Assembly (NCBI GenBank): GCA_034433515.1 | Contig: DAOUAL010000004.1 | Span: forward strand, 48,697-112,696 | From: Anaerolineae bacterium | GTDB taxonomy: Bacteria; Chloroflexota; Anaerolineae; UBA4142 | Length of the DNA: 64,000 nucleotides | Reading direction: 5' to 3' | In this document: piece after piece, positions 1-64,000 of the stretch | Layout of the letters: each line of letters begins with the position of its first letter | Numbering within the stretch: position 1 is the first letter of the stretch | Notes under the pieces: generated by a model | Database searches by the model: none | Told to the model about the DNA's origin: nothing | The model's input: the letters and a program-made list of their open reading frames with translations, nothing else | Translations under genes and position numbers: made by a program

Positions 1-105
1 GTAATCTAGGTCTCGCGCTGGATGATATGGCAACCGCACCCATCGTGTACCGGCGTGCGATGGAACGCGGTGTGGGGACGTGGTTGGAGTTGTGAGGAGG
101 TTGCG

Positions 106-954
106 ATGTTGCTCGGTGCGCATATGTCCATTGCCGGCGGCGTGGAGAATGCCGTCTTGCGCGGTCAGAGTGTTGGTTGCGAAGCAATTGGAATGTTTAC
201 CAAAAACAACAATCAGTGGAAAGCCAAGCCGCTGAAACAAGACGATGCGGATCGTTTCAATGCCGCCCTCGTCGAAACCGGGATTCGCTCCGTCGTCGCG
301 CACACCTCGTACCTCATCAACCTCGCTTCGCCCGATGTCGCCCTGTGGAAGAAATCTATCGCGGCGATGGAAGATGAATTGAAACGCTGTGAATTCCTCG
401 GGATTCCGTATCTCGTCTTGCATCCCGGCTCGCATATGGGCAAAGGCGTGGACTGGGGCATTCAACGCCTCGCCGATGCGTTCGATCACATTCATCGCAA
501 ACTGCCCAACCTGCGTGTCATGACGCTGCTGGAACAGACGGCGGGGCAAGGGACCAATCTGGGACACACGTTTGAGGAACTGGCGCGGATGCGTGAACTG
601 ATCGAAGAAAAAACGCGCATCGGTTTCTGCGTGGACGCGTGTCATTTGTTCGCCGCCGGCTACGACTTGCGCACGCCCGAAACGTACGCGGATGTGTTCA
701 AACGCTTCGACGATGTGATCGGTATTGCACACCTCAAGGCGTGGCATCTCAACGATTGCAAGAGCGATCTGGGCGCGCGCGTGGATCGGCACGAGCACAT
801 TGGCAAGGGGAAATTGGGTAAAGCCGCTTTCAAAAATATTTTGAACGATCCGCGCTGGCACGATTTGCCCGGTATCTTGGAAACACCCAAGAGCGAGGAT
901 ATGCACGAAGACAAAACGAATCTGCGTGTGTTGAGATCATTGATTGACGCATAG
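106..954 (+). CDS. nfo: Endonuclease IV (AP endonuclease 2 family)
   Basis: LGAHMSIAGG, HTSYLINL, HPGS, LLEQTAGQG, DACHLF, HLNDCK, DRHEHIG and ETP metal-binding motifs. Start moved to ATG 106, which follows GAGGAGG. Confidence 0.95.
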   Translation: MLLGAHMSIAGGVENAVLRGQSVGCEAIGMFTKNNNQWKAKPLKQDDADRFNAALVETGIRSVVAHTSYLINLASPDVALWKKSIAAMEDELKRCEFLGIPYLVLHPGSHMGKGVDWGIQRLADAFDHIHRKLPNLRVMTLLEQTAGQGTNLGHTFEELARMRELIEEKTRIGFCVDACHLFAAGYDLRTPETYADVFKRFDDVIGIAHLKAWHLNDCKSDLGARVDRHEHIGKGKLGKAAFKNILNDPRWHDLPGILETPKSEDMHEDKTNLRVLRSLIDA

Positions 955-970
955 AGTCAAAGCCGAACAC

Positions 971-1591
971 ATGCCTCGCCCCACCTCGATGAAGATCCTT
1001 TCAACCGCCGAAATCGAACAACAAATTGCGCACTATGCGCTTGAATTTGATTTGATCAAAGATGACGAAATCGAATGGCGGTATCAGCCGCCGGCTTTCG
1101 TTGTCGCCTTCGTGGATTATCTCGAAACGTTTCAGCGGATTCCCTCGCCAGACGAATTCGCCGCACATTACATCACGCTGAATCGTACAACATTGAACGA
1201 CGAATTTCTGCGCAAATGGAGACCAGCGGAACGCGCATCGAAAAAGCAAGCGCTTCTCGCGCGGCTCAAGCGCGCGTATCCTTCCTTTGTGCGCGATGTG
1301 TATTTGCTCGCGCTTCTCCGCGAGAATGACCTCAGCGTTGACTATGATCCCGCGCAAGATGTGGAAGGCGGCGTGGATTTGATTATAACGCATCGCGCGC
1401 GTAAACTCCACGTACACGTGTTCCTCGATAGCCCACGCTCCAAGCAAGGTCGCGTGAAAAAGAATCGGCGCCACACCTTTGCCGGCAAACATCTCGATCT
1501 TGTGCTGAAACCGACTGAGTGCAAACACGTTGGCGAATTCTGGTTGCCCACGCCCAAGCACGTTGAGCAAATCAAACGCGCGTTGGGATAG
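971..1591 (+). CDS. Putative TaqI-like (PD-(D/E)XK-fold) endonuclease
   Basis: ARLKRAYPSFVRD...DPAQDVEGGVDLII segment resembles TaqI-like restriction endonuclease families. Start uncertain (944/971/989). Confidence 0.45.
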   Translation: MPRPTSMKILSTAEIEQQIAHYALEFDLIKDDEIEWRYQPPAFVVAFVDYLETFQRIPSPDEFAAHYITLNRTTLNDEFLRKWRPAERASKKQALLARLKRAYPSFVRDVYLLALLRENDLSVDYDPAQDVEGGVDLIITHRARKLHVHVFLDSPRSKQGRVKKNRRHTFAGKHLDLVLKPTECKHVGEFWLPTPKHVEQIKRALG

Positions 1592-1637
1592 GACGCGGAC
1601 AAAATCAAAAAATAATCTGTCCTCCGTCGTTTTCCCC

Positions 1638-1791
1638 CAGGACTGTTGCAAAGTCCCTTGACAGGCGGTTAAAACCACTGCAATCACTACCCGAAGCCGA
1701 CCTGCGTCGGCTGGTTTTAGTCGCCGTAGGGCGACTTAGGGTGTTGGTTGCTGCGACTTCAGTCGCCCGATCCGACTTTGCAACAGCCCTG
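1638..1791 (+). mobile_element. MITE family A, copy 1 (154 bp)
   Basis: 18-bp terminal inverted repeats CAGG(A/G)CTGTTGCAAAGTC with 1 mismatch. Perfect 10-bp target-site duplication CGTTTTCCCC (1628-1637 and 1792-1801). Homologous copy at 27722-27918. Confidence 0.9.
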
Positions 1792-1801
1792 CGTTTTCCC
1801 C

Positions 1802-1830
1802 TTGACACTCGTTTCCGCATCGGCTATAAT
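1802..1830 (+). promoter_or_regulatory. Consensus sigma70 promoter upstream of herA
   Basis: TTGACA (1802-1807), 17 bp spacer, TATAAT (1825-1830). Confidence 0.85.
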
Positions 1831-1868
1831 GCTCACCGTAGAACGATTGTTCAATCGAATTAAGTCGC

Positions 1869-1914
1869 AGAGTTTAAGGTTGCAGGTTAAACATGAAACC
1901 TTGAAACCTGAAAC
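1869..1914. repeat. Short inverted heptamer-type repeat in the herA leader
   Basis: AGAGTTT/AAGGTTG/CAGGTTA units followed by roughly complementary TGAAACC units. Confidence 0.5.
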
Positions 1915-1925
1915 GAGGGTTTACT

Positions 1926-3716
1926 ATGGACGCAGTCGGTTACATCGTTGGCGAAGTGAGCACAAACGAATTCACATTTGTGACGAATCGCGAAATTGCA
2001 CCGCCACGTTTAGAGTACCTGGTCGTCAAGGTGCACGAACCCCATCGCACAATTGATGTATTGGCTCAAGTAACATCGCTCAGCGTTTCCTCGCGTTTGC
2101 TCAACACCTCGCTGGGCTACAGCGAAGTGGAAGCGATCCTCAATCGTTTGAAATCGTCGCCGCCGATTGTGCAAGGCACCGCCCAAGTGCTGGGCTATAT
2201 TGACGAAGCAGACAATCACAAAATCAAGTTTCCACGCCACGCCGCCATGCCCGGCACCGGCGTTTCGCTCGCGCCCGATGAATTGCTCCGCCAATTCTTT
2301 TCCGGCATCGAAAGCGGCATCGAAATTGGCACGCTCATCAATCGCGATCAAGTGGCGGTGCAACTCAATCCGAATGGCTTGCGCCGGCATCTGGCGGTGA
2401 TCGCACAAACCGGCGCGGGCAAATCGTACACCGTCGGCGTCATCCTCGAAAAACTGTTGCAACTCGGCGGAACGATTGTGGTTTTCGATCCGAACAGCGA
2501 TTACGTGTTGATGCGCCGCGACCCGCAACATCGTGTAACCTCGTTTGCCGACCGCGTGGAGATTTATCGGTTGCCCACCACGCGGGCCGGGCGCATCACC
2601 GACGAAGAAATCGGCGGATCGAAAAGATTCACGATGCAATTTGCTAAACTCGAAGTGGAAGAAATTTGTTCAATGACCGGCATTGCGCCCACTGCGACCA
2701 ACATTCGCAAAGCGATTCAAACCGTCTGGGACAAGTTGCAAGGCACCGATTACACACCGAAACAATTCCGCGAAGAACTTGAAGCGTTGGCAAATAGCGG
2801 CGAGGTAGGCGCACCCTCGATGGGAACGCCGCGCAGCACACGCCCGCTTAGTCCGGCGATTGGTGATGAAGAGGAGTTTGATCGAGCGTTCGGCAAACGG
2901 ATCGCGGAAAAAGCCAACGTGGATTGGGATGATTTTGGCAAGCCCGAACCCGAAATCCGCGAAAACAACCACAAACCCACGAAAGACAAAATCCCGTCGT
3001 TCGATGCGATCAGCGGCGCGCAAAAAGCGATCAAGTACATCGAACTGCTCGAGCGGGTGGATATTTGGGGCTATGAAGATGTACCGATGCAAGAACTGTT
3101 GCGCCCGATGACGCTTTCGGTGATTGATGTCGCCGGCGTGGATCAATGGATTTCGGAATTTATCGTCGCCAAAGTGTTGAATGAGGCGTGGGGCATCGCG
3201 GTCAATGAAGGACTGCCGCGACCGGTCTTTTTCGTTTTGGAAGAAGCGCACAATTTTGTGCCGGGCGGTCAAGGTGCGCAATCGCATTCGGCGGGCATCA
3301 TCAAACGCATCGCCTCCGAAGGACGCAAGTTTGGTTTGTTTATGATTCTCATCACCCAACGCCCCTACAAAGTTCACGGCGATACGCTTTCGCAGTGCAA
3401 CTCGCAAATCATTATGCGGCTCACCAATCCGCAAGATCAAAATGCGGTGCGTCAATCGTCCGAAGGCATCAGCGAAGGATTGTTGGCGGATTTGCCCGGC
3501 TTGAACGTCGGCGAGGCGGTGATTCTGGGTCCGCTCGTGCGCGTGCCGGTGATGATCAAGGTGGGTCAGCGCGAATCGAAAGAAGGCGGCAACGATATTG
3601 ATGTGATTGGTGCGCTAGAGCGCGCGCGGAGCGAAGTCAAGACCCTGGTCCGTGAGCAAAAAGTGAAGGAGGAACGCAAAGCGCGTGGACGAAGTGAATG
3701 GAAAGAAGCGGTGTGA
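1926..3716 (+). CDS. herA: HerA/FtsK-family DNA translocase ATPase with N-terminal HAS barrel (DUF87)
   Basis: N-terminal VGYIVGEVSTNEFTF HAS-barrel pattern, Walker A AQTGAGKS, Walker B VLEEAHNF, and RIASEGRKFG, ITQRP and QCNSQII motifs. Confidence 0.88.
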   Translation: MDAVGYIVGEVSTNEFTFVTNREIAPPRLEYLVVKVHEPHRTIDVLAQVTSLSVSSRLLNTSLGYSEVEAILNRLKSSPPIVQGTAQVLGYIDEADNHKIKFPRHAAMPGTGVSLAPDELLRQFFSGIESGIEIGTLINRDQVAVQLNPNGLRRHLAVIAQTGAGKSYTVGVILEKLLQLGGTIVVFDPNSDYVLMRRDPQHRVTSFADRVEIYRLPTTRAGRITDEEIGGSKRFTMQFAKLEVEEICSMTGIAPTATNIRKAIQTVWDKLQGTDYTPKQFREELEALANSGEVGAPSMGTPRSTRPLSPAIGDEEEFDRAFGKRIAEKANVDWDDFGKPEPEIRENNHKPTKDKIPSFDAISGAQKAIKYIELLERVDIWGYEDVPMQELLRPMTLSVIDVAGVDQWISEFIVAKVLNEAWGIAVNEGLPRPVFFVLEEAHNFVPGGQGAQSHSAGIIKRIASEGRKFGLFMILITQRPYKVHGDTLSQCNSQIIMRLTNPQDQNAVRQSSEGISEGLLADLPGLNVGEAVILGPLVRVPVMIKVGQRESKEGGNDIDVIGALERARSEVKTLVREQKVKEERKARGRSEWKEAV

Positions 3717-3887
3717 GGCGGATAGAAGACGGAAGGCGACAGATGATTGGACGCCGACGAGCGCGGATGAACGCGGAAAAAACTTTGGCAAGGCGCGTTT
3801 CAATTTTGCAATGGTTGACGCTGACAAAGCGAGGATGTAAGCAATACAAAGAAGAAAAGATGCTCTAAAGACTGACGACGAGACTAT

Positions 3888-5063
3888 ATGACTATTCGAC
3901 TAATCTGCACTGCCGATAACCACCTCGGTCGCTATTACGGCAAAATGCATGTAAAGCAACTCGCGGAACGCCGCAAGCGTCTGCGCACCGCGTTCGCGCA
4001 AGCCGTTGACTTTGCGATTGCCAAGCGCGCCCACCTCTTCTTGCAATGCGGCGATTTGTTCGACCGCGAAGCGCCGCCGCCCGCGGAACTCACCTTCGTC
4101 GCGCAACAATTTCAAAAATTGCGCGAGGCAAACATTCGCATCTACGCGATCAGCGGCAACCACGATATGCCCACGTCGAGCGAGGGCGCGACGCCGGTGC
4201 GCATTTACGATGCCCTCCGCGCCGCGCGCGTGTTCACCAAGCGCACCGAAATCGAATTTGATCTCGTCAAGATCGAAGGGCAAACGGTGGCGATCGGCGG
4301 CATCGCACCCGACCCACGTCTTGATGCCAACGCCGATCCGCTCGATGACGTAACGTACACCAAACCAAACGCGGATGTAACGCTGCTTTTGCTGCATTGC
4401 GGTTTTGAAGGTTGTGTGCCGCCCGGTTTTACCGAAGCCATCTTGCCCAAAGCACGCGTCGCCCAGATGCAAGACATTGATTATCTTTTCTTGGGCGATC
4501 TTCATCGCACGCACAAAGCCGTCGTCGAACGTTCCACCGTTATCATTCCCGGCGCGACCGAGCGGATGACCTTTGGCGAAATCGAAGAACGCACCGGCTT
4601 TTACTATGTCGAACTCGATGGCCGCGACGCCGTGAAATTGCAACATCAACCGATCGAGCCACAACCGATGCGGCGTGAAATCATTCGCACCACCGATCTG
4701 CCCCACGACACGCCCACCGAGTACGTGTTCGATAAATTGCACGAATGGGCAGACACCGAACAAATGATGCAACTCCGCCTCGAAGGTCCCCTCGAGCGCG
4801 ACGTGTACCATCGTTTGAAATTTTTTGACATCTGGCGCTTGGGCAACGAACTCAACTTTTATTTCGACCTTGATCGCACAGAGGTGAGATTGAAAAGCGA
4901 AAACGCGAAGGATAGCGGGGGAGGCGGCGAGGTAGTCAGCATTCGTCACGAGATCGAGCGCGTGGCAGACGAGTTTGCCGCGCAACGTCAAGGCGATGAC
5001 CGCGCATTGATCGAAGAAGCGCGCGCGCTGGTGATGGCGCGGCTGGGCAAAGAAGACGCTTGA
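3888..5063 (+). CDS. sbcD: Mre11/SbcD-family metallophosphoesterase DNA repair nuclease
   Basis: Phosphoesterase motifs ADNHLG, GDLFD, GNHD, LLH and LGDLH; PGATERMTFGE; C-terminal capping domain. Confidence 0.85.
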   Translation: MTIRLICTADNHLGRYYGKMHVKQLAERRKRLRTAFAQAVDFAIAKRAHLFLQCGDLFDREAPPPAELTFVAQQFQKLREANIRIYAISGNHDMPTSSEGATPVRIYDALRAARVFTKRTEIEFDLVKIEGQTVAIGGIAPDPRLDANADPLDDVTYTKPNADVTLLLLHCGFEGCVPPGFTEAILPKARVAQMQDIDYLFLGDLHRTHKAVVERSTVIIPGATERMTFGEIEERTGFYYVELDGRDAVKLQHQPIEPQPMRREIIRTTDLPHDTPTEYVFDKLHEWADTEQMMQLRLEGPLERDVYHRLKFFDIWRLGNELNFYFDLDRTEVRLKSENAKDSGGGGEVVSIRHEIERVADEFAAQRQGDDRALIEEARALVMARLGKEDA

Positions 5064-5710
5064 CCAACTCAATCACTGTTACGCAACCAACGCAACTCTC
5101 TGCAAAACAAACGGAACAGCTCCGCGCGATTTATCTCGATAGTTTTCCGTCTTACGAGCGCGCGGATTTTTCGTATTTGCTGAATTCGATTGCACGGGGC
5201 GCGCGATGGTGTTTTACCGCGATGCAAGACGATGAGATGCTAGGCATGGCAATCATCGTGCCGCATGTCGCGTCCGATATTCACTTGCTCGAGTATCTCG
5301 CCGTTTCAAATCAAGTGCGCGGGCGCGGCATCGGCGGACGATTGTTGGATGAGGTCATCACCGCGATACGTACCCGCCCCGGCACTTTGGGCTTGCTCAT
5401 CGAAGTGGAACCGGCGGATGAAGGAAACGAAGCCGAACGACATTTGCGCGCGCGTCGTCTCGAGTTTTATCGGCGACACGGCGCGCGCCTCGTGGAAGGC
5501 GCGCCGGACTATTACGTGCCGATGGCAGACCGTGAAGGCACGCTGCGGATGATATTGCTGTGGTTGCCGTTCACTGCCTCTGCGCGTGTGCCCGCTGGCG
5601 CACAATGGAGTGAATGTATCCTGAACATTTATGCGCGTAGTTACGAATTACCTCGCCAGCATCCTTTGGTGAGAGAAATCTCAGAACATTCTAATAGTGC
5701 ACCAACATGA
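5060..5710 (+). CDS. GNAT-family N-acetyltransferase
   Basis: LEYLAVSNQVRGRGIGGRLL acetyl-CoA motif A and RRLEFYRRHG motif B. TTG start overlaps the upstream stop. Confidence 0.85.
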   Translation: MTNSITVTQPTQLSAKQTEQLRAIYLDSFPSYERADFSYLLNSIARGARWCFTAMQDDEMLGMAIIVPHVASDIHLLEYLAVSNQVRGRGIGGRLLDEVITAIRTRPGTLGLLIEVEPADEGNEAERHLRARRLEFYRRHGARLVEGAPDYYVPMADREGTLRMILLWLPFTASARVPAGAQWSECILNIYARSYELPRQHPLVREISEHSNSAPT

Positions 5711-5798
5711 AAGTGCGTGGTGACAACTCGATGTTTAGCCACGTCTGTCAACGTTTTCCCATCAGTCTGGTATGCAACTATTTCATGTTGTTGCACTA
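5695..5798 (-). mobile_element. MITE family B, copy 1 (IS630/Tc1-like, TA duplication)
   Basis: TA-GTGCACCAACATGAAA ... TTTCATGTTGTTGCAC-TA: 16-bp inverted repeats (1 mismatch) flanked by TA. About 90% identical to 28395-28492 in opposite orientation. Confidence 0.85.
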
Positions 5799-5812
5799 GA
5801 TAGGAACGACCG

Positions 5813-6901
5813 ATGCTCAAGCAACGATTCAATTGGTTGGTCAATTTGGTGATGTTGCCAACCGCCATGTGGGTCGCCGCCACCGGCATCATCGCCGAAC
5901 TGTTTGACATCAACGATTTCGTTTTGCACAAGTATCCGGCGTTTGTGCTCGCCGGGTTGCTCGCCATCCACTTTTTGCTCCGACTGCAACCTTGGTTCAC
6001 CGGCACGCGGCGCTTGTTCAGTTTTTCATCGCGCAACACAACGGCGCCGCAACCAAAGCCAAGCGCGGCGGTCTCCGCCAGCATCACGCGACGCAACGTG
6101 TTGATCTGGCTGGTCAGCGCGATTGGTGGATTCCTTGCCGGCAATTTTCTCGCGCCTACCCGGCGCGCCAATTTGCCGACGGATGAAGACATTGGCGTGG
6201 TGTATCATCATTGGAGCAAGCCGGGAAATGTCTCACTCATCAGCACGATGATTGATTGGGGCACGCAACCACCGCTATTCAAAGAATATGCCGATGCGCC
6301 TAAAATCACTTTACCGTCTGTTCCGCCACGCGATGGAATGAGCGTGGAACAAGCCATTGTGCGGCGGCGTTCCGTCCGCGATTACGTTGGGGAACTCGCG
6401 CTGGAGGAATTGAATCGGTTATTGTTCTATAGCACCGGCATCAACGATCTGCGCTGGGGCAGTGGTTTGCGCGCCGCGCCATCCGCCGGTGCACAATATC
6501 CCATTGAAACGTACCTCATCGTCAATTACGTTGCCGGCTTGGCGCAAGGCATCTATCATTACCACATCCGCGATCACGCGCTGGAACAGATCCGCGTGGG
6601 CGATTTCCGTCAGACGATTGCGGATGCGGCACTCGGTCAAGAATTTTTTGCCAAAGCCGGCGTGGTGATTGCCTTGACCGGCATTTTTCAGCGTGCGCGG
6701 TGGCGCTATCAAGATCGCACCTATCGCTACGTGATGCTGGAAGCCGGGCATATCGGACAAAATATTTATTTGGAGGCGGTGGCACAAGGTTTGGGCACGT
6801 GTGCCGTAGGCGCGTTCTGGGACGATGATGTGAATCGTCTGTTGGGCGTGGATGGCAAAACCGAAGCCGCGTTGTATCTGTTAACCGTCGGGCGCCCGTG
6901 A
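5813..6901 (+). CDS. SagB/ThcOx-family nitroreductase with N-terminal DUF4405-like membrane domain and internal twin-arginine motif
   Basis: RRRSVRDY, RAAPSAGAQYPIE, YRYVMLEAGHIGQNIYL, LGTCAVGAF. Two N-terminal TM helices carry H39 and H53; TRRNVL precedes a third hydrophobic helix. Confidence 0.85.
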   Translation: MLKQRFNWLVNLVMLPTAMWVAATGIIAELFDINDFVLHKYPAFVLAGLLAIHFLLRLQPWFTGTRRLFSFSSRNTTAPQPKPSAAVSASITRRNVLIWLVSAIGGFLAGNFLAPTRRANLPTDEDIGVVYHHWSKPGNVSLISTMIDWGTQPPLFKEYADAPKITLPSVPPRDGMSVEQAIVRRRSVRDYVGELALEELNRLLFYSTGINDLRWGSGLRAAPSAGAQYPIETYLIVNYVAGLAQGIYHYHIRDHALEQIRVGDFRQTIADAALGQEFFAKAGVVIALTGIFQRARWRYQDRTYRYVMLEAGHIGQNIYLEAVAQGLGTCAVGAFWDDDVNRLLGVDGKTEAALYLLTVGRP

Positions 6902-6921
6902 ATGCGGCAGAAAGGAATGGA

Positions 6922-7551
6922 ATGCCACGCGATTGGCGTAAACACCAAAGTCAAGACAAATATTTTCGCCAAGCCAAGCGCGAAGGCTATCGCGCGCGAT
7001 CGGCGTACAAATTGATCGAACTGAACGAACGCTACAAATTGATTCGCGCCGGGATGACCATTCTCGATCTAGGTGCCGCGCCGGGCAGTTGGAGTCAGGT
7101 CGCCGTGGAATTGGGTGCCCGGGTCGTTGCAGTGGATCTCTCGCCGATTCAGCCGCTCGCTGGGGTAACGACGATTCGCGGCGACATTACGAAACCGGCA
7201 ACGCTTGCCCACATTACAAGTGCGTTGAGTGGCAATGCCGATCTGGTTATGTCCGATGTTTCGCCGGCAACGTCCGGCATTCACCTCGTTGACCACGCTC
7301 GCTCGATTGAACTCGCGCGCGCGTCGCTCCAACTAGCGATTCGCTGTCTCAAAAACGACGGCAAGTTTGTGGTCAAGGTATTTCAAGGCGAGGATTTTGA
7401 AGCGTTCGTCAAAGAAACGCGACAATATTTTCGTCAAGTGAGTGCGCATCGTCCGCCGGCAACTCGTGGCGAAAGTAGCGAGCATTACATCGTTGGTATC
7501 GGTTTTCGAAAAGAAAAAACAGAATCCACTACGGAGAAAAATTCTCTGTGA
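6922..7551 (+). CDS. rlmE: 23S rRNA Um2552 2'-O-methyltransferase (FtsJ/RlmE)
   Basis: YRARSAYKL, DLGAAPGSWSQ, SDVSP, VVKVFQG and SSEHY motifs (K-D-K-E tetrad). Confidence 0.93.
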   Translation: MPRDWRKHQSQDKYFRQAKREGYRARSAYKLIELNERYKLIRAGMTILDLGAAPGSWSQVAVELGARVVAVDLSPIQPLAGVTTIRGDITKPATLAHITSALSGNADLVMSDVSPATSGIHLVDHARSIELARASLQLAIRCLKNDGKFVVKVFQGEDFEAFVKETRQYFRQVSAHRPPATRGESSEHYIVGIGFRKEKTESTTEKNSL

Positions 7552-7578
7552 ACGCTGGCGAGATTTTGAGGATCACCA

Positions 7579-8154
7579 ATGACCCAACCAATTAAACGTT
7601 GCCTATGGTCCCTGAACGACCCACAAATGATCGAATACCACGATACCGAATGGGGCGTGCCGGTTCACGATGACCGCAAACTGTTCGAGTTTTTGGTGCT
7701 CGATGCGTTCCAAGCCGGCGTGAGTTGGGCAATTGTTTTACACAAGCGCGAGAATTTTCGTCGCGCCTTCCATCAGTTCGATTACACGCGCATCGCCCGG
7801 TATGGTACGCGCGATGTCAAGCGCTTGTTGGGTGATGCGGGGATCATTCGCAATCGTTTGAAAATCGCGGCGGCGATCAACAACGCGCAACGATTCCTTG
7901 AGGTACAAAAAGAATTCGGTTCGTTCGATGCATACATTTGGCAGTTCGTCGGCGGCAAGCCCATCGTAAATAAATGGAAGACGCTCAAACAGATTCCGGC
8001 AACCAGCCAAGAATCGGATGCGATGAGCCGGGATTTAAAAGCGCGCGGGTTCAAGTTCGTCGGCTCGACGATTTGCTATGCGTTTATGCAAGCGGCAGGA
8101 TTGGTCAACGATCACCTCATAGATTGCTTCCGCTACAAACAAGTGTACCGCTGA
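7579..8154 (+). CDS. tag: DNA-3-methyladenine glycosylase I
   Basis: YHDTEWG, LFEFLVL, IIRNRLKI, FVGSTICYAFMQAAGLVNDH..C. Confidence 0.96.
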   Translation: MTQPIKRCLWSLNDPQMIEYHDTEWGVPVHDDRKLFEFLVLDAFQAGVSWAIVLHKRENFRRAFHQFDYTRIARYGTRDVKRLLGDAGIIRNRLKIAAAINNAQRFLEVQKEFGSFDAYIWQFVGGKPIVNKWKTLKQIPATSQESDAMSRDLKARGFKFVGSTICYAFMQAAGLVNDHLIDCFRYKQVYR

Positions 8155-8171
8155 ACCGAACCCATTCCCTT

Positions 8172-8200
8172 TTGCGCTTCTCTCGACTCTATGCTATCAT
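8172..8200 (+). promoter_or_regulatory. Candidate sigma70 promoter
   Basis: TTGCGC, 17 bp, TATCAT preceded by TG (extended -10). Confidence 0.5.
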
Positions 8201-8313
8201 CTCAGCCTAGATTTCGCACCTGCGCCATCAAATAGACCACGTGGCTAGTCCAGCCGCTCAATGGACGCGCATGCTTATAGTCAGGCGAGGGTGCGAAAGC
8301 GAGGCTCAGCACG

Positions 8314-10989
8314 ATGAAAACGCTCACCATGATTTGGTCCACGCGCCGCGATGCGGTGATCAGTACACTCGTCGGCATGGCGGCATTCATACTTTATCTG
8401 CGCACCCTTGCGCCCTCAGTCGTTTTTATTTTTGACGACACGCTGGAGATGCAGTATGTGGTACCGCGTCTCGGCATCTTGCATCCCACCGGCTACCCGC
8501 TCTATACCTTACTCGGCAAACTATTCACGCTGATCGTTCCGCTCAATGATGTGGCGTTTCGCCTAAATCTCTTTTCCGCGTTTTGCGCCGCGCTGGCAGT
8601 CGCGTTCGTCTATCTCGTGGCGCACCAACTTGTCCAGCATCGCTTGGCGGCATTGATTGCCGCACTCACCTTTGCCGCAGGCGAAACATTTTGGGCGCAA
8701 GCCATCGTCGCCGAAGTGTACGCGCTCCAAATGTTGCTGGTCGCCCTAATTTTGTATTTGACTCTGCGCCTCTCGCCCTCCGCTCCTCGCCCGTTGCTCT
8801 ACCTCCTTGCTTTTGCACTAGGGCTGGGGCTGGCTCATCATCGTCTTGTCCTCTTGCTCTTGCCTGCCATCGTGCTTTACGTTTTCCTGGTCAACCGCAC
8901 GCTTCTCCACGATTTCAAAACGCTTGCCCGCGCCGCTCTCTTTTTCTGTGCGCCTTTGCTTCTATATTTGTATTTACCCTTGCGTGCTTCGGTTGGCTCT
9001 GCTGACGGCACCTACGAAAACACCCTTACCGGTTTCTTCAACTGGGTCATGGCAGCGCAATACACGGCGTTCTTTGAAAACCCCTTGCACGTCCAACGCG
9101 ATGCGGCGTACTATTGGACAATGTTTCAAAATCAATTCACGCTTGCCGGGCTTGCGCTCATCGTAGTAGGGGGCATCGCGATGCTTCGCAAACCACGCGA
9201 GACACTTCTCTTCCTCAGCATTGCGCTCATCGCCGAAGCCGGCTTCGCCTTCAACTATCGCACCGCCGATGTCGAGGTGCATTTTCTCACCACATTCCTC
9301 TTGCTCGCACTCTGGCTTGCCATCGGCATAGACGTACTTGTGCGCGCCACAACGTCTTTTGCTTTACGTTTTACTTTTCTCATTCTCGCTTTGCTCGTTC
9401 CGCTCTACTTGCTCATGAACAATTTTGCCACCACCGATCTCTCCGCCAAATGGGATGTGTACGATTATGGACGCGATATGCTGTCCCAGCCGCTCGAATC
9501 GAATGCAACGATGATCGGCATCACCGGCGAGATGACGCTAATTCGCTATTTTCAAGAGAACGCTCATCTGCGCCCGGATCTAGAGACCATCGCCGCCGAT
9601 AAAGAAGACGCGCGCCTCAAGGCGGTGGAAAACGCACTCAAACAAAATCGTACCGTATATCTCACCCGACCGCTCAAAGGCGCGGCAGAAAAATATTCGC
9701 TCGTATCGCTGGGTCCCCTGATTCGCGTTCATCCGCAACCCATCACCACGATGCCCCAGAACATCAGCCCGCTCGACGCAAACTTTGGGGCGGCAAAACT
9801 GATTGGCTATACGATCCAAACACTTGAGCAACATGCCGAGAATGGACGTGCGCTACGGGTTACATTGTACTGGCACGTGGAAGACAAAATCGAAACCGAT
9901 GCGCTCATCTCGGTCAAGGTCTTGCGGAGCGATCATCGCGTCTTTGGTCAAAGCGATCATCGTCCCGTACGCGACGCATATCCCACGCCGGCGTGGCGTC
10001 CCGGCGAAATCGTTGCCGATACGTACGACGTGCCAATCTTTTTTGGCGTAACGCCCAGCACGTACACCATTCACGTAACGATGTACGATGCCACCACCAA
10101 CGAAATTCTTGGGCAAGCCAACGTCAGCCAGGTTTCGCTCACCGCCGATGTCAACCCGCCGCGCCGCGAAACGTGGAACATTGCCAATACAACCAATGCC
10201 GATTTCGGCGTGCTCTCACTCGCCGGCTATTCGCTCGACACCCGGGCACCCATGCGCCCGGGCGATGCATTGCCCATCACGCTACTTTGGCGTGCGGGTT
10301 GGCAAAAAATACCGGACAATTTAATGATGCGCGTGTGGTTAGAAGATACGAACGGCAAACAAATTGCCAGCCGCGATACCTTGCTCAGCATCGGCTATCC
10401 GCCGTTCGAGTGGCAACCCCACAGCTATGTGCGCGATTTGCCGGTGATGCGTCCACCCGCCAATCTGGCAGATGGCATTTATGCGGTGAAACTTGCCGTC
10501 GTGCAAGACCATCAATTGCGCGGCTCAACGCTGTTGCCATTTATGCCCACCATCGTTGAACTGGGCAAGGTTGAAATAAAAAATCGCGCGCGAAGGATGG
10601 ACGCGCCCATCATTCCTCGCGCGCTCGAAGCCACGTTCGATCGGAAAATAAAATTGTTGGGATACGACTGGAAAAGTGATTCAACGCAACTCACGCTCTA
10701 TTGGCGTGCCATTACCTTGATGGATACACCGTACACGGTGTTCATCCATTTACTCGATGCGCAGAATCGCGTGGTTGCCTACGGCGATGCCGAACCCGGG
10801 AACGGTACCTTGCCCACAACCGGTTGGATCGAAAACGAGTACATTGTTGACCCACACACTCTGGTTGGCGAGGTAGCGCCCGGCACGTACTCGATAGAGA
10901 TCGGCGTGTACGATCCGGTCACTGGCGTACGCTTGAAAACGAACGAGGGTCAAGAACGAGTGTTGATCGAAAATATCACGGCACGTTAA
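8314..10989 (+). CDS. Membrane glycosyltransferase-like protein (DUF2723/GT-C fold) with repeated C-terminal extracytoplasmic beta domains
   Basis: LHPTGYPLY motif, about 10 TM helices, and three repeats of the L.GY...L.V.L.W pattern. Confidence 0.75.
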   Translation: MKTLTMIWSTRRDAVISTLVGMAAFILYLRTLAPSVVFIFDDTLEMQYVVPRLGILHPTGYPLYTLLGKLFTLIVPLNDVAFRLNLFSAFCAALAVAFVYLVAHQLVQHRLAALIAALTFAAGETFWAQAIVAEVYALQMLLVALILYLTLRLSPSAPRPLLYLLAFALGLGLAHHRLVLLLLPAIVLYVFLVNRTLLHDFKTLARAALFFCAPLLLYLYLPLRASVGSADGTYENTLTGFFNWVMAAQYTAFFENPLHVQRDAAYYWTMFQNQFTLAGLALIVVGGIAMLRKPRETLLFLSIALIAEAGFAFNYRTADVEVHFLTTFLLLALWLAIGIDVLVRATTSFALRFTFLILALLVPLYLLMNNFATTDLSAKWDVYDYGRDMLSQPLESNATMIGITGEMTLIRYFQENAHLRPDLETIAADKEDARLKAVENALKQNRTVYLTRPLKGAAEKYSLVSLGPLIRVHPQPITTMPQNISPLDANFGAAKLIGYTIQTLEQHAENGRALRVTLYWHVEDKIETDALISVKVLRSDHRVFGQSDHRPVRDAYPTPAWRPGEIVADTYDVPIFFGVTPSTYTIHVTMYDATTNEILGQANVSQVSLTADVNPPRRETWNIANTTNADFGVLSLAGYSLDTRAPMRPGDALPITLLWRAGWQKIPDNLMMRVWLEDTNGKQIASRDTLLSIGYPPFEWQPHSYVRDLPVMRPPANLADGIYAVKLAVVQDHQLRGSTLLPFMPTIVELGKVEIKNRARRMDAPIIPRALEATFDRKIKLLGYDWKSDSTQLTLYWRAITLMDTPYTVFIHLLDAQNRVVAYGDAEPGNGTLPTTGWIENEYIVDPHTLVGEVAPGTYSIEIGVYDPVTGVRLKTNEGQERVLIENITAR

Positions 10990-11354
10990 TGGGCTTTTTT
11001 GCGCTTGGTTTTAGGGACGCCAAACGATCGCGTGACCGGCACCACAAACAGAATCCCCGTGTGCGGCACGTCGAAATCACCCACAATCTTGCGCGCCGCC
11101 TCAATCGCGCGCTCCAACACCGCATCGTCCTCCAAAACGGTGAACATGGTCCGATTATGTGATTCCTCACCTTCCAGCAGTGAGCGTAGCGAAGGGATCA
11201 ACGGTACATCATCCCGGCTCGCACGATCGAGCAACTTGCGACTGCCGGCACTTTCAAAGACGGTAACTCCCGGCACCCCTACCTCTTCCCACGCCCGAAC
11301 AATCTCCGGAAACTTTTCAACTTGGTCCAGAACGAGCACAAGCATATTTGCCAT
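10986..11354 (-). CDS. P-II-like protein
   Basis: VGVPGVTVFESAG ... TGILFVVPV matches the GlnB-like fold. Translationally coupled (TGATG) to the antiporter. Confidence 0.65.
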   Translation of the reverse strand: MANMLVLVLDQVEKFPEIVRAWEEVGVPGVTVFESAGSRKLLDRASRDDVPLIPSLRSLLEGEESHNRTMFTVLEDDAVLERAIEAARKIVGDFDVPHTGILFVVPVTRSFGVPKTKRKKAH

Positions 11355-12541
11355 CAGTCACTCCTTACGGGAAATACGCGACGTAACAGAATGGGCGTCA
11401 CAAGTGTAGTCGCCAACACCATAACCACCATCATTGAATACACAGTTTGAGAAATAAGTCCATTGCTTAATTCGAGCGCGGCAACAATCAAGCCCACCTC
11501 GCCGCGCGAAATCATTCCCACGCCGACGCGCAAAGACTCTTGAAACGTATAGCCACCTAGTCGCGCCCCAATGCCACAGCCAATCACCTTCCCGGCAATC
11601 GCCACCGCGATAATCGCGATTGCAAACCAAATATCAGCGATGTCAAGTGTGCGCGCATTCGCTTTGAGACCAATGCCAATCAAGAACAAGGGTACAAAAA
11701 AGGCATACGTCAGCGTGTGCATTCCGTCTTCAATCGTGCGGCGTACCGAGGTTCGCGCAAAAAATAATCCAGCCAGGAACGCGCCGGTGATCGCCGCCAC
11801 CTGCCCCACCACCTCGGCTGACCAAGCGTACAACAGGATGGTGATAACACCAAACGCCATCACCCCCTCGCTGACCGGCAAGCCTTCGACCCATATGGCG
11901 AGACGCGGTAACAGTTGGGTGCCAATGATCACCGCCAGCACGATGAACACCATCATTCGCACGACTACCCAACCAACATTTGCATCCACGTCGCCCACTC
12001 CGGTGAGTGCTAGCGAGATCGAAAGTACCAAGATGACCAAGACATCGTCCACTACCGCCGCACCCAGCAACGCTAACCCTTCTTTGCTCCGTAAATGTCC
12101 GAGTTCAAGCAAGGTCTGTGCCGAAATGCTCACGCTGGTTGCCGTGAGAATCAAGCCAATAAAATAACTGTTGAGATAGGAAAAACCAAAAGCCAATGCC
12201 ACACCCGCACCTAACACGAGAGGCACCAACACCCCCAGCGTGCCTGCCAAGATTGCGACACGCCCGGATTTGAGCATTTCATCGAGATCTACCTCCAAGC
12301 CGGCAAGAAACATCAAAAAGATGACCCCCAGTTCGCCGAACTCTAGGACAATATCGCCAACGTGATTGCCGGCGAAAATCGGCTGACCGAGCAAATCCAA
12401 CACCGTGGGACCCAGCACCAATCCCATCAACAATTCGCCCAGTACGGCGGGCTGACCCAGGCGTGTACTGATCAAGCCACCGGCTTTGGCGGCAAAGATA
12501 ATGATACCAAGCAACAAGAGAAGTTGAAGCGTGAGCGTCAT
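11354..12541 (-). CDS. Cation:proton antiporter (CPA2, NapA/KefB-like)
   Basis: QPAVLGELLMG, TATSVSI, AAVVDDVL, FFVPLF and MISRGEV motifs; about 12 TM helices. Confidence 0.92.
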   Translation of the reverse strand: MTLTLQLLLLLGIIIFAAKAGGLISTRLGQPAVLGELLMGLVLGPTVLDLLGQPIFAGNHVGDIVLEFGELGVIFLMFLAGLEVDLDEMLKSGRVAILAGTLGVLVPLVLGAGVALAFGFSYLNSYFIGLILTATSVSISAQTLLELGHLRSKEGLALLGAAVVDDVLVILVLSISLALTGVGDVDANVGWVVVRMMVFIVLAVIIGTQLLPRLAIWVEGLPVSEGVMAFGVITILLYAWSAEVVGQVAAITGAFLAGLFFARTSVRRTIEDGMHTLTYAFFVPLFLIGIGLKANARTLDIADIWFAIAIIAVAIAGKVIGCGIGARLGGYTFQESLRVGVGMISRGEVGLIVAALELSNGLISQTVYSMMVVMVLATTLVTPILLRRVFPVRSD

Positions 12542-12548
12542 CTCTTTG

Positions 12549-12577
12549 ATTATAATCGAAGATGTGTTTCACTGCAA
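12549..12577 (-). promoter_or_regulatory. Promoter for the antiporter (probably leaderless transcript)
   Basis: Minus strand TTGCAG, 17 bp, TATAAT, then 7 nt to the ATG at 12541. Confidence 0.65.
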
Positions 12578-12583
12578 CACTTT

Positions 12584-12612
12584 TTGACACAGACCCTCGA
12601 TAGCGATAGAAT
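12584..12612 (+). promoter_or_regulatory. sigma70 promoter for tatA-yvcK
   Basis: TTGACA, 17 bp, TAGAAT. Confidence 0.75.
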
Positions 12613-12647
12613 GAAACTGGCGATGCGTGAGGCATCGCAGGAGAAAA

Positions 12648-12800
12648 ATGATTCGACCCGAACCGCTCGATCTATTACTCATTGCCATCGTTGCCATTCT
12701 GATCTTTGGCGCCAATCGCCTGCCCGAAGTGGCACGTTCGATTGGACAAGCCATCCGCGAATTTCGAAACGCCTTCAAAGAAGACAAGCCCCAACAATAG
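12648..12800 (+). CDS. tatA: Twin-arginine translocase subunit TatA/E (50 aa; not in ORF track)
   Basis: My translation: MIRPEPLDLLLIAIVAILIFGANRLPEVARSIGQAIREFRNAFKEDKPQQ. Has the FG hinge and amphipathic helix; RBS CAGGAG. Confidence 0.93.
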   Translation: MIRPEPLDLLLIAIVAILIFGANRLPEVARSIGQAIREFRNAFKEDKPQQ

Positions 12801-12804
12801 ATCA

Positions 12805-14094
12805 ATGAATTTTCTATCTCGTCTCTTGAATCGTTCGCCGTGGAAATGGCTCTATATTGGTCTAGGGGTCAAGCGCTGGCTCCTCTTGCTGATCGTGGGA
12901 ATGACGATGCTGGCGTTGGGCTTGGCATTCATCCTGGTGACCATCTATCGCCAAGCCCCTTTGCCCGATATTTTTTATTACCTCACCTTGCAATTTGTTG
13001 ACCACTTGACCCGGGGCATTGTGCTAGGTCTGCTGGGGAGTGCGATCATTGTGATTGCCATTTCCAAACTGAGTTCATCTCTGCTCGCACCGTTTCTCAC
13101 GCAAGGGACGGACATTGCCGAAACGTTGTATCGCAAACGCGCGCGCCAACGCGGACCCAAAATCGTGGCGATTGGCGGCGGCACTGGCTTGTCCACGTTG
13201 TTGCGCGGCTTGAAAGAATATAGCGATCACATCACAGCGATTGTTACCGTTGCCGATGATGGCGGCAGTTCCGGCAAATTGCGGCGTGAATTAGGCGTCC
13301 TCCCTCCCGGCGATTTCCGGCAATGCATCGCTGCGCTTGCCGACGCCGAACCTTTGATGTCATCGCTGTTACAATATCGGTTTGGCGCCGGCACCGGTTT
13401 GGAAGGACACTCGTTCGGCAACTTGTTCATCGCCGCGATGGCAGGCATTACCGGCGACTTTGAACGCGCCTTGCAAGAATCAAGCCGCGTGCTGGCGGTG
13501 CGTGGACAAATTTTGCCCTCGACGTTGCAAAACGTAACCCTCTGCGCCGAAGCGCGCAACCCCGCATTGACGCGCGTTGCCGGCGAATCGGCGATTACCC
13601 ATCGCGGCAAGCCGATTGAGCGCGTCTATCTTGAACCGGAACATGCGCCCGCCTATCCCGGCGCTGTGCGCGCTATCTTGGAAGCCGATCTGATTGTCGC
13701 GGGACCCGGGAGTTTGTACACCAGCGTGCTTCCCAACCTCATCGTTGAAGAAATCAAACGTGCGTTAGAAGTTACGCCAGCCAAAAAGATTTACATCTGC
13801 AACGTCGCCACGCAACCCGGCGAAACCAACGATTTCACGGTGGAAGATCATTTTGAAACCCTCGAACAACATGTGGGCAAAGGCATCTTTCAAGCGGTAT
13901 TGGCAAACGATAATTTCAACGTCCGCTTTCCAGAGCATACCGACAGCCGAATGGTTCGTCCCCGCGCCGATGCCCCGCCCGCTTTTGAAATCGTCTTGGG
14001 CGATGTGGTGGATCAAGCCATGCCGTGGCGACACGATCCGAGCAAATTAGCCAAGATGGTAATCAAGTGGTATAATTCACAAAATCGCAAATGA
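12805..14094 (+). CDS. yvcK: Gluconeogenesis factor YvcK (UPF0052/CofD family) with N-terminal TM extension
   Basis: GGGTGLS, DDGGSSG, PPGD, GHSFGNL and GPGSLYTS motifs. Confidence 0.92.
   Translation: MNFLSRLLNRSPWKWLYIGLGVKRWLLLLIVGMTMLALGLAFILVTIYRQAPLPDIFYYLTLQFVDHLTRGIVLGLLGSAIIVIAISKLSSSLLAPFLTQGTDIAETLYRKRARQRGPKIVAIGGGTGLSTLLRGLKEYSDHITAIVTVADDGGSSGKLRRELGVLPPGDFRQCIAALADAEPLMSSLLQYRFGAGTGLEGHSFGNLFIAAMAGITGDFERALQESSRVLAVRGQILPSTLQNVTLCAEARNPALTRVAGESAITHRGKPIERVYLEPEHAPAYPGAVRAILEADLIVAGPGSLYTSVLPNLIVEEIKRALEVTPAKKIYICNVATQPGETNDFTVEDHFETLEQHVGKGIFQAVLANDNFNVRFPEHTDSRMVRPRADAPPAFEIVLGDVVDQAMPWRHDPSKLAKMVIKWYNSQNRK
14048..14076 (+). promoter_or_regulatory. Candidate gap promoter inside the 3' end of yvcK
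   Basis: TAGCCA, 17 bp, TATAAT with TG extension. Confidence 0.45.
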
Positions 14095-14146
14095 CCCGCA
14101 TCCGCGTCGCTGATGCGTGAGTAGAAATATCTCGCAGGAGGAAACC

Positions 14147-15202
14147 ATGACAGTCAAAGTAGGCATCAACGGTTTTGGTCGCATTGGACGCCAAGTCTTC
14201 AAGGCGATTCGAGACTATTACCCCAACACGCTTCAAGTCGTCGCGTTCAACGATATCGGCGACCTGCCCACGATGGCACATTTGCTCAAGTACGATTCGA
14301 ACTATGGTCGGTTTGATGGTACGATTCAAGTCGGGACCGATGAATTGATCGTGGATGGCAAACCCATCAAAGTGTTCAAAGAAACCGAGCCGGACAAGAT
14401 TCCGTGGGGCTCGTTGGGCATTGACATCGTGATTGAAAGCACCGGCTTGTTCACCGTGAAAGAAGATGGGGTGAACAAAAAAGGCAAAGTCGTCAAGGGT
14501 GCAGCGAATCACATCACCAAAGGCGGCGCGAAAAAAGTCATCATCTCTGCTCCGGCGGAAGGCGAAGACCTCACCATCGTCTTGGGTGTGAACGACTCGA
14601 TGTACGATCCGGCAAAACATCATGTCGTCTCCAACGCTTCGTGCACAACCAATTGTCTTGCGCCTGCCGCCAAAGTTGTCCACGATAAATTCAAAATCGT
14701 GCGCGGCTTGATGACAACGATTCACGCCTACACCAACGATCAAAAGATTCTCGATTTGCCGCATAGCGATTTGCGCCGTGCGCGCGCTGCTGCGATGAGC
14801 ATCATTCCCACTTCGACCGGCGCCGCCAAAGCCGTCGCGCTTGTCATCCCCGACCTCAAAGGCAAATTCGATGGGTACGCACTGCGCGTGCCAACCTCGA
14901 CCGTATCGGTGGTGGACTTTACCGCCCAAGTCGAGATTCCTTGTACGACCGAAGAACTGCGCCAAGCCTTCCGCGATGCCGCCGCCGGTCCGCTCAAAGG
15001 CATTCTCGCCGCGGTGGACGAACCACTTGTCAGCGTTGACTATAAAGGCGATGCGCATTCGTCGTCGGTGGATTTGCAATTCACCTCGGTGCTCGGCAAG
15101 GACCAGAGTGATTTCGTCAAAGTGGTGGCGTGGTACGATAACGAATGGGGCTATAGTGTTCGCACGGCTGACCTCGCAAACTTGATAGCGAGCAAGTTAT
15201 AA
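14147..15202 (+). CDS. gap: Type I glyceraldehyde-3-phosphate dehydrogenase
   Basis: [20 protein letters not shown] and [16 protein letters not shown] before ATG 14147. Confidence 0.98.
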
Positions 15203-15206
15203 ATCC

Positions 15207-15270
15207 AGACGAAAGACCAAAGACGAAGGACGGATGTAATAGGTTCGTCCTTCGTCCTTCGTCCTTTGTC
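15207..15270. repeat. Inverted heptamer tandem repeat between gap and pgk
   Basis: Four AGACGAA-like units, a spacer, then (TTCGTCC)x3 plus TTTGTC. The arms are reverse complements. Confidence 0.8.
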
Positions 15271-15280
15271 GGAGGTCGCC

Positions 15281-16456
15281 ATGAACAAGAAAACTGTCCG
15301 CGATATTGATCTCAAAGGCAAACGGGTTTTGATGCGCGTAGATTTCAACGTGCCGATGGACAAGGGCATCGTTACTGACGACAAACGCATCCGCGCTTCA
15401 CTCCCCACCATTCAGTACGTTCTCGATCAAGGTGCGTCGCTCATCTTGATGAGCCATCTGGGTCGCCCAAAAGGCACCGGCTTTGACGCCGAATTTAGTT
15501 TGAAACCGGCGTCCGAGGTGTTGAGCAAACTGCTGAACCAGCCGGTCAAGATGGCACCCGATTGCATCGGTCCCGAAGTTGAAGCAATGGCACAAGCCTT
15601 GCAACCCGGCGAAGTGATGATGCTCGAAAATGTTCGCTTCCACAAAGAAGAAGAAAAGAACGATCCCGGGTTCGCCAAGCAACTTGCCGCGCTCGGCGAC
15701 GTGTACGTCAACGATGCGTTTGGTTCGGCGCATCGCGCGCACGCAAGCACGGAAGGAGTGGCAAAATTCTTGCCGGCGGTTTCCGGCTTTTTGATGGAAC
15801 AAGAGTTGGAATATCTGGGACGCGCAACGTTGAACCCAGAACGACCCTACATCGCGATTCTGGGCGGCGCGAAAATCAGCGACAAGATCGCCGTCATCGA
15901 AAACTTGTTGACCGAATGCGACAAGTTGATCATCGGCGGGGGGATGGCAAACACCTTCCTCGCCGCCAAAGGGTACGCCATGCAAGACAGTCTCGTCGAA
16001 CCCGGTTCGATAGAGACCGCCAAGGCGATTATGGCAAAAGCCGGGAACAAGTTACTCTTGCCGGTGGATGCGGTGATTGCTGATCAATTTGACGCCGAAG
16101 CCAACACGCAAATCGTTGACGTGGACAAGGTGCCGCCGGGTTGGCGTGTGATGGACATTGGACCCAAATCCGTCGCCCTATTCAGCGGTGCACTCAAAGG
16201 CGCAAAACTCGTCGTGTGGAATGGACCGATGGGTGTGTTTGAAATGCCCAAGTTCGCCGAAGGCACGTTTGCGATTGCAAAACTTTTGGCGACGAGCGGC
16301 GCCACGACCGTCATCGGCGGTGGTGACAGCGCAAGCGCGGTGAAAAAAGCCGGCGTCGCCAAACAAATGACCCATGTTTCGACCGGCGGCGGCGCATCGC
16401 TTGAATTCCTCGAAGGCAAAGTGTTGCCAGGCGTTGCCGCTCTCAACGACAAATAA
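15281..16456 (+). CDS. pgk: Phosphoglycerate kinase
   Basis: [40 protein letters not shown] and [13 protein letters not shown]. Confidence 0.98.
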
Positions 16457-16460
16457 AGAT

Positions 16461-16497
16461 GATCGAGACCTGCCCGGCGATTGAGCAGGTCTCGATT
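16461..16497 (+). terminator. Hairpin after pgk (terminator or processing signal)
   Basis: ATCGAGACCTGC ... GCAGGTCTCGAT 12-bp stem; no strong U-tract. Confidence 0.4.
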
Positions 16498-16507
16498 GAT
16501 TACACTT

Positions 16508-17215
16508 ATGCGACTCGATCAGCGTCTCGATCATCAATTGCGTCCGATCACCATCACGCCGGGCTATCTCGATTACGCCGAAGGCAGTGTGCTGATCCAA
16601 GCCGGCAAGACGCGTGTGTTGTGCGCGGTAACGGTCCAACCCGGCATTCCCAAATGGCTCGAAGGACAAAATCAGGGCTGGCTCACCGCCGAATATGCGA
16701 TGCTCCCGCGCGCCACCCACACGCGCACCCCCCGCGAGACAATTCCCAGCGCGCGTTCGCAAGAAATCAAACGCCTCATCGGTCGGGCGTTGCGCGCGGC
16801 GGTGGATTTGCGTTTGATCGGCGAAAACACGCTTATCGTAGATTGCGATGTGATTCAAGCGGATGGCGGCACGCGCACCGCAGCGATCACCGGCGCGTAC
16901 GTGGCAGTCGCACTCGCTTTGCAAAAAATGATCGCCGAGAAAACCGCATCACCGCGCGCGCTCCGCACTCAAGTGGCGGCGGTCAGTGTGGGCATCGTCG
17001 GCGGTGAAGCGATGTTGGATTTGTGTTACGAGGAAGACGCACGCGCCGAAGTGGATTTCAACGTCGTGATGACCGGCGAAGGCAAATTCGTCGAGGTGCA
17101 AGGGACGGCAGAAGGCGAGCCGTTCTCACGCGAGGCGATGAATCACTTGCTCGATCTGGCGCGGGACGGGATTGTGGAATTGTTCAAGATTCAGCAATCA
17201 GTGTTGAGCAAATAA
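16508..17215 (+). CDS. rph: Ribonuclease PH
   Basis: LTAEYAMLPRAT, RSQEIKRLIGRALR, QADGGTRTAAITG and EVQGTAEG. Confidence 0.96.
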   Translation: MRLDQRLDHQLRPITITPGYLDYAEGSVLIQAGKTRVLCAVTVQPGIPKWLEGQNQGWLTAEYAMLPRATHTRTPRETIPSARSQEIKRLIGRALRAAVDLRLIGENTLIVDCDVIQADGGTRTAAITGAYVAVALALQKMIAEKTASPRALRTQVAAVSVGIVGGEAMLDLCYEEDARAEVDFNVVMTGEGKFVEVQGTAEGEPFSREAMNHLLDLARDGIVELFKIQQSVLSK

Positions 17216-17225
17216 GGAGTCCGCT

Positions 17226-17699
17226 ATGCTATCACCCCGAGTCCAAGCCCTCATCCGCCGGCTTGAGAAGGGCGCCCAGAAAACCAACGAAATCTTTGGC
17301 AAGTTAACCCCCGAACAATGGGAACAAGTGATTATTGACGAACCGGAAAAATGGACGTGGCGCAACTTGTTAGCGCATTTCGTCTCCGCCGAAGAACACT
17401 TGCTCGAATTGGCGCAGAATGTTGCGGCGGGCGGGGAAGGGTTGCCCGAAGACTTTGATTTGGATGCGTTCAACGCTCAAGAACAAGTCCGGCTGCGCGA
17501 TTATCCGCCAGCGCGTTTGCTAGCAATGTTGGACATTGCGCGCCAAGAAACGCTCGACTGGGTTGCCACGCTTGATGACACACACCTTGATTATAAAGGA
17601 CGCCATCCGGCGCTGGGCATCGTCTCGGTAGAAACCATGGTGATGGCAATCTACGGACATCAATTACTTCATATGCGTGAAGTGCAAGGTCAACCATGA
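17226..17699 (+). CDS. DinB-family protein
   Basis: WTWRNLLAHF and GHQLLH four-helix metal-binding pattern. Confidence 0.75.
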   Translation: MLSPRVQALIRRLEKGAQKTNEIFGKLTPEQWEQVIIDEPEKWTWRNLLAHFVSAEEHLLELAQNVAAGGEGLPEDFDLDAFNAQEQVRLRDYPPARLLAMLDIARQETLDWVATLDDTHLDYKGRHPALGIVSVETMVMAIYGHQLLHMREVQGQP

Positions 17700-17732
17700 A
17701 ATCATTCTGGATCGCGAAAGGAGGGTTGACAA

Positions 17733-17846
17733 GTGGGCAAAGGTGATCGTCGAACCAAGCGCGGTAAGATTTGGCGAGGGACCCATGGCAGAACACGCCC
17801 CAGCAATCCCAAACCCAACCCGAATCCCGCGCTGGTCAAAAAGTGA
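17733..17846 (+). CDS. thx: 30S ribosomal protein Thx (bTHX; 37 aa; not in ORF track)
   Basis: GTG start after AAGGAGG. My translation [37 protein letters not shown] closely matches Thermus Thx ([25 protein letters not shown]). Confidence 0.92.
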
Positions 17847-17915
17847 CTATAACGCCGCCGATGCCGAATCGGCGGCAAATGTTTGGGCACGTAAATTCCG
17901 CTAACGGAGTTTTGT

Positions 17916-19088
17916 ATGACCTATCTCGCTCGCGCCCACGCGCTCAAAGATAAACTCATCGCTTTGCGCCGCGATTTTCATCGTCATCCCGAACTAGGTT
18001 TTCAGGAATTTCGCACCGCGCAAACAATCGTTGAGGAATTACACAAACTTGGAATCGAATGTGAGACCGGCATCGCCAAAACCGGGGTGGTGGCGTATCT
18101 GGGTGAAGGCACGCCCCGCTTTGCCTTGCGCGCCGATATGGATGCGTTGCCGATTCAAGAGGCGAACGAGGTCGAGTACAAATCCCAACAGCCGGGTGTG
18201 ATGCACGCTTGCGGACACGATGCGCATGTGGCGTGTTTGCTGGGCGCGGCGAGGTTACTCAACGAGGATTTCAAAGCCGGCAAACTCAACGGATCGGTCA
18301 AGTTGCTGTTCCAACCCAACGAGGAAAATTCCGGCACGGCCGGTCCCAGCGGCGGACAATTGATGGTGGAAGCCGGCGTGCTCAACGATGTGGACGCCGT
18401 CGTAGGTTTGCATGTGATCAGTTCGGCTCCGAGCGGTCATGTCTTTGTGCGCCCGGGCGCGTTTATGGCGGCGGTAGATACTTTTGAAGGCACCGTGATT
18501 GGGGTGGGCGGGCACGGCGCATATCCGCACGAAGCCCTCGATCCGATTTGGCTAGCCGCGCAAGTGATCAACGCAATTCACGGTATTGTTTCGCGGCGCC
18601 TTGATCCACTCAAACAAGGCGTGATTACCGTAACGATGATTCACGCTGGCACTGCCACGAATATCATTCCCGATGCGGTGCAACTCACAGGCACGATTCG
18701 CAGTTTCGAAGAAACGGTGCGGCAAGAATTGCACACCGATTTGGAGAAGGCATTTTCGATTGCGCGGACAATGGGAGGCGAGTACAACTTGCGCATCATT
18801 CCCGGCTACCCAGCCACCGTGAACGATCCCCAGATGGCAGAGTGTGTCCGCACGATAGCCACCGACTTGGTCGGTGCCGAGCGCGTCCACGAAGCCGGTA
18901 TGCAAATGGGTGCGGAAGATTTTAGTTTTATGGCGCGCGTTAAACCGGCAACCTTTTTTAACTTGGGTGCCAAAAAAGATAATGTGCATCGTCCCCATCA
19001 TAACGCCCTATTCGATATTGACGAAAACGTTCTGCCTACCGGCGCGGCTTTGCTTGCCGAAGTAGCACGCCGTTATCTCATGCAATAA
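17916..19088 (+). CDS. M20D-family amidohydrolase
   Basis: RADMDALP, HACGHDAH, FQPNEE, GGHGA.PH, GAEDF and HH..F motifs. Confidence 0.92.
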   Translation: MTYLARAHALKDKLIALRRDFHRHPELGFQEFRTAQTIVEELHKLGIECETGIAKTGVVAYLGEGTPRFALRADMDALPIQEANEVEYKSQQPGVMHACGHDAHVACLLGAARLLNEDFKAGKLNGSVKLLFQPNEENSGTAGPSGGQLMVEAGVLNDVDAVVGLHVISSAPSGHVFVRPGAFMAAVDTFEGTVIGVGGHGAYPHEALDPIWLAAQVINAIHGIVSRRLDPLKQGVITVTMIHAGTATNIIPDAVQLTGTIRSFEETVRQELHTDLEKAFSIARTMGGEYNLRIIPGYPATVNDPQMAECVRTIATDLVGAERVHEAGMQMGAEDFSFMARVKPATFFNLGAKKDNVHRPHHNALFDIDENVLPTGAALLAEVARRYLMQ

Positions 19089-19130
19089 AAAAGGCGGGCA
19101 TTTTGCCCGCCTTAAGATCTTTTTTTGCGG
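19089..19130 (+). terminator. Intrinsic terminator
   Basis: AAGGCGGGCA-TTT-TGCCCGCCTT stem with a downstream T-run. Confidence 0.6.
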
Positions 19131-19212
19131 TGGTGAGATTTGGGGGATGCCCAATTTCCTTTTTCACCTTAGCGCACCATTCACTTGATACCGATTCGAA
19201 ATCCAATCCCCT

Positions 19213-19241
19213 TTGAAAACCTTGGCACTGTAGTGTATAAT
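19213..19241 (+). promoter_or_regulatory. sigma70 promoter
   Basis: TTGAAA, 17 bp, TATAAT. Confidence 0.7.
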
Positions 19242-19288
19242 CCGTGTGGTCAAACTCTGCCAATCCGCGTGATTTTTAGGAGGAGACG

Positions 19289-22200
19289 GTGCCGTCCAAA
19301 CTATCGCTCCATCTCAGTTCGTACCCCAATCGTACGTTTGAAATCCTCGGCAAGATGAAACCCAGCGTGGTCAAGGTGTTCAACCAATCGAGCGAGATCA
19401 ATATTGGCGCGATTATGGGCACCTCGCCCAAGACGATTATTGTCTATCGTCAATACACCAATCTCGATTATCGAACGACCACGGCGGATCAATACTTTGC
19501 CGAATTGCAAGACACGTTCAACAAACTTGCCGGGCGCGGCTTGTTGTGGGAGGGCATCAACGAACCGATTGTCAGTTCGGTTGAAGATGCCAAAGCGTTG
19601 AATAAATGGTGGGTGCGCTTTGCACAAATTATGCACGAACGCGGCGAAAAGGTGGCAGGGTTTTCGTGGTCCACCGGCAATCCCACGCCCGACAAATTGA
19701 TGCAAATCATTCCGTATATCACTGAAGCCGCCGCCGCAATGGACGCGCACGCCTTTCACGAGTACTATACCACGTGGGGCAAAGAAGCCGATTGGGGCAG
19801 GTATCGTGTGTTTGAGCAAGCCCTGCCGGCGCACGCGCGCAAGCCGGTCGTCATCACCGAAGCCGGCTTGGACGATAATGGTGATCCCAAGACCGGCGGA
19901 TGGAAAGGCAAGATCTCCGCGCAAGAGTATCTCAACATTCTCAAAAAATACGATGCGTTACTGATGCAAGACCCCTACGTCTTGGGTGCAACGGTGTATC
20001 AATGGGGCGATGGCAATTGGCCCTCCTTCGAACTCGATTCGATAATTGACTTGGTTGCCAACTATGTGGCGGCGGCGGGACAAGGCGTGGTCATCCCCTC
20101 GCCCTGGCCCCTCCCCTCGTTTGGTCCCGTTTTCAACGCGATGCCTTCTACCATCTCGCTCGGCGATTCCGCCACGCTCTCGTGGCAAGTCAATGATGCC
20201 GACGCAACTGTCTATCTCGATGGACAAAGGGTGGCGGCACAAGACACGCGTGTGGTTACGCCAACCGAGACCACTACGTACACCCTCAAAATTGTTTTTG
20301 CGGATAACACTGAACAAGAGTTGACTGCAACCGTAACTGTAACAGCGGTCAACGCGATTCGTATTACGAACGTAACATTCGATCCACCTTCGCTGCGCGT
20401 GGGCGAGTTGTTGAATGTGAGCATCACGGTGCGCAACGATACCACCGAAACGTTGCAAACGCAGGGACCCGATCCCGGCTTTATCTATGATGAAGGCGAT
20501 ACCTTCCAATCACGCGGCTTTCCTTCGATTGCCGGCGCGGTGCGCGTGGGCGTGGATTTTGGCGACAGAAGCGGCATTGATCATCCCTATCGTTGGGGAC
20601 TGGGTGCGCCGCTGGCACCGGGACAAAGCACCACCATCACCGGCGCGATTCGGATGAAGACAGTTCAGGACACGAATTATTGGGTCGGCTTGGCGCGTGA
20701 GTTGGTCGTGTGGGTGCAAGATCACAAAGGCGATCAAACGATCACGGTAACGGCGGGCGGCCAAGTGCAAATTACGAATGTGCAATTCACGCCAACTACG
20801 CTTCGCTCTGGCGAGTTGCTGAACGTCAGTATCACCGTACGCAACGATACAGCGGAAACGATTCAAACCCAAGGACCCGATCCCGGCTTTGTCTATGACG
20901 AAGGGGATACGTTCGATAGTCGCGGTTTTGGTTCGATGACGAATGCGTTTCGCGTGGGAATTGATTTCGATGGCCGCGCCGGGATTGATCATCCCTATCG
21001 TTGGGGCTTGGGCGCGCCGCTCGCGCCGGGCCAATCGGCAACCATCACCGGCGCGATTCGGCTCAAGACGGTTCGCTCGATCAATTACTGGGTGGGCTTG
21101 GTGCGCGAACATATCGCGTGGCTTCAAGATCGGCAAGGTGTGCAGAATATCACGGTAACCGCCGCGCCGAGTGGAATCGTTGAACTTACGAACGTGCAAT
21201 TCACGCCCACCACGTTGCGCGCCGGCGAATTGTTGAACGTGAGCATCACGGTACGTAACGGCACCAATGAGACTTTGCCAACTCAAGGACCTGACCCCGG
21301 CTTTGTGTACGAAGAAGGCGATGATTTTCGCAGCCGCGGTTTTGGCGAAGTCAAAAATGCATTCCGCGTGGGAATTGATTTCGACGGACGCTCTGGAGTT
21401 GACCATCCGTATCGCTGGGGCTTGGGCGCGCCGCTCGCGCCGGGACAAACAGCCACCATCACCGGTTCGATTCGATTAAAAACCGCGCGGACTGCCAACT
21501 ATTGGGTCGGCTTGGTGCGCGAGCAGGTGGCGTGGTTGCAAGACAAGAAAGGCGGGCAAGCGATCACGGTAACGCCGGCGGGCGTACCACAAATCACTTC
21601 GGTGACCTTTACCCCGCTTTCGGTTCCCTCCGGCAACGTGTTGAACGTGAGCATCACGGTCAAGAATGAATCCGCCGATACCTTGCCCACGCAAGGACCC
21701 GACCCAGGATTTGTGTACGAAGAAGGCGATACGTTCCGCAGTCGTGGCTTTACCGAAATGCGCGGCGCGTTCCGGGTGGGCATTGATTTTGATGGACGCA
21801 CCGGGATTGATCATCCCTATCGCTGGGGCTTGGGTGCGCCGCTCGCGCCGGGGCAATCGGCAACGATCACCGGCTCGATCCGGCTCAAGACGCAACGCAC
21901 AGTCAAGTATTGGGCGGGCTTGGTGCGCGAGCAAATCGTTTGGATGCAAGATAAATTGGGTACGCAATCCATCGTCGTTACGCCGCCCGTGGCACCGCCT
22001 CCACCACCCACGCCCACGCTAGAGGTTTCACCAACGACGATCACCGCTGGACAATCGGCAACTGTAACGTGGAACGCGCCAAGCGCAACCTCGGTTTCAC
22101 TCAACGGTCAGCCAGTCAGCATCCAAGGGACACTCACCGTTTCGCCCACGCAAAACACCACGTACACCTTGAACATCGTTTATGCCGATGGCAGTACGCG

Positions 22201-24136
22201 CACATTAACCGTGAACCTCACGGTCAATCCCGCGCCCACGATTTCGTTCACCGCCACACCCAGCACGATTGCGCCCGGCGGCTCGTCCACCTTGCAATGG
22301 AGTGCGCCCGGCAATAGTATGGTTACGTTGGATGGCGTGACTGTGTTGGCTTCTGGCTCGCGCGTGGTAACGCCGGCACAAACGACGACATACACTCTGC
22401 ACGTGGTTTTGGCAGACGGCACGGTGCGTACGTTGACGGCAACGGTAACCGTCTCGACGCAACCCCAGCCCACCAAACCGCCAACCGTCCCCATCACGCC
22501 GGAGAATGTTGCCTTGCTCAAAACGTTCCCGCGCCCGGCAAACGATAATGGTCGCGGCTTGCATTTCAACATTGACTTGCGCGACTCGACAATTGCGATT
22601 GTGGTGCCGCATCTCTTGTCCATCAATTGCAAATGGACGATGATCTATGCGCAAGATGAACAGCAAGCCAAACGTGCGGCAAAAGCATGTTGGGATGCCG
22701 GCATTATGCCGATTGTGCGCATTGGCAAAAAAGTGGACGAAGCGTTTGATCCCATCGCCTATGTCAATGTACTCAAGCAAATTGGCGCGCCGCCGTACGT
22801 GCAAATCTACAACGAACCTGGCGACATTCGTGAATGGAAAAATTGGCCCGGTAACGATAATTGGATCGGCATCTATGCGCCGCGCTGGGCGCAGATGGCA
22901 GCCACGGTGTTCGATGCGGGCGGGTACCCCGGCTTGCAAATTCTAGGCAAAGAAGAATTCGATGCCGTGGTGGCTGCGGTCCAAGCGATCAATCGTACCG
23001 ATATTTGGCAACGCGCCTTCTTTGCCCTGCACAACTATGGCGAGAATCATCCGCCGGCGTATCCGTACGATCCGCGCAATCAGCAGGATCACCCCGGCGC
23101 AACGATCTTGGATGATGATGTCGCCGTTCTCAACTTTTTGGCGTACGCCAAATGGATGAAAGATGGCATCGGTTTTGTGTTGCCCATCATCGGCGGCGAA
23201 GGGGGCTGGGAGTTTGGCGCGGAAGAAGACAATCGTTACCCCAAGGTCGAGCAACCCTATCACGCCACTTATCACAAAGAGATGTTCGATTGGTTCCGCA
23301 CCGGCGTGCTCTCCAACGGCGAGCCGTTGCCGGATTATCTGTTCAGCATCACGCCTTGGATTGAAGGCGGCTGGGGCACCGATGATTGGTGGGGCGGCGT
23401 GTTGGGCGACAAGACGGAAACGATTCAAGCCGTCCAATCCATTCCGCCTTTTGTTCGCAAGTTTAGTTGGGATGGCGGAACCACACCGCCACCCGTTGGC
23501 AGTGCAACGTTTACGGCGACACCGGACACGATTGATGCCGGCGGCTCGGCAACGTTGCGCTGGAGCGTTACAGGGGCATCGTCGGTAACGTTGGATGGCG
23601 AATCGGTGACAACGGAAGGGACGCGAACGGTAACGCCACCCGAAACGACAACGTACGTGCTCCACATCGTTTGGAGCGACAATACCACCCAAGACCTGAC
23701 GGCAACCGTTACCGTGCGCGCGGTACAACCGCCGCAACTCATCTGGGACCCGCGGCTCGATCCGCTGGGCGTCAAACTCACCCGCACCGACCAATCGCCG
23801 GCGTGGCGGTTGACGTCGGGACTGTATCAAAACGAGTTCGAGTCCGGCGGCAATCACAACGTTTACTTTACACTGCAAAAAACCGATGGCACGCCTGCCG
23901 CCGGTGTAACCGTCGTCGTTGATTGGGTGGGGCGCGATCCAAGTGATCGCCCCGCAGAATCCGTTACCGATGCGAACGGTCAGACCAACATCCCCATTTG
24001 GGCGATTTTGCATCCCGAATTGCAAGACGGTCCCTACTTTGCCTATGTCAAAGGATCGCCCAGTGACACGGTGAGTGGGATGGGTTTGCCGGTCAATCGG
24101 CACGTGAATTTCTTGTTGACGTTCCGATTCTCGTAG
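19289..24136 (+). CDS. 1615-aa multidomain protein: two glycoside-hydrolase-like TIM-barrel domains, four tandem ~136-aa repeats, Ig-like repeats
   Basis: Clan-A-like motifs EGINEP/AFHEY/VITEAG and IYNEP/LHNYG/IGGEGG. Four copies of QGPDPGFVY.EGD.F.SRGF...DHPYRWGLGAPLAPGQ. Several ATP.TI..G.S.TL.W Ig-like units. GTG start after AGGAGG. Confidence 0.7.
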   Translation: MPSKLSLHLSSYPNRTFEILGKMKPSVVKVFNQSSEINIGAIMGTSPKTIIVYRQYTNLDYRTTTADQYFAELQDTFNKLAGRGLLWEGINEPIVSSVEDAKALNKWWVRFAQIMHERGEKVAGFSWSTGNPTPDKLMQIIPYITEAAAAMDAHAFHEYYTTWGKEADWGRYRVFEQALPAHARKPVVITEAGLDDNGDPKTGGWKGKISAQEYLNILKKYDALLMQDPYVLGATVYQWGDGNWPSFELDSIIDLVANYVAAAGQGVVIPSPWPLPSFGPVFNAMPSTISLGDSATLSWQVNDADATVYLDGQRVAAQDTRVVTPTETTTYTLKIVFADNTEQELTATVTVTAVNAIRITNVTFDPPSLRVGELLNVSITVRNDTTETLQTQGPDPGFIYDEGDTFQSRGFPSIAGAVRVGVDFGDRSGIDHPYRWGLGAPLAPGQSTTITGAIRMKTVQDTNYWVGLARELVVWVQDHKGDQTITVTAGGQVQITNVQFTPTTLRSGELLNVSITVRNDTAETIQTQGPDPGFVYDEGDTFDSRGFGSMTNAFRVGIDFDGRAGIDHPYRWGLGAPLAPGQSATITGAIRLKTVRSINYWVGLVREHIAWLQDRQGVQNITVTAAPSGIVELTNVQFTPTTLRAGELLNVSITVRNGTNETLPTQGPDPGFVYEEGDDFRSRGFGEVKNAFRVGIDFDGRSGVDHPYRWGLGAPLAPGQTATITGSIRLKTARTANYWVGLVREQVAWLQDKKGGQAITVTPAGVPQITSVTFTPLSVPSGNVLNVSITVKNESADTLPTQGPDPGFVYEEGDTFRSRGFTEMRGAFRVGIDFDGRTGIDHPYRWGLGAPLAPGQSATITGSIRLKTQRTVKYWAGLVREQIVWMQDKLGTQSIVVTPPVAPPPPPTPTLEVSPTTITAGQSATVTWNAPSATSVSLNGQPVSIQGTLTVSPTQNTTYTLNIVYADGSTRTLTVNLTVNPAPTISFTATPSTIAPGGSSTLQWSAPGNSMVTLDGVTVLASGSRVVTPAQTTTYTLHVVLADGTVRTLTATVTVSTQPQPTKPPTVPITPENVALLKTFPRPANDNGRGLHFNIDLRDSTIAIVVPHLLSINCKWTMIYAQDEQQAKRAAKACWDAGIMPIVRIGKKVDEAFDPIAYVNVLKQIGAPPYVQIYNEPGDIREWKNWPGNDNWIGIYAPRWAQMAATVFDAGGYPGLQILGKEEFDAVVAAVQAINRTDIWQRAFFALHNYGENHPPAYPYDPRNQQDHPGATILDDDVAVLNFLAYAKWMKDGIGFVLPIIGGEGGWEFGAEEDNRYPKVEQPYHATYHKEMFDWFRTGVLSNGEPLPDYLFSITPWIEGGWGTDDWWGGVLGDKTETIQAVQSIPPFVRKFSWDGGTTPPPVGSATFTATPDTIDAGGSATLRWSVTGASSVTLDGESVTTEGTRTVTPPETTTYVLHIVWSDNTTQDLTATVTVRAVQPPQLIWDPRLDPLGVKLTRTDQSPAWRLTSGLYQNEFESGGNHNVYFTLQKTDGTPAAGVTVVVDWVGRDPSDRPAESVTDANGQTNIPIWAILHPELQDGPYFAYVKGSPSDTVSGMGLPVNRHVNFLLTFRFS
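20354..21985 (+). repeat. Four intragenic tandem repeats (~408-411 nt period)
   Basis: Near-identical segments such as GATCATCCCTATCGTTGGGG...GGCGCGCCGCTCGCGCCGGG recur four times. Boundaries approximate. Confidence 0.9.
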
Positions 24137-24145
24137 CCCACTGAG

Positions 24146-24190
24146 CGGGCGATGCGCCCCTGATCGCGTAAGGCGGTCAGGGGCGTTTCA
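24146..24190 (+). terminator. GC-rich hairpin after the large CDS
   Basis: CGCCCCTGATCGC-GTAA-GGCGGTCAGGGGCG followed by TTTC. Confidence 0.5.
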
Positions 24191-24491
24191 TTTGGAGCCA
24201 AAATTGAGACAAAGGTACTAGTCAAAGCGTCGCGCAAAATGTATTTCATTCCCAATGTTTTTGTCTCTATAGTTTGGAGGTAAAAATGATTCCGCAAGTC
24301 TATGCAATCACATCGCGTTCAACGTTTGCGGATTACAAGAACTAGTTGTGGTGATTAAGCGGAGGGCGTCAGACTCATTCTGCGGGATCTCATCTTAAAG
24401 GTCGGCGCCCCGGATGTCATGCTACCAAAAAGACGATTCCTGTGACTAGAAAATAGACCCCACCAATACGTATTTGCCAACGGAGGCGACT

Positions 24492-24812
24492 ATGATCTCC
24501 TTTCCAGATCCATCTACCATTGATTGGGCGCAGGGACACCGTTTGGAAGTTGAACGAGCGAATTTGCTCACCCGGATTTATAATTTAGAGCATATGGCGA
24601 TTCCTGCCCTGGTCCGAGAATATCAACTTCAAGTGGCATTAGGTCTTCCTGAATCCGATGTGGCGCAAGCATTGCAAGACGCCCAGGTAAATCTAGCCGA
24701 GTTAAAAAAAGAACTGCTCGATTTGGATCCCAGTCCCAAGCGTGGTGGGCGCCCTGTGCGCATTACGCCGCCACGCCCCTCCTTTGGTGTGCGTTACGCA
24801 CGGCATCGCTGA
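24492..24812 (+). CDS. Hypothetical protein (coiled-coil, basic tail)
   Basis: GGAGG RBS before ATG 24492; heptad-like LQDAQVNLAELKKELLDL; no recognised family. Confidence 0.5.
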   Translation: MISFPDPSTIDWAQGHRLEVERANLLTRIYNLEHMAIPALVREYQLQVALGLPESDVAQALQDAQVNLAELKKELLDLDPSPKRGGRPVRITPPRPSFGVRYARHR

Positions 24813-24862
24813 GGCTGACTTAACTGACGCGAAGCATTTTGCAACAATGCCTCGCGTCTTTT

Positions 24863-26362
24863 TTATCGGAGCAAATTGGGATCCACCTCACGCACGCGCA
24901 TTTCGACTTGAACCTCTAACACGCTGCCAATGTCCGGTGCCCGCACGCGAAAACGGGTCTTGCCATCACCGAGCAACGGCGCAGTCCCCGCCGGGAAATA
25001 GCGCGTGGCGATATAACCTCCGCCGGCGATTGGGCTCAAATTGGAATAGCCGGTCACACAAGGCGTATAGAAGGCACAGTGGGCAAAGTCTTCGACGCCG
25101 GTGAAACATACCTCTTCGCCATTCATGGTCAAACAGCCATTGGCTTCCAAGAATTGTTTCTTGTCCACGTTGCTGATCGGCGTGATTCTCCAAACGATGC
25201 TGGACAAGACGGTGCCGGGCGCGGTGGCAAACGCCAAGACTGCTTCTTGCTTGGATTGGATCGTTGCTGTGGATTCAGTGACCGGTTGGGCAATCCGTTC
25301 CAACGCGGCAATCTGGGGGATGGGAGATTTGGCTGTCAACAATCGGTCGAACTCGGCGGCGAGTGTTTTGATTTCGTTGCCGGTCATTTCAACAGTGGTT
25401 TCAACGTTGACATTGGACATCAGTGTATCCACCGCCGCTTCAAAATAGATTCGCGGGGGCGGATAACCGCCACGCCCGGTAAAGTACAGCGAAAAATCTT
25501 TGCGAAAGATCACCGCGGGAAAACCTAAAAAGCCATACGCGCCGCCATTACTTTCCGGATCAAGGAGGTTGTTGCGGTTGGTCGGCAAGGTCAACGCTTT
25601 AGAACCATCGCCCGCCGAACACACGCCGCCCGCGCGAAGAAACGCGCACGCCGAACATTGATAACTCGTCCCATCGGCATTTACACCGATTGAACCCAAC
25701 GCGTCGCATCCTTGCGCCGGATCAACAATGATATGCAGATGCGAAAGCATTTTGACACTTGTACGATCTTGGGCAAACGCGCCGCCAGGAATGATGTAAA
25801 AGCGAGGGTGTCCATCGGGTCCGCCGCTGGCGGTGTACCGCCCCGTAGGCAAACGATCAGCAGGGTTCACGGCATACCCGAACAAGCATTTGGTATCCAA
25901 TGAGCCACCCCAATCCGATGGCGTCATATAGTCGCGGTCTTGCAACGGATTCACATTTTCGCCGTAGCACGCTGTTGTGAAAAAAGTTGTTTTGCTCACC
26001 AATCGTGCACGCGGATTCGTTGCCAACTTGGCAAAAACATCCGGCGCGATTTTGGCGACGACCGGTTTCGCCAGCGGTGTTGAGGTGGGTGTGAGTGTTG
26101 GCGTGCTGGTTAGGGTAGATGGAATGATCGTTGGGGTAGGCGTGGGCGAAGGTGTACGCGTGTGCGTTCGAGTGGGTGATGCCGGTAAGTCGGTGGGCGC
26201 ATCCATCGCAACAAGTGTTTCCTCCGGCGCAGTTTCTGCCGGCGATTCGGCGGCTGCCGATGAAGTGGCAGTGAACCACACGATCAGAGGGATGACCACA
26301 AAATATAGGCAGACGACGCCCAGAATCAAATCGAGCAGAATCATCCATTGAATTCGTGTCAT
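24863..26362 (-). CDS. Hypothetical membrane-anchored protein with Pro/Thr linker and Cys-rich extracellular domain
   Basis: N-terminal TM helix, TPSPTPTPT linker and about 10 Cys in the distal region. Confidence 0.65.
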   Translation of the reverse strand: MTRIQWMILLDLILGVVCLYFVVIPLIVWFTATSSAAAESPAETAPEETLVAMDAPTDLPASPTRTHTRTPSPTPTPTIIPSTLTSTPTLTPTSTPLAKPVVAKIAPDVFAKLATNPRARLVSKTTFFTTACYGENVNPLQDRDYMTPSDWGGSLDTKCLFGYAVNPADRLPTGRYTASGGPDGHPRFYIIPGGAFAQDRTSVKMLSHLHIIVDPAQGCDALGSIGVNADGTSYQCSACAFLRAGGVCSAGDGSKALTLPTNRNNLLDPESNGGAYGFLGFPAVIFRKDFSLYFTGRGGYPPPRIYFEAAVDTLMSNVNVETTVEMTGNEIKTLAAEFDRLLTAKSPIPQIAALERIAQPVTESTATIQSKQEAVLAFATAPGTVLSSIVWRITPISNVDKKQFLEANGCLTMNGEEVCFTGVEDFAHCAFYTPCVTGYSNLSPIAGGGYIATRYFPAGTAPLLGDGKTRFRVRAPDIGSVLEVQVEMRVREVDPNLLR

Positions 26363-26425
26363 TGAAGGTTGCCATCCACCGTGCTGAAGATGGATGCATT
26401 ATATCTTGATTGATGCAGAAAAACA

Positions 26426-26462
26426 ACAACCCGGCTTCCGGTCAAGCGGAAAACCGGGTTGC
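26426..26462 (-). terminator. Hairpin terminator after the adaptor gene
   Basis: AACCCGG..TTCCG-GTCAAG-CGGAA..CCGGGTT stem, with a T-rich tract downstream on the minus strand. Confidence 0.5.
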
Positions 26463-26479
26463 GATTTCGATGGCTGGGA

Positions 26480-27601
26480 TTATTTGCTGATCGTAACTTT
26501 CGCGGTCATATTCCAACGCAAGCGTGCGTCTTGTTGATCGAGGGTGATGACCAAGGTATAAACAATATCTCCTTGCCGATTATCGCCATAGCCCTTGATG
26601 CTGGCAACCTTGCCGTTCAATTCCAAATCCGGAATCGCGTCAAACGATACTTTGACTGCATCGCCTTCTTTGACGTTGACCACATTGATTTCGGTGAGAT
26701 CCGTGGTCTCGATTTGCATCGTTCCAAGATCGGCGAGGCGCGCCACCGGTGTACCCGCAATCACGGATTCGCCGGGTTTGATATCCAACGAAGCAATCGT
26801 TCCATCGAACGGCGCAACCAATTTGGCGCGTGCCAATTGTTCCGCCGCCAGATCGCGCGTGGCTTGCGCCGCTTTGACATTCGCTTCTGCTGCCGCCAGG
26901 TCTTCGGCAGTCGGCGTCAACTTTGCCAATTGACTCTTGGCGGTTTGGACGGCGGCAAGCGCTTGCTGAACCTGCGCTTCGGGTGGATTGACTTTGTTGT
27001 TGTACGCGGCTTGGGCTTTTTGATAATCGAGCCAAGCATTCTGCAATTGCAAACGTTGGGGCAACATCCCGGCATTCGGATTGCTATCGCCGCCCACCGC
27101 ATCATACGCCGTTTGTGCTTGCTGGAGCACGGCTTGCGTTTTTTCCAAATCGGCTTTGAGCGCGGCAAGTTCGTTGGGATCCGGCTTGAGCAATTTGTCG
27201 TACGCGGTCTGCGCGGCTTTCAAGTTTTGTTGCGCTGCTGCAAGTTCTTCCGCTGTCGGACCACGCTTGAGTTGATTCAACCGGGCTTGCGCCGAAGTCA
27301 GATTGGCTTCCGCTTGAGCAAGTTGCAATTCCAATTGCTTGGAATCGAGTTGCGCAATCACTTGACCGGCTTTGACTTGCGCACCAACGGCAACCGGCAC
27401 TTGGGCGACGACGCCCGCCACTTGAAAAGCGAGCGTGGCAGAGCGCGCCGGCACCACTTTGCCTTCCGCCACCACACGACTACTCGACTTGATGGCACTC
27501 ACCGTGGGTTGGGGTTTCGGAGTGGGGGTAGGCGTGCTGGTACACGCGAGCGTACCAACAGCGAGCAACCCAAGGACAACGAGCAGAATCAGTTTTTTCA
27601 T
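26480..27601 (-). CDS. Efflux periplasmic adaptor (HlyD/MFP family) lipoprotein
   Basis: Lipobox TLAC, VAEGKVVP, lipoyl half-motifs VAVGAQVKAGQVIA and LVAPFDGTIA, long alpha hairpin and LRWNMTAKV. Confidence 0.9.
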   Translation of the reverse strand: MKKLILLVVLGLLAVGTLACTSTPTPTPKPQPTVSAIKSSSRVVAEGKVVPARSATLAFQVAGVVAQVPVAVGAQVKAGQVIAQLDSKQLELQLAQAEANLTSAQARLNQLKRGPTAEELAAAQQNLKAAQTAYDKLLKPDPNELAALKADLEKTQAVLQQAQTAYDAVGGDSNPNAGMLPQRLQLQNAWLDYQKAQAAYNNKVNPPEAQVQQALAAVQTAKSQLAKLTPTAEDLAAAEANVKAAQATRDLAAEQLARAKLVAPFDGTIASLDIKPGESVIAGTPVARLADLGTMQIETTDLTEINVVNVKEGDAVKVSFDAIPDLELNGKVASIKGYGDNRQGDIVYTLVITLDQQDARLRWNMTAKVTISK

Positions 27602-27687
27602 TGTTACTCCTAACGAACACGGATGGGGTGATCAGTGTTCAGCCAAATATTTTACGCGCGAGGTGCAATTTGCCGTGTTGGCACAAA

Positions 27688-27716
27688 ACTATACTACGAG
27701 TTACTAGATTTGTCAA
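27688..27716 (-). promoter_or_regulatory. sigma70 promoter for the efflux adaptor
   Basis: Minus strand TTGACA, 17 bp, TATAGT. Confidence 0.75.
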
Positions 27717-27721
27717 AAAGG

Positions 27722-27918
27722 CAGGGCTGTTGCCAAGTCGGATCGGGCGAATGAATTCGCAACAGAACCCCAAGCCCGCCTACGCGGGCTAATCCAGCCG
27801 CCGCAGGGCGGCTTCGGGTAGGGGGCGCAAGAGTGTACAGACGGGTCGCCGATTCGTCTCTATCACTTGCGCTTGCAGTGGTTTGAACCGCCTGTCAAGG
27901 GACTTGGCAACAGCCCTG
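27722..27918 (-). mobile_element. MITE family A, copy 2 (197 bp)
   Basis: Perfect 18-bp TIRs CAGGGCTGTTGCCAAGTC. Aligns with 1638-1791 in reverse and carries an extra hairpin insert. Imperfect flank duplication TCAAAAA(GG/TA). Confidence 0.88.
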
Positions 27919-28147
27919 TCAAAAATATACCCAAGGTTCGTCGTACGCCAGCACTTACGGTTAACCACGATGCGTTGAACGCTGGCACAAAAACTGGCAA
28001 GCGCGGATAAGAGCGCAACGATGATCAGCCCCATAATCGCTCTGCCTAGCGAAAAGGAAAAACCGAGTCTGAATTTCGCACCTTTGCTAGTGGAATAGCC
28101 TCACCCCTGATCCCTCCCCACGTCGCAAAATGGCATCCGTCACGATT

Positions 28148-28176
28148 TTGCCAAAAATAATGACCTATGCTATATT
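28148..28176 (+). promoter_or_regulatory. tRNA promoter
   Basis: TTGCCA, 17 bp, TATATT with TG extension. Confidence 0.6.
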
Positions 28177-28194
28177 AAGCGGCGTCAGTCGGAC

Positions 28195-28267
28195 GCCACC
28201 TTAGCTCAATCGGTAGAGCAGCCGCATCGTAAGCGGCCGGTTTTCGGTTCAAGTCCGAAAGGTGGCT
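28195..28267 (+). tRNA. tRNA-Thr (CGT)
   Basis: Acceptor stem GCCACCT/AGGTGGC, D-arm GCTC/GAGC, anticodon stem GCCGC/GCGGC with loop ATCGTAA, T-arm TTCGG-TTCAAGT-CCGAA, discriminator U. CCA not encoded. Confidence 0.95.
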
Positions 28268-28335
28268 CTGAATTAAAACAACGCGCAGGTCTGGAATCTA
28301 GCGGGGTTCGAGGTCTGCGCGTTTGCACTTGGTGA

Positions 28336-28363
28336 TTGACACAACCTCGAATTTGGTTAGAAT
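28336..28363 (+). promoter_or_regulatory. Candidate parA promoter
   Basis: TTGACA, 16 bp, TAGAAT. Confidence 0.55.
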
Positions 28364-28394
28364 GCAAAGCAGGGTACGCCGCTCACCTCAGCAC

Positions 28395-28492
28395 TAGTGC
28401 AACAACGTGAAAGAGTTGCAGACCAGACTGATGGGAAGACATTGACAGACGTGGCTAGAAATCGAGTTTTCACCACGCACTTGGGTGCACTA
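28395..28492 (+). mobile_element. MITE family B, copy 2 (98 bp)
   Basis: TA-GTGCAACAACGTGAAA...GGGTGCAC-TA. Aligns with the reverse complement of 5695-5798 with a 6-bp deletion in the right TIR. Confidence 0.85.
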
Positions 28493-28540
28493 CTAGCCGC
28501 AGAGTATAACGATGGATTCGGTGATCTTCCGGAATCAGGA

Positions 28541-29296
28541 ATGACGCGTATCATTGGAGTCCTCAATTACAAAGGTGGCACCGGGAAAACAACAACGGTG
28601 GTCAATCTGGGGGCGGGCTTGGCAATGCGCGGCTCGCGAGTCTTGTGTCTCGATTTGGACACGCAAGGAGCGTTGGCGATTCAGTTGGGAGTGCGCGCGA
28701 GTTTGTCATTACGCCATCTTTTGTTGGAGCAAGCCGAATTTTCTCAATGTGCCATCCGTGCCCGTGAGCGTCTCGATCTGATTCCCAGTGATTCCTCTTT
28801 GCTCGAGGTCGAAGGGGCACTGTGGCGAGGATCAAGTCAGGAACGAGTCCATCACTTTTTTGCGAACCAATTATTTGGCATTGAAAAGGGCTATGACTTT
28901 GTTTTGCTCGATTTTCCACCCTCGCCGAATTTGTTAAGCGAATGCGCGTTGTACTATGTGGAAGAAATCATCATTCCGGTCGCGATGAGTTATATGGCGC
29001 TGATTGGTACCCGACAGGTGATCGAAACGCTTCAGTCTGCTCGACGCGTCGTGGGGTGTCATGCCCGCTTGGCGTGGATTCTCCCCACTTTTTTCAACCC
29101 GCAACTGAAACTGGATAATGAAGTGATCGAAATCTTACGCCGATATTTTCCGGATCAGGTGGCTGCTCCCATTCGATTGAGCATTCATTTGGCGCAAGCG
29201 CCGGGCCATCGCAAGACGATCTACGAATACGCGCCCACCAGCACGGGCGCGTTGGACTATGCGCGTTTCGTCGAAAAGGTTTGTTGTAATGGCTAA
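28541..29296 (+). CDS. ParA/MinD/Soj-family ATPase
   Basis: Deviant Walker A KGGTGKTT, LDLDTQG and Walker B LLDFPP. The ORF-track start at 28397 lies inside a MITE. Confidence 0.92.
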   Translation: MTRIIGVLNYKGGTGKTTTVVNLGAGLAMRGSRVLCLDLDTQGALAIQLGVRASLSLRHLLLEQAEFSQCAIRARERLDLIPSDSSLLEVEGALWRGSSQERVHHFFANQLFGIEKGYDFVLLDFPPSPNLLSECALYYVEEIIIPVAMSYMALIGTRQVIETLQSARRVVGCHARLAWILPTFFNPQLKLDNEVIEILRRYFPDQVAAPIRLSIHLAQAPGHRKTIYEYAPTSTGALDYARFVEKVCCNG

Positions 29297-31325
29297 GCCC
29301 GACGAATTCGAATCTTTGGGCGCGGATCCTTTCGAAGGGATGAAGGATTCCAATGCCGCCAAACCCGGTTCGGGGTTCTCCCTCCTCAAACGTCCTCAAC
29401 TGGATTCGTTGGGTGACGATCCGTTCAAGACAATGGCCAAAGCGGCGCAGGATGACCGAGTGCCGTCTCGGTCTCCTTTTGCCGAATCCCATGAACGCCT
29501 GACGTATCCTGACGAATCGAGCGAGGAACGTGAGCAGATTTCCAACCTCGATCACCTTTTGGCACGCTTTCCCAATTTGGAAATTATTTTCTGGATTCTT
29601 GCCAGCGCGCTGGCGTTCATCGCTTTTTTGTTTTTCGTTCCGACCTTCTTGGGGACAGTCGCTACGCCCACCCCCATTGTGGCGCGAGCCACCCTCACCC
29701 CACGCCCTACCTTGACCCCCATCGTGCGCGGAACGCCGGCGGCAAGCGCGCCAGCGGCTCAATCGCGCGTACCGGTCGTCATTCCACCCTTGCCCCCTCA
29801 CGCTAAACTCTTCGAGTTCACCGCCGATCCGCGACGCACGGGCTGGTTACTTGCCACTGAAGAAGAACCACATTGGGGTGATCGCAACTTGCACGCTGGG
29901 GTGTACAAAGGACAGGTCTATCAATCTATCCTGACTTTTGAAGCCAGTGTATTGGCGCCGGGTTCTCAGATCATCTGGGCAGAGGTCGAACTCACCGGTT
30001 TGAACGGAGGCAATCTGACCCCTAATGGCCGTTGGTCGCTGAAACTATTTCCTGCGGATTGGTCGGCAAGTTGGGGGCTCGGTACCCAAATAGATTATCG
30101 GCGCGTACTCACTGCTGAGATTGGCTCGGCGCTGGTTTCAGCCGATCTGGCGGAAGGTCAGGCAAATCATTTTGTATTCGATTCGACGCAACTGGCACAA
30201 GTGCAAGACGCTTTGAATACAACGGGCCGCTTTGTCTTTCGTCTCGAAGGGGTGGTGTCCAGCAGCGATAGTTTGTTCACCTGGGATGCCGGCGATCGCA
30301 ATTTGCCCACCAGTCCACGACCGGTTTTGCGAATGGTTGCCATTCCCGGTCAATTTGTGATCGTTACACAAACCCCTACGCCGGAAAATGTGCTCACCGC
30401 AGTGGCGGCTTTGGCCCAAGCCACGGCGTATGCCACGCGCTTTGGCACACCCACGCCCTTGCCTCGCCAATATGCCACCGCATTACCGTTGGTTGCCGTT
30501 CCGCCGGTGCCAACACCCGCCAATGTGGAAACCGCCACCGCGCGCGCGGCGTTTGCGACGGCTGTCGCGATGACGACCGGGACTTTTACTCCCACGCCAT
30601 CCAATTGGGCCACCTATACCCCAACCCCAGCGATTGTGGCGCCCACCTTGGGGCCCACCCCAACCCCCACCATCGTGCTTTCACGGTTGGATCTCATCAA
30701 GACCCCCTTCCCCAGCGAGTTGGGTCTGTACGGGAAAATCTTGTTCGTGAGCAATCGCGACGTGAACCGCGATTCGCCGATCTGGGTGATGGCAGCAAAC
30801 GGTGAGGTGATTGGCAGACTGACCGGGACCGCCTACTATCAATTAGCAGAGACGTACGATTTGTTTTCGCCCGACAAGTTGTTCCAAGTGGATGTAGGGC
30901 GAGATGCTCAAGGGCGTTGGCAAATCATGATTCTGGATGTTGCCAAAGGAATCCTTTCGCCTCTGGTTACCGAAGAACCGCGCGCCTTAGGACAAGGTGC
31001 GTATCATCCTGCGTGGGCGCCCACCGGCGATCGCATCGCCTTTGTATCCGAACGGTCAGGTAGTCCGGAAATCTATGTGTACAACCTCAAGACCAAGGTT
31101 ACCACGCGGCTGACGTTCACGCCGGTGGATCCGCAACGCGGTTATCCACCTTACAACAAACATCCTTCGTGGTCGCCGGATGGCAACCAAATCGTCTTTT
31201 TCTCCGATCGCGATACCTGGCCCCCCCGCGATCAACTTTGGATTATGAATGCGGATGGCGGTGGCGTACGCAACCTGAGCCCCAGTCCCTTTAGTGACTC
31301 GAATCCGGTTTGGATCAAGCGCTAG
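29289..31325 (+). CDS. Membrane-anchored protein: acidic cytoplasmic N-terminus, one TM helix, beta-sandwich domain, Pro/Thr linkers, C-terminal TolB-like PD40 propeller
   Basis: TM IIFWILASALAFIAFLFFV; PD40 motifs HPAWAPTGDRIAFVS and HPSWSPDGNQIVFFS. Start overlaps the parA stop. Confidence 0.75.
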   Translation: MAKPDEFESLGADPFEGMKDSNAAKPGSGFSLLKRPQLDSLGDDPFKTMAKAAQDDRVPSRSPFAESHERLTYPDESSEEREQISNLDHLLARFPNLEIIFWILASALAFIAFLFFVPTFLGTVATPTPIVARATLTPRPTLTPIVRGTPAASAPAAQSRVPVVIPPLPPHAKLFEFTADPRRTGWLLATEEEPHWGDRNLHAGVYKGQVYQSILTFEASVLAPGSQIIWAEVELTGLNGGNLTPNGRWSLKLFPADWSASWGLGTQIDYRRVLTAEIGSALVSADLAEGQANHFVFDSTQLAQVQDALNTTGRFVFRLEGVVSSSDSLFTWDAGDRNLPTSPRPVLRMVAIPGQFVIVTQTPTPENVLTAVAALAQATAYATRFGTPTPLPRQYATALPLVAVPPVPTPANVETATARAAFATAVAMTTGTFTPTPSNWATYTPTPAIVAPTLGPTPTPTIVLSRLDLIKTPFPSELGLYGKILFVSNRDVNRDSPIWVMAANGEVIGRLTGTAYYQLAETYDLFSPDKLFQVDVGRDAQGRWQIMILDVAKGILSPLVTEEPRALGQGAYHPAWAPTGDRIAFVSERSGSPEIYVYNLKTKVTTRLTFTPVDPQRGYPPYNKHPSWSPDGNQIVFFSDRDTWPPRDQLWIMNADGGGVRNLSPSPFSDSNPVWIKR

Positions 31326-31337
31326 TCTTGCAGATCG

Positions 31338-31375
31338 AACAGGCGAGGTCAATCACAACCTCGCCTGTTTTTTTT
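31338..31375 (+). terminator. Intrinsic terminator
   Basis: AACAGGCGAGGT/ACCTCGCCTGTT stem followed by a T-run. Confidence 0.85.
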
Positions 31376-31499
31376 GTTTCTACATCAAACACCCCATATC
31401 GGAATGGGGTCTGTGCGACATAGCAAAATACGTTGCCCAACGGATGGCGAATGAGGGAGCAATAATGCTATAAGGAGCATGGTGTTGAGGAGGTGCAAA

Positions 31500-31580
31500 A
31501 TGTCAATCCTATGCTTGGTTCTCGTTTCGATGTTTGTTCTGATCGCGTTTAGTGGCTTGTGGCAATGGAACAAGGTCTAG
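31500..31580 (+). CDS. Putative 26-aa small membrane protein (not in ORF track)
   Basis: GAGGAGG RBS; MSILCLVLVSMFVLIAFSGLWQWNKV is a single hydrophobic helix. Confidence 0.5.
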   Translation: MSILCLVLVSMFVLIAFSGLWQWNKV

Positions 31581-31696
31581 CGAGTCTGCATACGTTATGG
31601 GGTCTTGCTTTTATTCCAAGATACATTGATTAACGGATGGAAAATGTAGGGTGCCTAGGTGTATAAAACAAGTGGAGAAAGAAAGGGAGGTGCCCC

Positions 31697-31822
31697 ATGT
31701 TGTATGACATCTTGTTGGTTCTCACGATCTTTGGAACGCGTGTCGTTGTGCCCATCTTTGCAACGCTGTTGTTGGGCAGGTTGTTGGAACGTGCCTTGCG
31801 CCAAGGCGCTCGTCCCGCCTAA
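31697..31822 (+). CDS. 41-aa small membrane protein (not in ORF track)
   Basis: GGGAGG RBS; MLYDILLVLTIFGTRVVVPIFATLLLGRLLERALRQGARPA shares the R...P......G..LE..L motif with neighbouring proteins. Confidence 0.7.
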   Translation: MLYDILLVLTIFGTRVVVPIFATLLLGRLLERALRQGARPA

Positions 31823-31840
31823 GGCACATTGGGGGAGCCA

Positions 31841-32194
31841 ATGATTCCACAAGATTTGCTTGATGCTATCGCTGTGATCGTGATGTTCATTTTGCGTATT
31901 GGGATGCCGATTGCGTTGACGCTTGCGTTTGGGTATTGGCTAGAAAAGAAACTTGCCCCACGCGAACGAGAGCAAGAACTCCTCCCGCGACAACGCATCG
32001 CTAAGGAGGATCCCAAGATCATTCAACTGCATTGCTGGGACGTCAAACGCTGTGACGCGACCCAGCGCGCCCAATGCGCTGCCTACCAGCATCCCGAATT
32101 GCCGTGTTGGCTTGCCCTGCAAGCCGAAGGGGCTCAAGTGCGTGAGGAATGTTTTACCTGCGCATTGTATAAACCACAAACCAAAGCCGCTTAG
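31841..32194 (+). CDS. Membrane-anchored Cys-rich protein (two-CW-like domain)
   Basis: N-terminal TM helix, then HCWDVKRC...QCAAY...PCW...ECFTCALY. Confidence 0.7.
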   Translation: MIPQDLLDAIAVIVMFILRIGMPIALTLAFGYWLEKKLAPREREQELLPRQRIAKEDPKIIQLHCWDVKRCDATQRAQCAAYQHPELPCWLALQAEGAQVREECFTCALYKPQTKAA

Positions 32195-32221
32195 CAATAC
32201 ATATTCTTTTTGGAGGCAACC

Positions 32222-33121
32222 ATGAAACTATCCCGACGTGATTTTCTGAAACTGTGCGGTGCCGGCGCCGCTATGCTGGGCATTGGTGCAACGACCGCCC
32301 CGCCCGATTTAGGCAAACTTGCGCGCGATGTTCCGATCGCCAAAAATGTTGGCGGTATCTTGATTGATACGACGCGTTGCGTGGGATGCAAGAGTTGTCA
32401 GATGGCCTGCAAAGTTGCCAATGGCCTTCCTACCAACGATCGCCCGGTCGCACTCTCCCCCACCACCTTGACGATTGTAGATTTTCGCAACATCTCGACC
32501 AAGGTGGATCAGCCAGAGATCCAGCCGGTCAAACGGCAATGTATGCACTGCCAGGATGCGGCGTGCGTCTCGGTGTGTCCGGTCGGTGCGCTGTACAAGA
32601 CGGAAAAGGGATTTGTTGCCTACGATGCTGACAAATGTATCGGTTGTCGCTATTGTATGGTGGCGTGTCCTTTCGGTGTGCCCAAGTATGATTGGGATTC
32701 TCCCAATCCCAAGATCAACAAGTGCGCTCTCGGTTGTATGGCGAACGGTCAACGCAACACGCCTGCCTGTGTGCAAGCATGTCCGCAAAAAGCGCTGTAC
32801 TATGGCGATCGCCAGGAATTGTTGACCATTGCGCGTTCGCAGATCGCCAACAATCCCGGCAAGTATCTCAACCACATTTACGGTGCCAACGAACTGGGCG
32901 GAACCGGTGTAATGTACCTTGCCAAGACGCCCTTTGATCAATTGGGTTTTCGCACCGATTTGCCGAACGAACCGTTGCCCAATCTGACCTGGGCGGCGCA
33001 AGAGAAAATCCCGGCGGTGCTGGCAAGCGTGTTTGCTCTGCTGAGCGGGATTGCATGGTGGACCCATCGCACCGAAGCCCGAAAGATGGCAGAGGTGCCG
33101 GTGGAAGCACAACACGATTAA
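32222..33121 (+). CDS. Tat-exported 4Fe-4S dicluster protein (HybA/NrfC family), C-terminal TM anchor
   Basis: SRRDFLK Tat signal; CVGCKSCQMAC, CMHCQDAACVSVCP, CIGCRYCMVACP and KCALGC...PACVQACP. Confidence 0.9.
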   Translation: MKLSRRDFLKLCGAGAAMLGIGATTAPPDLGKLARDVPIAKNVGGILIDTTRCVGCKSCQMACKVANGLPTNDRPVALSPTTLTIVDFRNISTKVDQPEIQPVKRQCMHCQDAACVSVCPVGALYKTEKGFVAYDADKCIGCRYCMVACPFGVPKYDWDSPNPKINKCALGCMANGQRNTPACVQACPQKALYYGDRQELLTIARSQIANNPGKYLNHIYGANELGGTGVMYLAKTPFDQLGFRTDLPNEPLPNLTWAAQEKIPAVLASVFALLSGIAWWTHRTEARKMAEVPVEAQHD

Positions 33122-33151
33122 CGCAAGCAAAACTATTTAGGAGAGATAACC

Positions 33152-34705
33152 ATGTCACCTACCCTTCAAACCTTACTGATTGCGTTCGTTGGTCTCGTGA
33201 TCGTCGTTGCGCCGTTTGTGTTCATCTTTGGCGTGCTCTACCCGCTCAAACGACGGCTGGAACCGGAAGAACAACCGTCGCGTGTCAAACTACCTTTCAA
33301 TGCTCATCCCATTGCGGTGTTTGCCGTTGCGCTGGTTGTTGTGGCGGCAATAGGCATCGTGCTTTACACGCTGATCACCAATCAATTTGTTGACTTGCTA
33401 ATCCTCTTTCGCGATGTGATTACGTTAGCGTACTTGTTCTTGCTGCGCATTGTCGCTCCGCTCGTCGTGTTGTACTTGGGCGGCCGCTGGTTGGAACGCA
33501 AGTTGCACCCAGCGACCACCGAGAGCGAGAGCCGTTTGGCCGAGCGCATGCCGGTTTTGCAAAAGGTCAAGATGCCTGTGCTCACCTCGCGCGGTTTGTT
33601 GGCGATTCTCTTCTTGGCAATCTTATGGATGGCTGCCATTGGCATTGCGATCTCGCGGTTTTTGTTTGGCTTGTCCTATGTGACGAACCTGACCGACGAA
33701 TTTCCGTGGGGACTGTGGATCGGCTTTGATGTGATGAGCGGCGTGGCGCTTGCTGCCGGCGGCTTTGTCATTGCCGGGACAGTGCACGTGTTCAACATCA
33801 AACGATTTCACCCGATTGTCCGCCCCGCCATTTTGACCGCGTTGCTCGGCTACTTGCTTGTCATCGTTGGCTTGTTGTTCGATCTGGGGCGTTGGTACAA
33901 CATATGGCACCCTATCTTTTTCTGGAACCTTCACTCGCCCATGTTCGAAGTGGCCTGGTGCGTAATGCTCTACACGACGGTTTTAATGTTCGAGTTCAGT
34001 CCGGTGGTCTTTGAAAAACTGCGTTGGCAACGTGCACTCAAATTCATGCGTGCCATCACCATCCCGCTCGTCATTCTAGGAATGTGTCTCTCCACATTAC
34101 ACCAATCCTCGCTGGGAGCGTTGCTCTTGATCGCGCCGGAGAAAATCAATCCGCTATGGTATTCGGCGTGGATTCCCGTGTTCTTCTTCCTCAGCGCCGT
34201 CGGCGTTGGGTTAGGCATGACGATTGTCGAAGCCAACCTGTCCGCGCGCGCACTGCATCGTAAATTGGAAACAGACCTGCTCGCCGATTTGGGCAAGGCG
34301 GCCTCGGTGGTCGTGGCGATCTATTTGTTCGCTCGCTTTGCTGATCTCATCTATCGCGGCGTCATCGGCTATGCGTTCATGCCCGGCTTTCATGCCACGA
34401 TTTTCTGGATCGAGATTCTGTTGGGCTTTGCCACACCGATGGGCTTGATGGCGTTCAAGCGGTTCCGCGCCAAACCTAATCTCGTGTTCTTGGGCGGCGG
34501 GCTGATCGTCTTTGGGGTGGTGTTCAATCGGTTGAACTCGTCTCTCTTGGGAACCTGGCAATACGTCAACAGTGCAAAACCATACATCCCTTCGGTTGCC
34601 GAGTTGACCATTACCATTGCGCTCGTCAGCGCGGGGGTAGTGGCGTTCGGACTTGCCGCCAAGTTCTTGCCCTTGTTCCCTAACGAGGAACATGCTCACG
34701 CTTAG
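33152..34705 (+). CDS. NrfD/PsrC/HybB-family quinone-interacting membrane subunit with N-terminal extension
   Basis: PWGLWIGFD, GVALAAGGF, FDLGR, SPMFEVAWC, LSTLHQSSLG, RLNS. About 140 extra N-terminal residues. Confidence 0.9.
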   Translation: MSPTLQTLLIAFVGLVIVVAPFVFIFGVLYPLKRRLEPEEQPSRVKLPFNAHPIAVFAVALVVVAAIGIVLYTLITNQFVDLLILFRDVITLAYLFLLRIVAPLVVLYLGGRWLERKLHPATTESESRLAERMPVLQKVKMPVLTSRGLLAILFLAILWMAAIGIAISRFLFGLSYVTNLTDEFPWGLWIGFDVMSGVALAAGGFVIAGTVHVFNIKRFHPIVRPAILTALLGYLLVIVGLLFDLGRWYNIWHPIFFWNLHSPMFEVAWCVMLYTTVLMFEFSPVVFEKLRWQRALKFMRAITIPLVILGMCLSTLHQSSLGALLLIAPEKINPLWYSAWIPVFFFLSAVGVGLGMTIVEANLSARALHRKLETDLLADLGKAASVVVAIYLFARFADLIYRGVIGYAFMPGFHATIFWIEILLGFATPMGLMAFKRFRAKPNLVFLGGGLIVFGVVFNRLNSSLLGTWQYVNSAKPYIPSVAELTITIALVSAGVVAFGLAAKFLPLFPNEEHAHA

Positions 34706-34743
34706 CGAGAAGAGCACCTATTCCGGTTGACCATTCCAGAGGA

Positions 34744-34772
34744 GTAGAGACGTTGGATTACAACGTCTCTAT
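34744..34772. repeat. REP-like palindrome (GTAGAGACG family)
   Basis: GTAGAGACGTTG-GATTA-CAACGTCTCTAT; same family as 50361-50393. Confidence 0.7.
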
Positions 34773-34823
34773 TTCCCGTTTGTAAGAACCATGGGATCCT
34801 GAACTTGAGTGTAAAAAGAGAAG

Positions 34824-36719
34824 ATGGAAAACATCCGGCGTTTGTTTTGGCACAAATTGATTCATTCGATTCGAAATGTGGGCTTGAGTACCCAGATGGC
34901 ATTATTGGTCATCGTGGGTACGGTAACGATGATCAGCGTGTTTGCCTATTTGGGTACCGGGGCACTTAGCGAAAGCACGCAACGCAATCTCCAAGAGCGT
35001 GTGCTTTTAGCGCAAATGACTGCCAGTTATATGGATGCCTTGCTCCAAAATATCGAGAACGCCTTGACTGAAACTGCCAGCGAATCCTATTGGACTGAAC
35101 CGCAACGTCTCGATTACGCGATGGAGCAAGCCTATCGGCGTCTTTCGTTCTTTGCCTCACGCGTGTTGTTGGTGGATGGGCAGGGTCGGATGATTGCTTC
35201 AAAACCAATCCTGCTGGGTGAACTCTCGTTGGCGGATGCACCACCCGTGCTTGCTGCGTTGGATGGCAAATCGTTTGCTGTTTCGCACATCGTCCAAACC
35301 TATCCTGCTCTAGGTCCGAGTATCTTTGCGGCAACCCCCATTCGCGATGCATCCGGCAAAGTGATTTACGCGCTCGTGATCACCCTGACTTTTAACAATA
35401 CCAACGCGCGCGCCTTTGCGCGTCCCATCGGTTTGGGCGAGAGCGGTTATATGGACTTGGTGGCGATGGATGGTCAGATTCTTGCCAGCACACGGCCCAG
35501 CCGGGTGAACCAGCAAAGCGATCACGAAGAGAGTCTGATGAGTATGATTCGTGATCATCGTCAGACAGTCTCGGCTTGCCACGATTGTCATACGCCGATT
35601 GCAGAAGGGGTGCCGCAAGCCGAAGTCCTCGCGTTTGCGCCGCTTGACCGCGCGTTGTGGGGTGTCACCATTCATCAAAGTGAAGCCGAAGTTTTTGCGC
35701 CGACCCGGCTTTTGCAGAGCCGCATCTTTGCGTTGATGACGGTGATGCTCACCGGCGCATTGACGCTGGTTTATCTCGCGACGCGGAGCGTGATCGTGCC
35801 CGTGCAAGAATTGACGGTTGCCACGCGCCGCATTGCGGAAGGTGATTTGGATTCACCGATCGAAGCCTCGGCGCAGGGCGAAGTGGGAGTGCTGGCACGC
35901 GCCTTTGATGAGATGCGTGTGCGTCTCAAGCAATCCACGGAAGAGATTCAGGCGCTGAATCGCGATCTGGACGCGCGGGTGCAAGAACGCACGACGCAAT
36001 ATGAGGCGGCGGCACGCGAGAATGCACGGCTGTACGCCGAGTTGCAACGCAAGGAACAGATGAAGGGTGAACTCCTCCATCGCATTATTTCCGCGCAAGA
36101 AGATGAACGCAAACGGATTGCGCGTGAATTGCATGATGAAACGAGCCAAAGTCTGAGCGCGTTTATGGTGGGCTTGCAAACGGTGCAGATGGCCTTGCAC
36201 CACGATCCGCAAAAAGCCAGCCAGCATCTCAAAAGTTGTGAAACCATCGCCGAATCCTTGTTGCAGAACATCCATCGGCTCATTGCCGATCTGCGTCCCA
36301 GTTTGCTCGATGATCTGGGTTTGGTGCCTGCCATTGCTTGGTATGGCGAGCAACGTTTGCATCCGCTGGGCATCCAGTTTCATATGGATCAAGAGGGCGT
36401 TACCGAACGGCTCCAACCAGCGTTGGAAACTGCCTTCTTTCGCATCGTTCAAGAAGCCATTACCAACACCACCCGTTATGCGCGCGCGTCGAATGTCTGG
36501 GTCAAGTTAATGCGCCAAGATGGTTTGGTGGTATTGCGCGTGGCGGATGATGGACAGGGTTTTGATCCTCAGGTGTTGCAACGCGCCAATTCCCAAGGGC
36601 AAGGATTAGGATTGCGCGGGATGCAAGAACGTGCTAGCATCTTGGGCGGCGAGTTTGAGTTGCAAACCGCTCCGGGTAAAGGCACGGTTATTACCGTGCG
36701 GGTGCCGCTTGCCGGCTAG
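34824..36719 (+). CDS. Sensor histidine kinase (Cache-like periplasmic domain with CxxCH, HAMP, HisKA_3)
   Basis: Two TM helices, ACHDCH between them, HAMP, EDERKRIARELHDE H-box, DDGQGF and GLGLRGMQER. Confidence 0.92.
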   Translation: MENIRRLFWHKLIHSIRNVGLSTQMALLVIVGTVTMISVFAYLGTGALSESTQRNLQERVLLAQMTASYMDALLQNIENALTETASESYWTEPQRLDYAMEQAYRRLSFFASRVLLVDGQGRMIASKPILLGELSLADAPPVLAALDGKSFAVSHIVQTYPALGPSIFAATPIRDASGKVIYALVITLTFNNTNARAFARPIGLGESGYMDLVAMDGQILASTRPSRVNQQSDHEESLMSMIRDHRQTVSACHDCHTPIAEGVPQAEVLAFAPLDRALWGVTIHQSEAEVFAPTRLLQSRIFALMTVMLTGALTLVYLATRSVIVPVQELTVATRRIAEGDLDSPIEASAQGEVGVLARAFDEMRVRLKQSTEEIQALNRDLDARVQERTTQYEAAARENARLYAELQRKEQMKGELLHRIISAQEDERKRIARELHDETSQSLSAFMVGLQTVQMALHHDPQKASQHLKSCETIAESLLQNIHRLIADLRPSLLDDLGLVPAIAWYGEQRLHPLGIQFHMDQEGVTERLQPALETAFFRIVQEAITNTTRYARASNVWVKLMRQDGLVVLRVADDGQGFDPQVLQRANSQGQGLGLRGMQERASILGGEFELQTAPGKGTVITVRVPLAG

Positions 36720-36730
36720 AGGGGTGTGCT

Positions 36731-37375
36731 ATGGCAAAGATTCGTGTGTTGATTGTGGATGATCACGCGATCCTGCGGGAAGGTCTGCGCGCGTTGTTGA
36801 ATTATTACGATGATGTTGAAATCGTGGGCGAAGCGCAAGATGGTGCCGAAGGCATCGAAAAAGTCAAAACGCTCTCCCCGGATGTTGTATTGATGGATAT
36901 TGCGATGCCGGGCATGAATGGCTTGGAAGCAACTCGGCTCATCCGCGAAACATATCCCCAAACCAATGTATTGGTCCTGACCCAACACGAGGATCGGCAA
37001 TATGTGTTGCCCTTGTTACAAGCCGGTGCGTCCGGCTTTATGACCAAACGTGCGTTAGGTACAGAATTGATTCATGCGTTGCGCACCGTTGCCAAAGGGG
37101 AAACATATCTCCATCCCGCCGCCGCGGCCACTGTGGTGCAAGAACTCCGGCATCAAGGTGAATCCATTGCCGATTCGCCCGAATCTATCACCCCGCGCGA
37201 GTTGGAAATTTTGCAACACATCGTGGCGGGCGAAACGAACGCCCAAATTGCCAATGCGCTTTCCATCAGCGTCAAGACTGTCGAATGGCATCGCGCGAAC
37301 TTGATGAGCAAATTAGACGCCCACACCGTGGCTGACTTGGTGCGCTATGCGATCGAACACGGCTTGGTGAGTTAG
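36731..37375 (+). CDS. NarL/LuxR-family response regulator
   Basis: IVDDH, LMDIAMP, and the HTH ITPRELEIL...TVEWHRANLMSKL. Confidence 0.95.
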   Translation: MAKIRVLIVDDHAILREGLRALLNYYDDVEIVGEAQDGAEGIEKVKTLSPDVVLMDIAMPGMNGLEATRLIRETYPQTNVLVLTQHEDRQYVLPLLQAGASGFMTKRALGTELIHALRTVAKGETYLHPAAAATVVQELRHQGESIADSPESITPRELEILQHIVAGETNAQIANALSISVKTVEWHRANLMSKLDAHTVADLVRYAIEHGLVS

Positions 37376-37399
37376 CCACCCCACCTTACGTGAGTAAGC

Positions 37400-37438
37400 A
37401 GACTCCCGGTTTCTCAAGAGACCGGGAGTCTTTTTTTG
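37400..37438 (+). terminator. Intrinsic terminator
   Basis: AGACTCCCGGT-TTCTCAAGAG-ACCGGGAGTCT followed by a T-run. Confidence 0.85.
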
Positions 37439-37683
37439 CCAAGACGAGACCGGGGGAATCCCAGGACATTCCCTAGTTCGGGACCAAGTGAGACGGGGAC
37501 AAGATACCAAAGTAACCTTGGGACAAGCGCGCCAAGGTCTCTCTTGGATATCCCCCTTGCTTCCCCCGCGACAAAACCGAGTGATTGCCCAATCGAAAAC
37601 CGGGACAAGACCTGTTCAAATCAAGGCATACACCTCTTATACTCGATGTAGAGAATGCGCGAGAGCATAAAGATGAGGTGGGT

Positions 37684-38625
37684 ATGGATCGTTTGGTGAT
37701 GCTCTACGGCAAGATTCTGCTAACCTTCTTGATCGGTTTGTGCTTTACCACGTCGGACGCCAATGTTCATCAGATCTCAACGCCGGCGCAAGATACCACG
37801 ATGGTTGCCTTGTCTGCCTCGGCGGTGGGAACACGCATTGTCTTTGCGTCCGATCGCGATCATTGTTTCTACTTTAATCTGTACACAATGAATGGGGATG
37901 GCTCAGATGTGCGGCGCGTTACCCAAGCGATCACGGATGACAAATCGCCGGCGTGGTCGCCGGATGGTCAACGGATTGCGTTTGCTTCCGATCGCACCGG
38001 CAACTATGAAATCTATGTGGTCAATGACAACGGCACGGGTTTGATGCAATTGACAAGTGATCCGGCGTTCGATTGGGAGCCGGTGTGGTCGCCGGATGGG
38101 CAGCGGATCGCCTTTACCTCGAACCGCGATGGGAATTGGGAAATCTACGCGATGAACACTGACGGTTCGAATGTGATGCGTTTGACGAACGATGTGGCAT
38201 ACGATTGGCAACCGGTGTGGTCGCCGGATGGCAAACACATTGCGTTCACTTCGGATCGCGATGGACGCTGGGAAATCTACACCCTGAATCTGGAAAGCGG
38301 CGAACTCAAACGACTCACGCATCCGCCAGCGGATGGCCGAGACCCCGCATGGTCGCCAGATGGCACACGGCTGGCTTTCGTTTCCACCCGGGATCGTGCT
38401 TGGGAAATTTACGTGATGGAGGCGGATGGTTCAAAGGTCAAACGATTGACGCACAGCACGGCGATCAATCAATCGCCCAGTTGGTCGCCAGATGGAACGC
38501 GCATCATTTATGAATCGAACGGTGAGATTCTTTCGATGGCTGGGGATGGATCGCATGTGGTGAACCTGACCAAGAATGCGGCGACGGATTTTCATCCGTC
38601 TTGCACGGCGAATGTACGCCGATAG
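37684..38625 (+). CDS. Secreted TolB-like PD40 beta-propeller protein
   Basis: Hydrophobic N-terminus; five clear P.WSPDG..IAF.S.R.G..EIY-type repeats. Start chosen at ATG 37684. Confidence 0.88.
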   Translation: MDRLVMLYGKILLTFLIGLCFTTSDANVHQISTPAQDTTMVALSASAVGTRIVFASDRDHCFYFNLYTMNGDGSDVRRVTQAITDDKSPAWSPDGQRIAFASDRTGNYEIYVVNDNGTGLMQLTSDPAFDWEPVWSPDGQRIAFTSNRDGNWEIYAMNTDGSNVMRLTNDVAYDWQPVWSPDGKHIAFTSDRDGRWEIYTLNLESGELKRLTHPPADGRDPAWSPDGTRLAFVSTRDRAWEIYVMEADGSKVKRLTHSTAINQSPSWSPDGTRIIYESNGEILSMAGDGSHVVNLTKNAATDFHPSCTANVRR

Positions 38626-38649
38626 ATATTCAAGATATGGAGGTGTGGT

Positions 38650-39561
38650 ATGCAATTAACTCGACGGGATTTTCTGAAACTGTGTGGAGCCGGCGCGGTG
38701 ATGCTTGGCGTCGGTGCAAAGATGGCGCCGCCTGACTTGGCGGTAGGACGCCTTCGCGTGCCTCAACCCTCACAACGTGGGAACGGTGTGTTGATTGATG
38801 TATCCAAGTGTGTGGGTTGCCAGCAATGTCAGATTGCTTGTCAAAAGAGCAAGAACTTGCCGGTGGACACAAAGCAACGCGCGCTGTCGGCAGTGTCACC
38901 TTCTGTCGTCAAGATGCTGAATGTTTCAACGGACCCGGCAAAGCCGGAAATCAAGCCGGTCAAGATGCAATGTATGAACTGCCTCAACCCGGCATGCGTG
39001 GCGGCGTGTACGGTGGGTGCGTTACAAAAGCGCCCGGACGGGCCAGTGGTGTACGACGCGAATCGGTGCATTGGTTGTCGCTATTGTATGTATGCGTGTC
39101 CGTTTGGCATTCCCACATTTGAGTGGGACAAGCAATTCTCGCTCATCGTCAAATGTGATGAATGTGCCGAACGTCAAGATCAGGGCAAGATTCCGGCGTG
39201 TGTAGAAGCGTGTCCTGCCAAAGCGTTGACGTTTGGGCCGCGCAGTGAACTCTTGACCATCGCCCATCAGCGTATCTACGATCCCAAGAGTACATATGTG
39301 CCCCAGGTTTACGGCGAACACGAAGTTGGTGGTACATCTATGTTGTACATCTCGGCGGTACCGTTTGAACGTTTGGGCTTGCCTACCCTATCGGACGAGG
39401 CGCCCGCCGAAGTCAATGCAACGATTATGCACGCCACGCCCACCATTGCCGCAGGGATGATGATGGCGTTGAGTGGAATGTACTGGCTCATCAAACAACG
39501 TGATCGGTTGGAAAAGCAACCAGCGTACGTCACCAATGAAAATCAGAATGGAGGTCATTAA
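38650..39561 (+). CDS. Second Tat-exported 4Fe-4S dicluster protein (HybA/NrfC family)
   Basis: TRRDFLK Tat signal, four Cys motifs and a C-terminal TM helix; paralog of 32222-33121. Confidence 0.9.
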   Translation: MQLTRRDFLKLCGAGAVMLGVGAKMAPPDLAVGRLRVPQPSQRGNGVLIDVSKCVGCQQCQIACQKSKNLPVDTKQRALSAVSPSVVKMLNVSTDPAKPEIKPVKMQCMNCLNPACVAACTVGALQKRPDGPVVYDANRCIGCRYCMYACPFGIPTFEWDKQFSLIVKCDECAERQDQGKIPACVEACPAKALTFGPRSELLTIAHQRIYDPKSTYVPQVYGEHEVGGTSMLYISAVPFERLGLPTLSDEAPAEVNATIMHATPTIAAGMMMALSGMYWLIKQRDRLEKQPAYVTNENQNGGH

Positions 39562-39563
39562 CG

Positions 39564-40919
39564 ATGTTTGGTATACTCATCCCTCAAGAGTTGATGGACG
39601 GTGTGGTGCTCTTGTTCATGTTCGGCGCACGGATTGGTTTACCGATTGCCTTGATGATGACGCTGGGCTATTGGGCGCAACGCAAACTTCACCCCGCCGG
39701 TAGTGAAGAGCCGCGCCGGCGACCGTTACCTAAACTGTTGCAACGGGTTTCGGATGAGGCGGATGCCTTGCCCGCGTGGTTGCCAACGATTGCTTTGCTC
39801 ACCCTCGTTGGCGGTGTGGCGATGCTCTATCGGTTATGGGTCGGGCTGGGGGCTTCGACCAACTTGAACCAAGCGTACCCATGGGGACTCTGGATCGGCT
39901 TTGACCTGTTTATGGTGGCGTTCTCCGGCGGTGCCTTTACACTGGCTACGTTGGTCTATGTGTTCCAAATGCATCGTTTCCACGCCGCCATCCGTCCCAC
40001 CGTTCTCACCGGGTTGTTGGGCTATACCTCGGTGTTGGTGATCTTGTTGATGGACTTGGGGCGCTGGGATCGGTTCTATCACTTTATCATCTATCCCAAC
40101 CTCAATTCTGCCCTCTTTGAAGTGTCGTGGTGCATCTTGCTATACACGCTGGTGTTGATTTCCGAATTTAGCCCGGTCATTATGGAGCGTTTTGGCTGGC
40201 ATCGCGCGCTAGGTCTGATGCGCAAGATCACGGTGCCACTGGTCATCGTTGGCTCAACCCTTTCGACGTTGCACCAGTCCTCGCTCGGTTCGCTGTTTGT
40301 GGTGATGACCGAACGCTTGCATCCCTTGTGGTACACACCGTTGATTCCGGTCTTGTTCTTTGTCTCTTCCATTGCCGCCGGCTTGGCGATGGTCGTTGCC
40401 GGGGCTACCGTGAGTTACTGGGTGTTCAAACGGAGTTTGCCACAACGTCTCGTCGCCGATCTCTCGACGTTCCTCCCGTGGATACTGGGACTGTACCTCG
40501 TCCTCAAATTTGGCGAACTATTTTGGGCGGGTGAAATCGAACTGCTCTGGACGAGCGGGGTGTATAGCCTATTGTTCTGGACCGAACTGATCATCGGCGC
40601 CATGTTCCCGATTGTGTGGTTCAATCTCAAGCGGGTGTATCACAGTCGGTTGCTTTCGTTGATGGGTGCGATCTTGGTGTTGGGTGGAATCTTTTTGAAT
40701 CGCTTTAATGCGGCGTGGTTCGCGCTCCGCCCGGTGCCCGGCTATACCTACTTTCCCAGTCTCGCCGAGATTCTGATTCAGTTGGGGGTGATCTGCGGCA
40801 TCATCACCGTCTATACGTTAGTCGGGTATTACCTACCCTTGTTTGAAGGCACGATTACGCCGGAAGAAGAAATCAAACAAAGGGCCGGCGTGCAACCGCA
40901 ACCCCGCCCAGTGCATTAA
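39564..40919 (+). CDS. Second NrfD/HybB-family membrane subunit
   Basis: PWGLWIGFD, MDLGRW, SALFEVSWC, LSTLHQSSLG and RFNA. Confidence 0.9.
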   Translation: MFGILIPQELMDGVVLLFMFGARIGLPIALMMTLGYWAQRKLHPAGSEEPRRRPLPKLLQRVSDEADALPAWLPTIALLTLVGGVAMLYRLWVGLGASTNLNQAYPWGLWIGFDLFMVAFSGGAFTLATLVYVFQMHRFHAAIRPTVLTGLLGYTSVLVILLMDLGRWDRFYHFIIYPNLNSALFEVSWCILLYTLVLISEFSPVIMERFGWHRALGLMRKITVPLVIVGSTLSTLHQSSLGSLFVVMTERLHPLWYTPLIPVLFFVSSIAAGLAMVVAGATVSYWVFKRSLPQRLVADLSTFLPWILGLYLVLKFGELFWAGEIELLWTSGVYSLLFWTELIIGAMFPIVWFNLKRVYHSRLLSLMGAILVLGGIFLNRFNAAWFALRPVPGYTYFPSLAEILIQLGVICGIITVYTLVGYYLPLFEGTITPEEEIKQRAGVQPQPRPVH

Positions 40920-40930
40920 CCTCTTTCTAT

Positions 40931-40973
40931 GCCCTCCCGGTTCGTCTCGCTGATGAATTAGGGAGGGCTTTTT
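40931..40973 (+). terminator. Intrinsic terminator
   Basis: GCCCTCCC...GGGAGGGC followed by TTTTT. Confidence 0.75.
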
Positions 40974-41000
40974 GCATTTCCCCCCAAGCGTCTGTATAAT
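40972..41000 (+). promoter_or_regulatory. Promoter for the second two-component system
   Basis: TTGCAT, 17 bp, TATAAT. Confidence 0.65.
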
Positions 41001-41010
41001 TGAACTAGGT

Positions 41011-41168
41011 GTTAGTCGCTAGTCGCTAGTTGCTAGTCACTAGTTGCCAGTCGCTAGTCACTAGTCTCTAGCGCCTAACGGCTAGCGCCTAACGGCTAAC
41101 GCCTACCGACTAACGACTAACAACTACCGACTAACAACTACCGACTAACAACTAGCGACTAACGACTA
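41011..41168. repeat. Long inverted heptamer tandem array
   Basis: About 8 GCTAGTC-type units followed by about 14 ACTAACG/ACTAGCG-type units, which are their reverse complement. Ends directly at ATG 41169. Confidence 0.92.
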
Positions 41169-43118
41169 ATGAACGAACTCACCACTTTTCTCCAAGCCAA
41201 CATTATCATCATCTACTTTGTGTACGGTCTGGCGCACTTTGTGACCGGGATGGCGGTTGCGTTAGAAAGTGGACGCGCGACGCAATTGCGTCTTTCGCGC
41301 GCTTTGCCTTTCCTTGCCGCCTTTGGCATCACGCACGGCATCAACGAGTGGATTGAAATGTTTTCGATGATCTCTGCCCAAATTCCCACCTTGGCGCAAG
41401 AACCTCGTTGGGCGGAAATGATCAAACTGGCTTGGAAAGGGATTTCGTTTTATTTCCTGCTGGAATTTGGCGTTCGTCTGTTGAGCGAACATGTGCCGCA
41501 GCAACAACGCTGGTTACGTTTGCTTCCCTTCTTTGGATTGTTCACGTGCTTGATCGGTTCGTTCATTATGTATCTGCAAGCCCGGCCCCTGGGCTATCCG
41601 CAACCGGGTTTGGTCGAAGTCTGGGTCAACTATTCCCTAGGTGTGCCGGCGTCTATCTTTTCGGTGATTGCTTTACTGGCTCAGCGGCGCGCCTTCTTGC
41701 GCGACAATATGCCACAATTTGGCGGCGATTCGGTGGGGGCGGCGTTGGCGATTGGCTGGTACTGCGTGCTCGATCAAATCATTGATGAATCCGCCTTCAT
41801 CTTTCCGGCGAACATCCTCAACACCCACACCTTCCTCAACGTGGTCGGATTGCCGGTCGAAATCTTTCGCACGATGGCAGTAACCGCGTTGGCATTCTTT
41901 GTCATCCGCACCTTGCGCGTGTTCGAAGTCGAGTATGCGCAACGCTTGGAAGCAGCGAATCGTGCGCGCTTTGCCGCGCAAGCAGAAGCCACACGCGAGT
42001 TGATGGTCTTGTTTGAAGCGTGCCGCATTCTCGGCACCTCGCTCGATGTCAATCAACTCATTAACGATTCGTTGACCAAGATCGTCAACTCGCTTGACCC
42101 CATGATCGCCGGCTCGGTGTATCTCTACGATGCGCAACATCACGCGCTGACCTTGCGCGCCTGCAAAATGCGTTCCGAACTATCCTCGTTGAGCCAAGCC
42201 GAGATCGCTGCCGAACAACGCGCCGCGCACGAAGCGTACGACAAATCGGAGATTGCGTACGAGTCCGAGCTGCAAGCCGGCACCTCGTTTGTGGCGGTCC
42301 CGTTGGTGTCACAGGGCAAGACCGTAGGCGCATTGACGTTGGCGCATCGCGCGGCATTTTCAAATTACGCCGTGATTCAAACGCTGGCGCGGCAACTGGG
42401 GATTGCCTTGGAGAATGCTTATCTCTACAGCGAGGTGCAGGAAAAGGAAAAACTGCGCGGGCAACTCTTGGAACGTGCGGTGGCGGCCCAAGAAGAAGAA
42501 CGCAAACGCATTGCACGCGAATTGCACGATGATACCGGGCAATGGCTTACCGCACTGGGCGTGGGCTTGAGCGGGGTGGAGCAAACGATGGCGCAGGATC
42601 CGGAAAAGGCGCAATATCAAATCGCCGAATTGAAAAATATGACGATGCACGCGATTGACAATCTGCGCCAATTCGTTTCCGATCTGCGCCCGGCGATGCT
42701 CGACGATATGGGGTTGGTCTCGGCGTTGCGTTGGCTGGCACAGCAGTACGCTGAGCGAACGGGTTTGCCGATTCACGTCGAAACGGTTGGAAGCAAGCGT
42801 CGTTTGTCATCCCAGGTTGAAACGGTTTTGTTCCGCATCGCGCAAGAAGGGTTGAACAATATCGGACGGCACGCGCAAGCGACCCACGCTCATATCCGTT
42901 TAGAATTTGCACCCACCTTTGTCTCACTCATCGTTCAAGATAATGGTAAGGGATTTGTGGTGGACCAAGTGTTGGGGCTTCACCCCGAACGACGCGCGTG
43001 GGGCTTGCTGGGTGTGCAAGAGCGCGTGGCATTGGTGGGCGGCAAGTTTAATGTGGAATCCGAACCCGGCAAGGGGACTCGGTTGATGGTCGAAATTCCG
43101 ATTACCGACAGCGAATGA
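41169..43118 (+). CDS. Sensor histidine kinase (polytopic membrane sensor, GAF, HisKA_3)
   Basis: About 6 N-terminal TM helices with THGINEW, a GAF-like region, EEERKRIARELHDD, DNGKGF and WGLLGVQER. Confidence 0.9.
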   Translation: MNELTTFLQANIIIIYFVYGLAHFVTGMAVALESGRATQLRLSRALPFLAAFGITHGINEWIEMFSMISAQIPTLAQEPRWAEMIKLAWKGISFYFLLEFGVRLLSEHVPQQQRWLRLLPFFGLFTCLIGSFIMYLQARPLGYPQPGLVEVWVNYSLGVPASIFSVIALLAQRRAFLRDNMPQFGGDSVGAALAIGWYCVLDQIIDESAFIFPANILNTHTFLNVVGLPVEIFRTMAVTALAFFVIRTLRVFEVEYAQRLEAANRARFAAQAEATRELMVLFEACRILGTSLDVNQLINDSLTKIVNSLDPMIAGSVYLYDAQHHALTLRACKMRSELSSLSQAEIAAEQRAAHEAYDKSEIAYESELQAGTSFVAVPLVSQGKTVGALTLAHRAAFSNYAVIQTLARQLGIALENAYLYSEVQEKEKLRGQLLERAVAAQEEERKRIARELHDDTGQWLTALGVGLSGVEQTMAQDPEKAQYQIAELKNMTMHAIDNLRQFVSDLRPAMLDDMGLVSALRWLAQQYAERTGLPIHVETVGSKRRLSSQVETVLFRIAQEGLNNIGRHAQATHAHIRLEFAPTFVSLIVQDNGKGFVVDQVLGLHPERRAWGLLGVQERVALVGGKFNVESEPGKGTRLMVEIPITDSE

Positions 43119-43789
43119 GGGAGGATGGCTTGGCGAAAATTCGTTTGTTGATGGTGGATGATCACGAAATCGTCCGCGCCGGCTTGCGGATGTTATTGCA
43201 AAGCCAGCCCGACATTGAAATCATCGGCGAAGCGGACAATGGACGCGACGCGGTTGCCAAAGCCAAATCGCTCACGCCCGACATCGTGTTGATGGATATT
43301 TCGTTGCCGGATATGGACGGCTTTGAAGCGACGCGCCAGATCAAACGCGCCGCGCCGAACGTCGCCATCCTCGCGTTGACGATGCACGAGAGCGATGAAT
43401 ATTTTTTCAAGATGCTCAACGCTGGCGCATCGGGCTATGTCCCCAAAAAAGCCGCGCCCACCGATCTGGTTACCGCGATTCACACAATTCGCGACGGCGG
43501 CGTGTTTCTCTATCCTTCGCTCGCCAAATCACTCGTACGCGATTATATGGGACGCGCGAGCGAAGCCGGCGCAAAAGAAGCGCTCGACGGCTTGACCGAC
43601 CGCGAGCAAGAAGTGTTGAAACTCATCGCCGATGGTTTGACGAATCAGGAGATCGCGGACCAGCTGACGATCAGCGTGAAAACGGTAGAACGGCACCGCG
43701 CAAACATTATGAGCAAACTCAACTTGCACAGCCGCACCGAGTTGGTCAAGTATGCGATACGCAAGGGGTTGATTGATGTGGAGGGATGA
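43115..43789 (+). CDS. NarL/LuxR-family response regulator
   Basis: MVDDH, LMDISLP and LTDREQEVL...TVERHRANIMSKL. True start may be TTG 43130. Confidence 0.95.
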   Translation: MREDGLAKIRLLMVDDHEIVRAGLRMLLQSQPDIEIIGEADNGRDAVAKAKSLTPDIVLMDISLPDMDGFEATRQIKRAAPNVAILALTMHESDEYFFKMLNAGASGYVPKKAAPTDLVTAIHTIRDGGVFLYPSLAKSLVRDYMGRASEAGAKEALDGLTDREQEVLKLIADGLTNQEIADQLTISVKTVERHRANIMSKLNLHSRTELVKYAIRKGLIDVEG

Positions 43790-43845
43790 GAAAGGCAAGG
43801 AGGGTAGGAAATAGAATGAGGCAAGAAGATTGAGGTTGAGGGAAT

Positions 43846-43945
43846 GTTGTCAAAATAGATCGTCGGGCTTTTGTGCTTTCAGCGTACCTGACACGCACGC
43901 GTGTAAATGGAGAAATGTTATGGGCGAAAGAACAAGTCTTTTCTA
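43846..43945 (+). pseudogene. Probable C-terminal remnant of a RelE-like toxin partner of DUF2283
   Basis: Frame reads VVKIDRRAFVLSAYLTRTRVNGEMLWAKE, resembling the end of toxins that precede DUF2283 genes. An in-frame stop lies at 43837 and there is no start. Confidence 0.4.
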
Positions 43946-44156
43946 TGATCGTGAAGCGGACGTCTTGTATTTCTCAAAAGGTAAGCCATATCCCGAGCAA
44001 GAATCGCAGGAAATTGGCGATGATATGATCGTGCGCTTGAACCCCACGACCCACGAAGTTGAGGGCATCACAATTCTGAATTTTTCGCGCCGCTTTGCCA
44101 GCGTGGACAATCTATCCCTCCCGGTTACAGCGCAAATGCAACTGGCTCAAGCATAG
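43920..44156 (+). CDS. DUF2283-domain protein (putative antitoxin)
   Basis: YDREADVLY...GDDMIVRLNP.T.EVEGITILNFS signature. Confidence 0.85.
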   Translation: MGERTSLFYDREADVLYFSKGKPYPEQESQEIGDDMIVRLNPTTHEVEGITILNFSRRFASVDNLSLPVTAQMQLAQA

Positions 44157-44193
44157 CGCGACTCATTACTGAACACGGCTCACTGGTTTTTCA

Positions 44194-45858
44194 ATGCCAC
44201 CCAAATTCTTCATCACCCATTCATGGAAAGACATTGAGTTTGCTAAACGCCTGACCGACGACTTGCGCCGGCACGGGTTGGAAGGATTTTTCGACGCCTA
44301 CTCGATTCAGCCCGGCGACGACATTGCCTCGCGCGTCGCGCATGGATTGGAAGAGTGCGACGTTTACGTTCCATTATTGTCGCCTGCTGCTGTTGGGTCC
44401 AAATGGTGCGAACTGGAAATCAACGCGGCGATCAACTTGAGTCTGGAACCAGATCGTAATGGCAGACCGCGCATCATTCCCGTTGTTGTCGTGCCGTGTA
44501 AATTGCCGACGCTCTTGCGCGGTCGTTTGTACATCAATTTTCACCAACGTTACGACGACGCGCTGAAGCAATTGTTGGCAGAATTTGGCGTGACGGTTCA
44601 ACCACCCGCGCCATCACAACCAACCCACGCCACGCCCACCGCCGAGCCGCCGAAACCTGCGCCTACACCATCGCGTCCCCAGTCCACACTCTCGCGCGAT
44701 GAACTGGCGCATCTCTACACCGAAGCACGCGCGTTACAAAGCGCAGGCAACTTGCGCGATGCCGCCGCACTGTTTGAAAAGATTGGTGATTACCGCGATG
44801 CGCCTACGCGCTTGCGAAAACTCCAACTCTATCTTGCCGCCGACGAGTTAATGAAACAAGCGCTGGCGGACAAGGACGACCGCACCGAACCGTGGCTGGA
44901 CGCCCACGCGCGCTTGGAAGAATTATTGCAACTCGATCCGCAGTTTCTGGACGCGCGCGCCCGGCTGGACACCGTGAACCGTTGGCTTGCACTGCCAGAG
45001 GCATACGAACGTCTGCTGGACGCGTTGGATGTGGATGATTGGGCAAAAGCGTTCCCGTTGTTCGAGCAAATCCGCAGCGTCAAGCCGACTTACAAACGCA
45101 CCCAAATTTTATTTGAGCACGCGTGGCCGCAAATGGTTCAAGCTGGCGTAACGAAAAAGGTTGGCAAAGATGGCAGAGAAATGATGCTTGTCCCGGCGGG
45201 CAAGTTTGTGATGGGCGAAGGCAGTGACGCACATGAAGTTTATCTCGATTCATTCTACATTGATCGCTACCCTGTGACGAACGCGGATTACAAAAAGTTT
45301 GTGGACGCCACAAAACATTCAGCCCCACCCCATTGGCAGAACGGAAAAATCCCGCAGGGCAAAGAAAACCATCCCGTCGTCAATGTGACTTGGGATGACG
45401 CGAACGCGTACGCGCAATGGGCAGGCAAGCGTTTGCCAACCGAAGCGGAATGGGAAAAGGCAGCAAGTTGGGACGAGATTAAAAAACAAAAACGCGTCTA
45501 TCCCTGGGGTAACGATTTTGACGCGGGCAAATGCAATTCATCCGAATCGGGAATTGGAGACACCACGCCGGTTGGAAAATGCTCACCACAGGGAGACAGT
45601 TTCTACGGTGTCGCAGATATGGCAGGCAACGTGTGGGAATGGTGTGCAGATTGGTACGACGAGAACTATTATAAAAATTCACCGAAAGAAAATCCCACAG
45701 GACCTGCTTCAGGACAATATCGGGTGTTGCGCGGCGGTTCTTGGTTCAACGATCAGAGCCTCGTGCGCGCCGCGTATCGCGTCAGGCTCAATCCTTTCAG
45801 CAGGTTCGGGAGCTTCGGTTTTCGCGTGGTCGTGTCCCATTCTGACTCTGGGCTCTGA
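44194..45858 (+). CDS. TIR domain - helical/TPR-like - FGE-sulfatase (C-type lectin fold) protein; probable DGR target
   Basis: TIR_2 (FFITHSWKD...SKWCELEI). FGE motifs [36 protein letters not shown] and RVLRGGSW...GFR. Confidence 0.9.
   Translation: [554 protein letters not shown]
45721..45840 (+). other. Putative diversity-generating retroelement variable region (VR)
   Basis: Only 13 A in 120 nt, versus 26 in the preceding 60. Most invariant codons lack A. 12 of 13 positions that are Asn in typical templates are NNC/NNT codons. Confidence 0.7.
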
Positions 45859-45883
45859 TCCCTCTGAACTCTGATGCTCTGAA
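45840..45883 (+). repeat. Degenerate CTCTGA heptamer-type repeats after the VR
   Basis: TCTGACT CTGGGCT CTGATCC CTCTGAA CTCTGAT GCTCTGA. Confidence 0.6.
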
Positions 45884-45892
45884 CGGGGTGGG

Positions 45893-45925
45893 GTAGGGGC
45901 GAGGTTACCTCGCCCCCGCCCCTAC
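45893..45925 (+). repeat. GTAG-type REP palindrome upstream of RAYT
   Basis: GTAG-GGGCGAGG-TTA-CCTCGCCC; identical core at 46213-46239. Confidence 0.85.
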
Positions 45926-45941
45926 CACCGACGGATATGTT

Positions 45942-46463
45942 ATGAAATACGATCCATCAAAACATCATCGTCGTTCCATTCGTTTGAAAGATTATGATTA
46001 CAGTCAAGCCGGCGCATATTTTTTAACCATCGTCGTCCGGAATCACGAATGTTTGTTGGGCGATGTGGTGGATGGGGAAATGCGGGTAAACGGATTTGGC
46101 AAGATGGTCCAAAAATGCTGGGATGAATTGTCGGTGCATTATTCCAATGTGGAACTGGACGCGTTTGTGGTGATGCCCAATCATGTACACGGGATTGTGG
46201 TGATTGTGGACCGTAGGGGCGAGGTTACCTCGCCCCTACAATTGCATGATCAACCAACCTTGGGTCGAATAATCGGATATTTCAAATATCAATCTACCAA
46301 ACTCATCAACGAATTGCGTGGCACGCCAGGCGCGCCGGTATGGCAACGCAATTATTTCGAACACATCATCCGTAACGACCACGATTTCGAACGCATTCGT
46401 GAATACATTGCCTACAATCCTGTGGGTTGGCAAATGGATGATGAAAATCCCAACCACACATGA
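45942..46463 (+). mobile_element. REP-associated tyrosine transposase (RAYT, IS200-like HUH)
   Basis: HHRRSIRL..YDYSQ.GAYFLTI, MPNHVHGI (HUH), WQRNYFEHIIR and YIAYNP (catalytic Tyr). Confidence 0.93.
46213..46239 (+). repeat. REP inserted in-frame inside the RAYT gene
   Basis: GTAGGGGCGAGGTTACCTCGCCCCTAC, encoding RRGEVTSPLQ. Confidence 0.85.
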
Positions 46464-46497
46464 AAGCAAGAATATTCGCGTAACCGCGTCGAATAAA

Positions 46498-46530
46498 AAA
46501 CCTCGAAGGTTTCCAAACCCTTCGAGGTCT
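46498..46530. repeat. REP-like palindrome (AAACCTCGAAGG family)
   Basis: ACCTCGAAGG-TTTCCAAAC-CCTTCGAGGT; related to 63922-63954. Confidence 0.65.
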
Positions 46531-46541
46531 TGACTGTCTTC

Positions 46542-46590
46542 CTGCCTACTGCCTACCGCCTACCGCTTACCGCCTCCTGCCTTCTGCTTG
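46542..46590. repeat. Heptamer tandem repeat overlapping the trxB 3' end
   Basis: Seven C(T/C)GCCTA-like units; the trxB stop at 46560-46562 lies within them. Confidence 0.8.
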
Positions 46591-47510
46591 TGTTCCCACT
46601 CGGCTAGCCATTTCTCCGCTTCCATCTCCGCCATCGTGCCAAAGCCCGCGCTAACTACCGCTTGCCGGAAAATGTGATCGTGTGCTTCGCCGGCGGCAAA
46701 CACGCCCGGCACGCTCGTGTGCAAACGCTCGTCCACCTTGATGTACCCTTCCTCGTTCATTTCCAACTGACCCTTGAACAGCCACGTGTTCGGTGTGTGA
46801 CCGATGTACACAAAAATCCCTTGCGCGGGGAGTTCCGAGATGGCGTGCGTCTGCGTATTCTCCAACACCAGCGTTTCGACTTTGCCGTTGCCTTTGATCT
46901 CCTTGACGACCGAGTTCCACACAAAGTTGACTTTGGGATCGTTGCGCGCGCGCTCTTGCAAAATCGGTTGGGCGCGCAAGGCATCGCGGCGATGAATGAT
47001 GTGCACCTTGCTCGCAAACTTGGTCAGGAACAAACCTTCCTGCAACGCGCTATCGCCGCCGCCCACCACCGCAATTTCCTTGTTGCGGAAGAAAAAGCCA
47101 TCGCACGTCGCGCAGTACGAGACGCCGCGCCCGGCAAATTCCTTTTCGCCCGGCACGTTCAACTTGCGCGGCGATGCGCCGGTCGCCACGATGATCGCTT
47201 TAGCCGTGTACGCGCCGCCGCTTTCGGTTTTCAGCTCAAACGGATGCGTCTTGAAATTGACTTGGGTTACAATATCAATGACAATTCGCGCGCCAAATTT
47301 CTCGGCTTGCTTTTGCATCAATTGAACGAGTTCCGGTCCGGTGATACCATCCGGAAAGCCGGGATAATTTTCCACCTCGTTCGTCGTGGCAATTTGGCCC
47401 CCCACTTCTTGGCCGGTGAAAACGAGCGGATTGAGATTACCGCGTGCCGCGTAAATCGCCGCGCTCAAACCCGCTGGCCCAGAACCAATGATAATCAAAT
47501 TCTCTGTCAT
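46560..47510 (-). CDS. trxB: Thioredoxin-disulfide reductase
   Basis: IIGSGPAG, GVSYCATCDGFF, VVGGGDSA and HRRD. Confidence 0.97.
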   Translation of the reverse strand: MTENLIIIGSGPAGLSAAIYAARGNLNPLVFTGQEVGGQIATTNEVENYPGFPDGITGPELVQLMQKQAEKFGARIVIDIVTQVNFKTHPFELKTESGGAYTAKAIIVATGASPRKLNVPGEKEFAGRGVSYCATCDGFFFRNKEIAVVGGGDSALQEGLFLTKFASKVHIIHRRDALRAQPILQERARNDPKVNFVWNSVVKEIKGNGKVETLVLENTQTHAISELPAQGIFVYIGHTPNTWLFKGQLEMNEEGYIKVDERLHTSVPGVFAAGEAHDHIFRQAVVSAGFGTMAEMEAEKWLAEWEHKQKAGGGKR

Positions 47511-47546
47511 TCCCTTACCTCGCTACCATAACGTTGAACCTTGAAC

Positions 47547-48287
47547 TCATCCCAGGTCGCCCAACTCGTACAAAATCGCCGCCGCCGCCGCAAGCCCGGC
47601 GGTTTCCGCCCGCAAGATGCGGGGTCCCAATGAAACCGGTACAATACCATTCTCTTGCGCCATGATGATTTCATCTTCCGCAAACCCGCCTTCAGGTCCG
47701 ATGAAGAGATTGATTTCTTTGGGGCGCGGAATGATTTGCAATGCCTCGCGCAAGGTTCGATTGCGTTCTTCTTCCCATGGAATCAACGCCAAGCCACTGC
47801 GGCGCGCTTGCCCACACGCGTGTGCAAACAATGTTGGCGTTCCCAGGTGCGGCAGAATGGCGCGCCCGGCTTGTTCCGCCGCTTCAACAATGATGCGTTC
47901 CCAGCGTTCAAGCCGGGTCTCGCTCACATCATTCAGACTCCCCACCACACAACGCGCGGCAAGCACCGGCACAAAGGCACTGATGCCGATCTCGGTCCCC
48001 TTTTGCAACACCCAGTCGAACTTTTGTCCCTTCAGCAATCCTTGATACAACGTGATGCGCGTCGCGGGTTCCGTGTCCAACTGCCAGCGTTCGATGATGC
48101 GTGCGCGTACCGTGTCGCGATCCAGCGTAACCAATTCGGCTTGGTAGGCAAAGCCGGAATTGTCGAGCAGAATGACCTGGTCGCCGATTTGCATCCGCAA
48201 CACATCGCGAATCTGATGCACGAGGGTGCCACGCAAGACCACCCGTTGATCATGAATCGAGTTCGCCGGAATAAAAAAGCGATGCAT
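47547..48287 (-). CDS. rsmE: 16S rRNA m3U1498 methyltransferase
   Basis: HQIRDVLRM, QKGTEIG, EAAEQAGR, IGPEGG and LGPRILRAETA. Confidence 0.96.
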   Translation of the reverse strand: MHRFFIPANSIHDQRVVLRGTLVHQIRDVLRMQIGDQVILLDNSGFAYQAELVTLDRDTVRARIIERWQLDTEPATRITLYQGLLKGQKFDWVLQKGTEIGISAFVPVLAARCVVGSLNDVSETRLERWERIIVEAAEQAGRAILPHLGTPTLFAHACGQARRSGLALIPWEEERNRTLREALQIIPRPKEINLFIGPEGGFAEDEIIMAQENGIVPVSLGPRILRAETAGLAAAAAILYELGDLG

Positions 48288-48291
48288 CGGT

Positions 48292-49185
48292 TTACGCTTT
48301 ACTTTTCACGCCGATCACGGCTACCCAATCCTCTTCCTGCATCGTCTCGATTGTCGCGATGCCGACGGCATTGAACGCTTCGACCACCTCTTCCGTTTTG
48401 GATGCAAGAATGCCAGAGGCAATGATCTTGCCGGGCGAACGCAAAGCCGAAGCGAGGGTGGGCGCCAGATCACAAATCACTTCGGCAAGTATATTGATGC
48501 AGACGAGGTCAAATTGGTTACAATGTTTTTCGATGTCGAGCGTGCCATGTTCGATGCGGACGATATGTTCTGCGTGATTGAAGGCGATATTGCGCTTGGC
48601 GGTCTCGACCGCCACAAAATCGGTATCGAGTGCGAGGATTTCGCGCGCGCCAAGTTTAGCGGCAGTAATCGCAAGAATACCCGAACCGGTACCCACATCG
48701 AGGACGTGCGGCGTGCCGGTCAAATATTTTTCTAACGCGATCATGCACATTCGCGTGCTAGGATGCAAGCCGGTGCCGAACGCCATCCCGGGATCGAGTT
48801 CGATGACCAGATCACTTTCTTTGGGTGTATAGTCGAGCCAGGAAGGTTTGATGACAAGGTGCTGACCCAGATGCAGAATCGTGTAATATTTTTTCCACGC
48901 TTCGGCCCAATCTTCTTCGGCGAGTTCGCGCGTGCGCGGCGTGGACATGGCGCGCAGTTGGGCAAGATGCCAGAGGGCTTCTTCCGCGCGCGCGAGGTTG
49001 GCACGATCGGTTGCCGGAAAAAAAGCGCGGACGGTAAACGCCCGCGCCGGGTCAAGGGTCTCCCCGGGTTCTGGCAAAATCGTTTCTTCGATTGCTGCGC
49101 CGCCAGCAACCAATTCGTTGAGTAAAGCCGCGGCGGCTTCGGCGCCTTCCGCATCGGTTTGAATCGCGAGTTCGATCCAATTCAT
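48292..49185 (-). CDS. prmA: 50S ribosomal protein L11 methyltransferase
   Basis: EEDWAEAWKKYY, IKPSW, LDPGMAFGTGLHPST and LDVGTGSGIL. Confidence 0.96.
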   Translation of the reverse strand: MNWIELAIQTDAEGAEAAAALLNELVAGGAAIEETILPEPGETLDPARAFTVRAFFPATDRANLARAEEALWHLAQLRAMSTPRTRELAEEDWAEAWKKYYTILHLGQHLVIKPSWLDYTPKESDLVIELDPGMAFGTGLHPSTRMCMIALEKYLTGTPHVLDVGTGSGILAITAAKLGAREILALDTDFVAVETAKRNIAFNHAEHIVRIEHGTLDIEKHCNQFDLVCINILAEVICDLAPTLASALRSPGKIIASGILASKTEEVVEAFNAVGIATIETMQEEDWVAVIGVKSKA

Positions 49186-49210
49186 AGGGCGGGTTTCTCA
49201 AAGCGCGGGA

Positions 49211-50326
49211 TTATTTGAACCCATCCTTCACTTTGCTAAACACACTTTTGTCGCGTGAGTCGCCCGGTTGTTTTTCCAACGTCTTGCCAAATTCCCGCAA
49301 CAACTCTTTTTGCTTTTCGTTAAGTTTTTGCGGCACAACGATGTGCACCGTGACCAACAAATCGCCGCGCCCATTGCGCCGCAAGTGTGGCACGCCTTGT
49401 TCTTTGATGCGAAAGGTTTTGCCGTGTTGTGTGCCGGGCGGAATGGAAAGGGGAACTTCGCCTTCGGGCAGAACCGGCACGCGCACCTCATCGCCCAGCG
49501 CGGCTTGGACAAAATTGATCGGCAGATTGAGCAAGAGATCGTCGCCTTCGCGTTGGAAGAAGGGATGCTTTTTGACGCTGATGACGATGTAGAGATTGCC
49601 GGGCGGACCGCCGCGCGTGCCGGCTTCGCCTTCGCCGGCGAGTCGAATTTGTGTGCCATCGTCCACGCCGGCCGGAATCGTTACCTTGATTTTACGCGTA
49701 ACCTGAATGCGCTTGGCGCCCTTGCACGTATGGCACGGCGTCGAAACGATTTCACCTTCGCCTTCGCAACGGGGGCAGGTAGCCACGTTGACAAACGATC
49801 CAAAGATGGATTGCTGAACACGGCGCACTTCGCCGGAGCCGTTACATTGCGGGCAACGAATCGGCTGGGTGCCGGGTTCGGCGCCGCTCCCGCGACAGTT
49901 GGGGCACATCTCGAGGCGCGGGATTTCGATTTCTTTTTCGGTCCCAAAGAGGGCTTGCTCAAATTCGATGGTGAGGTTGTATTTGAGGTGCGCGCCCGGT
50001 TGCGGACCGCGCCGTGCCGCCGACCGCGCCCCCATTCCAAAGAATTCTTCAAAGATGTCGGCAAAGCCGCCAAAATCGGTGAAATCGCCAAAGCCACCTT
50101 GCGGTGGATTGTGACCGTAGCGATCGTACAACTGGCGTTTCTCCGGGTCCGACAAGACCTGATACGCCTCGCCGATCTCTTTGAATTTCTCTTCGGCTTC
50201 GCGGTTACCTTGGTTGGCGTCCGGGTGATATTGTTTGGCAAGCCGGCGAAACGCTTTTTTGATTTCGTCTTCGCTGGCGTTGCGATTCACGCCGAGAATT
50301 TCGTAATAATCCCGTTTGGTTGGCAC
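49211..50326 (-). CDS. dnaJ: Molecular chaperone DnaJ
   Basis: DYYEILG J-domain with HPD and four CxxCxGxG repeats. Start moved to GTG 50326. Confidence 0.96.
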
Positions 50327-50333
50327 GGCGGTT

Positions 50334-50362
50334 ATTATAGTCGAATCGTGTGGATGTGTAAA
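50334..50362 (-). promoter_or_regulatory. dnaJ promoter (leaderless)
   Basis: Minus strand TTTACA, 17 bp, TATAAT, then 7 nt to GTG. Confidence 0.7.
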
Positions 50363-50393
50363 GTAGAGACGAGTCGCCAACTCGTCTCTACTT
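50361..50393. repeat. REP-like perfect palindrome between divergent promoters
   Basis: AAGTAGAGACGAGT-CGCCA-ACTCGTCTCTACTT. Confidence 0.85.
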
Positions 50394-50437
50394 GACCTCC
50401 CACCGTATATGGTCTATAATTTAGCCAAGACTAAATT
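50392..50437 (+). promoter_or_regulatory. Promoter plus DtxR/MntR-type operator
   Basis: TTGACC, 17 bp, TATAAT. Palindrome AATTTAG-CCAAGA-CTAAATT (50418-50437) overlaps the -10 box. Confidence 0.75.
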
Positions 50438-50448
50438 TATATTTTGCC

Positions 50449-51189
50449 ATGTTAAAGAATAAACCGTTCAGTGCTGCCATCGAAGATTATCTCAAAGCTA
50501 TCTATGATTTGCACGCTACCACCCGCGCGGTGACCACTACCGCGCTCGCAACGGCGATGGGGGTCTCGGCCGCCTCCGCGACAAATATGCTCAAGAAACT
50601 CGCCGCGCTCAAGTTAGTGCGCCATGCGCCGTACTATGGCGCAGAACTCACGCCCGCCGGTGAGAAAATCGCGTTGGAAGTGGTACGGCATCATCGTCTC
50701 CTCGAAGCGTTTTTGTACGAGGTGCTGGGTATGCCTTGGGACGAGGTGCATGCTGAGGCGCACAAACTGGAGCATGTCTTGTCGGACAATCTGGAAGATC
50801 ACATCGCCGAATTTCTAGGCAATCCCACCGAAGACCCGCACGGCGATCCGATTCCAACCAAAACCGGGAACATTATCTCTTCGGCGCAACAATCTTTGGC
50901 AGACCTGACCCCCGGCACGCGCGCCACCATTCGCCGGATTGGGGCGCAAGAGCCAGTCCGTTTACGGTATCTGCGCGGATTAGGCATCGTTCCCAACGCC
51001 ATCATCAGTCTCATCGAGCAGGCACCGTTTGAAGGTCCCGTGCGGGTACGCCTAAACAGGAGAGAGTGTAGTTTGGATTATGCGTTGGCGCAGCAGATTT
51101 GGGTTTCTTGCACACCGCCGGCGCCCCGCGCGAAAACAACGCTTGCCCGGTCGAGTGCTAAAAAGACTAGAACAGGAAAGATGAAATGA
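50449..51189 (+). CDS. DtxR/MntR-family metal-dependent repressor with C-terminal FeoA/SH3 domain
   Basis: IEDYLKAIY, RHHRLLEAFL, EAHKLEH and DPHGDPIP. Confidence 0.93.
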   Translation: MLKNKPFSAAIEDYLKAIYDLHATTRAVTTTALATAMGVSAASATNMLKKLAALKLVRHAPYYGAELTPAGEKIALEVVRHHRLLEAFLYEVLGMPWDEVHAEAHKLEHVLSDNLEDHIAEFLGNPTEDPHGDPIPTKTGNIISSAQQSLADLTPGTRATIRRIGAQEPVRLRYLRGLGIVPNAIISLIEQAPFEGPVRVRLNRRECSLDYALAQQIWVSCTPPAPRAKTTLARSSAKKTRTGKMK

Positions 51190-52193
51190 TGGCCCCAAGT
51201 TTTGGATGGATTGCCATTGCCATTGTTCTGGGAGTAGTTTTCTTCCCGCGCGTTGGATTGTTCACCGTTTATAAAAATTATCGTGCCGCGCAGGAACGCG
51301 AGCAAGTGGAGGACGCGCTGAAACATTTACTTGACCGAGAACAAGAGGGACGGCACGCGTCCCCGGAATCATTGGCAGGTACACTCGGTTTGACACGAGC
51401 GCGTGTCATGCGTCTCATCGAAGGCATGGAAAATCAGGGCTTGCTTGATTCGCGCGGGGCGGAATTGCATTTGACCGCTGAAGGAGAACGCTGGGCATTG
51501 CACGTCGTTCGCGCGCACCGTTTGTGGGAACGTTATCTGGCGGATGAAGCGCGGATGCCGCTGGGTCAAATCCATACCGAAGCGCATCGCCGCGAGCATC
51601 GTTTGACGGATACGCAACTCGATGAACTCGATGCAGCGCTAGGGCATCCCACGCGCGATCCCCACGGCGATCCCATTCCAACGCGCGAAGGTAAGATCAT
51701 TCAAGACAAGGGAACGCCGATTACCGCGTGGGAAATTGATGTGCCGGCACGCATTGTGCATCTGGAAGATGAACCCGCCTTAGCCTATCAACAAATCTTG
51801 GCAGCCGGGTTGTTCCTGGGACAGGATATTCGGATTCTCGAACGTACGGCGCAACGCATCGTGCTGAGCGACGGCGAGAATGAATATCGGTTGGCGCCCG
51901 CCGTCGCGTCGAACATTAGCGTGGCGGCGCTGCCGGAACGTGAACGCCTCAAGCGTACGGCGGTGCCGTTATCTGAACTGGCGCACCAGCAGCGTGCGGA
52001 AATTGTTATGCTCGATGACGCTTTGCAAGGATTTACGCGCCGGCGTTTTTTGGATTTGGGGTTGACGCCGGGAGCGCTCATCTATGCCGAACTCGATAAC
52101 TTTTTCAACGATCCGCGGGCGTACCGTATTCGCGGCACCTTGATTGCCTTGCGCAAAGATCAAGCCGCCCAGATTTGGGTCAAGCCCCTCTAG
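51186..52193 (+). CDS. Membrane-anchored DtxR-like protein with two FeoA domains
   Basis: N-terminal TM helix, EDALKHL, RAHRLWERYL, EAHRREH, DPHGDPIP; C-terminal RRRFLDLGLTPG...IRGTLIALR. Confidence 0.8.
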   Translation: MMAPSFGWIAIAIVLGVVFFPRVGLFTVYKNYRAAQEREQVEDALKHLLDREQEGRHASPESLAGTLGLTRARVMRLIEGMENQGLLDSRGAELHLTAEGERWALHVVRAHRLWERYLADEARMPLGQIHTEAHRREHRLTDTQLDELDAALGHPTRDPHGDPIPTREGKIIQDKGTPITAWEIDVPARIVHLEDEPALAYQQILAAGLFLGQDIRILERTAQRIVLSDGENEYRLAPAVASNISVAALPERERLKRTAVPLSELAHQQRAEIVMLDDALQGFTRRRFLDLGLTPGALIYAELDNFFNDPRAYRIRGTLIALRKDQAAQIWVKPL

Positions 52194-52326
52194 CAAGGAG
52201 TTGCTCATTCGCCGTTGGCGCACCCGCAGAGAGATGAAAAATAAGCGGGTGCGGTCGTAGTACGGCGATGGAGCGCCCGCGCGATGAATCGCACGACTAC
52301 AAACCTATTTTCAGAGGAGTATTCTC

Positions 52327-53163
52327 ATGACCAACCCAAAAATAAATTTACCCACCGATCATTGTGCCTCGTGTCCCGCCTTCACGCAACTGGAACAGAT
52401 GGGCATCAAGGTCGGTGATTTCGATCGGGTGGTGGCACTCGCCGGCAATCCGAACACCGGCAAGTCCACCCTCTTTAACGCGTTGACCGGTCTCAAACAA
52501 CATACCGGCAATTGGCCCGGCAAAACCGTCACGCGCGCCGAGGGTGGGTATCAATTCAACGGGGTGAAATATAAACTGGTTGATCTGCCGGGCACCTACT
52601 CACTACTCTCCGCCACGCAGGATGAAGAAGTAGCACGCGATTTTATCTTGTTTGGTCAACCTGATTGTACCGTCGTCGTTACCGATGCCACGGCGCTCGA
52701 ACGCAACTTGAATCTCGTGATGCAAGTGATGGAAATTACCGATCACGTGGTCGTCGCGGTCAACTTGATGGACGAAGCGCGCCGCAAAGGCATCGAGGTG
52801 GATACCCGCTCGCTGAGCCGCGACCTGGGCATTCCGGCAATTCCGATCACCGCGCGGACGGGGGAAGGCATCTCTATGTTGCTTTCCACCATCGCCGAGG
52901 TGATCGAAGGCAAGATCGTTACCAAGCCGTTGCGCGTGCAAGGCACGCCCGAATTTCAAAAGGCGGTCAACGAATTGGTGCCAATGATCCAAGCCCTGGT
53001 CCCCGGGATTCCCAATGCACGCTGGCTCGCCATTCGTTTGCTGGATGGCGATGCGCGTGTGCAAAAGGCAATTCAAAGCGGCGAACTGCGCGAGATCGTT
53101 GCGCGGCAACAGCACGCCGATGTGCAATTCAGTCGTCGGATATCCGTGGAAGGAAGGCAGTGA
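52327..53163 (+). CDS. feoB: FeoB N-terminal GTPase domain (split gene, part 1)
   Basis: G1 GNPNTGKS, G2 NWPGKT, G3 DLPG, G4 NLMD; N-terminal CASC. Confidence 0.92.
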   Translation: MTNPKINLPTDHCASCPAFTQLEQMGIKVGDFDRVVALAGNPNTGKSTLFNALTGLKQHTGNWPGKTVTRAEGGYQFNGVKYKLVDLPGTYSLLSATQDEEVARDFILFGQPDCTVVVTDATALERNLNLVMQVMEITDHVVVAVNLMDEARRKGIEVDTRSLSRDLGIPAIPITARTGEGISMLLSTIAEVIEGKIVTKPLRVQGTPEFQKAVNELVPMIQALVPGIPNARWLAIRLLDGDARVQKAIQSGELREIVARQQHADVQFSRRISVEGRQ

Positions 53164-54560
53164 TGAACGCGATCCAACCGAACGATATTCTCGCCAAAGC
53201 CGAAATCCTCCGGCACAATCTCTCCAGCGGCTTTCGCGATGAGATTGTCAAATCGCTCTATTCCGAAGCAGAGAAGATTGCGAACCGCGCCGTCAAATCC
53301 ACCAGCGCCAAGAAATATGACTGGGATCAAAAGATTGACCGCCTGGTCACGTCGCCGATCACGGGCTTGCCCATTATGCTCATGCTCCTCGGCATCATCA
53401 TTTGGCTCACGGTTTCGGGCGCAAACGTCGTTTCCGAAGCAATTGCGCTGGTGCTGTTCGGCATCGGCGATGGGGCGCGGGTGTTGTTCGTCAGTTGGAA
53501 CATTCCGTGGTGGATGACCGGTTTCATCTGGGATGGGGTGTATCGCGGTTTGGCATGGGTGGTCTCGGTGATGCTGCCCCCCATGGCGATCTTTTTCCCG
53601 GCATTTACCTTTCTCGAAGACCTGGGTTATCTCCCGCGCGTCGCGTTCAATCTCGATTGGTTGTATAAAAAAGCCGGAGCGCACGGCAAACAATCGTTGA
53701 CGATGGCGATGGGGTTTGGTTGTAATGCCGCCGGCGTGATTTCAACGCGCGTGATTGATTCGCCGCGCGAACGCTTGATTGCGATTCTCACCAACAACTT
53801 TGTCCCCTGCAACGGTCGCTTTCCCACCCTGATTATGCTGGCTACGGTTTTTGTGGCGGCTGGGTATAACGAGTTTTTCTCTTCGGTGATCGCCGCCGGC
53901 ACCGTGGTGGGCGTTGTGCTCATTGGCGTGGCATTTACCTTTGCCATGTCGTGGCTTTTATCACGAACGGTGCTCAAAGGAGAAGCCTCCGCTTTTACCC
54001 TCGAACTACCACCCTATCGTCGCCCAAACATTGCCCGCATTCTCTACACCTCGCTCATTGATCGTACTATCTTTGTCCTTTGGCGGGCGATGCAAACGGC
54101 GGCGCCCGCCGGCGCGGTCATTTGGATTTTGGCGAATGTCCCGTTTGGCAATTCGAACCTTGCGGCAGCCATCGCCCACTGGCTCAACCCTTTTGGTCTG
54201 CTGTTGGGACTCGATGGGGTCATTTTGCTCGCCTATGTCATCGCTATTCCGGCCAATGAAATCGTTGTCCCGACGATGATGATGATGTATATGGGTGCCG
54301 GCATGATGATGGATGCCCCCGCAACCGATCAAGCGATTCGTACCTTGCTGATCGAACAGAATGGCTGGACGATGCTCACGGCGGTGAACTTGATGCTGTT
54401 TGCATTGTTGCACAATCCTTGCGCCACGACGATCATCACGATTTACAAAGAAACCAAGTCGTACAAATGGGCAACCTTGAGCGTGGTTATCACCTTAGGG
54501 ACGGCGTTTTTGGTAACTTTTCTCACGGCAACCTTGGCGCGCTGGATGGGCTGGGCATAA
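53163..54560 (+). CDS. feoB: FeoB membrane (gate) domain (split gene, part 2)
   Basis: LEDLGYLPRVAF, MGFGCNA, PCNGRFP, ELPPYRRP and PCATT. ATG overlaps the upstream TGA (TGATG). Confidence 0.92.
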   Translation: MNAIQPNDILAKAEILRHNLSSGFRDEIVKSLYSEAEKIANRAVKSTSAKKYDWDQKIDRLVTSPITGLPIMLMLLGIIIWLTVSGANVVSEAIALVLFGIGDGARVLFVSWNIPWWMTGFIWDGVYRGLAWVVSVMLPPMAIFFPAFTFLEDLGYLPRVAFNLDWLYKKAGAHGKQSLTMAMGFGCNAAGVISTRVIDSPRERLIAILTNNFVPCNGRFPTLIMLATVFVAAGYNEFFSSVIAAGTVVGVVLIGVAFTFAMSWLLSRTVLKGEASAFTLELPPYRRPNIARILYTSLIDRTIFVLWRAMQTAAPAGAVIWILANVPFGNSNLAAAIAHWLNPFGLLLGLDGVILLAYVIAIPANEIVVPTMMMMYMGAGMMMDAPATDQAIRTLLIEQNGWTMLTAVNLMLFALLHNPCATTIITIYKETKSYKWATLSVVITLGTAFLVTFLTATLARWMGWA

Positions 54561-54578
54561 GCCAACAACGCGATGGTC

Positions 54579-54620
54579 AAGCGAGAAGGCGGGATTCTTG
54601 CCCGCCTTCTCGCTTTCTTT
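54579..54620 (+). terminator. Hairpin terminator after feoB
   Basis: AAGCGAGAAGGCGGG-ATTCTTG-CCCGCCTTCTCGCTT followed by TCTTT. Confidence 0.75.
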
Positions 54621-54647
54621 GTCAATTTGAGTTATCGAGGATATAAT
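54619..54647 (+). promoter_or_regulatory. galU operon promoter
   Basis: TTGTCA, 17 bp, TATAAT. Confidence 0.7.
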
Positions 54648-54739
54648 TCCGATGCATTTCCAATCCCTTCGCCGTGGCAAATCGTAAATTTGTCTTACGT
54701 TGGCAGAGGACTCGATCCCAAGCGGAGGCATCATCACCG

Positions 54740-55633
54740 ATGAATGACATCAACATTGCCGTGGTACCGGTGGCTGGGCTAGGCACTCGCCTCTTACCTG
54801 CCACTAAATCCCAGCCCAAAGAAATGTTGCCCGTTGGTCGCAAGCCAGTCGTGCAGTACGTCGTTGAAGAAATGACCCGCGTGGGGATTCAACGTTTACT
54901 TTTTATCACGGGACCTGGCAAGACTTCGATTGAAAATTATTTCGATCTCAATCCGGAACTTATTCAAATGTTGCGTGAGACCGGCAAAGAGGAATTACTG
55001 GCCGAATTTGAATTTGAGCGCGCGCCGGTGCAGTACTTTTACACGCGCCAACGTCAATTGCTGGGACTCGGGCACGCGGTGCTCTGCGCCCAACCTTTTG
55101 TTGGCAACCAGCCCTTTGTCGTCGCGCTGGGCGATTCGATTATTGGGTTAAACGCGCAAAGCGATATTGTACGCCGAATGATTCACGCCTTTGAAACGAT
55201 GCAAGCCGATGCCGTGGTCGCCTTTGAGCAGGTGCCGCTGAACGAAGTCCACAACTATGGGATCGCCAAACCCAAGACGAACAGCGATGTGTTTGAAATC
55301 GCGGATGTCATTGAAAAGCCCAGTGCCGATGAAGCCCCCAGCAACCTTGCCATCGCCGCGCGCTATGTGTTCGCCCCCAAAATTTTCGATGCTCTCAAAC
55401 ACACCAAGCCGGGCAAGGGGGGTGAGATTCAACTCACCGATGCGATTCGTCTCATTGTGCAAAATGGCGGCAAGGTGTACGGGATGAAACTGGATGCGCA
55501 TGAACGGCGATACGATATTGGAAATTATGATTCCTACTTTCGTGCGTTTGTAGAATTTGCGCTTGCCGATGCGAAACACGGCACGGCATTACGCCAATTT
55601 GTAGAGCAGTGGATCCATGATCATCATTCGTAA
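54740..55633 (+). CDS. galU: UTP--sugar-1-phosphate uridylyltransferase (GalU family)
   Basis: [41 protein letters not shown] and YDIG. Confidence 0.9.
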
Positions 55634-56633
55634 ACGCGCCTACGCGCGCGCCGGCTTGCTGGGCAACCCTTCTGACGGCTATCACGGTAAAACGATTTCG
55701 ATCAGCGTTCGCAATTTCTACGCCGAGGTTGTGCTGTACGAATGGGACACGCTGGAAATCATTTTGGCGGAAGATGACCGCGCGCGGTTTCATTCCATCT
55801 ACGATCTGGCGCGCGATGTCAAACTGCACGGCTATTACGGCGGCATTCGTCTGATCAAGGCAACGATCAAACGCTTTGTGGATTATTGCGAACGCAAGGG
55901 TTGGAAATTGCATGACCGCAATTTTTCGATTCGCTATCAAACCACGATTCCACGTCAAGTGGGACTTGCCGGTTCAAGCGGGCTGATTGTAGCCACCCTG
56001 CGTTGTCTGATGGAATTTTACGGCGTCGAAATTCCACGCGAGGTGCAACCCAGTCTGGTGCTCGCCGTCGAAAATGAAGAGTTGGGCATTGCGGCTGGGT
56101 TGCAAGATCGTGTGATCCAAGTGTACGAGGGCTTGGTCTATATGGATTTCGATAAGGCGTGCGAACGTCTGGTGGACGGATACAAGACCTATGTGTACGA
56201 CCCACTCGATCCAACGCTCTTACCGCCGCTCTATGTGTCGTATTCCGTCGCGTTGAGTGAGCCCACCGAAGTGTTTCATAACGATATTCGTGGTCGCTAC
56301 AATCGCGGCGAAGAACCAGTGGTCAAGGCGATGCAGCGGTTTGCCGAAATTGCCTCTCAGGGCCGTGAAGCCATCTTGCATCGAGAGGTGGATCGGTTGG
56401 CACAACTCATCAATGAAAATTTTGATACGCGGCGAAGTATTTACAACATCGCTCCTTGGCAAGTGCAGATGGTCGAGACGGCGCGTGCGTGTGGTGCCAG
56501 TGCGAAATTTGCCGGCTCCGGGGGTGCAATTATCGGAACATATCGCGACGAAGCCATGTTCGAGCGGCTGAGCGAGGCCATGGCAAAGATCGGTTGTGCG
56601 ACGATCAAGCCGGAAATCATTGCCACTCCCTAG
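55617..56633 (+). CDS. GHMP kinase, glucuronokinase-like
   Basis: [18 protein letters not shown] resembles plant glucuronokinase; also [17 protein letters not shown] and KFAGSGG. Confidence 0.8.
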
Positions 56634-56636
56634 TCT

Positions 56637-57512
56637 ATGGTGACAAGCAAACAATATATTTTGCCGTTCGATTCTGAACAGGCGACGCTTGAGAATGCCG
56701 GCGGCAAAGGCGCGAATCTGGCGCGTCTGGTGCAAGCCGGCTTTCCAGTTCCAAACGGATTCATCATTGCGACGTCGGCGTACCGCGATTTTGTGAATGC
56801 CAACGCGCTCGATGAAACGATCCAGCGTGCGCTAGCCGATGTGCCTGAATCAGCTTCTGCTACCATTCGTCGAGCGTTTGAGCAAGGTGCAATACCTCAA
56901 GAACTGGCACAGGAAATTATTGCGGCGTATCATCGGCTAGGTCGCTCTGAACCGGGTGGCGCCGTTGCCGTTCGTTCATCGGCGACAACGGAGGATTTGC
57001 CGGGCTTGTCTTTTGCCGGGCAACACGAGTCGTTGCTCAATGTTGTTGGGGATGAGGCGTTGCTGCGCGGGGTGATCAAGTGTTGGGCAAGTTTGTGGAC
57101 GGCGCGCGCAATCGCTTATCGGGCGCGCAATCGAGTTGAGCACGATCGTGTCGCGCTGGCGGTGATTGTGCAAACGATGGTGCCCAGTGAATTTGCTGGC
57201 GTGTTGTTCACGGCGAATCCAATGACCGGCGCGCAGACCGAAATCGTGATTGAAGCCGTGCCGGGTTTGGGAGAAGCGTTGGTCAGCGGACAAGCCGAGC
57301 CGGATTTTTACATCGTGGATGGGGTGCGCAAAAAGATCGTAACGAAAACGCTCAGCGCGTACCGCCCAGCTGTGCCCGAGGCACACATCATCGAACTGGC
57401 AGACTTGGGCAAACGCGTGGCGGAAACGTTGGGTGCGCCGCAAGATATTGAATGGGCGTGGGCACGCGGCAAATTTTTCTTGTTGCAAGCGCGACCGATT
57501 ACCACGCTGTAA
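56637..57512 (+). CDS. Stand-alone PEP/pyruvate-binding (PPDK_N, ATP-grasp) domain protein
   Basis: GGKGANL, AVRSSATTEDL..LSFAGQHES, QDIEWA and LLQARPITT, then stop. No His-swivel domain. Confidence 0.8.
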   Translation: MVTSKQYILPFDSEQATLENAGGKGANLARLVQAGFPVPNGFIIATSAYRDFVNANALDETIQRALADVPESASATIRRAFEQGAIPQELAQEIIAAYHRLGRSEPGGAVAVRSSATTEDLPGLSFAGQHESLLNVVGDEALLRGVIKCWASLWTARAIAYRARNRVEHDRVALAVIVQTMVPSEFAGVLFTANPMTGAQTEIVIEAVPGLGEALVSGQAEPDFYIVDGVRKKIVTKTLSAYRPAVPEAHIIELADLGKRVAETLGAPQDIEWAWARGKFFLLQARPITTL

Positions 57513-57535
57513 AGGTCTTTGAATTCCACATGCTT

Positions 57536-57580
57536 TTTCCATCACCTCTCCATTATTTCTCCACACCATAGTTTTATGAT
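57536..57580 (+). promoter_or_regulatory. OmpR-family triple direct-repeat operator plus -10 box
   Basis: TTTCCAT/TCTCCAT/TCTCCAC at 11-bp period, then 10 nt and TATGAT. Confidence 0.65.
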
Positions 57581-57630
57581 GTGGGCAGACAAGCGGAACA
57601 ATCCGCGACAAAAATATAGGGAGGTGTAAA

Positions 57631-58200
57631 ATGAAAAAGTTGGTTGTGGTTGGTTCGATCGCGTTGTTCGTGGCGATCATCGGCGTGGCGATGCTGGGTG
57701 TGAATGCAGCATCGGCGCAGGGTCCCACGCCCCCGGCGTATGGGCGCACGTTGGGGATGGGCATGGGTGGATTCGGTGGCCCGCAAAACTCACTGGTCGC
57801 TGTGGCAGCTAAGGTTTTGGGGATGGATCAAACTGCCCTCGTCGCTGAACTCAACGCTGGGAAAACTATCGCCGATGTCGCCAAGGCGAAGAATGTGGCG
57901 GTGGACAAGATCGTAGAGGCGTTTGTGGCAGAGCGCGCCCAAGCGCTCAAAGCGGCAGTGGATGCCAAACGCATCACGCAAGCCCAAGCCGATGCCACGC
58001 TCGCGGCGATCAAGGCGCACGCTCAGCAAGATGTGAACGCCAAACTGACGCCGCATGCGTACGGTGTCGGGCGCGGTTATGGAATGGGACTCGGTTTCGT
58101 AGATGCGAACAATGACGGTATCTGCGATCATTGTGGCGCACAACCGCCCGCCGGTCAAGCCGGGCAATCCTTTGGACCCCGTGGCCGTTGGACGCGCTAA
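57631..58200 (+). CDS. Secreted Gly-rich helical protein with C-terminal DANNDGICDHC motif
   Basis: Signal peptide ending ASA, GGGAGG RBS, and a putative metal-binding DxxxDGxCDxC motif. Confidence 0.75.
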   Translation: MKKLVVVGSIALFVAIIGVAMLGVNAASAQGPTPPAYGRTLGMGMGGFGGPQNSLVAVAAKVLGMDQTALVAELNAGKTIADVAKAKNVAVDKIVEAFVAERAQALKAAVDAKRITQAQADATLAAIKAHAQQDVNAKLTPHAYGVGRGYGMGLGFVDANNDGICDHCGAQPPAGQAGQSFGPRGRWTR

Positions 58201-58210
58201 CCGGTTAGGT

Positions 58211-58244
58211 AATGCGACGCTCGTAAAGAGCGTCGCATTTTTTA
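58211..58244 (+). terminator. Intrinsic terminator
   Basis: AATGCGACGCTC-GTAAA-GAGCGTCGCATT followed by TTTT. Confidence 0.85.
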
Positions 58245-58264
58245 TTGGTTGCGCATTCACAAAT

Positions 58265-58309
58265 TTTCTATCGCTGCTCCATCACTTGTCCACATCATTT
58301 GAGTAGAAT
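58265..58309 (+). promoter_or_regulatory. Second OmpR-family triple direct-repeat operator plus -10 box
   Basis: TTTCTAT/GCTCCAT/TGTCCAC at 11-bp period, then 10 nt and TAGAAT; same geometry as 57536-57580. Confidence 0.65.
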
Positions 58310-58341
58310 AGCGTTAGAAAAAATCAAACGCAGGAGAAATC

Positions 58342-59268
58342 ATGTCCACGCAAAATCTGTATCTTGATTTCAAATCACCCAAGCCCCCGGCGATGGCACG
58401 GAAATACCGGATGGTCTGGACTGAACGAATTCGCCACCTGGTTCAGATGTTTTTCGCCGGATTCATTTTGTACACGAGTGTCGTTCACAACACGGCGACC
58501 ACTGAGGGCGCGACTGCCTCCATTGACGCCTTGTGCCCGTTCGGTGGTTTGGAAACGTTGTGGCGCTGGCTGGTCACCGGCGGACAGTACGTCTCCAAGA
58601 CGCACTTGTCCAACTTGGTGCTAGGGTTAGGGTTGCTCATTGGTGTGTTATTGGCAGGGGGCGCGTTTTGCGGTTGGGTTTGCCCATTCGGCGCGGTGCA
58701 AGATTTGCTTTCGTGGGTGCGTGCCAAACTGCACATCAAAGAAGTCCACGTGCCGGAGAAATTGGATCGCATCTTGCGCTATGGTCGCTTTGTGGTCCTT
58801 GCGTTCGTCCTCATTCAAACGATCACGCTCGTCAAACTCTGGTTCGCCGATTGGGATCCCTATCGAACTCTCTTTGGTTTGGGCTGGCTCTTTGAATTCA
58901 ATCTCGCTGAAGCGTGGGGCGCGTACTTGGTCGTCATCGTCATCCTCATCGCGTCCCTCTTTATCGAACGGGCTTGGTGTCGGTATCTGTGTCCGCTCGG
59001 TGGCGCGCTGAGTTTGTTGGGGAACCTATCATTGCTGCGGATTCGTCGCAATGGCGAAGCGTGCAAAGGATGCAACGTGTGCGAGAAACCTTGCCCGGTC
59101 AAATTGCCGGTCGCTACCGCTCACACGATCAGTGCCAACTGCATCGGTTGTCTGGCGTGTGTGGAAGCATGCCCGCGGCACGGCACACTAGAAGTACAGG
59201 TTGCACCCGCGTGGCTTGATGGGTTACGCCGATTGTTCAAGCGCAGTTCGATGACATCTCAAGTTTAA
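58342..59268 (+). CDS. Membrane 4Fe-4S binding protein (NapH/YccM/NosR-like polyferredoxin)
   Basis: CPFGGLE, FCGWVCPFG, WCRYLCPLG, CKGCNVCEKPCP and CIGCLACVEACP. Confidence 0.9.
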   Translation: MSTQNLYLDFKSPKPPAMARKYRMVWTERIRHLVQMFFAGFILYTSVVHNTATTEGATASIDALCPFGGLETLWRWLVTGGQYVSKTHLSNLVLGLGLLIGVLLAGGAFCGWVCPFGAVQDLLSWVRAKLHIKEVHVPEKLDRILRYGRFVVLAFVLIQTITLVKLWFADWDPYRTLFGLGWLFEFNLAEAWGAYLVVIVILIASLFIERAWCRYLCPLGGALSLLGNLSLLRIRRNGEACKGCNVCEKPCPVKLPVATAHTISANCIGCLACVEACPRHGTLEVQVAPAWLDGLRRLFKRSSMTSQV

Positions 59269-59283
59269 TCGGGAGAATTTAAA

Positions 59284-59958
59284 ATGCGTGTCCATCCATT
59301 CTTTATGCCGATGATTATCATCGGGGCATTGTTTGCAACTGTCTTCACCGCGCAAGCGATGGGTCAATGGTCAACAAGTGGCAAGACCTCTGTGGATCTC
59401 ACGAAACTCACACCCGCTGACATCAAGGGTTGGATGACGATTCAGCAAGTCAGTGAGGGGCTTGACGTTCCCCCTGAATGGGTGTACGAAGCCGGGAACA
59501 TTCCCGCCGATGTTCCCCCTACGACTGCCATGAAGGACCTGGAGAAACTTGTGCCCGGTTTTGAGACATCGGCGATGCGTGATGCGTTGACCGCTAGATT
59601 GAGTGGCACAACGGCGCCAAGTGTGGAATCTAGCGTTACGCCAACACCGGTTGCCACACCCAAACCAACCGGCGTCGTTGGCGCAACGGCGACTGCCAAA
59701 GCCGTAACAGGCGAAACGCATGCCACACCCACGCCGATTCCCGCCGGTCAAGCGATGCCTGCCGATCAAATCAAAGGCAAGCATACCCTCAAAGAAGTGA
59801 GTGAATTGTGTGCAGTACCCTTGGACAAGATTCTGGCGGGCTTGAAACTTGATCCCAAGACCGACCCGAATACGGCGATCAAGGACTTGATTTCCGCCGG
59901 CAAAATTTCTGAGGCAACCGATGTGCAAAAGGTGGTTGCCGATTTGCAGAAAAAATAA
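59284..59958 (+). CDS. Membrane-anchored hypothetical protein with a duplicated ~45-aa domain
   Basis: IKGWMTIQQVSE..VP...TAMKDL and IKGKHTLKEVSE..VP...TAIKDL separated by a Pro/Thr linker. Confidence 0.7.
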   Translation: MRVHPFFMPMIIIGALFATVFTAQAMGQWSTSGKTSVDLTKLTPADIKGWMTIQQVSEGLDVPPEWVYEAGNIPADVPPTTAMKDLEKLVPGFETSAMRDALTARLSGTTAPSVESSVTPTPVATPKPTGVVGATATAKAVTGETHATPTPIPAGQAMPADQIKGKHTLKEVSELCAVPLDKILAGLKLDPKTDPNTAIKDLISAGKISEATDVQKVVADLQKK

Positions 59959-59962
59959 AGAA

Positions 59963-60020
59963 TAAAACGTAAAGCGTAAAATAATCCGCCAGCATTTTAC
60001 GTTTTGCGCTTTACGCTTTA
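59963..60020. repeat. Inverted heptamer repeat overlapping the response-regulator promoter
   Basis: TAAAACG TAAAGCG ... TTTTACG TTTTGCG CTTTACG. Provides TTTACG (59996-60001), 17 bp before TATAAT (60019-60024). Confidence 0.7.
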
Positions 60021-60032
60021 TAATGATTACCA

Positions 60033-60755
60033 ATGGCTCAACGAATTCTTGTGGTAGATGACGATAAACAAATTGTCCGGCTGGTCTCTTCCTATCTGGA
60101 GCAAGCCGGCTATACGCTCTTGACGGCGTACGATGGTGAAGACGCGATGCGCATCATTCGCCGCGAGCGCCCCGATCTTATCGTGCTTGATCTAATGTTG
60201 CCCAAGCACGATGGTTATGAGATCACCAAATGGTTGCGCGCCGATCCTGCGCTGGCGGCGACGCCGATTCTGATGCTCACCGCGCGCGTGGAAGACAGCG
60301 ACAAGATTCTGGGTTTGGAACTGGGCGCAGACGATTACTTGACCAAGCCGTTCAACCCACGCGAAGTGGTTGCGCGCGTGCGAGCGATTCTGCGCCGCGC
60401 GATGGCGGGTCCCACCACGCCGCGCGTGTTGCAAGTGGGCGATCTAAAACTCGATGTGGATCGTCACGAGGTTACGCTGGCTGGGCGCACCATCGAAACA
60501 ACGCCCACCGAATTTGCCTTGCTCAAGACTTTGATGGAGAATCCCAATCGTGCCTTCACGCGGGGCGAGTTGATCGAGCAAGCCCTGGGTTATGCCTACG
60601 AAGGAATGGATCGCACGCTCGATAGTCACATCAAAAACTTGCGCAAGAAAATCGAAGAGGATCCCAGCGCGCCGCGTTACATCGAAACCGTGTTTGGCGT
60701 GGGTTATCGAATGAACGATATGTCTGACCCGAGTCCCAAGAAAGGTAAACGATGA
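60033..60755 (+). CDS. OmpR/PhoB-family response regulator
   Basis: VVDDD, VLDLMLP, GADDYLTKPF and wHTH RTLDSHIKNLRKK...TVFGVGY. Confidence 0.95.
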   Translation: MAQRILVVDDDKQIVRLVSSYLEQAGYTLLTAYDGEDAMRIIRRERPDLIVLDLMLPKHDGYEITKWLRADPALAATPILMLTARVEDSDKILGLELGADDYLTKPFNPREVVARVRAILRRAMAGPTTPRVLQVGDLKLDVDRHEVTLAGRTIETTPTEFALLKTLMENPNRAFTRGELIEQALGYAYEGMDRTLDSHIKNLRKKIEEDPSAPRYIETVFGVGYRMNDMSDPSPKKGKR

Positions 60756-62134
60756 ATCGTCTGTGGGTGCGGCTGGCATTGGCGTTTATTGTGGTCAATC
60801 TCATCGTGGTGCTGGCGATTGCTTGGCTCGCCGACACAAGTGCAACCAACCAATTTCAACAATATCTGATGCGCCAAGATATGCTGACGCAGATGGGCTT
60901 GGTGGATGAATTGGCGGCGTTGTATCAACGCACCGGGAATTGGGATGGGGCAAGTCAAGTGATCGCCGCTTACAATATGCCGATGATGCGCGGGCGGGGT
61001 GTGGGTGCCGGGATGATGGGACGCAATCAACCCACGGTACTGGTCGCGGATGCTCAAGGGCGCGTAGTGTACGATGAACGTAATCAACGGCTGGGGAGTG
61101 TGTTGAGCGCGGCAGAACGTGCGAATGGGCAAACCATCACGGTCAATGATCGCATTGTGGGCTATTTGATTTTGGAGCAACCCAGTCGCCGAGTTCTTGC
61201 ACCAACCGAACAAACTTTTCTTGATCAGTTGCGCCAAACCTTGGTGCTTGCCGGCTTGGCGGCGATCGGGTTGAGTATCGTTTTGGGTCTGCTCATCAGT
61301 CGTACGCTCGCCGCGCCGCTGGCGCATTTGGCGCAAGCCGCGCGCCAGTTTGCCGCGCGAGATTGGAATGTGCGTGTTCGCGTGCAAGGCGCGGATGAAA
61401 TCGCTGAGGTCGCGCGCGAATTCAACGCGATGGCAGACGAGATTCAGCGTGCCGAAACGTTGCGGCGAAATTTGATGGCAGACATTGCACACGAATTGCG
61501 GACACCACTCACCGTGTTGCAAGGCAACCTGAGCGCAATGCTCGATGGGGTGTATCCGCTCGAACGCGCGGAAATTGCCACGCTGTACGATGAAACTCGG
61601 TTGCTCCGTCGCTTGGTGGACGATTTGCGCGAACTTGCGCTGGCGGAAGCCGGGCAGTTGCACTTGGAATTGCAACCCACCGATCTTGCCCCGCTCATCG
61701 AATCAACTGGGGCGAGTTTTGCAGCAGTGGCGGAGATGCAAGATGTTCGTTTGAATGTCGAAGTAAAAAGTTTGCCCCGTGTGCAGGTGGATGCCGATCG
61801 GTTGGCGCAAGTTTTGCGCAACTTGATGTCCAATGCGTTGCGGCACACCCCTCAAGGCGGCCAGGTAACTCTCGCAGCGGTGGTTACCCAAGACCAAAAT
61901 GTGCGCGTGAGCGTCTCGGATACCGGCGAAGGTATTGCGCCGGAAGATTTGCCGCATGTGTTTGATCGCTTTTATCGCGGCGACAAGTCGCGGGCACGGA
62001 CAAGTGGCGGCACCGGTTTGGGGCTTGCGATTGCCAAAGCACTGGTGGAAGCGATGGGCGGCACCATCGGCGTAACGAGTGAAGTTGGACGCGGTACGCA
62101 GGTTTGGTTTACTTTGCCCCGTGCAGCCGAATGA
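60752..62134 (+). CDS. BaeS-like HAMP sensor histidine kinase
   Basis: Two TM helices, HAMP, DIAHELRTPL, NLMSNALRH, DTGEGI, FDRFYR and GTGLGLAI. Confidence 0.95.
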   Translation: MNRLWVRLALAFIVVNLIVVLAIAWLADTSATNQFQQYLMRQDMLTQMGLVDELAALYQRTGNWDGASQVIAAYNMPMMRGRGVGAGMMGRNQPTVLVADAQGRVVYDERNQRLGSVLSAAERANGQTITVNDRIVGYLILEQPSRRVLAPTEQTFLDQLRQTLVLAGLAAIGLSIVLGLLISRTLAAPLAHLAQAARQFAARDWNVRVRVQGADEIAEVAREFNAMADEIQRAETLRRNLMADIAHELRTPLTVLQGNLSAMLDGVYPLERAEIATLYDETRLLRRLVDDLRELALAEAGQLHLELQPTDLAPLIESTGASFAAVAEMQDVRLNVEVKSLPRVQVDADRLAQVLRNLMSNALRHTPQGGQVTLAAVVTQDQNVRVSVSDTGEGIAPEDLPHVFDRFYRGDKSRARTSGGTGLGLAIAKALVEAMGGTIGVTSEVGRGTQVWFTLPRAAE

Positions 62135-62141
62135 GAGCACC

Positions 62142-63842
62142 TCAAGATTTTTCACGCACTAGCCACCGCACTTGATACGGCGTGAGTGTCAACGCGCGCG
62201 TCGCCTCGCACAATTCCCCCGTGAGCAAATCTTTCCATCGTCCTCTCATCTCCACCGCGCGCGTTTGCGCCGAGACGTTGTGCAAACACAACACTTGATC
62301 GCCGCGCCACAACGCAAACACCGCCGCGTCGAGATCGAGCACGCGCATCTCCCCGTACGGATCGAACGCGGGCTGTGCCGCGCGCGCGCGGAGAAGATGC
62401 GCGAGGCGTGCAAAGACACGATGTCGCAATGATGTTGGATCATTCAATTCACGTTCGAGCGCGGCGCGTCCCAATTTCTCCCTATTGATCGTACGATTCT
62501 GTCCGGTCTGCGCAACGCCCGCGCGCCAACTGCGCGAACCGAACAAACTGTGAAAGTAAATTCCCGGCACACCGACTAGCGCGAGCATGATCGCGTGCGC
62601 GCAAACGAAACGATCAATCTGGGTGTCGAGCGATTCATCGGCGTACGGATTGTTGAGCGCGTCGAAATAATTGATGTTCAGCTCGTACGGGCTGGACGTG
62701 CCATCGGGATTGTTTTTGTACGAGACGAGTCCGCCGTGCGCGGCGACGCGCGCCACGAGCGCGTCAATCTCGTCGTCGCGCAAGATGTCGCGCGCGGGAT
62801 TCAAGCCGATGCCATCGTGCGAGGCGAGGAAATTGAAGAACGTTACTTGTTTCGATGGCAGCGTCAACGTGCTTGCCCAGCGCGAGAGCGCGCGCGCATC
62901 GCCCGTGTGAAACGCGTGCAGCGTCAGCGGCGGCAAGGCAAAGTTGTAAACCAAGTGCGCTTCGTTCGTCCCATCGCCAAAGTACGAGACATTGTCCGCG
63001 TGTGGCACGTTCGTTTCGGTGATGAGAATCGTTTGCGGCGCAACCGCGTCCACAATCGCGCGTACAAGTTGAATGATGCGATGCGTCTGCGGCAAGTGCA
63101 AACATGTTGTGCCGAACTCTTTCCACAAAAACGCGATGGCGTCCAAGCGAAGCCAACTCGCGCCATGCGCGAGATAGAACAACAACGTCTCGATGATCTC
63201 GACGAGTACATCGGGATTGCGATAGTTGAGATCAATCTGATCCGCACTGAACGTCGTCCACACATTCTTCGCGCCGCTCGGTGTTGCAAAGCGTGTGAGC
63301 AAGGGCAGCGCGCGCGGGCGAATCACACGCGAGACATCCGCGCCCTCGGGGACGACGATGAACCAATCACGATAGCGCGGATCGTCGCGCAAGAATCCTT
63401 GAAACCACGCGCTCTGCGCGGAGACGTGATTGATCACTGCATCGAACATCAAACGAAAGCAGGGGCGCGTCTCACACTCGCCCCCGACGCGCGCGACATC
63501 GTTCCAATCGCCAAACGCGGGATTGACCGCGCGATAATCTATTACCGAAAAACCATCGTCCGACGAGTACGGATAGAACGGCAGGATGTGAATCGTGCTG
63601 ACAACATCGCGCAAATGCGCGGCGCAAAAATCGGCGAGCGTTTGCAAGGGCGGTGCGTTCGGTGCGCGCACTTGATCGGGGTAGGTGATGAGGACGGCGT
63701 CGCGTTGCGTGAGAGACGACGAAGGACGAACGCCGAAGGACGAACGATGCGCATTTTCGATGAGCGGCGCGAGGCGCGCAAACGTCGCGCGACCTAGTTC
63801 GTCGCCGTAAAGCGCGATGAGGTGGTCCAGGATTTTATTCAA
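62142..63842 (-). CDS. GH13_18 sugar phosphorylase (glucosylglycerate/sucrose phosphorylase family)
   Basis: SSDDGFSV, WTTFSADQIDLNY, RLDAIAFLWK, ITETNVP, FLASHDGIGLNP and YELNINY. TTG start overlaps the upstream TGA. Confidence 0.9.
   Translation of the reverse strand: MNKILDHLIALYGDELGRATFARLAPLIENAHRSSFGVRPSSSLTQRDAVLITYPDQVRAPNAPPLQTLADFCAAHLRDVVSTIHILPFYPYSSDDGFSVIDYRAVNPAFGDWNDVARVGGECETRPCFRLMFDAVINHVSAQSAWFQGFLRDDPRYRDWFIVVPEGADVSRVIRPRALPLLTRFATPSGAKNVWTTFSADQIDLNYRNPDVLVEIIETLLFYLAHGASWLRLDAIAFLWKEFGTTCLHLPQTHRIIQLVRAIVDAVAPQTILITETNVPHADNVSYFGDGTNEAHLVYNFALPPLTLHAFHTGDARALSRWASTLTLPSKQVTFFNFLASHDGIGLNPARDILRDDEIDALVARVAAHGGLVSYKNNPDGTSSPYELNINYFDALNNPYADESLDTQIDRFVCAHAIMLALVGVPGIYFHSLFGSRSWRAGVAQTGQNRTINREKLGRAALERELNDPTSLRHRVFARLAHLLRARAAQPAFDPYGEMRVLDLDAAVFALWRGDQVLCLHNVSAQTRAVEMRGRWKDLLTGELCEATRALTLTPYQVRWLVREKS
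63714..63748. repeat. Heptamer tandem repeat inside the phosphorylase CDS
   Basis: AGACGAC GAAGGAC GAACGCC GAAGGAC GAACGAT; same family as the gap-pgk array. Confidence 0.65.
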
Positions 63843-64000
63843 GGCAATCGCTCCGGTATTTGCGGGATCGGTTTGTCGCTGATGAACAGCAACGCGCTGT
63901 CGTGTGGCGTGAGTGTCACCGAAACCCTTGAGGTTTCTAAAACCTCAAGGGTTTGCTTTGTCCAATCGTACACGTACCGCGCGTTTGCAATGCCCAGCGC
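63839..64000 (-). CDS. 3' end of a gene truncated by the window edge (product unknown)
   Basis: Open frame ALGIANARYVYDWTKQTLEVLETSRVSVTLTPHDSALLFISDKPIPQIPERLP*; its stop overlaps the next start (TTGA). Confidence 0.65.
   Translation of the reverse strand, partial: ALGIANARYVYDWTKQTLEVLETSRVSVTLTPHDSALLFISDKPIPQIPERLP
63922..63954. repeat. REP-like perfect palindrome inside a CDS
   Basis: AAACCCTTGAGGTTT-CTA-AAACCTCAAGGGTTT. Confidence 0.75.

Follow-up and report, generated by a model that had tools for sequence, protein, structure and literature searches.

Two copies of a short transposon without genes were found in the window, by which we mean the whole 64,000-nucleotide stretch of DNA that was analysed: copy 1, which is reversed, occupies 1638-1791 and copy 2 occupies 27722-27918. 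Both are non-autonomous ISAs1-type MITEs, with the ends of ISAs1-family IS elements of about 1.3 kb. Copy 1 is a recent insertion and the element was recently mobile. The interior contains an 88-nt core, which consists of hairpin 1 followed by a 4-pair long-range helix, P0, with hairpins 2 and 3 between its arms. Judged from the aligned copies from several genomes, it is the pairing of this core, not the sequence of its stems, that is kept. We consider it rather probable that the core fold of this recently inserted ISAs1-type MITE is kept in active lineages and that the double changes in its stems arise via template switching. A MITE with conserved hairpins is a known kind of element; its apparent targeting upstream of promoters is an unexpected extra lead.

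The 18-bp TIR CAGGRCTGTTGCMAAGTC has four exact matches in the window, as two inverted pairs, where 0.17 occurrences were expected. The ends pair at 17/18 positions in copy 1 and at 18/18 in copy 2. Position 13 is C at both ends of copy 2 and A at both ends of copy 1, and in other genomes C13 was absent from all of the roughly 150 ends among the matches listed. Position 5 in copy 1 is G at one end and A at the other, resulting in a G.T pair on one strand. The target duplication matches in 10/10 positions in copy 1 and in 7/9 in copy 2. Both copies are overlapped by spurious ORFs alone and a transposase gene is absent from both. An initial annotation of this DNA had already given the coordinates and sequences of both copies, the perfect 10-bp duplication of copy 1 and the co-variation of the TIRs, and all of these were found as described (Table 1).

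Table 1. Coordinates of the two MITE copies, their structural elements and the adjoining promoters in the 64-kb window.
Feature	Position	Strand	Sequence or remark
MITE copy 1	1638..1791	-	154 bp; left end (beside hairpin 1) at 1791
Copy 1 target-site duplication, first	1628..1637	.	cgttttcccc; single copy in L222
Copy 1 TIR, T-end	1638..1655	+	CAGGACTGTTGCAAAGTC; position 5 changed to A in the T-end alone
Inward TTGACA within copy 1 T-end	1658..1663	+	also in L047, where the full IS has it at its transposase-upstream end
Long-range helix P0, copy 1	1689..1742	-	arms 1739-1742 and 1689-1692, ACCC/GGGT, around hairpins 2 and 3
Hairpin 3, copy 1	1695..1712	-	AGCCGAC-GCAG-GTCGGCT
Hairpin 2, copy 1	1719..1736	-	AGTCGCC-CTAC-GGCGACT
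Hairpin 1, copy 1	1753..1766	-	GCGAC-TGAA-GTCGC
Copy 1 TIR, hairpin-1 end	1774..1791	-	CAGGGCTGTTGCAAAGTC
Copy 1 target-site duplication, second	1792..1801	.	cgttttcccc; abuts the -35 box
Host promoter TTGACA-17-TATAAT (12/12)	1802..1830	+	directly after the copy 1 duplication; reads into the HerA-like gene (1926-3716)
Host promoter TTGACA-17-TATAGT (11/12)	27688..27716	-	starts 5 nt away from copy 2, on its hairpin-1 side; directed into the HlyD-like gene (26480-27601)
Copy 2 target duplication, decayed, left	27713..27721	.	tcaaaaagg; right partner tcaaaaata at 27919-27927
MITE copy 2	27722..27918	+	197 bp
Copy 2 left TIR	27722..27739	+	CAGGGCTGTTGCCAAGTC; C at position 13
Hairpin 1, copy 2	27747..27760	+	GCGAA-TGAA-TTCGC
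Helix P0, copy 2	27767..27819	+	arms 27767-27770 and 27816-27819, around hairpins 2 and 3
Hairpin 2, copy 2	27773-27790	+	AGCCCGC-CTAC-GCGGGCT
Hairpin 3, copy 2	27796-27813	+	AGCCGCC-GCAG-GGCGGCT
Hairpin 4, copy 2, long, imperfect	27825..27872	+	inner part similar to GTAGAGACG...CGTCTCTAC, a palindrome present at 34745 and 50361
Inward TTGACA within copy 2 T-end	27893..27898	-	TTGACA
Copy 2 right TIR	27901..27918	-	likewise C at position 13

Scanning species-representative genomes for the end sequence gave at least 111 loci, mostly in Chloroflexota MAGs and some in Acidobacteriota, Streptomyces and Nocardiopsis. Pairing of the ends among the matches listed yielded at least about 40 short elements of 104-406 bp. 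The same TIR also bounds elements of 1.29-1.34 kb in L024, L030, L047, L055, L102 and L106, which are flanked by 9-10-bp duplications. The intact ORF of the L106 element contains the DDE_Tnp_1_assoc and DDE_Tnp_1 domains and scored 211.8 bits on the NCBIfam ISAs1 model NF033564 (cut-off 70), compared with 22.9 bits on the IS4 model NF033592 (cut-off 115). The transposase responsible, previously called IS4-like, is thus to be assigned to ISAs1 instead. Members of the ISAs1 family have CAGGG ends and 8-10-bp duplications (ISfinder). A duplication of 9 or 10 bp was present in 29 of the 44 paired elements, short and full-length, that had flanks long enough among the matches listed; 10 bp was the commonest length in this set and one duplication had 11 bp. 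The window element shares with the ISAs1-family IS the identical 18-bp TIRs starting with CAGGG, the target duplications of 9-10 bp and an inward TTGACA at one end, as at the transposase-upstream end in L047, but it has no transposase gene and its interior is the 88-nt core. An autonomous IS with the same ends is thus present in other genomes, whereas neither an autonomous copy nor an ISAs1-type transposase was found within the 64-kb window.

The nearest named homologues of the HerA-like protein encoded beside copy 1 belong to Chloroflexota MAGs, and the window thus probably comes from a member of this phylum. A 98 %-identical homologue was found in GCA_037440625.1 (L222), where the intergenic region equals that of the window base for base, minus the 154-bp element and one CGTTTTCCCC. 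L222 is an exact empty site, with a single CGTTTTCCCC, no element and identical flanks. Copy 1 was thus inserted recently, and an active partner exists or existed very recently. In farther relatives, with 95-82 % HerA identity, the element was absent and the promoter was retained. For copy 2, the sole other contig with an identical HlyD-like protein ends inside the element. The TIRs, the target duplication and the empty site in a near-identical genome bear out the earlier statement that we are not dealing with a decaying IS relic. Two Logan contigs from SRR11582170, L113 (1-29) and L226 (1-28), carry exact window genes and break 28-29 nt inside copies 1 and 2; contigs would be expected to break there if that sample contains the element interior more than once.

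In both window copies an outward near-consensus promoter adjoins the same end, the one beside hairpin 1. Over all loci listed, the positions of -35-like hexamers had their peak 18-19 nt beyond the element ends, and those of -10-like hexamers 41-42 nt beyond them. A hexamer at those offsets was present at 36/134 (27 %) of the listed non-actinobacterial ends vs 2.2 % of random windows, and at 0/18 of the listed actinobacterial ends. The window copies lie 8-13 nt nearer to the promoter than these peaks. Among the matches listed, a promoter-like site was found at exactly one end in 19/44 paired elements, and where one end carried an internal TTGACA the promoter stood at the opposite end in 9 cases and at the same end in 2. 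The pattern is common to MITEs and to full ISAs1-type IS with CAGGGCTGTTGCAAAGTC ends; in the full elements L024 and L047 the promoter lies at the 3' end of the transposase gene and points in the same direction as that gene. Since the empty site and the MITE-less relatives keep the promoter, it predates the insertion. That the promoters are part of the element was rejected, as the flanks are alike in the consensus hexamers alone, the distances differ (10 vs 5 nt) and the promoter is element-free in relatives. The internal TTGACA was likewise rejected as an active promoter, with no acceptable -10 after it in either window copy. Taken together, the hexamer positions look like a target specificity for sites upstream of promoters in elements with these ends. 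No report of promoter-upstream insertion by ISAs1 was found in the literature searched. The hexamer positions also point to a safe-haven strategy, with insertion at a fixed distance upstream of promoters, and we know of no bacterial DDE transposon for which one has been described.

Hairpins 1-3 differ between copy 1 and copy 2 by five compensated pairs and no broken one, and the tetraloops TGAA, CTAC and GCAG are identical. When ten changed stem sites are placed at random, the chance that they form five complementary pairs is about 1e-7. In ssDNA folding the two copies scored z = -6.8 and -7.1 against shuffles. The initial annotation had stated that every stem change is compensatory, which applies to the five stem pairs of hairpins 1-3 but not to TIR position 5, altered at one end only in copy 1. 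Helix P0, present as ACCC/GGGT in both window copies, had been overlooked. The additional long hairpin reported for copy 2 (hairpin 4) is present, but is imperfect itself. The hairpin-4 segment also starts in the related sequence L223 (GTCGCAAGCGTTCAC vs GGCGCAAGAGTGTAC in copy 2), so by this comparison the hairpin was more probably lost from copy 1 than gained by copy 2.

Further relatives of the core were found in an Anaerolineales MAG (L013, ends intact), on a metagenomic contig from a relative whose HerA is 95 % identical (L223), and in a relative with 84 % HerA identity (L230, no recognisable TIRs). L223 was found independently. Copies 1 and 2 are written c1 and c2 below. All relatives have the same order, in which hairpin 1 with a TGAA(A) loop is followed by a spacer with GCAAC and by P0 around hairpins 2 and 3. 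All 23 pairs are Watson-Crick, with 0 G.T pairs, in each of c1, c2 and L223; L013 has 19/23 Watson-Crick pairs and 2 G.T, and L230 13/23 and 5 G.T. Helix P0 covaries in L223, where it is ACGC/GCGT, and in L013, where it is GCGC/GCGC and is lengthened to 7 pairs (GCGCGAA/TTCGCGC). The sequences c1, c2 and L013 together have 97.1 % of cells paired and 7/23 pairs changed on both sides, compared with 0-1 in slid controls. With all five sequences 94.7 % of cells pair, against 25-44 % with the partners slid, and 7 pairs show double-sided change; across the 3- and 5-sequence alignments the slid controls paired in 23-47 % of cells. Pairwise, c1, c2 and L223 are 4-5 compensated pairs apart with no other stem change, and L223 differs from each window copy by four compensated pairs, one of them in P0, with none broken.

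As read from these alignments, the pairing of the core is maintained. The earlier claim of a maintained structure was strengthened by the further copies, which added covariation in all helices; this covariation comes from five sequences, two of them decaying, and stays below R-scape-grade statistics. The initial annotation would have been contradicted by further copies with random stem breakage and no significant covariation; those found speak partly in its favour, as L223 carries compensated changes alone, whereas stem-breaking changes are present in L013 and L230, which look like old decaying copies. The element is pseudo-symmetric, and orientation calls are thus ambiguous for decayed copies such as L230.

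Covariance model R1, run over the 111 listed genome loci, retrieved the known members and their opposite strands alone. A metagenome scan with the right-end pattern gave a single match, L112, which has the end but not the core in common. In viral contigs the left-end pattern had no match and the core pattern matched chance 15-mers alone. No match was obtained in a protein search with both-strand translations of the element, directed at spurious ORFs over other copies, and Rfam 15 gave none at gathering thresholds, the only sub-threshold match being CRISPR-DR28 (26.1 vs 35 bits).

In pairwise comparisons of the core, changes were counted at 8-10/46 stem sites, 5-9/36-41 non-stem sites and 0-1/12 loop sites. 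Three to four of each four to five compensated pairs are of the transversion type, for which no wobble route exists, and G.T pairs are absent from c1, c2 and L223. Template switching during replication has been documented to produce multi-base compensatory stem changes in one step (Monttinen and Loytynoja 2022, PMC8794818). If stems were changed in this way, they would evolve at the pace of the spacers, mostly by transversions and without wobble intermediates.

In the explanation that we favour, an ISAs1-family transposase encoded elsewhere would cut at the 18-bp ends and insert the element, creating the 9-10-bp target duplication; copy 1 was recently inserted directly upstream of a strong promoter that was already there. 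Lineages that still yield new copies would have to keep the single-strand fold, possibly because it is needed for mobilisation or for tolerance beside promoters; copies that no longer move would decay, and fresh copies would pair perfectly. For the double changes, a single step of intrastrand template switching in replication would be the most likely origin, as their pattern suggests. The conserved loops, the covarying 4-pair long-range P0 and the existence of decayed copies fit selection on the fold, while the pace of stem change and the transversion bias fit one-step templated double changes. Other observations speak against this explanation. The full-length ISAs1 elements are without the 88-nt core, so that the transposase does not need the core as such, and in other MITE families with these ends many stem changes are uncompensated, e.g. 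between L049 and L080. Moreover, the perfect hairpins of L223 beside a degenerate left TIR fit maintenance in place better than selection for mobility.

Maintenance could also be purely mutational, with functionless hairpins in which template switching within quasi-palindromes copies arm mutations across, so that the stems drift neutrally; a fold-back of the whole element would then have copied the A-to-C change at TIR position 13 between the ends. This is rather unlikely in our view, even though stems diverge at least as much as non-stem sites (10/38 vs 8/75, and likewise in the core counts above), the double changes are mostly of the transversion type without wobble intermediates, and the mechanism itself is documented (PMC8794818). 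The TIR covariation, which lies in protein-binding sites of double-stranded DNA, is not readily explained by selection on RNA structure, and the reverse-complemented hairpin loop (GAA vs TTC) between two copies of a MITE family in L235 points to palindrome dynamics at the DNA level. Against neutral drift, however, loops and junctions are far more conserved than stems and spacers, as the loop counts illustrate, and P0 covaries twice although it has just 4 pairs with arms about 50 nt apart. Correction is also not general, given 4 non-Watson-Crick pairs in L013 and 10 in L230, and the mismatch at TIR position 5 of copy 1 was left uncorrected. A function for the host is less likely still. Here the core would be a cis-acting RNA module, e.g. 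a 3'-end stabiliser or terminator-insulator, delivered by the MITE to intergenic regions and selected by the host locus by locus. Its multi-branch fold, long-range helix and conserved loops are typical of RNA, the non-Watson-Crick pairs are mostly G.T on one strand, and co-transcribed repeats with an action on mRNA are already known in the Correia elements and REPs (PMC2649163). The core of L223 is perfectly paired at the 3' end of an acetyltransferase gene despite its degenerate TIR, and on the + strand copy 1 presents a terminator-like hairpin followed by GGTTTT downstream of the ORF 944-1591. Copy 2, however, has no T-run after hairpin 3 and is situated between divergently oriented genes, where incoming transcription is not obvious, the orientation to the upstream gene is inconsistent between copy 1 and L223, and the Rfam comparison above matched no family.

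It is similarly doubtful that the 88-nt core is a selected mobile module acting as a single strand, RNA or ssDNA, on a promoter-seeking carrier of the ISAs1 clade that places it at a fixed spot upstream of sigma-70-type promoters, where it would be needed for targeting or mobilisation of the short element, or act in cis on transcription into or out of the promoter region. If this were true, the element would be a promoter-targeted carrier of structured regulatory cargo and not a plain deletion derivative. Very improbable is the idea that the hairpins are REP units, moved or homogenised by the RAYT-like tyrosine transposase of the window, and that the ISAs1 ends are no more than the borders of a REP cluster. 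GTAG-headed palindromes do lie beside and inside the RAYT-like ORF (45942-46463), the palindromes GTAGAGACG...CGTCTCTAC located at 34745 and at 50361 are similar to hairpin 4 of copy 2, and one Oscillochloris MAG has MITEs with these ends whose interiors are also found there without TIRs. Hairpins 1-3, however, lack a 5' GTAG (GTRG) head, and their order, their spacing and the enclosing P0 are conserved as a single unit. As dispersed REPs they were rejected, since neither the 64-kb window nor the roughly 780 kb of related loci outside the family contained another instance. The initial annotation had spoken of REP-like units, one with a GTAG/CTAC loop; this did not hold, as the loop is CTTC in L223, L013 and L230 and the palindrome that flanks the RAYT-like ORF, GTAGGGGCGAGGTTACCTCGCCCC, is unlike hairpins 1-3.

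The RAYT-like ORF scored 23.4 bits for Y1_Tnp and 66.9 bits for REP_Tyr_transpos, the latter below its cut-off of 80. A palindrome, GTAGGGGCGAGGTTACCTCGCCCCTAC, lies in frame within its coding sequence at 46213-46239, just past the HVH motif, and a near copy was found upstream of the ORF at 45893-45925. Directly upstream of the RAYT-like gene, the ORF 44194-45858 encodes an N-terminal TIR domain fused to an FGE-sulfatase-like domain. The second family of GTAG-headed palindromes, GTAGAGACG...CGTCTCTAC, is present at 34745-34771, at 50361-50393 and within 27825-27872. Its three innermost stem pairs are TTG/CAA in one free copy and AGT/ACT in the other, complementary in both, while the copy within MITE copy 2 contains uncompensated mismatches.

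In the other MITE families that have these ends, the interior is unrelated, and it is likewise hairpin-rich. Several of them conserve stems far better than spacers: the Oscillochloris family had 0/44 stem changes vs 5-11/88 in the spacers, and L029 vs L109 had 0/13 vs 40/92. In others the stems decay freely, e.g. between L049 and L080. In the Oscillochloris MAG (L003, L026, L088, L107) the MITE interior CCCTCACCCCCCAGCCCCCTCTCCC...GGGAGAGGGGCTGGGGGTGAGGG was also found at several sites without the ends, which means that the MITE there encloses a genome-wide palindromic repeat of the host. Because the interior of a MITE in one genome is such a repeat, the hairpins may be captured host repeats rather than functions of the element.

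L235, a relative with 81 % HerA identity, contains at 4459-4659 and at 18930-19130 a further MITE family, about 190 bp long, with other ends (CAGACAATTTAAGATAA). It has several hairpins; the loop of one is TGAA, and a helix of GCGC surrounds a hairpin. The hairpin loop that is reverse-complemented between its copies reads GAATGAAATTC vs GAATTTCATTC. Within the window, a repeat of about 100 bp at 5698-5808 and, inverted, at 28385-28497 is 86-91 % identical between its copies, has ends like CTAGTGCA...TGCACTAG and is probably a second MITE family. Its copy at 28385-28497 overlaps the start of a ParA-like ORF at 28397. In L223 the family-A core stands at the place that matches the copy at 5698-5808, downstream of the acetyltransferase gene.

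REPINs and REPs, mobilised by RAYTs, are likewise short intergenic repeats that keep their hairpin potential while the sequence varies, and compensatory change in small bacterial mobile repeats is already known from REPINs (Bertels and Rainey 2011, PMC3116915). REPINs, however, lack an architecture of TIRs and target duplications and consist of two inverted GTAG-headed REPs moved by a tyrosine (HUH) transposase, whereas the window element has the ends and duplications of a DDE transposon and its hairpins 1-3 are without GTAG heads. Correia (CREE/NEMIS) and ERIC elements are closer in being MITE-like repeats with TIRs, beside genes and with stable hairpins, and Correia elements alter the expression of neighbouring genes (PMC2649163). 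They differ in their ends and hosts and have no known ISAs1 partner; Correia elements also make promoters at their own ends, while here the promoters pre-exist in the target. Template-switch (quasi-palindrome) mutation resembles the pattern seen here in its one-step multi-base compensation with stems that stay perfect, and predicts stems with Watson-Crick pairs only and double changes of any type. The published work concerned RNA genes (PMC8794818); here the subject is a mobile element, and the mechanism is suggested by the pattern in five sequences.

The locus offers a recently active short ISAs1 substrate with a defined empty site. To our knowledge, almost nothing is known of how ISAs1-family elements move. 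Since its stems change at the pace of the spacers and yet are perfectly paired in active copies, the hairpin core is also a compact natural test case for compensation by selection on two mutations vs one-step templated mutation.

Two further repeats of the window lie apart from the MITEs. At 41004-41169, two arrays of about 66 nt, built from a 7-nt unit (GCTAGTC-like), are inverted relative to each other and 31 nt apart. At 20330-21996, four tandem repeats of about 408-414 bp with 72-75 % identity probably correspond to a repeated protein domain.

Follow-up and report, generated by a model that had tools for sequence, protein, structure and literature searches.

Positions 5813-6901 on the forward strand of the window (the whole stretch of 64,000 nucleotides that was analysed) hold a single open reading frame of 362 amino acids plus a stop. 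Its product combines a two-helix membrane module carrying two histidines, a linker, a twin-arginine motif in front of a third transmembrane helix (TM3) and a SagB-type nitroreductase domain. We consider it probable that this protein is a self-contained homodimeric transmembrane flavocytochrome with an internal Tat signal. The earlier note on this DNA had read the gene as an exported flavoenzyme fused to a cytochrome-b anchor, and the comparison with homologues supports that interpretation at the level of sequence.

Domain architecture and flavin site

A Shine-Dalgarno-like AGGA can be read off the sequence 7 nt 5' of the ATG (5802-5805, forward strand, as are all features of the gene below). 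More than 1300 homologues were found, about 120 of them among those listed at full length, and conservation was counted over 121 full-length homologues (45-98% identity) aligned with MAFFT. A search of representatives at 50% identity was used for listing architectures, not for proving the absence of any. The parts described in the earlier note, from the two helices with His39 and His53 on the second through the linker and T92-R-R-N-V-L to the third helix and the SagB-type domain, were all recovered by translation, AF2 and HMM searches. The AF2 monomer has helices at residues 2-31, 35-56, 58-69 and 93-117 and a low-confidence stretch at about 70-92. Since G25, H53, R93 and R94 are identical in 121/121 homologues and H39 in 120/121, while the linker columns around the two arginines are variable, these features are non-random.

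The nitroreductase-fold domain comprises residues 182-361 (6356-6895), as delimited by profile matches, by invariant columns and by alignments with PDB 3EO7 and CyaGox. PF00881 matched residues 182-361 with 93.5 bits (cut-off 23.5) and TIGR03605 (SagB) matched residues 197-361 with 144.7 bits (cut-off 78.4). The domain contains the motifs RRSxR (185-189), PSAGA-YP (223-230), W-R-Y (297-299) and EAGH (310-313), and the FMN-site residues R185, R186, S187, R189, P223, S224, G226, A227, Y229, P230, E310, A311, G312 and H313 are invariant. It is preceded by an extension, residues 126-180 (6188-6352), with invariant D126, Y131, H132, W134, S135, W149, G150, P153 and K157, which aligns to residues 9-60 of domain 1 of 3EO7; the profile match to 3EO7 (E-value 1e-76) includes this extension (YH..SK and DW..QP..FKEY). 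The nearest solved relatives are FMN enzymes and the cofactor was assigned by homology, so that the domain can be expected to bind FMN. The nitroreductase fold holds FMN at a dimer interface.

The same fold and motifs, with W-[KR]-Y in the third position, are found in 3EO7, a structural-genomics putative nitroreductase that is a tandem pseudo-dimer of unknown function, and in SagB, ThcOx, CyaGox and McbC. The W-K-Y of CyaGox aligns to W297-R298-Y299. The Tyr never varies, and at position 298 the family consensus has Lys where the query has Arg. A Lys-Tyr motif is a feature of the azoline (TOMM) dehydrogenases. Unlike the domain here, which is joined to a predicted export signal and a putative membrane cytochrome module, 3EO7 and the SagB/ThcOx/CyaGox/McbC azoline dehydrogenases are soluble proteins of the cytoplasm. 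TOMM and cyanobactin enzymes also cluster with cyclodehydratases and precursor peptides; among the neighbours of the query gene (GNAT, Mre11-like, HerA-like, FtsJ and Tag) there was no YcaO/cyclodehydratase with a precursor peptide. Neighbourhood clustering of about 39 related loci gave no conserved partner, the largest cluster covering 5 loci, and a TOMM/RiPP role was rejected on this account. The annotated clusters (PD40 repeat, spermidine synthase-like, amine oxidase, sulfatase) seem unrelated, and no conserved neighbour gave a clue to the substrate. An invariant Cys330 was considered as a residue that might track export; it does not clearly do so, being present in signal-less forms as well.

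The twin-arginine motif and the route of export

T92-R93-R94-N95-V96-L97 (6086-6103) stands immediately N-terminal to the hydrophobic stretch of TM3 (residues 96-114, 6098-6154; AF2 helix 93-117), which is rich in glycine, has an invariant G106 and is followed by R116-R117 (6158-6163). The earlier note had proposed to look for the arginine pair in homologues, and both residues proved invariant, with Lys at neither position in any full-length homologue. The family consensus is [GTS]-R-R-x-[FVL]-[LVI]; position +2 is F, V or L in 114/121 and position +3 is L, V or I in 118/121. The pattern of R93, R94, H53, G25 and H39 is the same in loci from three phyla, Chloroflexota, Actinomycetota and Cyanobacteria. 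The run of uncharged residues after the arginines has a family median of 16, about two K/R follow in the next 12 residues, and the first charge past the hydrophobic (h-) region is Arg in 99/121, so R116-R117 occupy the place of c-region charges of the Sec-release type. This layout agrees with the release features and charges after TM3 described by Tooke et al. 2017 (PMC5449189).

Shorter relatives provide a direct comparison. Single-domain proteins of 250-320 aa begin with canonical Tat signals (SRRKFL, SRRRFF and GRRRFLK are examples) that align with the query from residues 88-92 on, and Tat-lipoprotein forms occur as well (L053, L060, L062). Judged by this alignment, the twin arginines, h-region and basic c-region of the query are homologous to these N-terminal Tat signals. 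The genome itself encodes TatC (193.8 bits) and three TatA proteins (62-74 bits). TatC and two TatA genes lie on another contig, and the third, a TatA/E-family gene (PF02416, 62.4 bits), lies in the window at 12669-12791 on the forward strand (contig 61365-61487). A similar twin-arginine anchor is present in the Rieske protein of this genome. TatC was also found in 5/5 other genomes with the fused form.

The segment between the hairpin and the motif, residues 59-91 (5987-6085), is an Arg-rich linker, predicted to be disordered (pLDDT <50 at residues 74-88) and presumably cytoplasmic; it differs in length among homologues, some of which have insertions. In the family mean it contains 10.4 K/R with a net charge of +8.1, compared with +1.1 for the N-terminus and -1.0 for loop 1. 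This charge bias supports a topology in which the linker lies in the cytoplasm and the nitroreductase domain on the outer side of the membrane. The predicted layout of an odd-numbered final helix, a cytoplasmic loop before it and a cofactor domain outside is that of a Sec-to-Tat protein. The opposite orientation, with the N-terminus and linker outside and the domain cytoplasmic and tethered to the membrane, would fit the cytoplasmic location of characterised SagB-type enzymes. We regard it as very improbable: it would require a linker with about ten K/R to pass through the membrane and the acidic loop 1 to stay inside, against the positive-inside rule, and in close relatives the same domain directly bears cleavable-type N-terminal Tat, Tat-lipoprotein or Sec signals.

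A route through Sec alone was also weighed. All three helices would then be inserted co-translationally by Sec/YidC, the domain exported unfolded and the flavin acquired outside, and the arginine pair would be a relic of a Tat signal, a positive-inside signal or a ligand of the inner-heme propionates. Relatives without the pair do exist: some distant ones carry Sec-type signals (P0168, P0267, L076), and there are forms with KK in its place and two-domain forms (P0122, P0136 and others). That the Sec-type relatives come from genomes lacking Tat was considered and rejected, because TatC was found in at least three of the four split-form genomes (for these forms, see below). It follows that in some lineages the fold is apparently exported, or assembled, without Tat. 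Furthermore, the query TM3 is fairly hydrophobic, the most so of its three helices by a crude hydrophobicity sum, although in the family mean on the same scale TM3 is less hydrophobic than TM1 only. The Tat-signal models TIGR01409 and PF10518, which are built on N-terminal signals, did not match residues 85-126 at E-values up to 10; one relative with an N-terminal signal scored 15.9 bits with TIGR01409 against a cut-off of 16.7. Against these points stands above all the arginine pair. A topology signal would tolerate Lys, which makes up 11% of the basic residues of the linker, where the columns around the pair have top-residue frequencies of about 20-60%, yet neither Arg is ever Lys in the 121 homologues. 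The pair is also kept in relatives that lack any His-His module, which rules out that it is there for the heme. In addition Arg follows an h-region that is short and rich in Gly, and an FMN seated between two subunits favours folding before export. We therefore consider the Sec-only route unlikely and favour export of the folded domain by Tat.

The paired-histidine hairpin and heme

The N-terminal module consists of TM1 (residues 8-28, 5834-5896; AF2 helix 2-31), which contains the invariant Gly25, and TM2 (residues 35-56, 5915-5980), which contains His39 (5927-5929) and His53 (5969-5971). We propose that the two histidines are axial ligands of two b hemes per homodimer. Lying 14 residues apart on the same AF2 helix, they cannot share a heme, and two hemes, not one, are to be expected per dimer. 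The pair of His39 residues should ligate a heme near the outer face and the pair of His53 residues one near the inner face, which refines the single-heme dimer that the earlier note had in mind. A spacing of 14 residues is classic for di-heme cytochromes b.

Pfam profiles place the hairpin among cytochromes with low scores. DUF4405 (PF14358) reached 10.8 bits on the query (E 0.74; cut-off 26.7), below threshold, and a PF14358 scan of the genome did not recover the protein. Among relatives PF14358 matched 14/26 and 9/13 family members (E<1), the best with 26.6 bits against the same cut-off, and PF01292 (Ni_hydr_CYTB) matched 12/26 over the hairpin; with Ferric_reduct these are the recurring matches on this part of the relatives. 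By these profile matches the module is DUF4405/cytochrome-b561-like, sub-threshold in the query and with scores among relatives that run up to the Pfam cut-off. Heme b has been published for DUF4405 proteins and for FezC, and a model of FezC has it bind heme by homodimerisation (PMC11334425).

In loci from WOR-3, Hydrothermales and Nitrospiraceae the two halves are separate genes: the nitroreductase gene overlaps, by GTGA or TGATG, the start of a stand-alone module of 75-91 aa. This His-x13-His module aligns to residues 1-60 of the query without internal gaps and keeps G25, F36, H39 and H53. In one relative (P0122) the module and the nitroreductase domain each occur twice in a single chain. 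The split forms and P0122 both support a dimeric arrangement in which two b hemes are stacked. A complex prediction of two copies of residues 1-70 with two hemes scored 0.25 against a mark of 0.42, a result that bears neither way on dimerisation.

The hairpin could instead be a heme-free anchor or dimerisation device, its histidines acting in sensing, in a proton relay or in metal binding, for example, and soluble partners would then exchange electrons with the flavin domain. The sub-threshold DUF4405 score of the query fits this reading, as does the finding that neither ferrochelatase (hemH) nor ALA dehydratase (hemB) was found in the 96%-complete genome; heme would thus have to be scavenged or made by unassembled genes. 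The genome does encode heme-dependent oxidases, however. A mere anchor would not explain the small modules translationally coupled to nitroreductase genes, nor would it account well for two near-invariant histidines at the di-heme spacing on one helix, an invariant glycine in TM1 and cytochrome-type matches that recur in relatives, and the heme-b precedent is published (PMC11334425). We judge a heme-free hairpin to have a small chance of being correct, and proceed with the di-heme module.

Proposed mechanism and related systems

In the model that we favour, residues 1-58 would be inserted by Sec/YidC as a DUF4405-like two-helix hairpin with the N-terminus inside, and the Arg-rich linker would remain in the cytoplasm. 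The SagB-type domain would fold, dimerise and take up FMN there. The internal arginine pair and the Gly-rich helix 96-114 would serve as an internal Tat signal that is not cleaved, which would make the protein a 'class IV' Tat substrate. The Tat translocase would carry the flavin domain, already folded, across to the outer side of the membrane and leave helix 3 behind as a third transmembrane anchor. Dimerisation would pair helix 2 with its counterpart, so that two His39 hold the outer-face b heme and two His53 the inner-face one, and the hemes would form an electron wire that connects the external FMN site with the quinone pool or with a donor in the cytoplasm. On general grounds we lean slightly towards oxidation of a substrate outside, with electrons passing to quinone: enzymes of the SagB type act as dehydrogenases, and FMN in the nitroreductase fold usually lies below menaquinone in potential.

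An internal twin-arginine signal of this kind has precedents. The closest are heme-molybdenum proteins of the Sco3746 type, MsrQ-MsrP fusions that are dual Sec/Tat substrates (Tooke et al. 2017, eLife, PMC5449189). In both, a b-heme membrane part with conserved His is inserted by Sec (insertion and heme being predicted here), a conserved internal arginine pair stands before the last, odd-numbered helix and basic residues stand behind that helix, and the redox domain with its cofactor lies outside (again predicted here). The halves also occur, in both cases, as separate genes in other organisms. Sco3746, however, has five transmembrane helices and its heme site within one chain, whereas the protein here has three and a hairpin that needs a second copy. 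The cargo is a MoCo domain in Sco3746 and a predicted FMN nitroreductase-fold dimer here, and the sequences are unrelated; Tat dependence was shown for Sco3746 and is predicted for the present protein. The three-helix actinobacterial Rieske proteins ('class IV'; PMC3471235, PMC13673990) likewise have TM1-2 inserted by Sec, an RR-preceded TM3 handled by Tat and a redox cargo outside. Their cargo is a 2Fe-2S domain inside a bc complex, and unlike the hairpin described here their TM1-2 have no heme ligands.

The membrane module in turn resembles the DUF4405 cytochromes and FezC, a ferrosome protein (mSystems 2024, PMC11334425), which are small His-bearing transmembrane modules of the cytochrome-b561 clan. 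Both have been shown to bind heme b and are tied to extracytosolic flavin-based electron transfer (PMC11334425). The published DUF4405 protein has six transmembrane helices and four His in one chain and works with ApbE-flavinylated partners, whereas here a two-helix half-module is fused to a nitroreductase domain in which non-covalent FMN is expected.

The earlier note had called the protein a candidate new dual Sec/Tat substrate, and within the searchable literature its family is indeed absent from published lists of such substrates. Only four families co-inserted by Sec and Tat have been published (Rieske, heme-MoCo, polyferredoxin and YkuE-type), none with a flavin cargo, and in open-access literature and bioRxiv, covering SagB-type nitroreductases and 3EO7, we found no paper on the present architecture. 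The family would add a flavin-cargo member to these substrates. With thousands of members in Chloroflexota, Actinomycetota and Cyanobacteria, three helices and 362 aa, it would also provide a very small model for the hand-over from Sec to Tat. To our knowledge the SagB/nitroreductase fold has so far been treated as cytoplasmic; it would move to the outer membrane face, wired to a cytochrome b, which implies an extracytoplasmic redox reaction, for example detoxification, repair or an energy-conserving oxidation. More tentatively, the protein may be the founding case of a widespread, so far undescribed class of minimal respiratory-type enzymes, namely one-gene homodimeric flavocytochromes b in which the FMN nitroreductase-fold domain would be the first cargo with a flavin to take the dual Sec/Tat ('class IV') route. 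Such an enzyme would act on a small molecule or peptide heterocycle outside the cytoplasm, by dehydrogenation or by reduction, and two inter-subunit b hemes would let it exchange electrons with the quinone pool.

The inter-subunit two-heme hairpin, as predicted, would be among the simplest natural transmembrane electron wires. In formate dehydrogenase-N and the [NiFe]-hydrogenases, with their di-heme cytochrome b subunits (PF01292), two stacked b hemes connect a Tat-exported catalytic part outside the cell with the quinone pool, the arrangement predicted here. Those enzymes are built from several subunits, with four-helix cytochromes and Fe-S relay subunits, whereas the present protein is one chain of 362 aa with a predicted flavin.

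Architecture and conservation of the fused protein

The single long ORF at 5813-6901 (+ strand) encodes a 362-aa protein and is preceded by AGGA 7 nt upstream of its ATG. Every element that the earlier note had described here was recovered by counting on the translation: hydrophobic helix 1 (residues ~8-28), helix 2 with His39 and His53, a linker rich in Ser/Thr/Pro/Arg, T92-R-R-N-V-L followed by a hydrophobic stretch (residues 96-114) and P-T-R-R, and a C-terminal nitroreductase-fold domain. Residues 182-361 matched PF00881 in Pfam (93.5 bits) and residues 197-361 matched the SagB family model TIGR03605 in NCBIfam (144.7 bits vs a cut-off of 78.4). The AlphaFold2 monomer, built from a 26-sequence alignment, has helices at residues 2-31, 35-56, 58-69 and 93-117, a low-confidence linker and a well predicted C-terminal alpha/beta domain.

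A word-index search returned more than 1300 relatives, with about 120 full-length proteins among the matches listed (355-390 aa, 43-98% identity). Those with a source name came from Chloroflexota/Anaerolineae metagenome bins and were labelled 'SagB/ThcOx family dehydrogenase'. In 26 diverse members G25, H39, H53, R93, R94, G105, G106 and the flavin-site motifs were invariant. Conservation of the twin arginines, on which the earlier note's Tat proposal depended, withstood a larger comparison: R93, R94, H53 and G25 were each present in 121/121 full-length sequences and H39 in 120/121, with the motif consensus [GTS]-R-R-x-[FVL]-[LVI]. The linker around RR was poorly conserved and variable in length. 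Lys makes up 11% of the linker basic residues in these 121 homologues, yet R93 or R94 was never replaced by Lys. Beyond this set, the His-x13-His and RR-plus-hydrophobic layout was kept in species-representative loci from Limnocylindria, Chloroflexia, Thermoflexia, filamentous Cyanobacteria and Actinomycetota, the last with several loci including the isolate Kineosporia sp. A_224.

Of 200 genomes sampled from the phylum, only 5 besides the genome that contains the window yielded the full-length form. Most genomes of its own class lacked it, and the nearest full-length copies (E ~1e-172) belonged to a different family within the phylum. This pattern, broad but patchy, may be due to gene transfer or repeated loss.

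Cys330 (6800-6802, in G-x-G-x-C-A-V-G-A-F) was the invariant single Cys of the 26-sequence alignment; it occurs in 30/33 RR-bearing single-domain representatives vs 3/9 Sec-type ones, and signal-less relatives have it too.

The RR segment as a candidate Tat signal

An exhaustive search of 50%-identity representatives found the same catalytic domain in shorter proteins (250-320 aa), which align to the window protein from residues 88-92 onward, exactly at RR, and whose N-termini are canonical Tat signals (e.g. SRRKFL, SRRRFF, GRRRFLK and NRRSFV). Since these short relatives begin at RR with N-terminal Tat signals, the internal RR helix is a homologue of genuine Tat signals of the N-terminal kind. 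One short relative scored 15.9 bits on TIGR01409 vs a cut-off of 16.7. At three Anaerolineae/Ardenticatenia loci (L053, L060 and L062; matches start at 6001) an N-terminal RR is followed by a lipobox-like L-x-G-G-C, which indicates putative Tat-exported lipoprotein versions of the enzyme.

The segment after RR has a Tat-type n/h/c layout, with a Gly-rich uncharged stretch of median 16 residues. The first charge after that stretch was Arg in 99/121 sequences, with about 2 K/R in the following 12 residues; positive charges downstream of a Tat-dependent TM belong to the Sec-release mechanism (Tooke et al. 2017, PMC5449189). Net charge was +1.1 for the N-terminus, -1.0 for loop 1 and +8.1 for the linker, a bias that predicts a cytoplasmic N-terminus, a cytoplasmic linker and an enzyme domain on the outer side. 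The genome encodes TatC and three TatA proteins, its Rieske protein has a similar uncleaved RR anchor, and TatC was present in 5/5 other genomes with the fused form.

Against Tat dependence, the internal RR segment matched no Tat-signal HMM, and by a crude hydrophobicity sum TM3 of the window protein itself was not less hydrophobic than TM1 or TM2. Moreover, RR is missing or a Sec-type signal is present in some relatives, although their genomes have TatC. On balance we consider it very probable that the nitroreductase domain is extracytoplasmic, and, given an exported domain, export by Tat is highly likely.

The third TatA/E-family gene stands alone at 12669-12791 (62.4 bits), about 6 kb downstream of the 5813-6901 ORF; TatC and the other two TatA copies lie together on contig C110.

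The His-x13-His module, its proposed heme binding and split relatives

On PF14358 (DUF4405) the window protein scored only 10.8 bits. Matches at E<1 were obtained for 14/26 and 9/13 family members, and the best of these reached 26.6 bits vs a cut-off of 26.7 over 64/66 model positions. PF01292 (prokaryotic cytochrome b561) matched 12/26 members, and Ferric_reduct a few. Within the genome PF14358 selected the cytochrome b of a bc-type complex and a cytochrome-b/multiheme fusion, so the model recognises genuine heme-b hairpins.

Di-heme cytochromes b classically have two His spaced 14 residues apart in the same helix. At this spacing His39 and His53 are ~21 A apart and cannot share the same heme, and because TM1 and TM3 carry no conserved His, a second copy of helix 2 is needed for ligation. 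Obligate dimerisation of the nitroreductase fold would supply it. The earlier note had proposed one bis-His heme b formed on dimerisation; the dimer-formed site was retained, whereas each dimer is now proposed to hold two hemes. Binding of heme b was shown in a 2024 study for a DUF4405 protein and for FezC of the ferrosome, with the FezC heme sites modelled as built by homodimerisation (PMC11334425). The His pairs of the window protein probably bind heme b.

In the genome, which is 96% complete, ALA dehydratase (hemB, PF00490) and ferrochelatase (hemH, PF00762) were not detected. It does however encode heme-copper oxidase subunit I, cytochrome bd oxidase, bc-type cytochrome b and multiheme cytochromes c, so heme must be available somehow; it may be scavenged, made by another pathway or made by genes missing from the assembly.

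The module also occurs separately. In two WOR-3 bins, one Hydrothermales bin and one Nitrospiraceae bin (L072:1229-2214, L070:2451-3376, L080:6001-7040 and L076:1968-2917) the stop codon of a single-domain nitroreductase gene, whose product has a short N-terminus of Sec type or of ambiguous type, overlaps the start of a following 75-91-aa ORF (GTGA or TGATG). The small ORF products match residues 1-60 of the fused proteins with no gap inside the alignment, and G25, F36, H39 and H53 are kept; those of WOR-3 and Hydrothermales have a third TM behind a Lys-rich linker and no cargo. Because the overlapping pairs have the enzyme gene first and the module second, opposite to the order within the fused protein, their arrangement argues that the two are functional partners rather than an annotation artefact. 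Split and fused forms stand in the same relation as MsrP/MsrQ and fused Sco3746.

The 714-aa representative P0122 is in effect a single-chain version of the proposed dimer: its His-x13-His hairpins and its nitroreductase domains each occur as a tandem pair, and it has a fifth TM. In a further subfamily (~650-850 aa) a single hairpin and an additional TM accompany two nitroreductase domains, and RR is absent. Two tandem nitroreductase domains behind 1-2 hairpins, with no RR before the last TM, were seen in P0122 and in P0136, P0144, P0154, P0165, P0172, P0204, P0231 and P0268.

Proposed mechanism, novelty and genomic setting

In the mechanism that the results support best, Sec would insert the two-TM half-cytochrome while the linker stays cytoplasmic, and the internal, uncleaved Tat signal would export the pre-folded, FMN-loaded dimer. 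The product would be a homodimeric flavocytochrome whose two stacked b hemes link either the quinone pool or a donor in the cytoplasm to the external flavin site. Electron flow is outward in MsrQ, DUF4405 and PepSY systems, and inward, starting from Tat-exported dehydrogenases, in FdnI-/HyaC-type cytochromes. As SagB enzymes act as dehydrogenases and the FMN of nitroreductases generally has a low potential, we lean slightly towards inward flow, a direction that cannot be read from sequence. Apart from the heme number, the computational results support the earlier note's interpretation; by a rough estimate, an extracytoplasmic domain, Tat-dependent export and heme b on the His pairs are moderately likely to hold jointly.

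Dual Sec/Tat substrates listed by Tooke et al. 2017 (PMC5449189) are the Rieske, Sco3746-type heme-MoCo, polyferredoxin and YkuE families, with no mention of nitroreductase, FMN or flavin. Nor are nitroreductases mentioned in a 2026 review, which defines dual Sec/Tat substrates as class IV of the Tat substrates, and nothing was found in open-access papers and bioRxiv on SagB with twin-arginine or transmembrane. Both the class IV biogenesis logic and the heme-b/exported-redox-domain logic are already known; the predicted novelty would lie in a non-homologous family, a flavin cargo and a cytochrome of minimal size formed between subunits.

A TOMM or cyanobactin dehydrogenase function was rejected, no cyclodehydratase, YcaO or precursor gene being nearby. 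The neighbours are HerA-like, Mre11-like, GNAT, FtsJ/RlmE and Tag genes, and no neighbour family recurred in more than five of ~39 related loci. The closest solved structure was 3EO7, a tandem SagB-like protein (profile E 1e-76), followed by CyaGox/ThcOx-type oxidases, BmdC and McbC.

The ORF's stop codon shares 4 nt (6898-6901) with the GTG start of the FtsJ/RlmE-type methyltransferase gene directly downstream (6898-7551), which suggests co-transcription or translational coupling with this functionally unrelated gene. Between the GNAT gene and the Shine-Dalgarno of the 5813-6901 ORF lies a ~100-bp element (5696-5797) that looks like a MITE, its 17-nt inverted termini (5696-5712 and 5781-5797) being complementary at 16/17 positions. 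Elsewhere in the genome, a second SagB-like nitroreductase paralogue (contig C26, 1756-2346; L088) is 42% identical to residues 163-361; its 239-aa frame leaves no room for a membrane module and linker like those of the window protein.

What the first reader, a model, noticed from the sequence alone, without database searches (positions are those of the whole stretch)
44194..45925. TIR-CLec gene with a DGR variable-region signature and no reverse transcriptase or template in the window
Seen: the last ~40 codons read [40 protein letters not shown]. The 120 nt contain only 13 A, against 26 in the preceding 60 nt. Scaffold codons mostly avoid A (cgg gtg ttg cgc ggc ggt tct tgg...ggt ttt cgc gtg gtc gtg tcc). 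12 of 13 would-be Asn positions are NNC/NNT codons, as A-to-N mutagenesis of AAC/AAT predicts. Degenerate CTCTGA repeats and a GC-rich hairpin (the REP at 45893) follow. Known: DGRs diversify the C-terminal CLec (FGE-sulfatase) fold, and retrohoming uses a downstream hairpin. Inference: this is a remote DGR target coupling a hypervariable ligand sensor to a TIR domain that keeps the WCELE glutamate, so it may be an NADase. That would be a candidate adaptive conflict or recognition receptor. The RAYT-type REP might double as the DGR hairpin.
Basis: partly seen in the sequence, partly recalled or inferred. Interest (0 to 1): 0.85.

Follow-up and report, generated by a model that had tools for sequence, protein, structure and literature searches.

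The report
Remote DGR target: TIR-lectin sensor gene
This Chloroflexota gene fuses a TIR (NAD-cleaving type) domain to a lectin-fold sensor whose last ~100 bases are a genuine diversity-generating-retroelement variable region, but the reverse transcriptase and template are not nearby, so it is a remote or recently orphaned member of a known class of hypervariable bacterial "antigen sensors".

Summary
ORF 44194-45858 encodes TIR_2, a helical repeat and an FGE-sulfatase (CLec) domain. Its last ~120 nt are the most A-poor stretch of the gene, and YTCTGR repeats and a GC hairpin follow. No RT, Avd or template lies in the 64-kb window or 10 kb beyond its end.

A-depletion alone is weak evidence. 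The comparative evidence is strong.
- The nearest homologue (95% nt identity) has a complete DGR (RT-Avd-TR) directly downstream, and identity to the window collapses exactly at the VR boundary.
- A syntenic ortholog (L170) has the same cassette-less layout. It differs at 28/104 VR bases against 5% elsewhere. Twenty-four of the 28 are at codon positions 1-2, and scaffold and 3' elements are identical.

So the VR was rewritten in trans, from a template of a different type than the nearest relative's. That template could not be found, because the source genome is in no searchable collection. Three near-identical assemblies share one VR, so current activity is undetermined.

The hairpin is a REP of the RAYT-like gene that sits where the RT should be. 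RAYT-like genes recur right after cassette-less CLec genes in other phyla.

TIR/CLec DGR targets and remote targets are published, so this is a new member of a known kind.

The parts
44194..45858 (+). ORF of 554 aa: TIR, Pro-rich linker, helical repeat, then CLec/FGE-sulfatase fold. It has no signal peptide or TM segment at the N-terminus, since the protein starts directly with the TIR strand.
   Evidence: The exact protein is also on GCA_037444225.1 and SRR11582170.
44206..44577 (+). TIR_2 domain (aa 5-128). E75, in W71-C-E-L-E75, is at the catalytic-glutamate position.
   Evidence: Pfam E 1e-27. Aligned to 7uxr, 3h16 and 3ozi. E75 is invariant in 15 homologues. PADLOC gives only TIR-level hits.
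44599..44682 (+). Pro/Thr/Ala-rich linker (aa 136-163), predicted disordered.
   Evidence: AF2 pLDDT below 50.
44695..45144 (+). Alpha-helical repeat region (aa 168-317), TPR-like. There is no NTPase domain.
   Evidence: AF2 shows 8 helices with pLDDT about 90. Some homologues carry Pfam TPR hits.
45175..45831 (+). FGE-sulfatase / C-type-lectin fold domain (aa 328-546). It lacks the FGE catalytic cysteine pair.
   Evidence: Pfam E 6e-60. PDB hits include FGEs and the DGR variable protein TvpA, 2y3c. The sequence [17 protein letters not shown] has no Cys.
45721..45840 (+). DGR variable region (VR). The variable sites lie at 45745-45816, plus 45719-45720. Scaffold codons contain no A.
   Evidence: The identity break against L003 falls at about 45722. 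28 of 104 nt differ from ortholog L170: 24 at codon positions 1-2, and 17 nonsynonymous against 1 synonymous codon.
45840..45884 (+). Degenerate YTCTGR repeats (about 6 copies). The ORF reads into them and stops at TGA 45856-45858.
   Evidence: Equivalent Y-rich repeats follow the VR in the confirmed DGR loci L003, L171, L176, L177, L019, L053 and L093. They are identical in L170.
45885..45926 (+). G-run plus GC-rich palindrome GGTAGGGGCGAGG-TTA-CCTCGCCCC(CGCCCC)TACC. It occupies the place of the DGR target hairpin and is a REP of the downstream RAYT-like gene.
   Evidence: DNA fold -20.4 kcal/mol, z -3.9. A second exact copy of the core lies at 46216-46236. L170 has a perfect 16-bp stem.
45942..46463 (+). 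RAYT-like (HUH/Y1) ORF of 173 aa. It sits where the RT-Avd-TR cassette sits in the nearest relative.
   Evidence: NCBIfam REP_Tyr_transpos 66.9 bits (cutoff 80) and Pfam Y1_Tnp E 7e-5. It is orthologous in L170, 14/522 nt different.
46213..46239 (+). Perfect 13-bp-stem copy of the REP palindrome inside the RAYT-like coding sequence, just after the HUH motif.
   Evidence: The family-wide insertion hot spot is shown.

Best explanation
The gene encodes a cytoplasmic, single-chain sensor-effector. A C-terminal C-type-lectin (FGE-sulfatase fold) domain binds ligand. Its binding surface is encoded by a diversity-generating-retroelement variable region at 45721-45840. A helical repeat joins it to an N-terminal TIR domain that keeps the catalytic glutamate.

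Shown: the VR belongs to a Chloroflexota family that DGRs diversify. In this lineage the RT-Avd-TR cassette is not next to the gene. A RAYT-like gene with its REP hairpin sits in that place.

Shown by comparison: the VR was rewritten after this cassette-less layout arose. The template differs from that of the nearest relative. It is a 'GFRVVVSH'-type TR with AAC, AGG, ATC and CAA codons.

Inferred: the locus is a remote target serviced in trans by a DGR elsewhere in the genome. cDNA made from the template, with adenines randomised, replaces the VR. It is guided by the conserved VR 3' end, the YTCTGR repeats and the downstream GC hairpin.

Inferred from family knowledge: ligand binding by the diversified lectin surface switches on the TIR domain, by NAD+ cleavage or nucleotide signalling, as in other conflict systems.

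Whether the trans-acting DGR is still present and active in this genome could not be determined.
For: 1. Architecture: TIR_2 plus FGE-sulfatase. E75 aligns with the catalytic Glu of known TIR NADases. AF2 shows a helical repeat between the two domains.
2. Nearest homologue: P0001/L003 is 95% identical in DNA over 44195-45745. It carries RT, bAvd and a 120-nt TR directly downstream, and all its roughly 25 VR/TR mismatches are at TR adenines.
3. Identity break: window-L003 identity is about 96% along the gene and collapses exactly at the VR 5' boundary. The window VR has 56 non-A mismatches to the L003 TR and 26-27 to the TRs of L176 and L177, so it was written from another template.
4. Hypervariation: proteins at least 90% identical to each other (P0002, P0248, P0249, P0251, P0252) differ almost only at the VR positions. 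The family alignment varies at exactly the TR-AAC codons.
5. Ortholog L170 (SRR12999147): it has the same neighbours (response regulator, RAYT-like ORF, trxB) and no RT or TR. Its VR differs at 28/104 nt against 79/1524 in the gene body. Twenty-four of the 28 are at codon positions 1-2. Differing codons are 17 nonsynonymous to 1 synonymous, against 33:34 in the body. Nineteen of the 28 differing pairs contain an A. Every difference fits a single template with A at that site.
6. Conserved cis elements: the 24-nt 5' scaffold and the 76 nt after the last variable site, including the repeats, have zero differences between the orthologs despite 5.2% divergence in the body (P = 0.018 for the 76 nt).
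7. 3' architecture: confirmed DGR loci of relatives share the order VR, short Y-rich repeats, G-run, GC hairpin.
8. Selection: the gene body is under purifying selection, roughly dN/dS 0.3 from the 33:34 codon counts.
9. Literature: TIR-, CHAT-, kinase- and NTPase-CLec DGR targets, trans diversification of incomplete loci, and remote VPs are documented (PMC10907252, PMC7517822).
Against: - No TR, RT or Avd lies in the 64-kb window or in the 10 kb beyond its end (L173).
- A scaffold pattern (33 fixed bases, variable codons as N) found neither the VR nor a TR in genome contigs or metagenome contigs. A stricter version found nothing in viral contigs. The source genome itself could therefore not be searched.
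- No near-identical TR pseudo-ORF is in the protein database, although TR pseudo-ORFs of other Chloroflexi are.
- The window, GCA_037444225.1 and SRR11582170 differ by 8-9 SNPs over 12-15 kb yet share an identical VR.
- Relatives lose the cassette repeatedly: the RT is cut to 39 codons by an AbiE module in L171/L172, the cassette is replaced in L004, and it is absent in L169.
- The hairpin loop is TTA, not the GRNA tetraloop that BPP-1 needs (PMC3240598).
- TIR NADase activity and the ligand are untested.
Confidence: 0.55

Rival explanations
1. Orphaned (fossil) variable region. The VR was written by a DGR in the past, in trans or before relocation. The genome no longer has a working RT and template, so the sequence is now frozen and evolves like any other gene end. 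The protein works as a fixed-specificity TIR-lectin protein.
For: - No cassette lies in 74 kb around the gene.
- The VR is identical in three assemblies that differ elsewhere by 8-9 SNPs.
- In the sister lineage, where the RT is demonstrably truncated, the identical protein P0248 also recurs in two samples.
- Cassette loss is frequent in the family.
- No matching TR pseudo-ORF was found.
Against: - The cassette-less ortholog L170 carries a differently written VR, so trans diversification operated after the cis cassette was gone.
- Scaffold and 3' cis elements are perfectly conserved between the orthologs.
- No non-DGR-type decay, such as synonymous scaffold changes, indels or stops, is seen in the VR.
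- The three assemblies may come from one sample series, and consensus assemblies hide minority VR alleles.
Confidence: 0.35
2. The VR differences between the window and L170 come from homologous recombination (allelic or paralog exchange of the gene's 3' end), not from retrohoming at this locus. Diversification happened only in strains or paralogs that have a cis cassette, and finished alleles were then imported.
For: - The identical scaffold and 3' flank would give recombination anchors.
- The window's VR type ('GFRVV' tail plus CTCTGA repeats) matches the more distant L004 rather than its closest relative L003. VR-end swapping between lineages has therefore happened.
Against: - No locus with this VR type and a cis cassette was found in any collection.
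- The differences are single scattered bases inside codons, not a divergent tract with flanking synonymous changes.
- The imported alleles would still be DGR products, so the region remains a DGR VR.
Confidence: 0.06
3. It is an ordinary FGE-sulfatase-family C-terminus with no DGR history. The A-poor composition and the RVLRGGSW...GFRV motif are just the family scaffold.
For: - Most FGE-sulfatase homologues fetched had no RT or TR within 10 kb. A TR was found in the locus for only about 10 of 186 CLec C-termini.
- A-depletion of similar size occurs in 9-25% of them.
Against: - The nearest homologue has a complete DGR.
- The identity break falls at the VR boundary.
- Substitution density in the VR is five times that of the gene body against the ortholog. 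It is almost all nonsynonymous and at positions 1-2.
- The FGE catalytic cysteines are absent.
- The 3' repeats and hairpin are of DGR type.
Confidence: 0.02

Closest known systems
DGR-diversified putative antigen sensors of multicellular bacteria (Dore et al. 2024, PMC10907252)
   Same: Both have a C-terminal CLec domain with a DGR VR fused to conflict-system effector domains; TIR, CHAT and peptidase domains are named there. Both are cytoplasmic. That paper also reports incomplete loci diversified in trans, transposon or MITE erosion of DGR loci, and filamentous Chloroflexi among the hosts.
   Different: The window protein has no STAND/NACHT or MoxR/vWA partner. It is a minimal TIR, helical repeat and CLec chain. 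The template and RT were not found, and diversification in reads was not measured here.
Remote variable proteins (RVPs) of cyanobacterial DGRs (Vallota-Eastman et al. 2020, PMC7517822)
   Same: Both are CLec-ending multidomain proteins far from the RT. TIR-like N-terminal domains are listed there, and IS200/IS605-family transposases were noted near VPs.
   Different: RVP status there is defined by VR/TR identity within one genome. That could not be tested here. The phylum is also different (Chloroflexota).
Complete DGR of the nearest relative (L003, GCA_037440625.1): TIR-CLec target, RT, bAvd, TR
   Same: The gene body is 95% identical in DNA. The domain order is the same, and repeats plus a GC hairpin follow the VR.
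   Different: L003 has the cassette in cis, and its VR/TR type ends in GFRCAQ*. The window has a RAYT-like gene instead, a [8 protein letters not shown]-type VR, and other genomic neighbours.
TvpA (Treponema denticola, PDB 2Y3C) and Mtd (Bordetella phage BPP-1): structurally defined DGR variable proteins
   Same: The CLec/FGE-type fold carries the VR at the C-terminus (TvpA hit E 3e-16). A hairpin or cruciform lies 3' of the VR (PMC3240598).
   Different: Those are surface or phage-tail binding proteins with a cis DGR and no TIR. The BPP-1 hairpin has a GRNA tetraloop directly after IMH. Here about 45 nt of repeats intervene and the loop is TTA.
Bacterial TIR NADase effectors (ThsB of Thoeris, AbTir, PdTIR, TIR-SAVED)
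   Same: TIR_2 fold with the conserved W-x-x-x-E glutamate.
   Different: No partner genes of Thoeris, CBASS or retron systems are nearby. Activation would come from a fused lectin sensor. Activity is untested.
Formylglycine-generating enzyme / SUMF1 / EgtB family
   Same: Same Pfam family, PF03781, and the same fold.
   Different: The catalytic Cys pair of FGE lies in the stretch that is the VR here, and it is absent. There is no DinB domain as in EgtB. Annotations such as 'sulfatase modifying factor' are by fold only.
RAYT / REP (REP-associated tyrosine transposase) elements
   Same: The ORF is HUH/Y1-type with a GC palindrome (GTAGGGGC...GCCCCTAC) at its 5' flank.
   Different: It scores below the NCBIfam cutoff. 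Only two palindrome copies are in 64 kb, and one of them is inside the coding sequence. Its position is tied to the 3' end of a DGR-type gene.

Membership tests
DGR target gene / variable region | VR at the 3' end of an ORF, on a CLec (FGE-sulfatase) fold | tested here: met
   Pfam FGE-sulfatase at aa 328-546. The variable sites 45745-45816 lie in the last 40 codons.
DGR target gene / variable region | A template repeat in the same genome whose mismatches to the VR are at template adenines | tested here: inconclusive
   No TR is in the window or in any fetched locus. The source genome is absent from genome contigs, metagenome contigs and viral contigs, so the rest of the genome is untested. 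A minimal template was inferred from two VR alleles only.
DGR target gene / variable region | A DGR-clade reverse transcriptase (with Avd) in the genome | tested here: inconclusive
   None in the window or in the next 10 kb. Present next to the nearest homologue. The two closest public RT homologues that I looked up belong to other samples.
DGR target gene / variable region | Site-specific hypervariation among close relatives, at codon positions 1-2 | tested here: met
   Window against L170: 28/104 nt in the VR against 79/1524 in the body, with 24 of the 28 at positions 1-2. Cluster-2 proteins differ almost only in the VR.
DGR target gene / variable region | Conserved 3' cis elements (IMH-like VR end and a GC hairpin or cruciform downstream) | tested here: met
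   Repeats plus a GC hairpin follow the VR, as in the confirmed loci L003, L171, L176, L177, L019, L053 and L093. The IMH/IMH* comparison itself needs the TR.
DGR target gene / variable region | Ongoing diversification within a population | not testable with these tools
   No read data are available. Three consensus assemblies share one VR.
TIR NADase effector | TIR fold | tested here: met
   TIR_2 E 1e-27. AF2 pLDDT is 80-90 over aa 1-130.
TIR NADase effector | Catalytic glutamate four residues after the conserved Trp | tested here: met
   W71...E75 aligns with NWTEYE (7uxr), EWPQKE (3h16) and KWCLME (L6, 3ozi). E75 is invariant in alignment A1.
TIR NADase effector | NAD+ cleavage or cyclic ADPR-type product formation | not testable with these tools
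   This needs a biochemical assay.
Formylglycine-generating enzyme (SUMF1) | Catalytic, copper-binding cysteine pair in the C-terminal segment | tested here: not met
   The segment aligned to the FGE active site reads [22 protein letters not shown], with no cysteine. That FGE's cysteine pair lies in this segment is from established knowledge of FGE.
STAND/NACHT 'antigen sensor' of Dore et al. | Central STAND NTPase domain between effector and CLec | tested here: not met
   No NTPase family was hit in Pfam, NCBIfam or PADLOC. AF2 shows aa 168-317 as a helical repeat.
RAYT / REP element (for ORF 45942-46463) | HUH and catalytic Tyr motifs, with a family-model score above threshold | tested here: inconclusive
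   The HUH motif PNHVHG is present. NCBIfam REP_Tyr_transpos gives 66.9 bits against a cutoff of 80. Pfam Y1_Tnp gives 23.4 bits against a cutoff of 23.
RAYT / REP element (for ORF 45942-46463) | Flanking REP palindromes that are repeated in the genome | tested here: inconclusive
   The same palindrome lies 5' of the ORF and inside it. There are only two copies in 64 kb. A different hairpin lies 3' of the ORF, at 46497-46531.

The most novel reading that the evidence does not exclude
RAYT-like HUH genes and their REP hairpins are specifically tied to the 3' end of DGR-type lectin genes that lack a cis cassette.

The association: in 1.9 Mb of fetched loci, 5 of 6 independent RAYT-like genes found by the HMM start 40-230 nt after a CLec gene end on the same strand, in several phyla. 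A seventh, more divergent one in L004, which the HMM missed, lies about 180 nt after the CLec stop.

The reading: the REP hairpin stands in for the DGR target cruciform. It may, perhaps together with the HUH nuclease, allow or help retrohoming at remote targets. Alternatively, these elements home to the DGR hairpin and displace the RT-Avd-TR cassette or disperse targets.
Probability: 0.15. Interest if true: 0.65.

Novelty: new member of a known kind. Interest (0 to 1): 0.42.

Why it matters
If the remote-target reading holds, this is a compact, one-protein example of a programmable sensor wired to a TIR effector: a hypervariable lectin surface, a helical spacer and a TIR domain, with no NTPase. 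That makes it a simple system for testing how ligand binding by a DGR-diversified domain switches on a TIR enzyme.

The small clade around it holds an intact cis DGR (L003), an RT truncated by an AbiE module (L171/L172), a cassette replaced by a RAYT-like gene (L004) and a relocated cassette-less copy (window, L170). This is a natural series for studying how DGR targets become remote or orphaned.

The recurrent RAYT-like gene at the VR hairpin suggests a link between hairpin-recognising HUH elements and DGR target sites. That link has only been touched on in the literature, which noted IS200/IS605 transposases near VPs in cyanobacteria.

Tried and rejected
1. Template inside the window. Repeat search and a scan of both strands that counts a match when the candidate base equals the VR base or is A. 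Nothing scored above background.
2. RT and Avd inside the window, by tblastn with the RT and Avd of L003 and L005. None found.
3. Public template by DNA pattern. A 33-base scaffold pattern with all variable codons as N found nothing in genome contigs or metagenome contigs. A refined pattern found nothing in viral contigs. Even the VR itself was not hit, so the source genome is not in those collections and the negative says nothing about that genome.
4. The search for related loci with the whole protein. Mostly distant FGE-sulfatase genes came back, useful only as background.
5. Tracing an RT of the same MAG through RT homologues. P0126 and P0123 are from other samples. Cluster look-ups give no accession numbers for MAG proteins, so assigning RT hits to the MAG by accession number was not possible.
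6. Searching the protein database with the peptide of the inferred template. This found many TR pseudo-ORFs, including the 'GFRVVVSH' type (P0256, P0260-63), but none matching this VR. The TRs of L176 and L177 have 26-27 non-A mismatches to it.
7. Extending the context. Ten kb past the window end holds glycosidases and an ABC transporter. Upstream gave only a 4-kb contig.
8. A-depletion as a classifier. It separates confirmed VRs from other CLec ends poorly, so I rejected it as evidence on its own.
9. The AF2 model of the CLec domain had low confidence with 15 sequences, so I ran no fold search.
10. Rfam at gathering thresholds found no known RNA family in the window.
Full report
**What is there.** ORF 44194..45858 (+) encodes 554 aa. 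Pfam finds TIR_2 at aa 5-128 (E 1e-27) and FGE-sulfatase at aa 328-546 (E 6e-60). An AlphaFold model built on 15 homologues gives four parts:
- a confident TIR domain, aa 1-130;
- a disordered Pro-rich linker, aa 136-163;
- a confident eight-helix repeat, aa 168-317;
- a poorly modelled lectin domain.

There is no signal peptide, TM segment or NTPase domain. PDB sequence hits are FGEs, the DGR variable protein TvpA (2y3c) and bacterial and plant TIR domains. The motif W71-C-E-L-E75 aligns with the W-x-x-x-E catalytic glutamate of 7uxr, 3h16 and L6, and E75 is invariant in the family. The stretch that holds the FGE catalytic cysteines has no cysteine here, so the protein is not a formylglycine-generating enzyme.

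**Check of the observation.** All base counts are right: 13 A in 45721-45840 and 26 A in the preceding 60 nt. This is the most A-poor 120-mer of the gene, and only 0.77% of the window's 120-mers have as few A. The YTCTGR repeats (45840-45884) and a GC palindrome (45885-45926, -20.4 kcal/mol as DNA, z -3.9) follow. No template, RT or Avd is in the window. A-depletion by itself is weak evidence. Among 160 distant CLec C-termini with no template in their locus, 9% have an equal or lower VR/upstream A ratio.

**Source.** The exact protein is on a Chloroflexota MAG (GCA_037444225.1) and on a Logan contig of SRR11582170. Both are 99.93-99.95% identical to the window, with 8-9 SNPs and none in this gene. 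The closest named relative is Candidatus Aquidulcis, class Ca. Limnocylindria.

**Evidence that this is a DGR variable region.**
- The nearest homologue, P0001 (L003, GCA_037440625.1), is 92% identical in protein and 95% in DNA. Directly downstream it carries a 365-aa RT, a bAvd and a 120-nt template. All of its roughly 25 VR/TR mismatches are at template adenines.
- Window-L003 identity is about 96% per 60 nt along the gene. It collapses exactly where L003's TR homology begins, at about 45722.
- In the alignment of 15 family members, everything is conserved except the residues encoded by AAC/AAT codons of the L003 template.
- Proteins at least 90% identical to each other (P0002, P0248, P0249, P0251, P0252) differ almost only there.

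**A different template wrote this VR.** The window VR is not a product of an L003-type template. Its scaffold codons differ at non-A sites, giving 56 non-A mismatches. Its tail is GFRVVVSH..., not GFRCAQ*. Templates ending GFRVVVSH exist in other Chloroflexi, where they are called as N-rich pseudo-ORFs such as P0256. Two such complete DGRs (L176, L177) have AGG and CAG codons in their templates at the places where the window VR has AGG and CAG. This explains the four non-NNC/T codons. Those templates still have 26-27 non-A mismatches to the window VR, so they are not its template.

**The key comparison.** P0243 (L170, SRR12999147) is a true ortholog. It has the same response-regulator gene upstream, the same 173-aa RAYT-like ORF and the same trxB/rsmE downstream. 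Flanks are about 95-96% identical, and it has no RT or TR.

| Measure, window against L170 | Gene body | VR |
|---|---|---|
| Differing bases | 79/1524 | 28/104 |
| Differences at codon positions 1-2 | 39 of 79 | 24 of 28 |
| Differing codons, nonsynonymous : synonymous | 33 : 34 | 17 : 1 |

Nineteen of the 28 differing pairs include an A, although A is only about 10% of the VR. Every difference is explained by one template with A at that site.

The 24-nt 5' scaffold and the 76 nt after the last variable site have no difference at all (P = 0.018 for the 76 nt at the body rate). The cassette-less layout is shared by both orthologs, so the VR was rewritten after that layout arose. That means rewriting in trans. 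The minimal inferred template reads ...W [32 protein letters not shown]....

**What could not be shown.** The source genome is not in genome contigs, metagenome contigs or viral contigs; even the VR scaffold pattern found nothing. No fetched locus holds a fitting template. The 10 kb beyond the window end has no DGR gene. The three near-identical assemblies share one VR. The same is seen for P0248 in two samples whose RT is truncated. So the present state is open between 'remote target of a living DGR' (my estimate 0.55) and 'recently orphaned VR' (0.35).

**Cassette turnover in the clade.**
- L003 has an intact cassette.
- In L171/L172 only 39 RT codons remain after the hairpin, followed by an AbiEi/AbiEii module.
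- L004 (Ca. Aquidulcis) is syntenic with L003 and keeps the hairpin and the CGAAAAATTTT that precedes the RT start. After that it has a RAYT-like ORF with its own palindromes.
- L169 has no cassette and no hairpin.
- The window/L170 lineage has the gene in another neighbourhood. Homology to L003 begins at the start codon.

**The 3' elements and the RAYT-like gene.** Confirmed DGR loci in this and related clades (L003, L171, L176, L177, L019, L053, L093) share the order VR, short Y-rich degenerate repeats, G-run, GC hairpin, often followed by AAAATTTT. The window has the repeats and the G-run.

The hairpin, however, is the palindrome GTAGGGGCGAGGTTACCTCGCCCCTAC. It recurs exactly inside the RAYT-like ORF at 46213-46239. 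It is therefore a REP of that element, sitting where the DGR hairpin should be. The VR changed after the RAYT-like gene arrived, so the REP hairpin is at least compatible with retrohoming. In BPP-1 the stem structure, not its sequence, matters, but the loop does (PMC3240598). Here the loop is TTA.

An HMM of the RAYT-like family was run on 1.91 Mb of all fetched loci. It found 7 hits, representing 6 independent lineages.
- Five lineages (window/L170, L026, L131, L090, L099) start 40-230 nt downstream of a CLec gene end on the same strand, and none of these loci has RT, Avd or TR.
- L131 keeps a DGR-type hairpin plus AAAATTT before the REP.
- Only L162 lies elsewhere.
- The L004 RAYT-like ORF, about 180 nt after the CLec stop, is too divergent for this HMM and is a seventh case.

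The chance expectation for that position is about 2% per hit. IS200/IS605 transposases near cyanobacterial VPs were noted before (PMC7517822). I found no paper linking RAYT/REP and DGRs.

**Comparison with the known.** TIR-, CHAT-, kinase- and NTPase-CLec DGR targets are described, as are trans diversification of incomplete loci, remote VPs and transposon erosion (PMC10907252, PMC7517822). The window gene is therefore a new member of a known kind. It differs in its minimal architecture, which has no NTPase. The recurrent RAYT-like neighbour is the only part that may go beyond what is published.

Noticed in passing
window 45942-46463 (palindromes 45892-45926 and 46213-46239); L004 11789-12114; alignment A2: The RAYT-like ORF carries its own REP palindrome inside the coding sequence, right after the HUH motif (peptide RRGEVTSPLQ). 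An unrelated RAYT-like ORF in L004 does the same with another palindrome. The family is huge: 27,954 50%-cluster representatives at E<=1e-3. It has a 0-150 aa hypervariable insert at exactly this site, made of palindrome-type peptides (GEGTSPLQ, VGAGSPRP, VGAGFKPAP, GGETPPLQ), sometimes in tandem.
   Followed up: partly
L026 10876-11469; L131 1879-2793; L090 5730-6134; L099 6403-7098; L004 11876-12484; window 45942-46463: RAYT-like genes lie immediately downstream, on the same strand, of cassette-less CLec/FGE-sulfatase genes in several phyla. Five of 6 independent HMM hits in 1.9 Mb sit there, as does the divergent L004 ORF that the HMM missed. L131 and L004 keep the DGR-type hairpin and the AAAATTT that normally precede the RT.
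   Followed up: partly
L171 11736-13180; L172 3881-3997: An AbiEi/AbiEii toxin-antitoxin module has replaced the DGR cassette and left only the first 39 codons of the RT after the target hairpin. The identical target protein P0248 occurs in two JGI samples.
   Followed up: yes
window 41005-41169; 46542-46587; 63716-63747; 15243-15271: Heptamer tandem arrays lie in intergenic DNA. TAGTCGC x8 faces CTAACGA x13 as a long imperfect inverted pair just upstream of the histidine-kinase gene at 41169. CTGCCTA x6 lies at the trxB end. GTCCTTC-type repeats lie elsewhere. Short tandem repeats are thus common in this genome, so the YTCTGR repeats after the VR may not be DGR-specific.
   Followed up: no
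window 32222-36943 vs 38650-43342: A roughly 6.4-kb tandem duplication, 70-79% identical, of a module. The module holds a TAT-signal 4Fe-4S protein, an NrfD-like membrane protein, a GAF histidine kinase and a LuxR-type response regulator (D7, D9-D11, D15, D18).
   Followed up: no
window 1638-1797 / 27716-27918 and 5711-5799 / 28394-28482: Long-range inverted copies, 90-93% complementary, of non-coding elements of about 50-90 nt. One set flanks tRNA-Thr(CGT) at 28195-28268. They may be MITE-like repeats. Rfam at gathering thresholds reported nothing in the window, not even this tRNA.
   Followed up: no
window 19289-24136: A 1615-aa ORF that holds 3.8 copies of a 408-nt (136-aa) repeat about 73% alike.
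   Followed up: no
window 43864-44144: The segment carrying the DUF2283 ORF (43830-44156), directly upstream of the TIR-CLec gene, is present in the window, L001 and L002 but absent from the ortholog L170. It is an indel of about 281 nt.
   Followed up: no
window 42630-42668: Six SNPs within 39 nt of the histidine-kinase gene separate the window from L001 and L002, which are otherwise 99.95% identical. This may be a short recombination tract or a strain variant.
   Followed up: no
P0242, P0244-P0247: Five AT-rich 44-46-aa peptides (MIALFQEKRN...) are filed in the same 90% cluster as the 547/554-aa TIR-CLec proteins. This looks like a clustering artefact of the protein collection.
   Followed up: no
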